Assembly: GCA_002269645.1 (NCBI GenBank)
Contig: NIVC01002264.1
Span: 78,278 to 142,277 of the forward strand
Direction of reading: 5' to 3'
DNA: 64,000 bases
Source of the DNA: Macrostomum lignano
Taxonomy: Eukaryota
Shown: positions 1-64,000 of the stretch, piece after piece
Layout: each line of letters starts with the position of its first letter
Numbering within the stretch: position 1 is the first letter of the stretch
Translations under genes and position numbers: made by a program
Notes under the pieces: generated by a model
What the model was told of the DNA's origin: nothing
What the model saw: only the letters and a program-made list of their open reading frames with translations
Databases searched by the model: none

Positions 1-718
1 AACTGTACACCCACTTCCGGTTGGCAATTCTCTAAACCTACGAGTACCCCTCTTAAGGTAGATTATGAAACTGTACACTCACTTCCGGTTGGCAATTCTC
101 TAAACCTACGAGTACCCCTCTTAAGGTAGATTATGAAACTGTACACTCACTTCCGGTGGGAAATTCTCTAAACCTACGAGTACCCCTCTTAAGGTAGATT
201 ATGAAACTGTACACTCACTTCCGGTTGGCAATTCTCTAAACCTACGAGTACCCCTCTTAAGGTAGATTATGAAACTGTACACCCACTTCCGGTTGGCAAT
301 TCTCTAAACCTTCGAGTACCCCTCTTAAGGTAGATTATGAAACTGTACACTCACTTCCGGTTGGCAATTCTCTAAACCTACAAGTACCCCTCTTAAGGTA
401 GATTATGAAACTGTACACCCACTTCCGGTTGGCAATTCTCTAAACCTACGAGTACCCCTCTTAAGGTAGATTATGAAACTGTACACCCACTTCCGGTTGG
501 CAATTCTCTAAACCTACGAGTACCCCTCTTAAGGTAGATTATGAAACTGTACACTCACTTCCGGTTGGCAATTCTCTAAACCTACGAGTACCCCTCTTCC
601 GGTATATTATGAAACTGTACACTCACTTCCGGTGGGAAATTCTCTAAACCTACGAGTACCCCTCTTAAGGTAGATTATGAAACTGTACACTCACTTCCGG
701 TGGGAAATTCTCTAAACT
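1..718. repeat. 68-bp tandem repeat, about 10.5 copies (cut by the window start)
   Basis: Unit AACTGTACAC(C/T)CACTTCCGGTTGGCAATTCTCTAAACCTACGAGTACCCCTCTTAAGGTAGATTATGA recurs at 1, 69, 137 and onward. Confidence 0.97.
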
Positions 719-860
719 ACAAAGCTTTTGTTAAACACAGAAAACAAAATACCTTGGAAATTTCGAGCGCTCAACTTTTTACGGACTATTTCTTATCCAG
801 TTCGTAAAAAAATAGAACTCTAGAGTAACTATACAACGGGTTGCATGTACACTTAAGTTT

Positions 861-3800
861 CTAGCTTTCGAGAGTCTCCTGGGCTTCAGCGGCCACTGCC
901 ACCGGAGCAGCGGCAGCCGGCGGCGCCGCCTCGAACAGTCGAGTGCCGCTAAAGCCGATCTCAATTTCATTCGGCCCAGTTGCCGATGCCGCCTCTGTTA
1001 ACGTTGAATCGTTGCCGCCGCCGCGCCTTAGCGACAAGCCGGCGCCGGTAACGGCTGCGGCATCTTCAGAGCCCGGCGGCAGGTCGAAAGCGGCGTCAAC
1101 AACGGAGCCGGGGCCCAGGCCGAGATGGCGCAGCTGAGCCTTAGCCGGCTCGAGCTCGCGACCGTCAACCAGCAGGTGCTGATCGTACGGAGCGACACCG
1201 TAGGCTTCCATGAGTCGCAGCTTTAAATCTTGCACAGTGGCTTCCGAATCGATGTCGAATCGTTTGTCGGTTGGCTTGCGACGAATTCTGGAAGACCTCC
1301 ATGGCTGCGGTTGCTGCTGAGCAGATTTGGCGCACTTCGTCGGCGGTGACTTAATACCATTGCCGACGCCGCCCTCGTCAGCGGCGGCATCCGCGGTGGC
1401 CGACTGATCGGTCGAAGCCGCCGAGGTGGCCGCTCGCTTCCTGCCGGCGCTCGAACGCGTGCTAGCGGCGTACCCGCCGGGCCGCACAGATCCCCGGGCA
1501 TCCTCGGCTACCCTCACGTAGATTGTCATTTTAAATCCGGCGCCAGCGTCGCCAACTTCCCCACCGGCCGCGTCGCCGGCGTCGCCTGCTGATGCGGCAT
1601 CGGCCGCTGAGTCGAGGCATTCGTCGCAGACGGGCGGCTGGCAGGAGTCGTCCTCTAGGCGGCAGATTTCAACACCGTCGCTGGAATAGGCGTCGACTAA
1701 AGCCAGCCATTCGTCTTGGGTCAGGGCGACAAGGCCAGAGTCGGCCGAGTCTGGCCGGCAGAGCAGGCGGCCGTGCGGGCACAGGTGACCGGAGTTCGGC
1801 ACCGGGCCGCCTGGTGGCTCAGTCAGCGGCGTCGCTGTCGATTCCTCCTCGGCGGCGGCGACCGCAGCGGCAACCACAAAACGACGCCATTGGACAAGAA
1901 ATTCTGCGTCGGCGTAATAAATCTTGCGGCCGGCGCAGTCGGCCAGGCTCAACAGGCGCTGAGGCCCGCTGCCAGTTGGCCGGTGGCGCTTCAGGTGTGC
2001 GGACAGGTGGAACAGCCGGTCGGTCTCGGCCTGAGCCCGACTAGTCAGCCTGGCCCGCTGATCAGAGCACACCGGACAGGGCTTGGCATCGTGCCAATAA
2101 ACCGGACAGTTCGGGAAGTAAGCAGCTAATCTGTGCCAGATCTCCTCCGGTAGGAGGCGGCGCCGGCCAGTCTCGCAGCAGAGATTGCCGTGCTGGCAAA
2201 GCAGGTCTTCGTTGAAGGCGAAGCCAACTGTCGCCGGATGGCCGTTGCTGACCGCCTGCTGATTGGCTGTCAGGGTTAATTAAAAAAATTGATTTCATAG
2301 AAATCAAATCACTATTCTAACATCGCTTCTGACGATCTAAATGGCAATTTGGACAATCAAAACGGGACGCCATAGACATTCAAGCCAGGCCGCAGATCTC
2401 ACCCTAGTCATGGACTTTAGCAGTTTAGCAGAGTCTACTGAGGGAGGCTTGGCCATAGACTATTGGGAATCGGACTGAGATTTTCTAGCTCTCTGTCCCT
2501 CCCGATCCACTGTTTTCTCGTCTTTGACCTGAAGGGTGTCAGCAGATCGCCAGCGGCTGATTGATGCGATTGCACAAGGGTCATTCATCGAAGGAAGCTG
2601 CGCAAGAATCCTGCAAATCAAGAAAACAAGCGCATTCCGAATCGCTGCCAGAGTAGAATCCCTTCTTCGCGGTGGTTGGAAAGAAGGATTTTGCAAGGAA
2701 ATGAGAGAATTCTTGGTTGAGAAACTCGATGAAAATCCTTTCCTGAAGATCAGGGAGTTCTGAGTTACTTTTGTTTTGCTTCCGGTAACGAAGACTTTGT
2801 TCACTTTTAAATATTCTAGTGGCCTCGAGATATAAAACAATACATTAAATTGGGCGAATTACCGTTTTGAATGGCTTTTTCCCATTTTGAGTGTCCATTC
2901 CACATTATATGATTGTGCATTCCCAAGCAGCCCGAGTCTGCGGCCTGGCTTGAATGTCCATGGTGTCCTATTTTGAGTGTCCATTCCACATTATATGATT
3001 GTGCATTCCCAAGCAGCCCGAGTCTGCGGCCTGGCTTGAATGTCCATGGTGTCCTATTTTGAGTGTCCATTCCACATTATATGATTGTGCATTCCCAAGC
3101 AGCCCGAGTCTGCGGCCTGGCTTGAATGTCCATGGTGTCCTATTTTGAGTGTCCATTCCACATTATATGATTGTGCATTCCCAAGCAGCCCGAGTCTGCG
3201 GCCTGGCTTGAATGTCCATGGTGTCCCATTTTGAGTGTCCATTCCACATTATATGATTGTGCATTCCCAAGCAGCCCGAGTCTGCGGCCTGGCTTGAATG
3301 TCCATGGTGTCCCATTTTGAGTGTCCATTCCACATTATATGATTGTGCATTCCCAAGCAGCCCGAGTCTGCGGCCTGGCTTGAATGTCCATGGTGTCCCA
3401 TTTTGAGTGTCCATTCCACATTATATGATTGTGCATTCCCAAGCAGCCCGAGTCTGCGGCCTGGCTTGAATGTCCATGGTGTCCCATTTTGAGTGTCCAT
3501 TCCACATTATATGATTGTGCATTCCCAAGCAGCCCGAGTCTGCGGCCTGGCTTGAATGTCCATGGTGTCCCGTTTTGATTGTCCAAATGCCCATCGAGGT
3601 GTCTCAAAAGTTCTCGGAATGTTTGCTCTAGCTCCTCAGTACCTTGACTTATTTTTATATTTTACGTGTCAAACTAAAGATAATTTTTCAACGAAAAAAA
3701 TTTGTCATTTGAGTTTATTTTTCATGCGGCTTCGTTTAAGATTTACAACAGGGACTTTAAAGGAAGGAAGGAAAGAAGAATAAAATAATAAAACCAAATC

Positions 3801-6800
3801 GAACGTCTGTGACATTTTAGTAGCGGAAATCCTTGGTTCTTAAAAGTTAAAAATATTTTTTAAATAGAAAGCCAGACTCACAACAGACACTGCCGCTCTG
3901 TTCTGTCGCAGCGGAACCGTCAGTATTATCCTGATCATCTTCAACAGCAGAAGCTGGCGCTGACTCTTCTTGGTGCTGCTGGCGGGCCAGGTTCTTCCAG
4001 GAGCGAAGAGACTTCACGCCAACCCAGGCTGATCGAGACGAAGCGCCGCTGTTGCTGCTACTAGAAGCTTGGCCGTTTTGCTGGCAAATTGATGGGTGGA
4101 GTCAAAGAATTACAAATTAAAACAGTCGATTTTAAAATGCCACAATGCATCTCGTTTCACTTAAGATGCTAATCCCAAGCATGCCCTTCAGGTGAGTGGC
4201 AGCTACTCTTAAACATTCCCTTCAGGTGAGGAGCTGATGGTCTCAAACATTCCCTTCAGGTGATCTCAAACATGCCCTTCAGGTGAGCAGCTGCTAATCC
4301 CAAACATGCCGTTCAGGTGAGCAGCAGCTACTCTTAAACATTCCCTTCAGGTGATCTCAAACATGCCCTTCAGGTGAGCAGCAGCAACTCTTAAACATTC
4401 CCTTCAGGTTATCTCAAACATGCCCTTTAGGTGAGCAGCTGCTAATCCCAAACATGCCGTTCAGGTAAGCAGCAGCTACTCCTAAACATTCCCTTCAGGT
4501 GATCTCAAACATGGTCTTCAGGTGAGCAGCTGCTAATCTCAAACATGGTCTTCAGGTGAGCTGCTGTTGCTAATCTCAAACATGGTCTTCAGGTGAGCAG
4601 CTGCTAATCTCAAACATGGTCTTCAGGTGAGCTGCTGCTGCTAATCTCAAACATGGCCTTCAGGTGAGCTGCTGTTGCTAATCTCAAACATGGTCTTCAG
4701 GTGAGCAGCTGCTAATCTCAAACATGGTCTTCAGGTGAGCAGCTGCTAATCTCAAACATGGTCTTCAGGTGAGCAGCTGCTAATCTCAAACATGGTCTTC
4801 AGGTGAGCAGCTGCTAATCTCAAACATGGTCTTCAGGTGAGCTGCTGCTGCTAATCTCAAACATGGTCTTCAGGTGAGCTGCTGTTGCTAATCTCAAACA
4901 TGGCCTTCAGGTGAGCTGCTGCTGCTAATCTCAAACATGGTCTTCAGGTGAGCAGCTGTTGCTAATCTCAAACATGGTCTTCAGGTGAGCTGCTGTTGCT
5001 AATCTCAAACATGGCCTTCAGGTGAGCTGCTGTTGCTAATCTCAAACATGGTCTTCAGGTGAGCTGCTCTTGCTAATCTCAAACATGGTCTTCAGGTGAG
5101 CAGCTGTTGCTAATCTCAAACATGGTCTTCAGGTAAGCTGCTGTTGCTTATCTCAAACATGGTCTTCAGGTGAGCTGCTGTTGCTAATCTCAAACATGGT
5201 CTTCAGGTGAGCAGCTGTTGCTAATCTCAAACATGGTCTTCAGGTGAGCTGCTGTTGCTAATCTCAAACATGGCCTTCAGGTGAGCTGCTGTTGCTAATC
5301 TCAAACATGGTCTTCAGGTGAGCAGCTGCTAATCTCAAACATGGTCTTCAGGTGAGCAGCTGCTAATCTCAAACATGGTCTTCAGGTGAGCTGCTGTTGC
5401 TAATCTCAAACATGGCCTTCAGGTGAGCTGCTGTTGCTAATCTCAAACATGGTCTTCAGGTGAGCTGCTGTTGCTAATCTCAAACATGGTCTTCAGGTGA
5501 GCAGCTGCTAATCTCAAACATGGTCTTCAGGTGAGCAGCTGCTAATCTCAAACATGGTCTTCAGGTGAGCTGCTGTTGCTAATCTCAAACATGGCCTTCA
5601 GGTGAGCTGCTGTTGCTAATCTCAAACATGGCCTTCAGGTGAGCTGCTGTTGCTAATCTCAAACATGGTCTTCAGGTGAGCAGCTGCTAATCTCAAACAT
5701 GGTCTTCAGGTGAGCAGCTGCTAATCTCAAACATGGTCTTCAGGTGAGCTGCTGCTGCTAATCTCAAACATGGTCTTCAGGTGAGCTGCTGTTGCTAATC
5801 TCAAACATGGTCTTCAGGTGAGCTGCTGTTGCTAATCTCAAACATGGTCTTCAGGTGAGCTGCTGTTGCTAATCTCAAACATGGCCTTCAGGTGAGCTGC
5901 TGTTGCTAATCTCAAACATGGTCTTCAGGTGAGCAGCTGCTAATCTCAAACATGGTCTTCAGGTGAGCAGCTGCTAATCTCAAACATGGTCTTCAGGTGA
6001 GCTGCTGTTGCTAATCTCAAACATGGTCTTCAGGTGAGCTGCTGTTGCTAATCTCAAACATGGTCTTCAGGTGAGCTGCTGTTGCTAATCTCAAACATGG
6101 TCTTCAGGTGAGCTGCTGTTGCTAATCTCAAACATGGTCTTCAGGTGAGCTGCTGTTGCTAATCTCAAACATGGTCTTCAGGTGAGCAGCTGCTAATCTC
6201 AAACATGGTCTTCAGGTGAGCTGCTGTTGCTAATCTCAAACATGGTCTTCAGGTGAGCTGCTGTTGCTAATCTCAAACATGGTCTTCAGGTGAGCTGCTG
6301 TTGCTAATCTCAAACATGGCCTTCAGATGAGCTGCTGTTGCTTATCTCATAAACATCGGTTTAGCGCGCATCCACCTGGACAGAAATATGGCAAACCCAC
6401 CGGCAGGTGATGCTGGTACTCCGGCTTGCGCTTAGCCGCCTTGTCAATCAGTTTGGCATCGGTAGCCAGCCTCGAGTCCAGTCGAATCCTGGCGCATCGC
6501 TGCCGCACGCAGGCCAGACAGAGTGCCGACTCGCCGGCAAGAAACGGCGCTGGCACGGGTGTCACTACGGAGTCAGTCGACATCGCGTCGTCGTCTTCAG
6601 CTGCTTTGCCGTCAGGCTCAGCGGCGCTGGCGCTGCTGCTCTGGTTATTGGAGAGAAAATCGAACAGGTCCCGATTGACAGCTTTGACGTGCGGACCGAC
6701 GCACTCGGGCAGCAGGCGGCCGTGCGGGCAGACGTACTGGGCGTAGGCACAGGAGTCCAGGGTGCGCAGGAAGAAGGCAACTTCGTCGCCGGATTCGCCA

Positions 6801-9800
6801 ACGTCCTCTGGGCTGCTGTTGAATACTGTCTGCGCGAAATGTTTTGCTATGTTGCTTATAATAGGAGTAAAATTGGTCGCTTTTTCTACGAATACCGATA
6901 GGGGCATCACCAAACTGGCTCCCGTGACGCTAAATCGATCCCCTCATAGAGCGCCACATAGGGAACCCAAAACTACTCATGAGATGTTAAAGTGCTCATA
7001 AAAGCTAAAACTACTCACGAAAAGTTTCAACTGCTCATGAGAAGCTAAAACTGCTCATGAGAAGCTAAAACTGCTCATGAAAAGCTAAAACTGCTCATGA
7101 GAAGCTAAAACTGCTCATGAGAAGCTAAAACTGCTCATGAAAAGCTAAAACTGCTCATGAGAAGCTAAAACTGCTCATGAGAAGCTAAAACTGCTCATGA
7201 GAAGCTAAAAACTGCTCATGAGAAGCTAAAAACTGCTCATGAGAAGCTAAAAACTGCTCATGAGAAGCTAAAAACTGCTCATGAGAAGCTAAAAACTGCT
7301 CATGAGAAGCTAAAAACTGCTCATGAGAAGCTAAAAACTGCTCATGAGAAGCTAAAAACTGCTCATGAGAAGCTAAAAACTGCTCATGAGAAGCTAAAAA
7401 CTCTCATGAGAAGCTAAAAACTGCTCATGAGAAGCTAAAAACTGCTCATGAGAAGCTAAAAACTGCTCATGAGAAGCTAAAAACTGCTCATGAGAAGCTA
7501 AAATCTACTCATGAATCTAAAACTGCTCATGAGAGAAGCTGAAACTGCTCATGAGAGAAGCTGAAACTGCTCATGAGAGAAGCTGAAACTGCTCATGAGA
7601 GAAGCTGAAACTGCTCATGAGAGAAGCTGAAACTGCTCATGAGAGAAGTTAAAATCAGCTTATGAAAAGCTAAAACTGTTCCTGGGAACCAAATCTGCTC
7701 ATATGAAGCTAAAAACTGCTCATATGAAGCTAAAAAAACTGCTCATATGATGATCCAAATCTGCTCATGGAGAGCTAAAGACATTCTTAAGTAGCCGTAG
7801 CCAGATTCACTTTAACATATATCTATGACTACCCGACCAAGGGCCCAAAAAAGATGAAATTAAATATGAAATACAGACAGGCACACAGATTGACAAATCA
7901 AGCTAACCTGCAACCAGGCAGACGGTACAAAAGCGTGACAATCAACTCGTTGAAGCAGCGGCAGCACCCGGCTAGCCAGCCTGCCCAGGAAGTCCCGATG
8001 CCGACGCTCGCGTCTAGCAACTGCGCTGGCCAGGCGAGCCCGGGCAACGTTCTCAGCGTTAACCAGCTCGGCCAGTTTGTCCGGCACCGCGGCCAGATTA
8101 GGATTAGCCTTGTGCGCTTCGAATACGCTGCGCTTCTCGTACACTAGAATGTAGGCATTCTGCGACAGATGCCAGTCTTTCCCGGGCACAGCGGCCGAGG
8201 CTTTCTCAGTTGGCCGGCTGGCCGAGTACCCCATCGACTGCTCCAGCTTCTCTTCTTGTCGCTTTAATAGCTTGTGCTTCACTGGGTACACCTGGCTATC
8301 GTTGCACACCAGCCAGCCCCGGCTGTAGTCCCGAACTATGGCCACGTAGTGACCGCCTGTGGCCTGCGTGTGTTCAATATAACAGTGCAGTTATTGCTAT
8401 TGGAAGGCTGGATGGAATAAGCTAGATAGGATTTACTCGCTTCAACATAATCCACAGAGACAGGATTAACTCGCCCCCATTATAATCTACCGACAGGATT
8501 AACACCCCACCATAATCTACAGACAGGATTAACACCCCACCATAATCTACAGACAGGATTAACACCCCCACTATAATCTACAGACAGGATTAACACCCCC
8601 ATCATAATCTACAGACAGGATTAACACCCCACCATAATCTACAGACAGGATTAACACCCCACCATAATCTACAGACAGGATTAACACCCCCACCATAATC
8701 TACAGAGAGGATTAACACCCCACCATAATCTACAGACAGGATTAACACGCCCACCATAATCCACAAAGACAGGGTTAACACCCCACCATAATCCACAAAG
8801 ACAGGATTAACACCCCACCATAATCTACAGAGACAGGATTAACTCGCCCCATCAGAAGCTACAGAGACAGGATTAACTCGCCCCATCATAAGCTACAGAG
8901 ACAGGATTAACACTCCACCATAAGCTACAGAGACAGGATTAACACTCCACCATAAGCTACAGAGACAGGATTAACACTCCACCATAAGCTACAGAGACAG
9001 GATTAACTCGCCCCATCAGAAGCTACAGAGACAGGATTAACTCGCCCCATCAGAAGCTACAGAGACAGGATTAACTCGCCCCATCAGAAGCTACAGAGAC
9101 AGGATTAACTCGCCCCATCAGAAGCTACAGAGACAGGATTAACTCGCCCCATCATAAGCTACAGAGACAGGATTAACTCGCCCCATCATAAGCTACAGAG
9201 ACAGGATTAACTCGCCCTATCATAAGCTACAGAGACAGGATTAACTCGCCCTATCATAAGCTACAGAGACAGGATTAACTCGCCCCATCATAAGCTACAG
9301 AGACAGGATTAACTCGCCCCATCATAAGCTACAGAGACAGGATTAACTCGCCCTATCATAAGCTACAGAGACAGGATTAACTCGCCCCATCATAAGCTAC
9401 AGAGACAGGATTAACTCGCCCCATCATAAGCTACAGAGACAGGATTAACTCGCCCTATCATAAGCTACAGAGACAGGATTAACTCGCCCCATCATAAGCT
9501 ACAGAGACAGGATTAACTCGCCCCATCATAAGCTACAGAGACAGGATTAACTCGCCCTATCATAAGCTACAGAGACAGGATTAACTCGCCCTATCATAAG
9601 CTACAGAGACAGGATTAACTCGCCCCATCATAAGCTACAGAGACAGGATTAACTCGCCCCATCAGAAGCTACAGAGACAGGATTAACTCGCCCCATCATA
9701 AGCTACAGAGACAGGATTAACTCGCCCCATCATAAGCTACAGAGACAGGATTAACTCGCCCCATCATAAGCTACAGAGACAGGATTAACACTCCACCATA

Positions 9801-12800
9801 AGCTACAGAGACAGGATTAACACTCCACCATAAGCTACAGAGACAGGATTAACACTCCACCATAAGCTACAGAGACAGGATTAACTCGCCCCATCATAAG
9901 CTACAGAGACAGGATTAACTCGCCCCATCAGAAGCTACAGAGACAGGATTAACTCGCCCCATCAGAAGCTACAGAGACAGGATTAACTCGCCCCATCAGA
10001 AGCTACAGAGACAGGATTAACTCGCCCCATCAGAAGCTACAGAGACAGGATTAACTCGCCCCATCAGAAGCTAGAGAGACAGGATTAACTCGCCCCATCA
10101 TAAGCTACAGAGACAGGATTAACTCGCCCCATCATAAGCTACAGAGACAGGATTAACACTCCACCATAAGCTACAGAGACAGGATTAACACTCCACCATA
10201 AGCTACAGAGACAGGATTAACACTCCACCATAAGCTACAGAGACAGGATTAACTCGCCCCATCATAAGCTACAGAGACAGGATTAACTCGCTCCATCATA
10301 AGCTACAGAGACAGGATTAACACTCCACCATAAGCTACAGAGACAGGATTAACTCGCCCCATCATAAGCTACAGAGACAGGATTAACTCGCCCTATCATA
10401 AGCTACAGAGACAGGATTAACTCGCCCCATCATAAGCTACAGAGACAGGATTAACTCGCCCCATCATAAGCTACAGAGACAGGATTAACTCGCCCTATCA
10501 TAAGCTACAGAGACAGGATTAACTCGCCCCATCATAAGCTACAGAGACAGGATTAACTCGCCCCATCATAAGCTACAGAGACAGGATTAACTCGCCCTAT
10601 CATAAGCTACAGAGACAGGATTAACTCGCCCCATCATAAGCTACAGAGACAGGATTAACTCGCCCCATCATAAGCTACAGAGACAGGATTAACTCGCCCT
10701 ATCATAAGCTACAGAGACAGGATTAACTCGCCCTATCATAAGCTACAGAGACAGGATTAACTCGCCCCATCATAAGCTACAGAGACAGGATTAACTCGCC
10801 CCATCAGAAGCTACAGAGACAGGATTAACTCGCCCCATCATAAGCTACAGAGACAGGATTAACTCGCCCCATCATAAGCTACAGAGACAGGATTAACTCG
10901 CCCCATCATAAGCTACAGAGACAGGATTAACACTCCACCATAAGCTACAGAGACAGGATTAACACTCCACCATAAGCTACAGAGACAGGATTAACACTCC
11001 ACCATAAGCTACAGAGACAGGATTAACTAGCCCCATCATAAGCTACAGAGACAGGATTAACTCGCCCCATCAGAAGCTACAGAGACAGGATTAACTCGCC
11101 CCATCAGAAGCTACAGAGACAGGATTAACTCGCCCCATCAGAAGCTACAGAGACAGGATTAACTCGCCCCATCAGAAGCTACAGAGACAGGATTAACTCG
11201 CCCATCAGAAGCTAGAGAGACAGGATTAACTCGCCCCATCATAAGCTACAGAGACAGGATTAACTCGCCCCATCATAAGCTACAGAGACAGGATTAACAC
11301 TCCACCATAAGCTACAGAGACAGGATTAACACTCCACCATAAGCTACAGAGACAGGATTAACACTCCACCATAAGCTACAGAGACAGGATTAACTCGCCC
11401 CATCATAAGCTACAGAGACAGGATTAACTCGCTCCATCATAAGCTACAGAGACAGGATTAACACTCCACCATAAGCTACAGAGACAGGATTAACTCGCCC
11501 CATCATAAGCTACAGAGACAGGATTAACTCGCCCCATCAGAAGCTACAGAGACAGGATTAACTCGCCCCATCAGAAGCTACAGAGACAGGATTAACTCGC
11601 CCCATCATAAGCTACAGAGACAGGATTAACTCGCCCCATCATAAGCTACAGAGACAGGATTAACTCGCCCCATCATAAGCTACAGAGACAGGATTAACTC
11701 GCCCTATCATAAACTACAGAGACAGGATTAACTCGCCCCATCATAAGCTACAGAGACAGGATTAACTCGCCCCATCATAAGCTACAGAGACAGGATTAAC
11801 TCGCCCTATCATAAGCTACAGAGACAGGATTAACTCGCCCTATCATAAGCTACAGAGACAGGATTAACTCGCCCCATCATAAGCTACAGAGACAGGATTA
11901 ACTCGCCCTATCATAAGCTACAGAGACAGGATTAACTCGCCCCATCATAAGCTACAGAGACAGGATTAACTCGCCCCATCATAAGCTACAGAGACAGGAT
12001 TAACTCGCCCTATCATAAGCTACAGAGACAGGATTAACTCGCCCTATCATAAGCTACAGAGACAGGATTAACTCGCCCCATCATAAGCTACAGAGACAGG
12101 ATTAACTCGCCCCATCAGAAGCTACAGAGACAGGATTAACTCGCCCCATCAGAAGCTACAGAGACAGGATTAACTCGCCCCATCATAAGCTACAGAGACA
12201 GGATTAACTCGCCCCATCATAAGCTACAGAGACAGGATTAACACTCCACCATAAGCTACAGAGACAGGATTAACACTCCACCATAAGCTACAGAGACAGG
12301 ATTAACACTCCACCATAAGCTACAGAGACAGGATTAACTCGCCCCATCATAAGCTACAGAGACAGGATTAACTCGCCCCATCAGAAGCTACAGAGACAGG
12401 ATTAACTCGCCCCATCAGAAGCTACAGAGACAGGATTAACTCGCCCCATCAGAAGCTACAGAGACAGGATTAACTCGCCCCATCAGAAGCTACAGAGACA
12501 GGATTAACTCGCCCCATCAGAAGCTACAGAGACAGGATTAACTCGCCCCATCATAAGCTACAGAGACAGGATTAACTCGCCCCATCATAAGCTACAGAGA
12601 CAGGATTAACACTCCACCATAAGCTACAGAGACAGGATTAACACTCCACCATAAGCTACAGAGACAGGATTAACACTCCACCATAAGCTACAGAGACAGG
12701 ATTAACACTCCACCATAAGCTACAGAGACAGGATTAACTCGCCCCATCATAAGCTACAGAGACAGGATTAACTCGCTCCATCATAAGCTACAGAGACAGG

Positions 12801-14873
12801 ATTAACACTCCACCATAAGCTACAGAGACAGGATTAACTCGCCCCATCATAAGCTACAGAGACAGGATTAACTCGCCCCACCATAATCTACAGACAGGAT
12901 TAACTCGCTCCATCATATCTAAAATAGCAAAACAAGCATAATTTAGTTACCTGAGGTCCAATATGAATGAGCACAGCCTTGAGCACGTAGGGCTCAGCTC
13001 CAGACAGGAATTCGGACATTTCAATGGTCTCAGGATAAGCAATCGGGGATTTCACTTTCTTCTTGCGCAGGGTGCGCATGTCGAAGTCAAATCGCATCAG
13101 CTGGAGGCACAGCTCGTCGGGCAGGGACACCAGTTCTACGCCTACGCTAGCGTCCCGTGGCGCCTGGCACACGGGGCAGTTGTACTGACTCTCCCCGGCC
13201 AGGTCCTGTCGGGCTAAGAACTCGCGAAGGCAGTCAGTCAGCAAAGTGCTGGTCAGGTTTAAGCAGAGCTCGTGAAAATTTGACTCGCGTTCCGACAGAT
13301 AGGTGCAGGCGTGACAGCGGGTCACGTATCTAAGGGGATGAGTAGGATGGTGGTGGCTTGTGTTGAAATTGCTGTATGAGCACATTCTTCAGAATTTATC
13401 ATTTTCAGGCACCTATAGGGGTAGTTTCTGTGGCAGATTAAAAACGGTCTGGTAGTTTCTGTGGCAGATTAAAAAAACGGTTTGGTAGTTTCTGTGGCAG
13501 ATTAAAAACGGTTTGGTAGTTTCTGTGGCAGATTAAAAACGGTCTGGTAGTTTCTGTGGCAGATTAAAAACGGTCTGGTAGTTTCTGTGGCAGATTAAAA
13601 ACGGTCTGGTAGTTTCTGTGGCAGATTAAAAACGGTTTGGTAGATTCTGTGGCAGATTCAGACAGGTGTGGGGTAGATTCTCTGGCAGATTTAGACAGGT
13701 GTGGGGTAGATTCTCTGGCAGATTTAGACAGGTGTGGGGTAGATTATCTGGCAGATTTAGACAGGTGTGGGGTAGATTTTCTGGTAGATTTAGACAGATG
13801 TGGGGTAGATTATCTGGCAGATTTAGACAGGTGTGGGGTAGATTATCTGGCAGATTTAGACAGGTGCGGGGTAGATTATCTGGCAGATTCAGACAGGTGT
13901 GGGGTAGATTCTCTGGCAGATTTAGACAGGTGTGGGGTAGATTCTCTGGCAGATTTAGACAGGTGTGGGGTAGATTATCTGGCAGATTTAGACAGGTGTG
14001 GGGTAGATTTTCTGGTAGATTTAGACAGATGTGGGGTAGATTATCTGGCAGATTTAGACAGGTGTGGGGTAGATTATCTGGCAGATTTAGACAGGTGTGG
14101 GGCAGATTCTCTGGCAGATTTAGGCTGGGAAACTTGGAGAATAGATTCTCAATACGATTTCTTTCATTGGCTCACTTGTAAGATCCAGTGTAATGCTTCA
14201 TAACATTGTCGTCAAACTCATCAAATCTTCGTTCCAACAATTGTCGGAATAGGATCCTGAACTCGCTGGCGTCCTGCTGGATGCCCTTGTCCAAATTGAG
14301 GGCCTCAATAAATGCCACGGGTTCGCAGACGCCGTCGCGTTGCAGATGCAGCCTGGCAAAGATGCTCTGCAGTTCGCGAATGATAGCGTCATCATCGGAG
14401 GGCAGCCGATAGACGGCCTGCACCAGATCCGGGCTGCGCAGGTACAACTGCAACAGCGAATTCAAATAGCACGTGTTGCCATAATTGGTGAGACCAATTG
14501 GACCGTCCGATGAGGAAACTGCGGCCGAATCATCCTGCTGACCGGTTGCGTCATCAGCGTCTGCTTCGGCGTCGCCGGGACAACAGGACGGCGGTTGCTT
14601 AGCGGCAGCGGCGGCCAGCGCCACCGGCCCGGCCATGGCGGCCAAAGACGTGGCAGCCTCGGCGGTCTCCGCAAATTTGTCCGGCCCGAGGCCGTTCAGG
14701 CAGCAGGGATTCTGGCGGCAGTTGCCGCGGCAGGCGCCCAGCGGACACGTGTCCGACAGCAGGTTGTAGGCCTTCATCAGCTGGTGCTCGGCGATGTCGC
14801 CAGGTTCGACGCTCTCAGTCCAGGACCAGCGTTCGTCAGCCTGTTTGGCGGCTTTCGACTTGGAGGTGGACAT
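861..14873 (-). CDS. USP48: Ubiquitin carboxyl-terminal hydrolase 48, 6 exons, about 1188 aa
   Basis: Exons 14873-14176, 13329-12951, 8363-7908, 6829-6401, 4080-3882 and 2266-861; all introns are GT-AG and phase-compatible (3567 nt). Exon 4080-3882 is absent from the ORF track. Motifs: USP48-type N-terminus (W.W.E.V.P...C..G.CR.NC..NP.CL.G.G), Cys box GLTNYGNTCYLNSLLQ, QQDASEF, His box GGHYVA..CND, DUSP-like CPHGRL/CQHG repeats, WVGVKSLRSWKNLA, and a C-terminal ubiquitin-like domain. Confidence 0.93.
2341..3594 (+). mobile_element. Non-autonomous Tc1/IS630-like DNA transposon (deletion derivative) in a USP48 intron
   Basis: TIRs of about 56 bp at 2341-2396 and 3539-3594 (4 mismatches). Internal ORF 2536-2763 (RQRLIDAIAQG..ARILQIKKTSAFRI..RGG..EMREFLVEKLDENPFLKIRE*) resembles a Tc1/IS630 N-terminal HTH. 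No DDE domain and no clear TA TSD. Confidence 0.7.
2881..3575. repeat. 86-bp tandem repeat, about 8 near-identical copies, inside the transposon
   Basis: Period 86; the unit includes the inner part of the right TIR. Confidence 0.97.
4170..6345. repeat. 34/37-bp minisatellite in a USP48 intron
   Basis: Unit GTGAGCTGCTGTTGCTAATCTCAAACATGGTCTTCAG plus a 34-bp variant; about 55-60 copies. Confidence 0.96.
7010..7770. repeat. 20-22-bp minisatellite in a USP48 intron
   Basis: Unit GAGAAGCTAAAA(A)CTGCTCAT. Confidence 0.96.
8455..12905. repeat. 4.4-kb minisatellite of 32/34-bp units filling USP48 intron 2
   Basis: Unit CAGAGACAGGATTAACTCGCCCCATCATAAGCTA plus a 32-bp ...AACACTCCACCATAAGCTA variant. 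Confidence 0.98.
13419..14125. repeat. Compound minisatellite in USP48 intron 1 (about 30-bp array, then 33-bp array)
   Basis: GGTAGTTTCTGTGGCAGATTAAAAACGGTCT at 13419-13650 grades into GATTTAGACAGGTGTGGGGTAGATTATCTGGCA at 13640-14125. Confidence 0.95.
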
Positions 14874-15169
14874 GGCTAGGTTAGACTGCCGAATGGCAGC
14901 GGGTTAGCATTTGTTAATTGGCTTAGTTAGACATTTTAGCTATAGATCTGCTCAGCGAATTCTGAGTGGGTAGGGCTTGGGGAGGATATTCGAGACTGCA
15001 GAAGCATCAGGCTCTTATATTCATTGTTATCATCATACCTATGCTCTTCTGCTAAGCTACACTTTGAATTGACAGTTCGCTAATAGTTATTATGCAGGCA
15101 AGAATACATAGCCACACTGAAATACATGCTTTAATTATAGGAAAACTGCTTTAGTGTAATAGTGCATGA

Positions 15170-15685
15170 TGTCTATGGCAATAAACACCCGATAGTGCAA
15201 GCGTGTCTATAGCAATAAACACCCGATAGTGCAAGCGTGTCTATAGCAATAAACACCCGATAGTGCAAGCGTGTCTATAGCAATAAACACCCGATAGTGC
15301 AAGCGTGTCTATAGCAATAAACACCCGATAGTGCAAGCGTGTCTATAGCAATAAACACCCGATTGTGCAAGCGTGTCTATAGCAATAAACACCCGATAGT
15401 GCAAGCGTGTCTATAGCAATAAACACCCGATAGTGCAAGCGTGTCTGTAGCAATAAACACCTAATAGTGCAAGCGTGTCTATAGCAATAAACACCTAAAA
15501 GTGCAAGCGTGTCTATAGCAATAAACACCCGATAGTGCAAGCGTGTCTGTAGCAATAAACACCTAATAGTGCAAGCGTGTCTATAGCAATAAACACCTAA
15601 AAGTGCAAGCGCGTCTATAGCAATAAACACCCGATAGTGCAAGCGTGTCTATGGCAATAAACACAAGTGAAGTGCAAGCGTGTCT
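15170..15685. repeat. 34-bp minisatellite between NSRP1 and USP48
   Basis: Unit TCTATAGCAATAAACACCCGATAGTGCAAGCGTG, about 15 copies. Confidence 0.96.
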
Positions 15686-15900
15686 ACAAGATGGTCAAAC
15701 CAAAACCTTGAATGGAAACCTAAACAAATATTTTCTAATTAAACCACGGTAAAATTAAACTAACCACAAAGAAGTCGACTTCAACCCGATGAAATAGTTT
15801 AACACTATTTAATTATTTACAAATGTCAATTTTAAATTGTTTACACATATAGTTAGAAGCACATAAATATACAAGATTTAATATCGCTGTTTCTATGCTT

Positions 15901-17382
15901 TCAATCGTCATCTTCTTGATCGCTATCGGCCACAATTGGTGGCGCGGCCGCTGTCAAGCCTTTGCGCTGCAGGTAGCGCTCTCTGGCGCTGATCACGGCG
16001 TCTTGGTTGTTACGCCTGCGAAGCTTTACTAATAGTAGCGGATCGAGCACCGGACCTGCCGAGCCGGCTGAAGCTTTTGCTGACTTGGCTGCGCCACCCG
16101 ACGATGAGGCCGAACTTGACCTCGATCTGGACCTTCTGGACCTTCGATGCTGATGTCGGTGAGGTTGCCTACGATCCCGGTCCCGATCCCGGACCGCCGC
16201 TGATGATGATGACGAAGACTGAGGCAGCTGAGGCGGCGGCGGCTCCTCGGATTGAGGCTTGCGGCCGCGGTCAAGCAGATTGCGATAGAATCCCGTCAGG
16301 TCCTGCTGCTTTGCGGCTGCTTGCCTGCAAATTCATTCACTGAATTATTGAATGCCAGCTAAATCAGGTCACTGATAGCCTCCGCTCCCTCAGTCCCTGA
16401 ATCTGCCTCTCCGCTCCCTCAGTCCCTGAATCTGCCTCTCCGCTCCCTCAGTCCCTGAATCTGCCTCTCCGCTCTCTCAGTCCCTGAATCTGCCTCTCCG
16501 CTCCCTCAGTCCCTGAATCTGCCTCTCCGCTCCCTCAGTCCCTGAATCTGCCTCTCCGCTCCCTCAGTCCCTGAATCTGCCTCTCCGCTCCCTCAGTCCC
16601 TGAATCTGCCTCTCCGCTCCCCCAGTCCCTGAATTTGCCTCTCCACTCCCTCAGCCCCTGAATCTGCCTCTCCACTCCCTCAGCCCCTGAATCTGCCTCT
16701 CCACTGACTCAGTCAGTCCCTGAATCTGTCTCTCCACTCCATCAGTCAGTCCCTGAATCTGCCTCTCCGCTGTCCCAATCACTAAACCAGGCCAATGTGA
16801 TTACCTGGCATCCTTGGCCTCCTGCAGCTTGTGCTGCCGCTCCAATTCGGAAAACTCGGCCAATTTCTTTTTATAAGCAGATGTTACAAAGGCCTCTTTA
16901 TCGGCGTACAGTTCGCCTTCTGCCTCGCGCTCCGCTTGAATTTTCTTCTCTTTCTGATACTCGCGCTCCATCTTGCGCTCTCCAGCCGCTTGCATCAGGC
17001 CGCCAATGTACTTGGGCGCCCGGTCGCTCACAGTTTTAACAGTTTGCCGCTCGGGCTTCCGTTCAGTAATCTGATCGTAGATGGAATCGTATTCGAATAT
17101 GCTGGGGTCCTCGGCCAGGCATTTGTCTATGTCCGCCCTGGTGGAGCTCTTCAACCGGCTATTGCCCGACGCTTCTAAAGCCGCTTTTTTAGCGTCGAAT
17201 TTGGCAAATTTTGCGTCAAATTTAGCTTCGGCCTCGCCGTCTGAATCGCTGTCGTCGAATATCGACGGTCGAGACAGCTGCTGCTTCTGTTGCTGTTGTT
17301 GCTGCTGTTGCCGCTGCTTCGCCCTCTCCTCGCCCGGTATGATCAAGCCGTAAGATTTGTTTTTCTTCCCAGTCCGAGACAT
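15901..17382 (-). CDS. NSRP1: Nuclear speckle splicing regulatory protein 1 (CCDC55), 2 exons, 333 aa
   Basis: Exons 17382-16805 and 16324-15901 (phase 2, GT-AG). Motifs YGLIIP, PSIFDDSD, EDPSIFEYDSIYD, PKYIGGL, EGELYADKEAFVTSAYKKKL, QDLTGFYRNLL, an RS/RD tract and the C-terminal AVISARERYLQRK. Confidence 0.92.
16378..16775. repeat. 29-bp minisatellite in the NSRP1 intron
   Basis: Unit TCCGCTCCCTCAGTCCCTGAATCTGCCTC. Confidence 0.95.
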
Positions 17383-17694
17383 GGCAACGCTAACTGGAGT
17401 TGCAATTCGGATTTGCTAGCGAATTATCTTAGTACGAATTAGTGAGAATACACTCTACTAACAGTAGCAAAGAGGGGACAGATTGCCTTGAAAATAAACA
17501 TAAATAATAAAATAAAATAGCGAGACAACAACAAATAAGAAAAAGAAATTGAATACCAAAAAACAAGTGAGACAAAATATCTCGAACCAAAAGTAGAATT
17601 TAAATGCATTATTTATTTTCAAAAAATTGCAATAACAACTGCATCTCTGTGCTAAAACAAACTTAACAATATCGCTTGATTTCTATGTTGAATC

Positions 17695-17940
17695 GCCTGT
17701 GTCTGTCTGGTCTGCCTGTGTCTGTCCTTCAATCTGTCTCTGTCTGTCTGTCTGCCGGTCTGTCTGTTTTTCTATCTGTCTGTCTGTCTGTCTGTCCGTC
17801 AATCTGTCTCTGTCTGTCTGTCTGCCTGTCTATCTGTCTGTCTGTCTGTCTGTCCGTCAATCTGTCTCTGTCTGTCTGTCTGCCGGTCTGTCTGTTTTTC
17901 TATCTGTCTGTCTGTCTGTCTGTCCGTCAATCTGTCTCTG

Positions 17941-17988
<48 letters not shown>

Positions 17989-18037
17989 TTCTATCTGTCT
18001 GTCTGTCTGTCCCTCAATCTGTCTCTGTCTGTCTCTG

Positions 18038-18075
<38 letters not shown>
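17695..18075. repeat. Degenerate (TCTG)n microsatellite
   Basis: Direct reading; accounts for the spurious VCLS ORFs. Confidence 0.95.
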
Positions 18076-18076
<1 letters not shown>

Positions 18077-18228
18077 GGTGTGCACCCTCAGGTACTTAAT
18101 CCATCCAATTGATACGGTTTTAAATACAAAGTACACTTCGCCAGCTTACAGACAACAATTAAGCACCCGTAGATAGCACATTTAGTTTTTTTAAAATTAG
18201 GCGACTTCATAGTGCCAATATAAAAGCA

Positions 18229-21200
18229 TCAATCAGCCAGTAAATCCCGAACGTGCTCCAGCCGCATGCCGTAAAGCGACCGGAAGGCCATGCCGGGCAG
18301 CGGGCCGTCAACAGAGTCAGCATCGGCGTCGGCCTCGGCTCCTTCATTGTCCAAATATCGATCGGGCACCTCGCGAGAAGCCACCGCCCAGGCGCCGCCG
18401 GTGTCGGCCAACCGAAGCAGCAGTTTAGTGAGCGGGCCGATAGGCAGATCGGGCAGGCCGGTTACTAACCGTCTCCGCCCGCCGCTCCTACACCGATCAG
18501 CCAGCGGTAGGCGGGCGTGTCTCAGGCCGAACTGCTCGGCCCGAGCCACCGACAACCGGTTGGCAGCGTCGCCAGATGCGGTCACGCCGACAATTAGAGC
18601 GACGGAAGGCGATTGAAACGATGATGAAGACGAAGTGTTGGGTTGGAATAGCCGTTCGGCATTGGGAGCCGCGTTGGGCGAAAATGCCGATAGATAGAGT
18701 AGCCGATCGCGGCCGAATCTATAGATGGGGAATGACAGCGAAAGTTCTTGGTGTACTTTGTTAGATTCGGTTATTGCATGCTTCAAGCTTTTGGATCTGA
18801 GCTGGGGTGATCTATTGGACTGAACTGGGTGATCTATTGGACTGAGCTGGGTGATCTATTGGACTGAGCTGGGTGATCTATTGGACTGAGCTGGGTGATC
18901 TATTGGACTGAGCTGGGTGATCTATTGGACTGAGCTGAACGATCTATTGGACTGAGCTGATGTGATCTATTAGATCGAGCTGGGTGATCTATTGGACTGA
19001 GCTGGGTGATCTATTGGACTGAGCTGGGTGATCTATTGGACTGAGCTGGGTGATCTATTGGACTGAGCTGGGTGATCTATTGGACTGAGCTGGGTGATCT
19101 ATTGGACTGAGCTGAGTGATCTATTGGACTGAGCTGAGCGATCTATTGGACTGAGCTGAGCGATCTATTGGACTGAGCTGAGCGATCTATTGGACTGAGC
19201 TGGGTGATCTATTGGACTGAGCTGGGTGATCTATTGGACTGAGCTGGGTGATCTATTGGACTGAGCTGGGTGATCTATTGGACTGAGCTGGGTGATCTAT
19301 TGGACTGAGCTGGGTGATCTATTGGACTGAGCTGGGTGATCTATTGGACTGAGCTGGGTGATCTATTGGACTGAGCTGAGCGATCTATTGGACTGAGCTG
19401 AGCGATCTATTGGACTGAGCTGAGCGATCTATTGGACTGAGCTGAGCGATCTATTGGACTGAGCTGAGCGATCTATTGGACTGAGCTGAGCGATCTATTG
19501 GACTGAGCTGAGCGATCTATTGGACTGAGCTGAGCGATCTATTGGACTGAGCTGAGCGATCTATTGGACTGAGCTGAGCGATCTATTGGACTGAGCTGAG
19601 CGATCTATTGGACTGAGCTGAGCGATCTATTGGACTGAGCTGAGCGATCTATTGGACTGAGCTGAGCGATCTATTGGACTGAGCTGGGATCTATTGGACT
19701 GAGCTGGGTGATCTATTGGACTGAGCTGGGTGATCTATTGGACTGAGCTGGGATGATCTATTGGTCAGGGCTGGGATGATCTATTGGTCAGGGCTGGGAT
19801 GATCTATTAGTCAGGGCTGGGATGATCTATTAGTCAGGGCTGGGATGATCTATTAGTCAGGGCTGGGATGATCTATTAGTCAGGGCTGGGATGATCTATT
19901 GGTCAGGGCTGGGGTGATCTATTGGTCAGGGCTGGATGATCTATTGGTCAAGGCTGGGATGATCTATTAGTCAGGGCTGGGATGATCTATTGGTCAGGGC
20001 TGGGGTGATCTATTGGTCAGGGCTGGGGTGATCTATTAGTCAGGGCTGGGATGATCTATTGGTCAGGGCTGGGATGATCTATTGGTCAAGGCTGGGATGA
20101 TCTATTGGTCAGGGCTGGGATGATCTATTGGTCAGGGCTGGGATGATCTATTGGTCAAGGCTGGGATGATCTGTTGGATCAAGCTGGATGCTGATTTGAA
20201 TTACATTAAAATCATGGTCCTAATACCCTAAAAATGCAACGCATTCAATACCTGGCCACGGCTGACTCCAGACTATCAACAGAGTCCAACGGCAGCTCAT
20301 CGAAGCCCACGCCGCCAGTGGCGAGAGTAAAATACTGACGAAACACGCAGTCGGGATGCAGGCCGCAGGCGATTAGGTGAAACGGGCGATCAGCTGCATA
20401 GTTAGCTTGCAGACAGAGCAGCACCTGGCGGGCCAGATGGCGCCACTCCAGATGGCCATTGCTGTAGCCGGAGAAGTCCAATAGCAACGGCTGCCGCTCC
20501 TCCGTTGGCAGTCCAGCCTCCAGGGCCAAGCCGGCCAAGCTGCGAGCCAGCTGGATGGCCTGGCCAGGCGGTCTGGCCAGCCAATCGTCTTGGCTTTGGT
20601 GCAGCGCCAGCCGGTACAGGCCTTGGTAAGCCAGCAGCCTGTCTGCCTGGGCGATTGGGCAAGGATTGGGGACATGCGAGCTTGGGATTTTTAGCTGACA
20701 CCCTCCCACATACTCATGGCTTGCGATGTCATCCAACAAGTACCCAGATTGAGCGGGTAGCATTCTCCTAGATCCATAAGTTAAACAGTTACCAGGCCAA
20801 TTTCCTAGAGCTTTAGTGAAGTACCTGTGTACCTCAAGAATCCTCAGTTGCTGGACCACTGTCATGCTCCCAGATCCTCAGTTGCTGGACCACCCTCCCA
20901 GATCCTCAGTTGCTGAGCCGCCCTCCCAGATCCCCAGTTGCTGGGGTCACCGCCGCCCTCCCAGATCCCCAGTTGCTGGGGTCACCGCCGCCCTCCCAGA
21001 TCCTCAGTTGCTGGGCCACTGCCGCCCTCCCAGATCCCTAGTTGCAGGGCCACCCTTCCAGATCCTCAGTTGCTGAGCCGCCCTTCCAGATCCTCAGTTG
21101 CTGAGCCACCCTCCCAGATCCTCAGTTGCTGAGCCGCCCTCCCAGATCCTCAGTTGCTGAGCCGCCCTCCCAGATCCTCAGTTGCTGAGCCGCCCTCACA

Positions 21201-22074
21201 GATCCTCAGTTGCTGAGCCGCCCTCCCAGATCCTCAGTTGCTGAGCCGCCCTCCCAGATCCTCAGTTGCTGAGCCGCCCTCCCAGATCCTCAGTTGCTGG
21301 GGTCACCGCCGCCCTCCCAGATCCTCAGTTGCTGGACCACTGCTATGCTCCCAGATCCTCAGTTGCTGGACCACTGCTATGCTCCCAGATCCTCAGTTGC
21401 TGGACCACTGCTATGCTCCCAGATCCTCAGTTGCTGAGCCACCCTCCCAGATCCTCAGCTGCTGGGGTCACCGCCACACTCCCAGATCCTCAGTTGCTGG
21501 GCCACTGCCGCCCTCTTAGATCCCCAGTTGCAGGGCCGCCCTCCCAGATCCTCAGTTGCTGGGCCACAGCCGCCCTCCCAGATCTGCATCACAGCAGCAT
21601 CACACAGCAGCGGCTTACAGGATCAGGAAACCGAGCCAGGTGCAGCAGCTCCTCGGAAGTCAGCGGTCCAGACGGCAGGCAGACGGCAAACGCAGTGGAG
21701 CTCAGCAGCAGCCGCTCAGCCTGCAGCCCAGCCACATCGCCAGGCGCCAACAGCCGGTGGACAAGCGCATCAGCTGGCGTGGAATCATCGAGCAGGTCGC
21801 CAGCCGACCCGCCGCGAGCTGTCAGCGGGTGCATGCAGGCGATCAGGTCGTCAGGCTGACAATGGACCAGGCTACTGAGTGCCCAGTCGCGCAGCCGATC
21901 AACGCCGCGCAGTGTCGACCGCTGCGGGCGAGAGCGGAAACGGCCGGATGAGCTGGCAGAAGCAGAGGATGAGCGGCCAGTGGCTATCTTTGTTGAATAG
22001 GCCGCCGCCGTTACAGCCGCTGTCACTGCAGCTGCATTTCCAATGCTGCTGTAACAGCGGCAGAGAGAGAGCGA
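18229..22074 (-). CDS. TRMT10C: tRNA methyltransferase 10C / mitochondrial RNase P protein 1-like (SPOUT), 3 exons, no genomic ATG
   Basis: Exons 22074-21619, about 20850-20252 (acceptor uncertain; alternative start 20832) and 18718-18229; phases are compatible. Motifs match TRM10C: PLTSEELL, QPLLLDF..ARQVLLC..N..RPFHLIACGL, DRLLYLSAFSPN, A.A...LRHARLPL, LLLRLADTGGAWAVASREVP. The N-terminus is S/A/R-rich like a transit peptide. Confidence 0.75.
18800..20185. repeat. 22/23-bp minisatellite in TRMT10C intron 2
   Basis: GATCTATTGGACTGAGCTGGGT changes to GATGATCTATTGGTCAGGGCTGG at about 19750. Confidence 0.96.
20830..21590. repeat. 28-37-bp minisatellite in TRMT10C intron 1
   Basis: Core CCTCCCAGATCCTCAGTTGCTG; the same family occurs at 53190-54250. 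Confidence 0.95.
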
Positions 22075-22476
22075 CTGGAAAGCAGAGATAATTACAATTA
22101 TTAGCTATTAGAAGAAAAACAACTCAAAATAGGACCATTATACGAGATAATGAAATCAAGACAAGACAAGAGACGTCTTAACTGATTTTCAAAAAATTTC
22201 CACTGTTAGATCAGAATACACTGTAGACATAGTCAATCAAGATGACCTTTTTGGTAAAAATTCAGAACTAAAATTTGAAACAAGGGAGTACTCTTAGATG
22301 CCCTATCAAAAAACATTAGGACTTATAAGACATCGAAAGAATTATTATTTAGGAGATAATATTTATGCCAAAAATTTCTAGGCCTAGTTTAAAAAGGTCT
22401 TCATAGAATGATTTGAATGGATTTTTAAATGGAGTCAATATAATCTTAATACTAAAAGTCAAGTGAAGCTCAATAT

Positions 22477-22522
22477 TATTTGCGACGCGTTTCGGCTAAA
22501 ACTAGCCATCTTCAGGCACTAT
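22477..22522 (-). ncRNA. Minimal type I hammerhead ribozyme motif (mirror copy)
   Basis: Reverse complement of the 23083-23127 motif, in the left arm. Confidence 0.7.
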
Positions 22523-22658
22523 CGAACAGAATTTATTTCAACCTATTAAATACTGTGTAGACGACAAAATCAGGTATTGAAAAGATATAAAAGGACTAAA
22601 GGATCAATGTACAGCATAGCAATGTTCATAATATTTTTTGTGGAATGACAGGACAGAG

Positions 22659-22697
<39 letters not shown>

Positions 22698-22902
22698 GCG
22701 TATGCGCCCCAAATGTACTCTAGCTTAGAACACCAACAGCTGTTCACTCGCACCTCCTCCAGATAGTTGGACATTGAGAGTGGGTTTGTGTAACTTTAAA
22801 GTGGGTAACTTTAAACCCACTCTCAATGTCCAACTATCTGGAGGAGGTGCGAGTGAACAGCTGTTGGTGTTCTAAGCTAGAGTACATTTGGGGCGCATAC
22901 GC

Positions 22903-22945
<43 letters not shown>

Positions 22946-23082
22946 CTCTGTCCTGTCATTCCACAAAAAATATTATGAACATTGCTATGCTGTACATTGA
23001 TCCTTTAGTCCTTTTATATCTTTTCAATACCTGATTTTGTCGTCTACACAGTATTTAATAGGTTGAAATAAATTCTGTTCGA

Positions 23083-23127
23083 TAGTGCCTGAAGATGGCT
23101 AGTTTTAGCCGAAACGCGTCGCAAATA
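23083..23127 (+). ncRNA. Minimal type I hammerhead ribozyme motif
   Basis: GUGC-CUGAAGA-U-GGCUA(GUUU)UAGCC-GAAAC-GC-GUC-GCA: core CUGANGA/GAAA, 5-bp stem II, palindromic ACGCGU helix III, GUC cleavage triplet at 23118-23120, short stem I. Confidence 0.7.
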
Positions 23128-24387
23128 ATATTGAGTTTTGTCTTACTATTATCTGTTAAGAGTGCTTCTCTACCGCAATTCAAGTGAAGCTTTTTATCTA
23201 TTTGTTGCATTACTTCTCCTAGACTACTTCCAAGTAAGTGTTGAAACAAAATGGGATAACTGGAAATTTTCTAGGTCAGGCTATAGGCTATTTTAATCTT
23301 TATATTTATTATTCAATATGTATAATTAGGCTATAGATAGACAACAATGGCCAACCATAGTCTAATTTGACTAAAAATATAAGTCTAAATTTTGTCTAGG
23401 GTAAAATTACACTGGCCATGCAAATTTAATTTAGTTTTAGCTAGAAATGTTTGTTTAATGACTAACCTAAAAAACAATTTAAATTTCCATACACAAATAA
23501 TAAAGCTATAAGAATTGCCTATAGACAAATATACCAGGCTATCACAATATCATTTTAGAAAATCATTTGTACAAAAAGACAGCAAGCTCCCTTATTAGAG
23601 CCCTAAATATTTTTTAGAGTTCTAAATGCCATGAAACATTGATATCCTACTGCATGCTAGACCACCGTCAGATAGCAGACTAATTAGAAGATAAGCTATT
23701 TGCTTATCAAAATAGTCATAGTTATTCTCACTAATTAGTTGCACACAAGTAATTTTCTCTTTTGCGCAAGAGTGCCAAGGCTTGTAATTGATTTAATTTT
23801 TAACATTCTAAAAAATGGTGAAAAAATGACAAAAACATCATCTTATTAATAAATTATACCATATTTAGGGCTTCTAATAAGATTTTTAAGTTGAAAAAAT
23901 GGAAATATTAAATAAAACAGAAATTTCTCGCAGTTTGTGAATATAAGACTATAGAATTTCTAAAGCCATATGTGCAAAGGTATAAAGAGGCCATTGACTA
24001 ATATAAAGCAACTCAAATTCAAGTTTTAGTTAGTGCTATAGTCCCATTAAATATATTTTAAGTTCATTTCATGAAAAGCTTCAAAAACCACTAGAACATT
24101 TTGTTTTAGCTAATAGTTGCATTACAATATATACATCTTATTGAAAAGTTTTCAATAACACTTAGTTTATAAAAAAGTTGGTCAAGGAACAAAAATGATA
24201 TGACTATTTTTTAAGATTTTTTCTTACTTTTGTGGTGTATTTTCTGTAACAAGTGGAACTCTTCCTTTGGAGGAGAAAGGGGAAGGACTCCTATCACTAG
24301 AATTCCATTCCTTCAAATCTATCAGCTGAAACTCCATGACTTGAATCCCATCTTTCAAATCATTTCCAAATCCTCTATAAAGCCTTT

Positions 24388-25225
24388 TTGCTCTCTTATC
24401 TCTACAGTGTAGTCTCTTATCTCTCCTTTCTCATCTGCTCTCTTATCTCTAGTCTCTCATCTCTGCTCTCTCTTCTTTGCTATCTTATATCTAGTCTCTC
24501 CTCTCTCTCCTCTCATCTCTACTCCCTTATTTATCTCTTCTCCCTCATCTTTCATGTCTACTCTCTCCTGTCTCCTCTCTCATGTACTCTCTCAACTCTC
24601 AAACTCTCTTATCTATCATCTCTACTCTACCTTCTCTCTTTCTCTTCTTTTTCTCTCTTTTCTCTGCTTTTATTTTTAATATCTCCTATACACTCTTACC
24701 CTCCTTTCTTATATCCCATCTTTTTTCTCTCTTTTCTATCATCTCCTGTCTCCCTCTTCTCTCTTTTCTCTCCTCTCCATTCTCTCTTCTCTCCTTTCCT
24801 TTCTCCTCTCATCTTCTCCCCTCTCTTCTCTAATCTCTAATCTCTTCTCTTTTATTTTCTCACCCATCTTTCTCATCGCATCTCTTCTCTCTCCTCTCTG
24901 CACTCTCATTTTTTCTTTTTCTTTCTCCTTACTATTTTCTTATCTTACCTCTTTTATCTCTGATCTTTTATCTCTCCTATATTGTCTCTCCTCTCTCTCT
25001 CTCCTGTCATCTCTACTCCCCTATTTATCTCTTCTCCCTTGTCTTTTGTCTCTACTCTTTCTTCTCTTCTATTTCCTCTGTACGCTCTTATCCCTCCTCT
25101 TTTCTCTGCTACCTCAGATCTCCCCTCTTATCTGTAATCTGTCCTCAACTCCTCTCATATCTGCTTTCTTTTCTATCATCTCTCCACTCTTCTCTATTCA
25201 CTTTTCTCTTTACTCTCTTCTCTGA
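24388..25225. repeat. CT-rich low-complexity tract
   Basis: Almost purely pyrimidine on the plus strand, with degenerate TCTC repeats. Confidence 0.85.
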
Positions 25226-26720
25226 CTGACTGAAGGTGCCAAATCCATCGAAATCCTCTTTGTAAAACAGAGACCCACCAAAATCCTCTTTGCAAAACAG
25301 AGACCCACCAAAATCCTCTTTGCAAAACAGAAATCCTTTCCATAAAAATGGACTCAATCAAAATTTTTTTCTGACAAAAGAACTCAACTCTTAGGGTTCA
25401 ATGGTTAGGGTTAGGGTAAGAGCTGCACAGAGCTGCCTACATGTTAAAAGGCCCCAATAAGTAAAAATGGAACCAATTGAATCAATTGACTGTGCAACTT
25501 ATTCCTCAGTCAGTCAGTATCAGTCTCAGTTAAAGTTAACAAAATGATTGCATAATTTAAATCAACCATCCAATACACAGTGACCAACCCCTCTCCAATA
25601 TACAGCAACAAGTAAAAGTTGAACCCCTCCAACTTTGTCTCTGACCTATTGCAAAAATAAGTACAATCTTTGCAGAAAGTTAATAGTATGGAATCATTTT
25701 TTAAATGCTATGCTTTTAGTTTTAATATTTAAAGCAAGAAACTTATATCCCTGAACTCAGCTTTGCAAGCTCTTTTTAGCTCTTTCTCAAAGTTTAAAAC
25801 TTGAAGAACAGTTAGCATTTGAAATTTCCCAATTTTCTGACTGCTTTTCTGAGAGGCTTGCAAGTTTGTTGATTGAATTTAACTTGCCCAGCTAATATAA
25901 AGGCCAATAATAAAACCAATTGAATCTTGACACTGTCCTATCTATTTGTTTACATTGTATATTGCTATCTACACTTAGCCCAAGCCCAACCCACCCATTC
26001 TGGGAGAATCAATAAATTAACTGCATCCCTAACATGCGGGGGCTTTATTTCCAGTGAACGCAAAAAATGTGCACCCATCCCCCCCCAATATAAAGGACCT
26101 GCGATGAGATAAAGAGGGTTTTTTTTATAAACTGGCTACAGCCCCAAGCAGTGTGGCCAAAGAAGGTTATTAGGGGTTAAAAAAAGCAGTTTTCTGCTAT
26201 GTTTTGATGCTGACTTGCTAGTATTGTAGGAGTTCACTTGCAACATACAGACAGACAAACATCGCGTCAGTTTTAGTATATACAGAGACAATATTTAGAT
26301 ATATTGTTAAAAACATGTTAATAAATATATATGAATGTTTAAATTAAAAAATTAATTACTTAATTAAAAAATTAAAATCACCAAATCATCATTTATAATA
26401 AAATCATCATTTTATTTAAAATCAAATTATAAATAATAATTTTTTTTATAAATTTTATACAATCTTTTTATTTTATATAATCTTTTTATTTAAATAATAA
26501 ATAAATAAATAAATAAAAAGTAAGTAAAAAAATATTTTTTTATTAAAACATTTATGTATTTTTTATTAACATAAATATAAGTGCTATATATTTTAATAAA
26601 AAAAGTTATACATACAAATAAAAAAATTGAAAATTTCAAAAATATATAGCACTTTTAACATACTTTGCCATTTGTAGCATATTTGCACTTTTTAAGTAGA
26701 AAATTTCTTTAGCTTTGATA

Positions 26721-29689
26721 CTAGCAATCTTCGCCCCCCGTTGGGGGACATCTGTATAGAATCTCTGTTCTCTACAAGTAATAAGAAAATAGCCAAATAA
26801 AGCTTTCACAAAGAAAACAGACAAACTACTCAAATGAAGTGCAATGCAAAAAGAAATCATCCCAAGACAGCAAGCATCCCCCAGATAGCAAGCATCCCCC
26901 AGATTGCAAGCATCCCCCAGATAGCAAGCATCCCCCAGATTGCAAGCATCCCCCAGATAGCAAGCATCCCCAGATAGCAAGCATCACCCAAATAGCAAGC
27001 ATCCCCAGATAGCAAGCATCCCCCAGATAGCAAGCATTACCCAAATAGCAAGCATCCCCCGGATAGCAAGCATCCCCAGATAGCAAGCATCACCCAAATA
27101 GCAAGCATCCCCAGATAGCAAGCATCCCCCAGATAGCAAGCATCACCCAAATAGCAAGCATCCCCAGATAGCAAGCATCACCCAAATAGCAAGCATCCCC
27201 AGATAGCAAGCATCCCCTAGATAGCAAGCATCACCCAAATAGCAAGCATCCCCAGATAGCAAGCATCCCCCAGATAGCAAGCATCCCCCACATAGCAAGC
27301 ATCCCCAAGATACAAGCTAGCAAGCATCCCCTAGATAGATAGCATCCCCAAAAAGCAAGCATCCACCAGACAATAAGTAGCTAGTGCGACGATTTCCTTA
27401 GCATTATAGTGGCTCCTTTAAAATTCGCTCACTTTTATGTTTGAAATTGTGTATCTTTTATGTTTGACGTGGTGGCTCTTTTATGTTTGAAATGAAGTGA
27501 CTTATATGTTTGACATGGTGAATATTTTAAATGTTTTACAGGTTGGCTCTTTAATTTTCAACATGGTGGCTCTTTTATGTTCGACATAGTGGCTCCTTTA
27601 TGTTCGACATGGTGGCTCCTTTATGTTCGACATGGTGGCTCTTTTATATTAGACATGGTGGCTCTTTTATGTTCTACATGGTGGCTCTTTTATGTTCAAC
27701 ATGGTGGCTCCTTTATGTTCGACATGGTGGCTCTTTTATATTAGACATGGTGGCTCTTTAATTTTCAACATGGTGGCTCTTTTATGTTCTACATGGTGGC
27801 TCCTTTATGTTCGACATGGTGGCTCTTTTATATTAGACATGGTGGCTCTTTAATGTTCTACATGGTGGCTCTTTTATGTTCGACATGGTGGCTCTTTTAT
27901 GTTTGAAATAAAGTCTCTTATATGTTCGACATGGTGGCTCTTTAATGTTCAACACAATGGCACTTTAATGTTTGATATGGTGGCTCTTTAATGTTTGACA
28001 TGGTAGCTCTTTAATGTTCAACATGGTGGCTCCTTTATGTTCGACATGGTGGCTCTTTTATATTAGACATGGTGGCTCTTTAATGTTCTACATGGTGGCT
28101 CTTTTATGTTCGACATGGTGGTTCTTTTATGTTCGACATGGTGGCTCTTTTATGTTTGAAATAAAGTCTTATATGTTTGACATGGTGGCTCCTTAATGTT
28201 CTACATGGTGGCTCTTTAATGTTAGACATGGAGTCACATATGCTTTACATGGTGGTTCTTTTATGTTTGACACGGTGGCTCTTTAATGTTCGACATGGTG
28301 GCTCTTTAATATTCCACATGGTGGCTGTTCTATGTTTGACATGGTGGCTCTTTTATGTTTGACATGGTGGCTCTTTAATGTTCGCCATGGTGGCTCTTCT
28401 ATGTTTGATATGGGGGCTCTTTAATTTTTGACATGGTGGCTCCTTAATGTTCCACATGGTGGCTCTTTAATGTTGGACATGGAGTCATTTATGCTTGACA
28501 TGGTGGCTCTTCTATGTTCGACATGGTGGCTATTTTATGTTTAAAGTGATAGCTCTTAAATTTTTGGCCATGGAGTCACGTATATGTTTGACATGGAGTC
28601 ACTTATATGTTTGACATGGTGGTCCTTCTATGTTTGAAATGGTGGCTCTTTAATGTTTGATATGGTGGCTCCTTAATTTTAGACATGGTGGCTCTTCTAT
28701 GTTTCACATGGTGGTTCTTCTATGTTTGATATGGTGGCTCTTTAATGTTCGACATGGTGGCTCTTTAATGTTTGGCATGGTGGCTCTTTAATGTTTGGCA
28801 TGGTGGCTCTTTTATGTTCGACATGGTGGCTCTAATGTTTGACATGGTGACTCTTTAATGTTTGACATGGTGGCTCTTTAATGTTTGACATGGTGGCTCT
28901 TTAACATTTGGCATGGTGGCTCTAATGTTTGACATGGTGGCTCTTTATGTTTGGCATGGTGCTGCTTTTATGTTTGACATGGTGGCTCTTAAATGTTTGA
29001 CATGGTGGCTCTTTAATGTTTGGCATGGTGGCTCTTTAATGTTCGACATGGTGGCTCTTTAATGTTCGACATGGTGGCTCTTCTATGTTTGACATTGCGC
29101 TTCTTTTATGTTTAGCATTTTGTGTTTTTAAGGTGTTTTAATAAAAAATTTTGCACTACTAAGATTCGAACCCAGGTTGCCACATTAGCAGTCAGTCTGC
29201 TCGCATCTAGGCTATCTGTTTTTAATTTGAGAACATGAATTGTGGCCCTTATAATTCAATACTTACAGCAAGTCAATTGGAGTAAAAAGTTATGACATAA
29301 TCAATTTCTCAGTCAGCCAGTATCAGTTTCAATTTAAGTTGGCAATATGGTTACGCAATTTCATTCAAGTCGTGTGTGCATTTCTTTGGCACTGTTTTCA
29401 ACTTGTTGTGATGCAATCTTTATCACAATTGGAATTCAGCCAGTCAGTTTTTTCTCTAGCATTCTTACAATGCATTCTAGGTCAAAAGAGCTGCTTGACC
29501 TTTGCAAAAAAGCATGTTTTTCGAATATTTAATCCCTTTAAAATTGAGCAATTTCTTAGCCAAGATGCATGTACCGTCCCAGGAAAATTTCTGATCGAAT
29601 GGTGCAAGTTTGAAGAAAATTGGTTGAGCCGTTTTTTCTGAAATCTATCTCACACATACACACAGACATTTCATTTTTAGTATATAGGA
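26721..29689 (-). mobile_element. Non-autonomous Helitron, copy 1
   Basis: Minus strand: A|TCCTATATACTAAAAATGAAATG... to ...TCCCCC-AAC-GGGGGGCGAAGATTGCTAG|T. It has 5' TC, a 3' hairpin plus CTAG, an A|T target and no TSD. Internal arrays of 17-18 bp (26865-27370) and 21-23 bp (27465-29100). Confidence 0.8.
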
Positions 29690-29694
29690 TATAG

Positions 29695-32212
29695 CTAGCA
29701 ATCTTCGCCCCCCGATGGGGGACATCTGGATAGAATCTCTGTTCTCTACAAGTAACAAAAAGACAGCCAAAAATCCTTCAAAAAGACAACAAACAAACTG
29801 CTCAAATGAAGTGCATTGCAAAAAGAAATCATCCCAAGACCACAAGCATCCCCCAGATAGCAAGCATCCCCAAGATAGCAAGCATCCCCCAGATAGCAAG
29901 CATCCCCCAGATAGCAAGCATCCCCAAGATAGCAAGCATCCCCCAGATAGCAAGCATCCCCAAGATAGCAAGCATCCCCCAGATAGCAAGCGTCCCCCAG
30001 ATAGCAAGCATCCCCCAGATAGCAAGCATCCCCCAGATAGCAAGCATCCCCCAGATTGCAAGCATCCCCCAGATAGCAAGCATCCCCCGGATAGCAAGCA
30101 TCCCCCAGAAAGCAAGCATCCCCCAGATAGATAGCATCCCAAAGATAGCAAGCATCCCCCAGATAGCAAGCATCCCCAAGATAGCAAGCATCCCCCAGAT
30201 AGCAAGCGTCCCCCAGATAGCAAGCATCCCCCAGATAGCAAGCATCCCCCAGATAGCAAGCATCCCCCAGATTGCAAGCATCCCCCAGATAGCAAGCATC
30301 CCCCAGATAGCAAGCATCCCCCAGATAGCAGGCATCCCCTAGATAGCAAGCATCCCCCAGATAGCAAGCATCCCCCAGATAGCAAGCATCCCCCAAGATA
30401 GCAAGCATCCCCCAGATAGCAGGCATCCCCAAGATAGCAAGCATCCCCCAGATAGCAAGCATCCCCAAGATAGATAGCATCCCCAAGATAGCAAGCATCC
30501 CCCAGATAGCAAGCATCCCCAAGATAGATAGCATCCCCAAATAGTAAGCATCCACCAGACAATAAGTAGCTAGTGCGACAATTTCCTTAGCATTATAGCG
30601 GCTCCTTTAAAATTCGCTTACTTTTACGTTTGAAATTGTGTATCTTTTATGTTTAACAGGGTGGCTCTTTTATGTTATACATTGTGGCTCTTTTATGTTA
30701 TACATTGTGGCTCTTTAATGTTCGACATGGTCGCTCTTTAATGTTCGACATGGTGGCTCTTTTATGTTCAACATGGTGTCGCTTCAATGTTTGACATGGA
30801 GTTACGTATATGTTTTACATGGTGGCTCTTTTATGTTCGACATGGCGTCATGTATATGTTTGACATGGTAGCTCTTGAATGTTCAACATGGAGTCATGTA
30901 TATGTTTGACATGGTGGCTCTTTAATGGTCGACATGGTGGCTCTTTAATGTTTGACATAGTGTCTCTTTAATGTTTGACATGGAGTCATGTAGATGTTTG
31001 CCATGGTGGCTCTTTTATGTTTTGCATGGTGGCTCTTTTATGTTCGACATGGCGTCTCTTCAATGTTTGACATGGAGTCATGTATATGTTTGACATGGTG
31101 GCTCTTGTATTTTTAACATGTTGGCTCTTTAATGTTCGACATGGTGGCTCTTCAATGTTTGACATGGAGTCATGTATATGTTTGACCTGGTTGCTCTTTA
31201 ATGTTTGACATGGTGGCTCTTTAATGTTCGACATGGTGGCTCTTTTAGGTTTGAAATGGTGGCTCTTTAATGTTTGACATGGTGGCTTTTTAATGTTCGA
31301 CATGGTGGCTCTTTTATGTTCGACATGGCGTCATGTATATGTTTGACATGGTAGCTCTTGAATGTTCAACATGGAGTCATGTATATGTTGGACATGGTGG
31401 CTCTTTAATGTTCGACATGGTGGCTCTTTAATGTTCGACATGGTGGCTCTTTAATGGTCGACATGGTTGCTCTTTAATGTTCGACATGGTGGCTCTTTAA
31501 TGTTCGACATGGTGACTCTTTAATGGTCGACATGGTGGCTCTTTAATGGTCGACATGGTGGCTCTTTAATGTTTGACATGGTGGCTCTTTAATGTTTGAC
31601 ATTTTGCTTTCTTGTGTTTAGCATTTTGTGTTTTTAAGGTTTTTGAATAAAAAATCTTTTTGCACTACTAAGATTCGAACCCAGGTCGCAGCATTAGCAG
31701 TCCAGTCTGTTCGCATCTATGCTATCTCTTGTCAATTGGAGTACATGAATTGTGGCCCTTATAATTCAATTCTTATAGCAAATCGGTTAGAGTAAAAAGT
31801 TATGACATAATCAATTTCTCAGTCAGCCAGTATCAGTGTCAATTTAAGTTAGCAATATTGGTTACGCAATTTAAATCAAGTTTTGTGTGCATTTGTTTGG
31901 CACTGTTTTCAACTGGTTGTGATGTAATCTTTATCACAATTGGAATTCAGTCAGTCAGTTTTTTCTCTAGCATTCTTACAATGCATTTCAGGTCGAAAGA
32001 GCTGCTTGACCTTTGCAAAAAAGCATGTTTTTCGAATATTTAATCCCTTTAATATTGAGCAATTTCTTAGCCAAGATGCATGTACCGTCCCAGGAAAAGT
32101 TTTGATCAAATGGTGCAAGTTTGAAGAAAATCGGTTGAGCCATTTTTTCTGAAATCTATCGCATACCTACCTACCTACCTACCCACAGACAACTCATTTT
32201 TAGTATATAGGA
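29695..32212 (-). mobile_element. Non-autonomous Helitron, copy 2 (head-to-tail with copy 1)
   Basis: Same termini (A|TCCTATATACTAAAAATG at 32212; hairpin plus CTAG at 29695-29698) and the same internal order, with arrays at 29840-30560 and 30650-31605. Separated from copy 1 by 5 bp. Confidence 0.8.
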
Positions 32213-32517
32213 TTCTTCAAGAATTGCATTTAATATTATATATCATTTAAATTTAAAAAAAACAAGATTCCTTCTTATCCATTTTTCTAGTTCAGTCTGT
32301 TTACTCTATTACATTCTATTTTAAATAGTTTATTTTAAATACTGTCTTTGCTTCTTAAAAATTTTCAAAGCACTTGTTTAATTTCATATGAATTTTATCT
32401 AAAATATATTTAAAAGTGGCAAATGTGGTTTTATTATTTAAAAGCAAAGAAGTTTTATTTAACTTGTTTATTTTTGTTGTTTATTTTTTCATTTAATTTC
32501 ATAGATATAATATATGG

Positions 32518-33106
32518 CCATAGTCAGGATCATGTCATGGTATACGCCGGAATAAAAAGTCCCCTAAAAAAATCTATGCCATTTCATACTGAAACGTACG
32601 CCAAGGTCCTAGGAACTTACGCCAGGTTTTCTAGGCTTTGCGACAATAAATGACCTTTTTTGCGTGTTACACATTTTTCTTCAAATAAATTATTTAAAAA
32701 AATATGTGGTTTTCATTAAAAGTAAATTGGCTTATAGAAAATGCCAACAAAAATCAATTTTTTGTTTAAGTTTTTTAGAAAATTACACGATTAGTTTGCG
32801 TGGAATTTTAAATTTTTATTAATCCCGAATAGTTATGAACTTTCATCTTACGAGTTTTACGGTTTTTATGATTTTATAATAAGATTCTGAGGTTACGGTG
32901 TTATGCCAACAATTGTTAATATTAACTTTGGCATGAAGGTTGGAGTTGGCATGCGTTGCTTGGCATATTTACACCACGGCGTCACACCAAAAGGAATGCC
33001 AAATATATTTTGCCTCATTTTTTATGCCAATTGTATGCCAAAAAAAGTAAAATTTTCAATTGTACGCCAGAAATTTCTGGCGTAATGTACATCATCCTGA
33101 CTATGG
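32518..33106. mobile_element. MITE with CCATAGTCAGGAT TIRs and an 8-bp TSD
   Basis: TIRs CCATAGTCAGGAT..ATCCTGACTATGG; TSD ATATATGG at 32510-32517 and 33107-33114. Confidence 0.88.
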
Positions 33107-33250
33107 ATATATGGGACCTAATCTACATATAGAAACACAGGCATATAATAGGCCTATAGAAAAAACTCTATAGCCTAAAAAAATAAGACAATTAAATAGA
33201 AGAGAAATAAACAACATAAATTTTCCAACATCTCTGCAATGGGATCTTGG

Positions 33251-33914
33251 CCATACTCAGGAAGGTGGCCTGCACGTGGGAATTTTCCCGCGTGCACAAG
33301 CCACGCTAAAATGTTGGCGTGCGAATAGGGGTCTCAAGCCACGCTTAAATTTTCAGTGTACAAGTTTTTTACTTGGCGTGTAACCTTGGCGTGCAATTAC
33401 AAACTGACAGTATATCAACAAGTCAGATATAGATGTATACACTATATATATACAATATATAAAGTTAAACGTGAACAATTGAATTTGAATATTGATTAAA
33501 CCAACTAGTTGAGGCTATAGCCTAGCCTACAGCCAGGCCTACACTCTACAGCCTACATTAAAATTAAAATATCCAATAACTTTTAAACGCTCTTATTTTG
33601 TGACTCTTGTAGACTTTTAGTTTATTTGTTTCCTGAAATGTGAAGAAAAAGTTTTTGATACTCACTATGTTCTTTGTAGCGAATTTCCTTTTTTTATATA
33701 AACTTTGTTTAACGTAAGTAGAAAATTTATTTAAAAATAGTATCTAATACGGTATACACAATTTTTGGCGTACATGATTTTTGGTATTCAAGATTTTTGG
33801 CGTGCAACAGAAATGTCACGTTAAGGGTTTTTAAAAATTGGCGTACATTGGCGTGCACCAAGGATTTTTCCATAAATTGATTCCCGCGTGCATTTGCCAC
33901 CTTCCTGACTATGG
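33251..33914. mobile_element. Related MITE with CCATA(C/G)TCAGGAAGGTGGC TIRs and an 8-bp TSD
   Basis: 19-bp TIRs with one mismatch; TSD GATCTTGG at 33243-33250 and 33915-33922. Confidence 0.88.
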
Positions 33915-35999
33915 GATCTTGGTAGACATTCCTAAGTGTAAGCCTATGGGCCATAGGCCTACTCCCAAAGATGCTGTTTTGTGAGGAAAATTCTTGCGTA
34001 CAAGGTTCCAGGCAGTCTAGTACTATATGCATAGCATATAGCAAGGAGTTAGAAAAGTTTTTTTGCAATGTTTTGCACAATAGTGCCACATTTAAAGTTT
34101 TTTTGGCATCTCACCACTATCAGAGCTATGAATTTGCCACTAGAACTATGTCTCACAGGAATTTTTTAGGCCTTTAAAAACATTATATGATACTTTTTAA
34201 AAGAATTATTCTAAAATAATGATAAAATATGCAATGTTTTTAGTACTAGAAGGCAATATATTATTATTAAAATCACTACAATAAGCATTTCTTTAAGTGT
34301 TGCTTATTTGCTGTCTCTTGTTAAAAAAAATTGAATACTTCATCAGAAGACATTGTTTTATAGAATCAAACTTGAAGCTTCTATAGACCTAGCTGCCTTC
34401 TGCAGTTCAATGCCCCCAGTCCATTGGCAAATTAGTGAATTTAATGCAACCCTCCCACATGCAGTGTGCAAAGCAAAAAAATCTTGCATGCATAGTGCAT
34501 ACTCAAGACTACGGCCTATGCTTTGGAAAATTCTCATGCACCCTAGTTCTGACTTTTGATCACTTGGATACTTTAGATACTTATTAATGTTTAAAAATCT
34601 TATTTTAATATGTATTAATTCTTCAATTTCTAGTAGGCCTAGAAATTTTCTATTATATTTATATAATATTGCCCATGCCCATGCCATGGCATGCAATAAA
34701 GTAGGGCCTAACCTAAAGAAACAAAACTAAATTGCTAGGCCAAAAGCAACTAGAAGACTAATCCACACGTAAAAACTTGTATATTATGGCAGATAATTCC
34801 AGCGCTCATAAACAAAAAGTTTGCGCAAGGCGACGCACACTGCGCACATCATGGCACATGCACAGCAAAAGCTAATTAGAAAAATATACTATCGGCGTAA
34901 CAACTAAAAACTGATCAGAAAAATTTGGCACACAAGGGTGTGCACAAAATTCGTCGTTTAAGTACTGTGTGTAGTGCGAGAAATGGGCTTTTTTGTATAC
35001 TCGGATTGTATTATGTATTACAATCGATGAGTGCGCCACTTAAACAACGACCGCGGTCTTGAAAGTAGCTCGTAGTAGTAGTAGTAGTAAGTTTGGCTCA
35101 GGCGGGAAGCCTGTTTGGCCAGTATACGTCAGTGTATTAAATAAAAATTCAAGAGTAGAAGGAAAACCTTATGCATAAGTACGAGTTTTGCAATAATAAT
35201 AATAAATACAAATTTACGAAATTAAAATTAAAATTTAAAATAGTATTTCGAGGAAATTTTCAACGGATTTTAAGTTAACGCAATTTTAAACGTAATTTTT
35301 AGAATTATACAGAGTTTTAAACAATAACTGCGTATAAGAACAAAAAGTGTCAAATAAATATTTAAAATTTGTTTTGTTTTGCGTTTTTCGTTTTTCGGTT
35401 TATTCTCTGGCTGCGATTCACTGTTAGTGTTTTATGCACTTCATATTGCCAATAACAATTAACTCGGCGAAAAAATGTAATTATACGTCGCGCACAGCGC
35501 AAAAATATGCTTAAAAATACTCCGGTGCATGTGATACCTTCTTGAATGTGGCCATAGCAGTTAACAAAATAGTGAGAGGGGCCTAGTTTATCTGAAGCTA
35601 TAGTTTGGTTAGGTTGAGTAAGGTTTTTATATCCACACTATTGATCTTAGACATAGCTCCTATGGTCATTTCAACTGAGTTCATGATTGTTTTTTGAGTG
35701 AGCATTAACAATCCAAGTTAAGTGAAGCTACCTATTTAAACTAACACCGACCATATGTAGCAAGGAGCACAGTTTTAAAATATTTTATCTACAATTTTTT
35801 ATATTTTTGGGACAATTAATAATAATTTGTTATTTGATCATTTTGGCTTTTAATCATAGTTCCAAACTGTACGCTCGTATTGCTTCGGAAGACAATCTGC
35901 GTGTCAGCTTTTTGCCGACTTTTCTCCTTTTGATCTTAGGCTTTATGGACTTCAAGTGCATTTTGGTGTTGTTTCGATACTGGTATACCACAATTCTTG

Positions 36000-36542
36000 C
36001 AGGGGCGTCGCCAACGGGGGGGACAGGGGGGGGGACATGTCCCCCCTCAGTAAAAGATCCGGGGGACATGCCTAATCTAATGCTTTGTCCCCCGACCCCA
36101 CCTGACCCGTTATGGAAATCAATAATTTTGCTGCAGGGCGACAAGGCATAGTGCCTGCAATGCTAAAATGAGTGCCTGCAGCGACGCCAAAATGAGTGCC
36201 TTCGGCGCTAAAATGAGTGCCTGAGGTGCTAAAAATGAGTGCCTGCGGCGCTAAAATGAGTGCCTGCGGCGCTAAAATGAGTTCCTGCGACGCTAAAATG
36301 AGTGCCTGAGGCGCTAAAAATGAGTGCCTGCGGCGCTAAAAATGAGTGCCTGAGGCGCTAAAATGAGTGCCTGAGGCGCTAAAGTGAGTGCCTGCGGCGC
36401 TAAAAATGAGTGCCTGAGGCGCTAAAATGAGTGCGCTGACAACAACCGATTCTGAGAATAATGTACATGTAAGAATTTATTCATGTACATGTATAATTAT
36501 TGGCTTTGTCCCCCACCATAAAATCCATGGAATTCAGCCCCG
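36000..36542. mobile_element. hAT-like MITE with an internal 21-22-bp minisatellite
   Basis: Ends CAGGGGCG..CAGCCCCG; 8-bp TSD AATTCTTG at 35992-35999 and 36543-36550; GCGCTAAAATGAGTGCCTGCG array at 36170-36435. Confidence 0.8.
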
Positions 36543-37719
36543 AATTCTTGAATCCTACGCTCGTACGACAGCATGAGCACTCTGGCAAATCTATGAATAT
36601 ATATTACAAGCATAAAAGTTGAATTCCCGCGCAAAATCTTTCAAAAACAGTCTGGCCTCAGGATAAAAACTAAATTACATGTATTTAATGCCGTTACGGG
36701 TGCAAATGTTAGGATGGCAGTGTGGCCCAGAAACTGCATGAGCATCTGGGAGAGTGGCGCGGTGGCCCAGCAACATATGTGCAGGCATTTCGACTGACGC
36801 CTGCGACGTTTGTGAGATGAGAGGACCAGTTTCATTGCAATACACATGCACAGTGGATACCTTGCAGTGGATTGCATTGCATGCAGGGGCCGACTTTAGC
36901 AAAGAAATTATACTCTGTGGCCTCAGCTGGTTCGTAGTCCAGCCAGAATCACTCAGACGGTCAGCCCTAAGACAGCTACATGTAAGATGTGTCGAGAGAT
37001 GGCCTATATATTAGAGAAGATAGTGATCCCGATACCATGCAGGAAAAAATTACTAACTTAAATTTAGAAATTAACTAATTAACGAATCCGGAGATTAAGT
37101 GAACGTACCACCACCAATCGATCCGCCGACATTGCAAGTTATGTCTCTATCATGTTGTAACAGTTGAGAGTTCATTTACCAGGGGGTAAGTGATTGATAA
37201 TACAACATACGAGCTATTTATCGTTTTGAGCGTGCAAAAATGAAGCAAAAAAGCCCCCCCCCCCGCCGCAGTTATTCATCTGAGGAATTATTTGAAGCAT
37301 TCATTGAATTATATCGTTCTATTCTATATATTGCGCTTGGATCTGGGTCTACAAACATAATTGCATGTAACACATAGTTAAATATATATTCCTATCGAAC
37401 AATTAATAAGTAGTCAAGCTCAGACAGTGACTAAAACTTTTTCAGTGTATGACTTTCACAGTATCTGAGCACAAAATTCTGAGATACACCTCGTTCCCAG
37501 GCTCAAAGTGGGGGGCTAGTAGGGTATTCCATACCGGTATATTGCCTGAAACTAAACTTTTCGCCCGCATATATACGAGTATCACGAAATGCTTTCTTTC
37601 AGATATTTTAATACGAGCTAATTGCATACATTAGACAATAGTGATTGAATTGAGCAAAGGAAATCTGGTCCTGCAGGATACTTCCGCAATGTGGTATCCA
37701 CAGGCAAAACATTTAGTTG

Positions 37720-38330
37720 CATCCGATTTAAAGAAAAGCCAAGCCCCTCACTTTACAGTACGCGAGCCTGGAACTCTGAGGAGCGACAAAAGCAACAATG
37801 GAGATTCATGTCGATTGACCGACCCACTGTGCCCTCGCTACGAGCTGTGCATCACTGATTTCGCCATACTCATGCCAGTCAACATGGTGAACACCCTTGA
37901 GCATCTTGTATTGAGCGTTAAGAGCGGCACTCATCCGCGCCGTTCTACAAGACATCTTCCGTTCTGCTCTTCCGGACGACATTCAGCACCTGATCTCCGG
38001 CTTTAAGGCTACAAACAGTTCATCGTGCAGCTGTGCAGAACTCGAGAACTCGTAGTTGGACTCGCATTCGACGTTGAAACGTCGATTCTTCCGACGTTGC
38101 AACATCACGAACAGCATGGTTTGGTAAAAAGAGACTCATTGAATCCTGACCAATCACCAATATCGCTTCTTGAGACACCAACAGGTTTAGTATTGCTGGA
38201 GACGATATAGATAACATACAGCAGGCTATTTACTAGATTTGTGTAACGCCGGCAGCCATTTGAGCTTCACTAACTGTATTCCAAAGATTTTCTACAATAA
38301 GAGGCCTGACCACCCGGTCCACGAGCTCTC
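37720..38330 (+). pseudogene. Degenerate paralogue of the secreted-protein gene at 40057-40974
   Basis: Colinear fragments in shifting frames: CRLTDPLCPRYELC..LVLSVKSG / AVLQDIFRSALPDDIQHLISG / YKQFIVQL / WFGKKRLIES*PITNIAS*DTNRFSI. There are frameshifts, stops and a deletion of about 25 codons. Confidence 0.8.
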
Positions 38331-38585
38331 TTTCAATAAGTTTTCACTATCGTTTTTGGCTGTTCTGAAAAATAAAAAACTGAAGAAATCTCATATTCTG
38401 GTCAGTTCGCTACACAGAGCGAAAGCGAAAAACCAAATCGTTTTATTTATTCCATTTTTTGCATTGATAATATCCAACAGCCGAATTTAGATTAACAGTA
38501 AACAGTATCGATTGTTTATGCAAATCTCATTCTACTCTGTTCACGCGTGATTGTTTAAATTTATATTTGTTTGCTTTCCTTGTGT

Positions 38586-39945
<1,360 letters not shown>

Positions 39946-40056
39946 TGTCATAGAAATCATTGTCCAAAAACAGTGTTTTAGGAGCGTATATGGTCCACAC
40001 AGGCTGAAGTTGACCATTCGGTTTGATTTTTATCTCTTAGTACTTCGGCGGATCTT

Positions 40057-40974
40057 CTAGCGCACAAGAATAGCGATGTAGTCAGCGTCCCGAACTGTTG
40101 ACTCCATGGACTGGCTGGGATCCGAGCTGAACACGATTCGTGGAATCGGTTGCGTGTATTTGCACATAGCGCATGCATCACTCTGCTTGTCCAGTACCGC
40201 CATCAATCCGCGGTCACCTGAACAAGTGTTATAGTGGAAGTTAATGAAAAACCGTCTCTTAGACGAGCTTTCAATGCTGAAGTAGTTTGTAGACATCGAG
40301 GCGAGATTGGTCACGGGCAAGCTATGGACTAGGCGCTCCTTCCTGAACCAGTTCGTCATGCTCAGACTCGGGGTGTTCGTCCCAACATCGAAAACGAGTC
40401 TCATCACAACGGATGAACTATTTTACAGCTGCACAATGAACTGCTTGTAGGTCAAGCCGGAGATCAAACGCTGCACATTGTCCAGCAGACTGGAGCGGAA
40501 AGTGTCGGGCAGAACGGAGGCATCCGGATGAGCCGGCTGCACCACGAAGTCTGAGTTCGCCGAGGTCAAGGTCAACGTGTCCCACACCTCGACACCGCAG
40601 CCGCTCTTCACGCTCATGACTACAAGCTCATAGGTGCTGATGAGGCTGGCTGGCACGAACGCAGTGTAGAGACAGTCGGTGTCGCACAGCTGGTATCGGG
40701 GACACAGAGCGGCAGTCACCTGACATTTGACGCCTGACTCATAGGTTGGCATGACGACAGCCGACTGGACAGGCGACCTAGCAGCAGTCATGAGGCAGTC
40801 CTCAATCCGACCGGAGATTAGCATCAAGGATTGAGAACAGTTGGGCAGGAATTTGTAGCGTTGGAATTCCAGTCGCTTGATAAGACAGCCAGTTGCCGAA
40901 GCGAAATTGATCGCACCAGAGAGGGCAAAAAGCAGCAATACAGACAGATGATGAATCTTCATTACGGGAGGCAT
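40057..40974 (-). pseudogene. Intronless cysteine-containing secreted-protein gene (about 305 codons) interrupted by one in-frame TAA
   Basis: ORFs 40423-40974 (signal peptide LSVLLLFALSGAINFASA) and 40057-40407 share a frame and are separated only by TAA at 40425-40423 plus 5 sense codons. The paralogue reads through this position (VQLCRT). Confidence 0.65.
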
Positions 40975-41959
40975 TGCTTAGCAGAAATTTACAGCGCTAG
41001 GCTAATTCACCAATTGGCTTCCCCACTCATTCGCTTCCTTTTTTTATGAACCATCTTTGCTCCCGACGGGTTTCCATGGTGGCAGTGTTTTGGGGAAACA
41101 GCTGCAGAATCTCCAGCAAGTAGTTAGCTCAGAGTAAAAGTTAAGAGCCTTTAGCTAGAGCAGATGATGCCAGAGAGGAACAGGAGAATAGGCAGAAAAG
41201 TTTTCTACTGGCATACTTCGATTAGACAGTCAAGGCGCTTTACATTTTTTACTCCAAGAAAGTGGCTCATTGTCCCAGCGACTAACTACGACGTAGCTAG
41301 CCAATCGATTTAGTTCTTCGCTTCGTTACTTACTCTCTCACTTCATGATGGCAGCGCTCAACTTCTCTTCAGCTGAACTTCCTCAAGAGTTTAAACTACC
41401 CCCAGCCAAAAGCAGTTCACAAGAGAAGCAAGTCAGGGGTCTGCCAGGGCGACTACTCAAGCTATTTAAGAACTATTTGAGCACGATTTGAGCACTCAAG
41501 CTATTCATATAGACTTAGCAATACATTTTGATGTAAGTGAGCCGGCGGCACAAAGCCGACACTCGAAAACTAAGCTAGGAGAAGCAATTTCAGCCTTTTT
41601 TATGGGGGCCTGCCCAGCCATTCATTGCTGTTAGCTAGAATTCGCACTTCTCACGGGGCGAATAGCCATATGTTGAATAGGTTAAATAGGTTTAGGGCCA
41701 ACTTTTTGATGTTTCATTTGAGCACAAACCTATTGACTGGAATGCCCAGCAGGGACTGCTTGTAGGGGAGGGGCGGGGGTTAGCTTGAGAAAAAGAAATT
41801 CTCGCCATTGCCTTGTCTGCTAAAGTTTATTACAGTGAGCCGGTCTTTTTACCTGTAAGTCGACCTTGTGCGCTTTTATTGCATCACCATATTTGGCCCT
41901 ATTCTTCATGCAATTATTTCAATTTTAGATACTTGCATTTACTTAGTGGGCCAAGGTTG

Positions 41960-42990
41960 GGATTGCTTGGATGTCAAGACTCATAGGGTCATGGAGGGTT
42001 GCTTCTTGATTCCAAGGCTCATGGGGTCATGGTGGGTTGCTTAGATGCCAAGGCTCATGTGGTCATGGCGGGTTGCTTAGATGCCAAGGCTCATAGGGTC
42101 ATGGCGGGTTGCTTATTGATGCCAAGGCTAATAGGGTCATGGGGGTTGCTTAGATGCAAGGCTCATGGGGTCATGGGGGGTTGCTTAGATGCCAAGGCTC
42201 ATAGGGTCATGGGGGTTGCTTAGATGCAAGGCTCATGTGGTCATGGCGGGTTGCTTAGATGCCAAGGCTCATAGGGTCATGGTGGGTTACTTAGATGCCA
42301 AGGCTCATGGGGTCATGGTGGGTTGCTTAGATGCCAAGGCTCATGTGGTCATGGCGGGTTGCTTAGATGCCAAGGCTAATAGGGTCATGGGGGTTGCTTA
42401 GATGCAAGGTTCATGGGGTCATGGGGGGTTGCTTAGATGCCAAGGCTCATAGGGTCATGGTGGGTTACTTAGATGCCAAGATTCGTATGGTCATGGTGGG
42501 TTGCTTAGATGCCAAGGCTCATGGGGTCATGGTGGGTTGCTTAGATGCTAAGGCTCACGGGGTCATGGCGGATTGCTTAGATGCCAAGACTCATAGGGTT
42601 ATGGCGGGTTGCTTATTGATGCCAAGGCTAATAGGGTCATGGGGGGTTGCTTATTGATGCCAAGGCTCATAGGATGATGGCGGGTTGCTTAGATGCCAAG
42701 GTTCGTATGGTCATGGCGGGTTGCTTGATGTCAAGGCTCATTGGGTCATGGTGGGTTGCTTAGATGCCAAGGCTCATGGGGTCATGGCGGGTTGCTTAGA
42801 TGCCAAGGCTCATAGGGTCATGGCGGGTTGATTAGATGCCAAGGCTCATAGGGTCATGGCGGGTTGCTTAGATGCCAAGGCTCATGGGGTCATGGCGGGT
42901 TGCTTAGATGCCAAGGCTCATGGGGTCATGGCGGGTTGCTTAGATGCCAAGGCTCATGGGGTCATGGCGGGTTGCTTAGATGCCAAGGCT
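41960..42990. repeat. 36-bp minisatellite
   Basis: Unit TTGCTTAGATGCCAAGGCTCATGGGGTCATGGCGGG. Confidence 0.95.
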
Positions 42991-43518
42991 CAATAATGAT
43001 CGCTCAGATTTCAAAGCTTAGCTCATACGGTACAATTTTGCTACAGTGCTTTTGCAAGAGAATTATTTTTATTGCCGAAGAGGGAGAAACTATATATGTT
43101 CATAACAAATTTATATTTATACAAAGTTTTCTGTGAATAGACATCAATTAAATGTATACAAGCGTGTGTCTTCATCAATGCATTACACGTACTATAAGTT
43201 ACGAGCGTAACTTACCTCTTGCCAATATGCGACGCAAATAAGCAGTTCTAACTAGGGTTCCATCAAAATCACGGACAGTGGGGTAAAATAAAAAGACAAT
43301 CAATATTGAATAATAATCGTCGGCCTTTCTGCTCGCTGGACCTTGACGTAGAGTATCTGGAAGTGCACAGGAAGCTGGCATACTTCACCAGTGATATTTC
43401 GGCGGGCGAAAGTCTAAAACTCATTGATGCTCTTTGATCCCTAACGAACGGATAAGTGCATTTCCATCTAGGAGAAGTCCATCAAAATTTCTGCTGTCAA
43501 ATGCAGAATGCTAGATGG

Positions 43519-44418
43519 CTACTGCATCTGCTTGGTCATCATGATGACGAACTCTTCATAGTCGATCTCGCCGTCTCCATTCAGATCGGCCTCGCGAATC
43601 ATCTCGTCTACCTCGTCGTCCGTCAGCTTCTCGCCCAGACTGCACATCACGGTTTTCAGCTCGGCCGCCGAGATGCTGCCGTTGCCGTCCTTGTCGAATA
43701 CCTGACAGAAGCAACGACGGGATGCGGAAGCGTCTTTCACGGCTATTCAGATACTAAAATTAAACCAGAATGAAGGAATGAACCTCCCGTGGTACCCTAG
43801 TGGCCTGGATTGGATAAATAGTTAGGGCCGCTGTACACTCCTGTGTGAGTGTGTGCCTGTGCGTATGACTGCGTACGTATCCGCGCGCTTGTGCGCCTGC
43901 TTAGGGAAGTCGGCGGAATGAGCAGTGTACACCGCATGAGATGATGAGAAAATCATGTCAGATGTACAACGCCATGTGGGTTCGTTCCGGCGTTACATAT
44001 CCGTAAGCGCTAGTTGTGTCTTCCGGGGCCAGTGGAATGTAAGCTAACTGACGAACTGAATAGCTTGTCAAATTAGTTAACAAACGAATTAATATCAACT
44101 CACTCGAAAGGCCTCACGCAGTTCAGCCTCCGTGTCCGACTCCTTCGTCCGTCGACTCATCAGCACGCGAAACTCGTCAAAATCGATGTGCCCGTTGCCG
44201 TCGATATCGAGTTCATTGATGATGTCGCGCAGCTCGGCCTCTGTAGGATTCTGGCCCAGCGCTCGCATCACGGTTCCCAATTCGTCGGTGGTGATGCTGC
44301 CAGAGTTGTCTTTGTCGAATAATCGAAACACTTCGCGCATATCTTTGAGCTCCGCATCGGTCAGGTCTTTAACGTCGGACTGCTGCTGCTGCTGCTGCGA
44401 CTTTTGTTTAGTTGACAT
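43519..44418 (-). CDS. Calmodulin-like protein with four EF-hands, 2 exons, 165 aa
   Basis: Exons 44418-44104 and 43701-43519 (phase 0). EF loops [36 protein letters not shown] and [12 protein letters not shown]; CaM-like linkers; Gln-rich N-terminal extension. Too divergent to be canonical CaM. Confidence 0.93.
43790..43925 (+). mobile_element. SINE body fragment in the calmodulin-like intron
   Basis: About 60 bp (AGTTAGGGCCGCTGT.CACTCCTGTGTGAGTGTGTGCCTGTG.GTATGACTGC) nearly identical to 57395-57460. Confidence 0.6.
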
Positions 44419-45377
44419 GGATCTCTCTAACTGGCACAATTACAGAACTGCGTACAATAACTCGACTAACTTAACTACGCTCGTATGTGCGACTTGATTG
44501 CGCCTCAGTGCCGCAGCTTTTTAGGCACAGAACCGCAAGCGAGAAAAAAACACTGTACGAGGGACTGCATGGGTTCAAGTCGCTGCTGATTGGCTGCGGT
44601 CGCAAAATTGACAAGCAACTGAGAAAGCAGCACAGATGTACGCACTGAACTATTTAACACAGTGTATACGTGTAGCACGCGGGTTGTCACTCGATATTTA
44701 TCTTTTTAATTCTACATGTTATATGATTACTTTTCTAAAGTAATCCTGCTTTGTATAGAAGAGCTACTTGACGAACCGCAAGAACGTACATGCACAGGTC
44801 CGCTCGTACACCCAGACTTCTTATCTACTTTCTACAGTATGTGGAGAACTGCCATGGTCGCTAGTATATTTATTTTAATGTGCTTAGTCTCAATAAAGTG
44901 AAGATCTATAACAGAACATTCGTTATCTTTAGTATTGTACGCTCGTACTCTGAAATCTTAAATTTTCCAAGTCTAAATACCAATAGTGTTCGAGATGCGC
45001 ATACAGTGCGGTCTTTAAATTGACATAATAGCATACGCTAGGATTACTGCAGATCATTGCTTTAGCTTCAACGGACTCAGTTTAATTTAATATAGAAAAT
45101 TACCTATGGCCTTTTCAACCAGCTCTATCCAGGTAGCCAGCCCTCTGTCAAGTGGGCAGCCACTTAGCAAACTGTGTGGGAAAGCCTTAAATAAGATAGC
45201 TTAGCATGGGGCCAACTTGAAGGTTAATTTGGTGTAAAATTTTGCACAGAATCGAGAAGGAGGGTGTGACGTGGTGTGCATTTCTAGAGCAATGCTTCGT
45301 TGAGATTTTTTAGCCAATAATTGAATATACACAAATGTTTGTAAGCACCAGGCACTTATAATACACTAGCAGAGCAG

Positions 45378-45780
45378 AGGTGTCAGGAGTGCAATCATCA
45401 GATTGTCAGGAGTGCAATCATCAGGTGTCAGGAGTGCAATCATCAGATTGTCAGGATTGCAATCATCAGGTGTCAGGAGTGCAATCATCAGATTGTCAGG
45501 AGTGCAATCATCAGATTGTCAGGAGTGCAATCATCAGGTGTCAGGAGTGCAATCATCAGGTGTCATCAGCTGCGCACTACGGCTGTTCAGTCCAATGACT
45601 GGGAGGGTCGCCACACACACCCTCAATTACCCCAGCTAATACTGGCACCCATTTTACAGCTGGGTGAACTGAAGCAATGCAGAGTTGTCTTGCTCAAGGA
45701 CACAAATTGTTCCAGTAGGATCGGGAATCGAACCCCCGATCTTCAAGTCGTGAGTCCGATGCTCTAGCCACTAGGCTTCA
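45378..45780 (-). mobile_element. tRNA-derived SINE with an adjoining 22-23-bp tandem tail
   Basis: Minus strand has A box TAGTGGCTAGAGC, B box GGTTCGATTCC and then TGTGTCCTTGAGCAAGACA (common SINE core-like segment). A TGTCAGGAGTGCAATCATCAG array (45378-45565) lies at its 3' end. Confidence 0.75.
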
Positions 45781-46667
45781 ACCCCTTTGTATACAAAAAA
45801 CTGACTGCTTGATGAACTTCAACTCTTTTAAGAAGACAACAAACAACAACGATAGAGGAGCGGAGAGTTGACATTTGTTTTATTAAACAAGTAATTGAAC
45901 CAAATTTAATTACAATTATGCAACAACTGTACTTGAAACATCCGGAACTCGATAGACCGCAGACTAAACAGACAGGCAGATAAAAGAAGACACAAGATCA
46001 GCAAATTAAATTAAATAATCATGCAAAATAAAATACATTGGTAATGCAACTCCAGTTACTGTGCCGAGCAGTTCCAGTTTACAGGAATTTACTAATATAC
46101 TTTTTAAAGTTGTTCCTTTTTCAAAAAAAGAAACGAAAAAAGTTCAGTGTGTCAAGAATTGGAAACTTATATATATTTATGCTACTAACAAGTAGCCTAA
46201 TGTGCAAATGGTTCGAAAAACTTGTGCAGGCTCTGTTGCAGACAGAAAGCGCTTCTGACTAGAATCTGCAAATGGGGCTGGTTCAAAAAATTAGCAAAAA
46301 AATAAAATAAACGATTCTGTATTATTGTGACGCTAAGGAAAGCGGAAATTGAAAAACTGAGCTTATGAATAGTTTGTTAAATAGTTTATTGCAGTGCAAC
46401 ACAAAATTTGTTCAGAGACTTTTTAACAAAATGAAAATGAAGTAGGAGACTCAGTGGCAGTAGAGCAATCCACATTGCTAACAGAATGCAAAATGTAAAC
46501 AATATACAAGAGCGACGGGAAAGCATTTTAATTGCTTTTGCTAATTGTGCAAACTTGGAATTTTCCAGATAAGTGAGCTTTAAAAAATATAGAAACCACA
46601 AATTCACCCAAAAACACCCGAAATATTAATACAGAATCTCCCTGCTTCATCTTGATAGATAGTTTCT

Positions 46668-47750
46668 ATGCCCCCAACCTGACACTTCATATTGGCTCCC
46701 CCTGACACTTCATATTGGCTCCCCCTGACACTTCATATTGGCTCCCCCTGACACTTCATATTGGCTCCCCCTGACACTTCATATTGGCTCCCCCTGACAC
46801 TTTGTATTGGCTCCCCCTGACACTTCATATTGGCTCCCCCTGACACTTTATATTGGCTCCCCCTGACACTTCATATTGGCTCCCCCTGACACTTCATATT
46901 GGCTCCCCCTGACACTTTATATTGGCTCCCCTGACACTTCATATTGGCTCCTCCTGACACTTCGTATTGACTCCTCTGACACTTAACATTAGCTCTTCCT
47001 GACACTTCATATTGACTCCCCTGACACTTAACATTAGCTCCCCCTGACACTTCATATTGGCTCCCTCTGACACTTCATATTGGCTCCACCTGACACTTCA
47101 TATTGCCCCCAACCTGACACTTCATATTGGCTCCCCCTGACACTTCATATTGGCTCCTCCTGACACTTCATATTGGCTCTACCTGACACTTCATATTGGC
47201 TCCCCCTGACACTTCATATTGGCTCCCCTGGCACTTAACATTAGCTCCTCTTGACACTTCATATTGACTCCTCTGACACTTAACATTAGCTCCTCTTGAC
47301 ACTTCATATTGACTTAATCTGATACTTCAAATTGGCTCACCTGACACTTCATATTGCCCCCAACTGACACTTCAAATTGGCTCCCCCTGACACTTCATAT
47401 TGGCTCTCCCTGACACTTCATATTGGCTCCCCCTGACACTTCATATTGGCTCCACCTGACACTTCATATTGGCTCCTCCTGACACTTAACATTAGCTCCT
47501 CCTGACACTTCATATTGGCTTAATTGGCTTAATCTGACACTTCAAATTTGCTCACCTGACACTTCATATTGGCTCCACCTGACAATTCATATTGCCCCCC
47601 ACTGACACTTCATATTGCCCCCCTGACACTTCATATTGACCCCCTGAAACTTCAATTTAGTTCCCCCTGAAACTTCAATTTAGTTCCCCCTGACACTTCA
47701 TATTGACTCGAACTGACTCTTCAAATCAGCTCACCTGACATTTCAAATTG
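46668..47750. repeat. 23-bp minisatellite
   Basis: Unit CCTGACACTTCATATTGGCTCCC. Confidence 0.96.
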
Positions 47751-47900
47751 GCACACTCGCTTAAAATGAAGCCCTAAACGACTCTGTCAAACCCTGATTT
47801 TACGTTGCCAAGATTCTGTCCTTGGTTCGAACCCCGCTTTGGTTCACGCCCCAACTGTCTCAAAAGTTAATACCTGGTAGTTCCACAGACCAGAAGCAGC

Positions 47901-50291
47901 TCAGCAGCAGGCCCGGCCGCCCAGCGACCGACTATTCAACCGGATTGCCGCGTCGCCGCTCCGCCCGCCGCCAAGAGTGTCGCCGCCATGTCTGCGCTTC
48001 AGTTCAGCTGCCAGAGAGTTGAACACCCGATCGATGTTGCTGTTCTCCTTGGCCGACGTCTCCAGGCTGGCCAGCATGCCAAGCCTGTTGGCCAGCTCCG
48101 CAGCCTCCTCCTGGCGGACCTCGCGCAGATGCTTCAAATCTTGCTTGCAGCCGACAAGCAGCTGGACGATGCCGGTGCCCGCGTACCGACCGACGTCATC
48201 CACCCACCGGGGCAACGAGTCGAATGACTCCTGCGGCGTCGTTTGGGTAGTTAGAGTACTTGTTTTATCAAAACCATTGCTTTTAGGTTTCTGCACTGTG
48301 ACTTTGCCCTCAGTCTCACTGCTCAGTTGACCTCAGTCTCACTGCTCAGTTGACCTCAGTCTCACTGCTCAGTTGACCTCAGTCTCACTGCTCAGTTGAC
48401 CTCAGTCTCACTGCTCCCTTGACCTCAGTCTCACTGCTCAGTTGACCTCAGTCTCACTGCTCAGTTGACCTCAGTCTCACTGCTCAGTTGACCTCAGTCT
48501 CACTGCTCAGTTGACCTCAGTCTCACTGCTCAGTTGACCTTAGTCTAACTGCTCAGTTGACCTCAGTCTCACTGCTCAGTTGACCTCAGTCTCACTGCTC
48601 AGTTGACCTCAGTCTCACTGCTCAGTTGACCTCAGTCTCACTGCTCCCTTGACCTCAGTCTCACTGCTCCCTTGGCCTCAATCTCACTGCTCCCTTGACC
48701 TCAATCTCACTGCTCCCTTGACCTCAATCTCACTGCTCCCTTGACCTCAGTCTCACTGCTCCCTTGACCTCAATCTCACTGCTCCCTTGACCTCAATCTC
48801 ACTGCTCCCTTGACCTCAATCTCACTGCTCAGTTGACCTCAGTCTCACTGCTCAGTTGACCTCAGTCTCACTGCTCAGTTGACCTCAGTCTCACTGCTCA
48901 GTTGACCTCAGTCTCACTGCTCAGTTGACCTCAGTCTCACTGCTCCCTTGACCTCAATCTCACTGCTCCCTTGACCTCAATCTCACTGCTCCCTTGACCT
49001 CAGTCTCACTGCTCAGTTGACCTCAGTCTCACTGCTCAGTTGACCTCAGTCTCACTGCTCAGTTGACCTCAGTCTCACTGCTCCCTTGACCTCAGTCTCA
49101 CTGCTCAGTTGACCTCTGTCTCACAGCTCAGTTGACCTCAGTCTCACTGCTCAGTTGACCTCAGTCTCACTGCTCCCTTGACCTCAATCTCACTGCTCCC
49201 TTGACCTCAATCTCACTGCTCCCTTGACCTCAATCTCACTGCTCCCTTGACCTCAATCTCACTGCTCCCTTGACCTCAATCTCACTGCTCCCTTGACCTC
49301 AGTCTCACTGCTCAGTTGACCTCAGTCTCACTGCTCAGTTGACCTCAGTCTCACTGCTCAGTTGACCTCAGTCTCACTGCTCAGTTGACCTCAGTCTCAC
49401 TGCTCCCTTGACCTCAATCTCACTGCTCCCTTGACCTCAATCTCACTGCTCCCTTGACCTCAGTCTCACTGCTCAGTTGACCTCAGTCTCACTGCTCAGT
49501 TGACCTCAGTCTCACTGCTCCCTTGACCTCAGTCTCACTGCTCCCTTGACCTCAGTCTCACTGCTCAGTTGACCTCAGTCTCACTGCTCCCTTGGCCTCA
49601 ATCTCACTGATCCCTTGACCTCAGTCTCACTGATCCCTTGACCTCAGTCTCACTGCTCCCTTGGCCTCAATCTCACTTCTCCCTTGACCTCAGTCTCACT
49701 GCTCCCTTGGCCTCAATCTCACTGATCCCTTGACCTCAGTCTCACTGATCCCTTGACCTCAGTCTCACTGCTCCCTTGGCCTCAATCTCACTTCTCCCTT
49801 GACCTCAGTCTCACTGATCCCTTGACCTCAATCTCACTGCTCCCTTGGCCTCAATCTCACTTCTCCCTTGACCTCAGTCTCACTGATCCCTTGACCTCAA
49901 TCTCACTGCTTCCTTGACCTCAATCTATCAGCTTCCGTCTCCTTAATGTCATTAACTAACTTGACTTACAATGTTGGCTTCATAAGTGCAGATGCTGGTG
50001 ACTTACCCTCTTAGTAATATCGTAGGCCAGAATAACAGCATTGGCAGATCTGTAGTAGGACTGCGTGATTGTCCTGAACCTCTCCTGCCCTGCTGTGTCC
50101 CACACTTGCAGCTTGATCCGGCACCCATCCATCAGCAGAGTCTTCATGGTGAAGTCCACGCCAATTGTGCTGCCCTGCTTTTCTAGAAAATTTCCCGATT
50201 TAAATCGCTGCACAACGCAGGACTTTCCAACGCCAGCATCGCCAACAAGAACAATTTTGAATAAGAAGTCAAACTGCTCGTCAGCTTCCAT
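47901..50291 (-). CDS. RAB43: Rab43/Rab19-family GTPase, 2 exons, 204 aa
   Basis: Exons 50291-50007 and 48230-47901 (phase 0). [60 protein letters not shown] and a C-terminal CC prenylation motif. Confidence 0.93.
48305..49925. repeat. 23-bp minisatellite filling the Rab43 intron
   Basis: Unit TTGACCTCA(G/A)TCTCACTGCTC(AG/CC). Confidence 0.97.
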
Positions 50292-52883
50292 GGCTGTTTT
50301 ATAGTGGCAACAACCTCAAACTATACTTTTATTTTGAGAGGTTGCTTTTAATTAATTGAGATTTTTCTTCAGTTACAAACTCTGCAATTGCAATAGATAA
50401 GACTGTGAAAAAGTCTAAATTAAAATTTAAAACATATACTCAGCATTCTAAATTTTGAAAGAATATAAATAGTATATAATAGCAAAAGAAATATAATATA
50501 TATATTATATATTATATATAATCATTTTATATGGACTATATAACAAACTGTTTAAATATCATTCTAAATGACAAAATAGAAAATGACAATGCTTATTAAT
50601 ATGGGCAGTATAGCTAATACATACAAAATAAATTAGCTTTATTTATTCCTAATAGAAACAATATAGGGCAAACTTTATTAGTGCTATTTAGTAAAACAAT
50701 GACTAGATGACAAATACTTCTACCTAATATTGTTTACTATCTATATAGACAATAAATAAATATTATTATCATTAATATAGTGACAGTAAATGCAATAATA
50801 TCAAGAAAGTGAAAGTACCAACTAGAAAAAATATTTTGCCCATTTTTTTATTTTAATTTTCTATTTTTTGCATTGAATAAACAAAATAATAAGTTTAAAC
50901 AAAGTTAAATTTAAAGATTTGAGAATAAAAATTAAAATTTCAGAGCTTTTAGAATCGAATAAATGGTAGAAGTCAAGAACTAGGATAGAAAAATAAAAAG
51001 TTTAAATGAAATCAAAGTGGTAGTTCATATGTCTAGATCTATTATACATTGAACCTCATAGTCATTAACTCAATCCATGAAGAAATATAGCAAAAATATA
51101 GAATCTGGATTTTTGGCAAAAAAACTTAATCAGGATATTAATAAGATCACAAGGGGTTCTAAATCATCAAATTGAAACGAATGAATATATTTTGTATTCA
51201 ATTTTTCATTTAATATGTGAAACTATATGTTGTGTACAACAAAAAAGAAAGCTTTAATCAAATTATAATCTCAAACCAGAACCGAAAATATATATTTAGA
51301 CATTGGGAAGTAATAATGGATCATATTTAATTTAATTTTATCTAGAACCATGACAGGCTAAAAAATAAAAATTTCCAATATCTAAATTGATAGATTTGGA
51401 CTTCCACTTCATATCCATCAAACCAAATACTTTTGTGTAGTATATATGTGTCTGGACTCGTAGATCGTAATTAGAGTAAGTAAGTAGGAGTAATTAGAGT
51501 AAATTGTATTTTTCTGGCATTCTTGCATTAGCCTTTAAGGCTTTAATAATGAGGCTTTGAAGTCGTAGAAAAGATCTATCTATAATTAGGTTATCTAAGA
51601 AAGGTTTGACTTTGAACTTATACTATTATTAATACCAATTTCTTTAAAAAGTGAAGTCTAGAGATTGTAACGTTTAATTATACTTTAAAATTACACTATC
51701 AAACTATAAAATTAGTATAGTCTCTGCTACTTTTATTGCAAAAAAGTATCTTTTGTTTTATCAGAAACACATGCTTATATTTAAACGGGAACAAAAAACT
51801 GCGATAACTAAAATATTCTACCACGATAATTTTTAAAAAGTCAAGAAAGTCATTCTGCTTCTTAAACCCAATTGAAACCTAAATTTGACTGGCTTGACTG
51901 ATTGACTGGCTTGTCAATTGAAACCTAAATGTTTCGGTTTTGAACTTCATACTTGGTCTCGCTCCCTCAGTTCGCGAAGGTTGCAATTTTAAAGTTCCAG
52001 TTGGGTAGAAGTATGTGCTCCTATAAATTACAGGCTAATGGACAACTTTTTGTGAATTCATAGATTTTTTAATAACTGAGTCGTAAAAAATGTCTTTTAT
52101 TAAATTTGGATGTCTGATTGATTATAAGTTTTTTTATTTTGAACCTAAAATTTCAAGTGTTTAAAGGCTATGCATTTTTATTGTCAAATGCAGCTTTTTA
52201 TGACAAACAATTTGAGTAAGTTAGGGCATTTCATAAGAAACACATTTTTACTAATAATGACCAAGCCTGAATTATTGAGACATGCAATTATTTTTATTTG
52301 TAACAACTTGTTTTGCATATATTGCTGAGGAAACAAACATTTTATTAATATTTCATTTTACAAAAAATTAGTCATATTTTCGTGGGTTATACAATAAGGT
52401 TTTACAAAGGTTTTGTAAAGGTTTTACAAAATTTGTATAAGAAAATTATTTTAATACATAACAATTAATTATTTAAAACTTCTAAATTATAGTATCAGAG
52501 AAAGTCTCTTAACATTTTTTTGTTTTAAAAAGGTACTTAGAAGTCAATTATTATTGTAGAATCTTGGAGATAAATGGCATTAGTTTTTTACCATGAAAGC
52601 CAATGGGTTAATCCTTTTAAAGGCAACTGAAAAATCTGAATAATTTTCATTCTAGATTTTTTGTTTGTAATAAATAGTGAAATGCATATATAAATAAACC
52701 TTTTTTCACCAATTAAAATGCCTAAACTTGGCCTCAATTTGCAGACGCAAGCTGCCATGCACTCAATGCTGGCAAACAAGAGAATGGGTCACTAGCAGTG
52801 GAATTTTTGCTCCTTGGCTTTGGCTAGGCAGTGACAAAATCGTTTAAAAAAGTAATCAAGCTTAGAAAAACCGACAGTCTGTC

Positions 52884-63795
<10,912 letters not shown>

Positions 63796-64000
63796 GTAAG
63801 CTTTACATAATGAGGCTTGGTAACCTACCTAGCTAGACACTATTTAGCCTGGCGCTAACATGCTTGGTAACCTACCTAGACACTTGATAGTCTATACTAG
63901 CATGCTTGGTGACTTACCTAGACTACTAAATCGTTTGGGTTAACATGTTCGGTAACCTACGTCAACTAGAGTCTCGTTATCATAGCTCAAAGTACTTCTT

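What the first reader, a model, noticed from the sequence alone, without database searches (positions are those of the whole stretch)
21990..22110. TRMT10C has no genomic start codon; the AUG may come in trans from the spliced leader
Seen: exon 1 starts at a strong acceptor (tctctgctttccag|, base 22074). The frame reads SLSLCRCYSSIGNAAAVTAAVTAAAYSTKIATGRSSSASASSSGRFRSRPQRSTLRG, with no acidic residue for about 55 aa, as in a mitochondrial transit peptide. There is no in-frame ATG from the stop at 22107 until deep in the protein (about 21833), and I found no upstream exon in the mostly transposon-derived 18 kb. Established: flatworm spliced leaders end in AUG, which can initiate translation. 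Inference: SL-AUG joined in phase 0 gives M-SLSLCRCYSS..., so mitochondrial import of this mt-RNase P subunit would depend on trans-splicing.
Basis: partly seen in the sequence, partly recalled or inferred. Interest (0 to 1): 0.82.

Follow-up and report, generated by a model that had tools for sequence, protein, structure and literature searches.

The report
Start codon probably supplied by spliced leader
In this flatworm (Macrostomum lignano) scaffold, a gene for a mitochondrial tRNA-processing protein has no start codon of its own and most likely borrows one from the trans-spliced leader RNA, which is a known flatworm trick; a sister copy in the same assembly has ATG at that exact spot, and this assembly was polished with RNA-seq reads.

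Summary
On the minus strand, a TTCCAG acceptor (AG 22076-22075) opens a GC-rich exon at 22074. The frame is closed by TAG at 22107-22105 and has no ATG until 21834 (codon 81). The first 59 codons have no acidic residue.

The window is Macrostomum lignano, the last 64 kb of scaffold NIVC01002264.1 of assembly Mlig_3_7. The gene is a divergent TRMT10C/MRPP1-type methyltransferase. The species' single spliced leader (SL) ends in ATG, and joined at 22074 it is in frame. The public gene model is 5'-partial, with no start codon and no upstream exon.

New finding: a second scaffold of the same assembly (NIVC01003696.1) is nearly identical here but reads ATG where the window reads CAG. It is the only adjacent double substitution in about 16.6 kb aligned.

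Mlig_3_7 was polished with RNA-seq reads. The two changed bases are exactly where the SL tail (CATG) differs from the genome (CCAG). I therefore read that ATG as an imprint of SL-junction reads, which is indirect transcript support. A real ATG-bearing paralog cannot be excluded, and no reads could be examined.

This is a new example of a known mechanism, of moderate interest.

The parts
22075..22080 (-). Proposed SL trans-splice acceptor TTCCAG (AG at 22076-22075). It is preceded by the pyrimidine run tatctctgctttc and by CTAAT branch-point-like motifs 25-35 nt upstream.
   Evidence: It matches the [T/C]TNCAG motif reported for M. lignano SL acceptors. Bases 22077-22076 (CA) are AT in the sister scaffold.
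21619..22074 (-). Exon 1 of the TRMT10C-type gene: 152 codons in phase 0, followed by the donor CCT|gtaagc. It has no in-frame ATG before 21834.
   Evidence: It is the only open frame and has the best codon-usage score of the three frames (-1.1 against -14.5 and -23.9).
21898..22074 (-). Presequence-like N-terminal region, the first 59 codons: no D/E, 8 R/K, and 69% A/S/T/L/R.
   Evidence: This is composition only; no targeting predictor was available.
22105..22107 (-). In-frame TAG that closes the frame upstream. Its AG is also a possible alternative acceptor (ttcttctaatag|CTAATAATTG, exon start 22104) that would likewise put the SL-AUG in frame.
22049..22050 (-). AG of the rival acceptor ctgttacag|CAGCATTGG (exon start 22048). 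Here the SL-AUG would be out of frame and would open a 50-codon ORF.
   Evidence: The 26 nt between the two acceptors contain no A except in TTACAG. This site therefore has no branch point of its own and is the second AG downstream of any branch point.
21856..21857 (-). AG of the internal in-frame acceptor candidate ccattgtcag|CCTGACGAC (exon start 21855). UniProt models A0A1I8JGX6 and A0A1I8HEB3 start at this point (PDDLIAC...).
21832..21834 (-). First in-frame genomic ATG (codon 81). A protein starting here has acidic residues from position 13 and lacks the presequence-like part.
20252..20646 (-). Exon 2 (acceptor cgcccag|GCAGAC, donor CCAG|gtattg).
18229..18718 (-). Exon 3, including the TGA stop. 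It holds the C-terminal half of the TRM10-type SPOUT domain.
20647..21618 (-). Intron 1, mostly a 28-nt tandem repeat (20867-21565).
18719..20251 (-). Intron 2, mostly a 22-nt tandem repeat (18791-20178).
15901..17395 (-). Downstream NSRP1-like gene. It has two SL-type acceptors (ctccag|TTAGCG, exon start 17393; ttag|CGTTGCC, exon start 17389) and its own ATG at 17382. It forms an operon-like context with the TRMT10C-type gene.
   Evidence: The annotated 5'-partial CDS starts fit transcript starts exactly after these AGs.
14873..14887 (-). SL-type acceptor of the next gene (USP-like): ggcag|TCTAACCTAGCCATG, exon start 14885. Here the SL-AUG is in frame with the genomic ATG 12 nt downstream.

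Best explanation
The gene copy in this window is a divergent TRMT10C/MRPP1-type tRNA methyltransferase gene of Macrostomum lignano. It is the first gene of an operon-like cluster with NSRP1-like and USP-like genes.

- Proposed mechanism: the pre-mRNA is SL trans-spliced at the TTCCAG acceptor (AG 22076-22075). The 35-nt leader ends in AUG, and joined to 22074 that AUG is in phase 0. Translation would then begin M-SLSLCRCYSS... and yield a 447-aa protein, with a roughly 60-residue non-acidic, presequence-like N-terminus followed by a TRM10-type SPOUT domain.
- The sister scaffold's ATG: it sits at the same three bases in NIVC01003696.1. It is most likely not genomic, but an imprint of SL-junction RNA-seq reads written in when Mlig_3_7 was polished with Pilon using STAR-mapped RNA-seq.
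- Shown: the sequence features, the frame, the family, the SL sequence, the 5'-partial public model, the CAG/ATG difference and the polishing method.
- Inferred: that trans-splicing occurs at this AG, that the SL-AUG is the initiator, that the N-terminus is a mitochondrial presequence, and that the sister ATG is an artefact.
For: 1. **Species and leader.** UniRef and NCBI name the hits as M. lignano. The SL is CGGTCTCTTACTGCGAAGACTCAATTTATTGCATG, and 30-39% of genes are trans-spliced.
2. **Acceptor.** It fits the published YTNCAG motif, lies at the AT-to-GC boundary and is in frame.
3. **Rival acceptor is weaker.** The out-of-frame AG 26 nt downstream has no adenosine available for its own branch point. 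By the first-AG scanning rule (my own knowledge of 3' splice-site choice), 22075 is preferred. The other plausible upstream AG (22105) is also in frame.
4. **No alternative start.** There is no in-frame ATG for 80 codons and no exon-like block upstream for about 18 kb.
5. **Public model.** PAA50197.1 is 5'-partial, begins 8 codons inside this exon and has no upstream exon.
6. **Sister scaffold.** NIVC01003696.1 reads cATG|TCGCTC where the window reads cCAG|TCGCTC. This is the only adjacent double substitution among about 12 substitutions in about 16.6 kb aligned, and there is no other substitution within 1.6 kb upstream or 0.9 kb downstream.
7. **Match to the SL tail.** The two changed bases are exactly the two positions where the last four SL bases (CATG) differ from the genome (CCAG).
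9. **Same assembly.** The window is itself part of that assembly, 100.000% identical to NIVC01002264.1 over 22,391 nt. The gene is annotated only on the ATG scaffold although both encode the same protein. RNA evidence was therefore assigned to that copy.
10. **Family.** The only distant relatives carry PF01746. A profile built with them hits human TRMT10C at 6e-99, against about 1e-35 for Trm10/TRMT10A. The best Foldseek hits are MRPP1 chains.
11. **N-terminus.** It has no acidic residue in the first 59 positions, whereas the internal-Met or 21855 starts are acidic from the outset.
12. **Operon context.** Neighbours with exact AG-defined transcript starts lie 0.85 and about 1 kb downstream. 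Ustyantsev & Berezikov report that 82% of operons start with a trans-spliced gene.
Against: - No SL-junction read, cDNA or Ribo-seq data could be examined. The protein collection holds no transcript-derived version of this protein, and a metagenome scan for an exon-1 40-mer found nothing.
- The annotated transcript start (window 22052-22050) follows no AG, so the published pipeline did not place an SL-defined boundary at 22074. It did place such boundaries for the two downstream genes.
- Those two downstream SL sites, one with the same CCAG context, show no ATG imprint in any copy.
- A simple end-to-end mapping model would also tend to change position -5 (T to G), and that did not happen. The imprint model therefore needs a tight mismatch limit or short SL overhangs.
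- The two scaffolds are real, distinct copies, 90-95% identical outside a 22-kb near-identical block. A true paralog difference is therefore possible.
- The coding signal of the first 80 codons is weak, and the structure model has low confidence there.
- Older models start at 21855, just after another in-frame AG.
Confidence: 0.6

Rival explanations
1. The ATG on NIVC01003696.1 is real DNA. One paralogous copy then has an ordinary genomic start codon. The window copy has lost it through a two-base change and is either a decaying duplicate or a copy rescued by trans-splicing. In that case 'TRMT10C has no genomic start codon' does not hold for the species.
For: - The two scaffolds are distinct genomic copies, 90-95% identical outside the shared block.
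- M. lignano DV1 is a hidden polyploid with a redundant assembly.
- Other real-looking single-base differences exist between the copies, including a non-synonymous one in the NSRP1-like gene.
- Two other SL sites show no RNA imprint.
- The annotation did not put an SL boundary at 22074.
Against: - An adjacent double substitution is unique in about 16.6 kb with only about 12 substitutions. It falls exactly on the three bases before the ORF, and it turns a start codon into a consensus SL acceptor or the reverse. By chance this is roughly a 1e-5 event.
- The change coincides base for base with what SL-junction reads would write, in an assembly known to be RNA-polished.
- Neither the NCBI model on that very scaffold nor the older UniProt models use this ATG.
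Confidence: 0.2
2. The real mRNA 5' end lies further downstream, and the open frame upstream of it is outron or untranslated sequence.

- Option 1: trans-splicing at 22048, where the SL-AUG is out of frame and acts as a short upstream ORF, with the protein starting at Met81 (21834).
- Option 2: trans-splicing at 21855, where the SL-AUG is in frame and gives M-PDDLIAC...

Either way the product would lack the presequence-like part.
For: - 22048 also fits YTNCAG and has the stronger pyrimidine tract.
- The annotated transcript begins only 2-4 nt upstream of it.
- Four UniProt models start exactly after the AG at 21857-21856.
- The coding signal of codons 1-80 is weak.
Against: - The NCBI protein starts SSIGN, so its transcript includes bases upstream of 22048.
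- 22048 has no branch-point A of its own and is the second AG.
- A TRMT10C-type enzyme needs a mitochondrial presequence, and both shorter N-termini are acidic.
- With the long start, the part N-terminal to the methyltransferase domain is about 200 aa. That is close to human TRMT10C, whose methyltransferase domain starts near residue 185-190.
- The ATG on the sister scaffold points to 22074, not to these sites.
Confidence: 0.12
3. The gene is not trans-spliced at its 5' end. Instead, either a capped transcript starts upstream and translation begins at a near-cognate codon, or an undetected short upstream exon supplies an ATG.
For: - In-frame near-cognates exist: ATT 22098 (A at -3, G at +4), ATT 22044, GTG 22026 and ACG 22011.
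- The annotation shows a ragged 5' end that is not defined by an AG.
Against: - No upstream exon appears in the public model, and there is no exon-like block for about 18 kb.
- Near-cognate starts are inefficient.
- This reading does not explain the CAG/ATG coincidence.
Confidence: 0.05

Closest known systems
[quoted passage not shown]
   Same: The SL ends in AUG. The acceptor sits directly in front of an open frame that lacks its own ATG. The SL-AUG is in phase with no intervening stop.
   Different: Usage is inferred here, not shown. The species is a free-living macrostomid rather than Schistosoma. The borrowed AUG would head a mitochondrial presequence. A sister copy carries ATG at the same three bases.
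TRMT10C / MRPP1, the methyltransferase subunit of animal mitochondrial RNase P (PDB 5nfj, 7onu, 8cbk)
   Same: It has a TRM10-type SPOUT fold (TM 0.85 and rmsd 2.9 A to 5nfj_B). The nearest sequence relatives are TRMT10C-type. It has a long helical N-terminal part preceded by a non-acidic leader, and a similar overall length.
   Different: It is very divergent: 21-23% identity to human, no direct Pfam hit, and phmmer E = 0.05 to PDB chains. The N-terminal domain is modelled at low confidence. Partners (MRPP2, PRORP) and activity are untested.
SL trans-spliced operons of M. lignano (Wudarski et al. 2017; Ustyantsev & Berezikov 2021)
   Same: Three same-strand genes have short repeat-adjusted spacers. 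The two downstream genes have transcript starts exactly after AG. An older gene model (A0A1I8F1M7) fuses all three genes.
   Different: Trans-splicing of the first gene is not recorded in the deposited annotation. Its upstream neighbour on the same strand is about 18 kb away.

Membership tests
SL-AUG-initiated flatworm mRNA (slORF) | The species has an SL RNA whose leader ends in AUG. | tested here: met
   The M. lignano SL ends ...TTGCATG (PMC8629364). All reported flatworm SLs end in ATG (PMC12582326).
SL-AUG-initiated flatworm mRNA (slORF) | [quoted passage not shown] | tested here: inconclusive
   The sequence fits the YTNCAG motif, with a pyrimidine tract and branch-point-like CTAAT. No upstream exon appears in the public model. 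Actual use of the site could not be read from transcripts.
SL-AUG-initiated flatworm mRNA (slORF) | The SL-AUG is in frame with the ORF and no stop lies between them. | tested here: met
   ATG+TCG CTC... is phase 0 and continues through the spliced 447-codon ORF.
SL-AUG-initiated flatworm mRNA (slORF) | There is no genomic in-frame AUG at the head of the ORF. | tested here: inconclusive
   Met in this scaffold: the stop is at 22107 and the first ATG is at 21834. Not met in the sister scaffold NIVC01003696.1, which reads ATG at the matching three bases. Whether that ATG is DNA or an RNA-polishing imprint is unresolved.
SL-AUG-initiated flatworm mRNA (slORF) | SL-junction reads or cDNA exist at the site, and translation from the SL-AUG is shown. 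| not testable with these tools
   No RNA-seq, cDNA, Ribo-seq or proteomic data were reachable.
TRMT10C / MRPP1 | TRM10-type SPOUT methyltransferase domain. | tested here: met
   There is no direct Pfam hit. However, all six distant relatives carry PF01746, the profile hits the TRM10 family, and the AF2 model of residues 190-400 superposes on 5nfj_B with TM 0.85. UniProt names it 'SAM-dependent MTase TRM10-type domain'.
TRMT10C / MRPP1 | Closer to TRMT10C than to TRMT10A/B or Trm10. | tested here: met
   phmmer against PDB returns only TRMT10C chains (E = 0.05-0.27). The eight best Foldseek hits are all TRMT10C. The profile of its nearest relatives scores 6e-99 on TRMT10C against about 1e-35 on Trm10/TRMT10A. 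The margin for the M. lignano protein itself is small.
TRMT10C / MRPP1 | N-terminal mitochondrial targeting sequence. | tested here: inconclusive
   Composition fits: 0 D/E, 8 R/K and 69% A/S/T/L/R in 58 residues. No targeting predictor or localisation data were available.
TRMT10C / MRPP1 | Works with MRPP2 (HSD17B10) and PRORP on mitochondrial pre-tRNAs. | not testable with these tools
   This needs biochemistry.

The most novel reading that the evidence does not exclude
The CAG/ATG difference is real DNA. In two near-identical paralogous copies within one polyploid genome, the same three bases would then be a genomic start codon in one copy and an SL acceptor in the other, with the acceptor importing the start codon. 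That would be a snapshot of a gene 'outsourcing' its initiator codon to the spliced leader, or taking it back. A viable path exists through AAG, which is already an acceptor.
Probability: 0.15. Interest if true: 0.75.

Novelty: new member of a known kind. Interest (0 to 1): 0.4.

Why it matters
- **Biology.** If confirmed, mitochondrial import of an mt-RNase P/m1R9 methyltransferase subunit in M. lignano would depend on trans-splicing. The choice of trans-splice site (22074 against 21855 or 22048) could then decide whether a targeted protein is made at all.
- **Annotation.** Gene models in SL-using flatworms that are labelled '5'-partial' may in fact be complete once the SL-AUG is added.
- **Reference genome.** Mlig_3_7 is still the reference in use. 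It may carry SL-derived ATGs written over real CAG acceptors by RNA-seq polishing, which would create spurious genomic start codons and erase acceptor sites. That claim can be tested genome-wide with existing data.

Tried and rejected
- **My first exon-2 acceptor** (tgtcag|CTAAAAATC) was wrong. The annotated junction is FPDP|ADRLL, with exon 2 starting at 20646.
- **The window as a different, non-RNA-polished assembly.** I assumed this for a long time. It is rejected: the window is the last 64 kb of NIVC01002264.1 of Mlig_3_7.
- **A 3-nt 'ATG retained' offset in annotated starts.** This is rejected, because the NSRP1-like and USP-like starts fit exact AG boundaries (and my own indexing).
- **L002 (NIVC01001425.1) as a third exon-1 copy.** It is not one. 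It is two contigs joined head to head across an N gap, and both end in intron 1 or at the exon-1 donor.
- **A second RNA imprint.** None was found at the NSRP1-like, USP-like, Rab43-like or calmodulin-like 5' ends.
- **SL RNA gene in the window.** None was found.
- **Gene IDs in papers and supplements.** No hits. Wasik et al. 2015 is not held.
- **A newer M. lignano assembly.** None was found; the originating lab still used Mlig_3_7 in late 2025.
Full report
**1. What is in the sequence**

The gene lies on the minus strand. The sequence reads ...taattgtaattatctctgctttccag|TCGCTCTCTCTCTGCCGCTGTTACAGCAGCATTGG..., with the AG at 22076-22075 and the first exon base at 22074.

- The frame that continues into the rest of the gene reads SLSLCRCYSSIGNAAAVTAAV....
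- It is closed upstream by TAG at 22107-22105.
- Its first ATG is at 21834-21832, which is codon 81.
- With a Met added, the first 58 residues hold 8 R/K and no D/E. The first acidic residue is at position 60.
- GC content jumps from about 0.34 upstream to about 0.60 at this point.
- Between 22100 and about 40000 I found only AT-rich sequence and tandem arrays. Nothing there looks like an exon.

**2. Organism, gene and source of the window**

A homolog search returned only Macrostomum lignano entries.

- Exon structure: exons 22074-21619, 20646-20252 and 18718-18229 encode exactly NCBI PAA50197.1 (BOX15_Mlig034004g1, labelled 'partial') plus 8 extra N-terminal codons.
- Family, sequence evidence: the protein has no direct Pfam hit and only weak PDB sequence hits, all to TRMT10C (E = 0.05).
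- Family, wider search: a full HMMER scan of 1.84 billion representatives found six distant relatives, and all carry PF01746. A profile built with them hits human TRMT10C at 6e-99, against about 1e-35 for Trm10/TRMT10A.
- Family, structure evidence: the AlphaFold model has pLDDT 70-90 in the domain at residues 190-400 and low confidence elsewhere. It matches MRPP1 chains best (5nfj_B TM 0.85, rmsd 2.9 A).

'TRMT10C-type' is therefore supported, though the protein is very divergent.

The window itself is the last 64 kb of scaffold NIVC01002264.1 of assembly Mlig_3_7 (GCA_002269645.1). Locus L003 from that scaffold is 100.000% identical to window 60291-37901 with no gaps. The coordinate offset puts window base 64000 at the scaffold's end.

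**3. The leader**

M. lignano has one reported 35-nt SL, CGGTCTCTTACTGCGAAGACTCAATTTATTGCATG. Between 30% and 39% of genes are trans-spliced, and the top motif at SL acceptors is [T/C]TNCAG. That flatworm SLs end in AUG, and that this AUG can start translation, is established (Cheng et al. 2006, as cited).

**4. Candidate acceptors**

| Exon start | Context | Fits YTNCAG | SL-AUG frame |
|---|---|---|---|
| 22104 | ttcttctaatag\| | no | in frame |
| 22074 | ctttccag\| | yes | in frame |
| 22048 | ctgttacag\| | yes | out of frame (50-codon ORF) |
| 21855 | ccattgtcag\| | no | in frame |

- The 26 nt between 22074 and 22048 contain no A apart from TTACAG. The 22048 site therefore has no branch point of its own and is the second AG after any upstream branch point. 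By the usual first-AG rule (my own knowledge) this favours 22074.
- Both AGs that are well placed, at 22105 and 22075, put the SL-AUG in frame.

**5. Public models**

The table returned by the look-up of encoding contigs gives CDS ranges.

- For the two downstream genes, the 5'-partial CDS starts fit transcript starts exactly after AG: ctccag|TTAGCG, ttag|CGTTGCC and ggcag|TCTAACC. SL-defined boundaries are thus present in the deposited annotation.
- For the TRMT10C-type gene, the protein starts SSIGN. Its transcript start therefore lies at window 22052-22050, which follows no AG.
- This 5' end is therefore ragged and not SL-defined. It still has no ATG and no upstream exon.
- Older UniProt models from the earlier assembly start at PDDLIAC, right after the AG at 21857-21856. 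This is a lead for an internal site and not proof of one.

**6. The key new fact**

Scaffold NIVC01003696.1 (L001) is colinear with the window and 99.2-99.9% identical over window 37.5-15.3 kb. At the three bases that are CAG in the window (22077-22075) it reads ATG: ctgctttcATGtcgctc.

- That ATG is in frame and would give the same M-SLSLCRC... protein.
- Across about 16.6 kb of aligned unique sequence there are about 12 single substitutions and some indels. This is the only adjacent double substitution.
- The nearest other substitution is 1.6 kb away.
- Outside the shared block the two scaffolds are only 84-95% identical, so they are distinct copies.
- The third scaffold with this gene (L002) lacks exon 1, because its contigs end there.

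**7. Reading the ATG**

The Mlig_3_7 paper states that the Canu assembly 'was polished with Pilon v. [quoted passage not shown] It also states that STAR was run with --alignEndsType EndToEnd for the transcriptome assembly.

- A read that starts a few bases inside the SL and continues into exon 1 would be forced onto the genome. The last four SL bases (CATG) differ from the genome (CCAG) at exactly the two positions that differ between the scaffolds.
- The gene is annotated only on the ATG scaffold, although both scaffolds encode the same protein. RNA evidence was therefore assigned to that copy.
- I judge that the ATG is most likely an imprint of SL-junction reads. It would then be second-hand evidence that the SL is joined at this very base.

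Points against this reading:
- Two other SL sites nearby show no such change, and one of them has the same CCAG context.
- Position -5 (T against G in the SL) was not changed, which needs a tight mismatch limit or short overhangs.
- The annotation pipeline did not mark 22074 as an SL site.
- How Pilon weights multi-mapped DNA reads against RNA reads is from my memory only, and I do not rely on it.

The alternative, a true paralog difference, needs a dinucleotide change that lands on these exact bases and interconverts a start codon and a consensus acceptor. By chance that is roughly 1e-5, given the observed divergence. Selection could raise the odds but cannot be assessed here.

**8. Function**

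- N-terminus: with the long start, the part N-terminal to the methyltransferase domain is about 200 aa, led by a non-acidic, A/S/T/R-rich stretch. The methyltransferase domain of human TRMT10C starts near residue 185-190. That human TRMT10C carries an N-terminal presequence is my own knowledge.
- Shorter starts: starts at Met81 or at 21855 are acidic from the outset.
- Coding signal: codon usage in the first 80 codons is best in this frame, but weakly so (-1.1 against -14.5 and -23.9).
- Operon context: the TRMT10C-type stop (18229) is 0.85 kb from the NSRP1-like SL acceptors, and 377 nt of that spacer is a (GACA)n array. The USP-like acceptor follows about 1 kb further downstream.
- Fused model: one old gene model (A0A1I8F1M7) fuses all three genes.
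- Published rate: 82% of operons start with a trans-spliced gene.

**9. Verdict**

- The blanket statement 'no genomic start codon' holds only for this scaffold.
- The mechanism is a known one in flatworms, so this is a new member of a known kind.
- The most useful by-product is a concrete, testable suspicion that RNA-seq polishing wrote SL-derived ATGs into the reference assembly.

Noticed in passing
window 1-64000: The window equals NIVC01002264.1:78278-142277, the scaffold's last 64 kb, of M. lignano assembly Mlig_3_7. Identity to the sister scaffold NIVC01003696.1 is mosaic: 99.2-99.9% over window 37.5-15.3 kb, but 84-95% on both sides. This suggests recent gene conversion between homeologous copies, or a consensus built from shared reads.
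   Followed up: partly
window ~34700 (minus strand); L001 2736-2746: The last 11 nt of the SL (TTTATTGCATG) occur once, with 22/35 ungapped identity to the whole SL. They are followed by CCATGGCATGGGCATGGGC and not by GTAAG, so this is not an SL RNA gene. It may be a relic of a retroposed trans-spliced mRNA, or chance (about 0.01 expected).
   Followed up: no
window 14873-14887 (minus strand): At the USP-like gene's SL-type acceptor (ggcag|TCT AAC CTA GCC ATG), the SL-AUG is in frame with the genomic ATG four codons downstream. Trans-splicing would therefore add M-S-N-L-A to the N-terminus unless the ribosome skips the SL-AUG.
   Followed up: no
window 15901-18229 and UniProt A0A1I8F1M7 (P0002): An older gene model fuses TRMT10C exon 3, the NSRP1-like gene and the start of the USP-like gene into one protein. 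This fits a polycistronic precursor across the three genes.
   Followed up: partly
L002 (NIVC01001425.1) 7680-9118: This scaffold joins two contigs head to head across a run of N. Both arms carry TRMT10C exons 2-3, the NSRP1-like gene and the USP-like gene. One arm ends 2 nt into exon 1, at the donor. It looks like a scaffolding artefact or an unresolved inverted duplication.
   Followed up: partly
window 26720-32212: A 5.5-kb block of 18-nt and 23-nt tandem arrays is present in the window but absent from the otherwise near-identical sister scaffold.
   Followed up: no
window 15992 and 17065 (minus strand): Two exonic single-base differences in the NSRP1-like gene separate the two scaffolds. 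One is non-synonymous (Ser in NIVC01003696.1, Ile in the window) and one is synonymous.
   Followed up: no
window 17700-18076 and 38583-39943: Long (TGTC/GACA)n arrays give spurious ORFs of up to 400 aa in several frames on both strands.
   Followed up: no
window 43800-50300 (minus strand): A Rab43-like GTPase (exons 49980-50291 and 47901-48296; identical to BOX15_Mlig015024g1, present on three scaffolds) and a calmodulin-like EF-hand gene (ATG near 44420). Both have ordinary genomic ATGs. A coiled-coil gene lies on the plus strand at 56.5-62.6 kb.
   Followed up: partly
The homolog search with the NSRP1-like first exon returned nothing at E <= 1e-40, although P0002 shares about 115 identical residues with it. 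I cannot explain this; the glutamine-rich, low-complexity N-terminus may have limited word matching.
   Followed up: no
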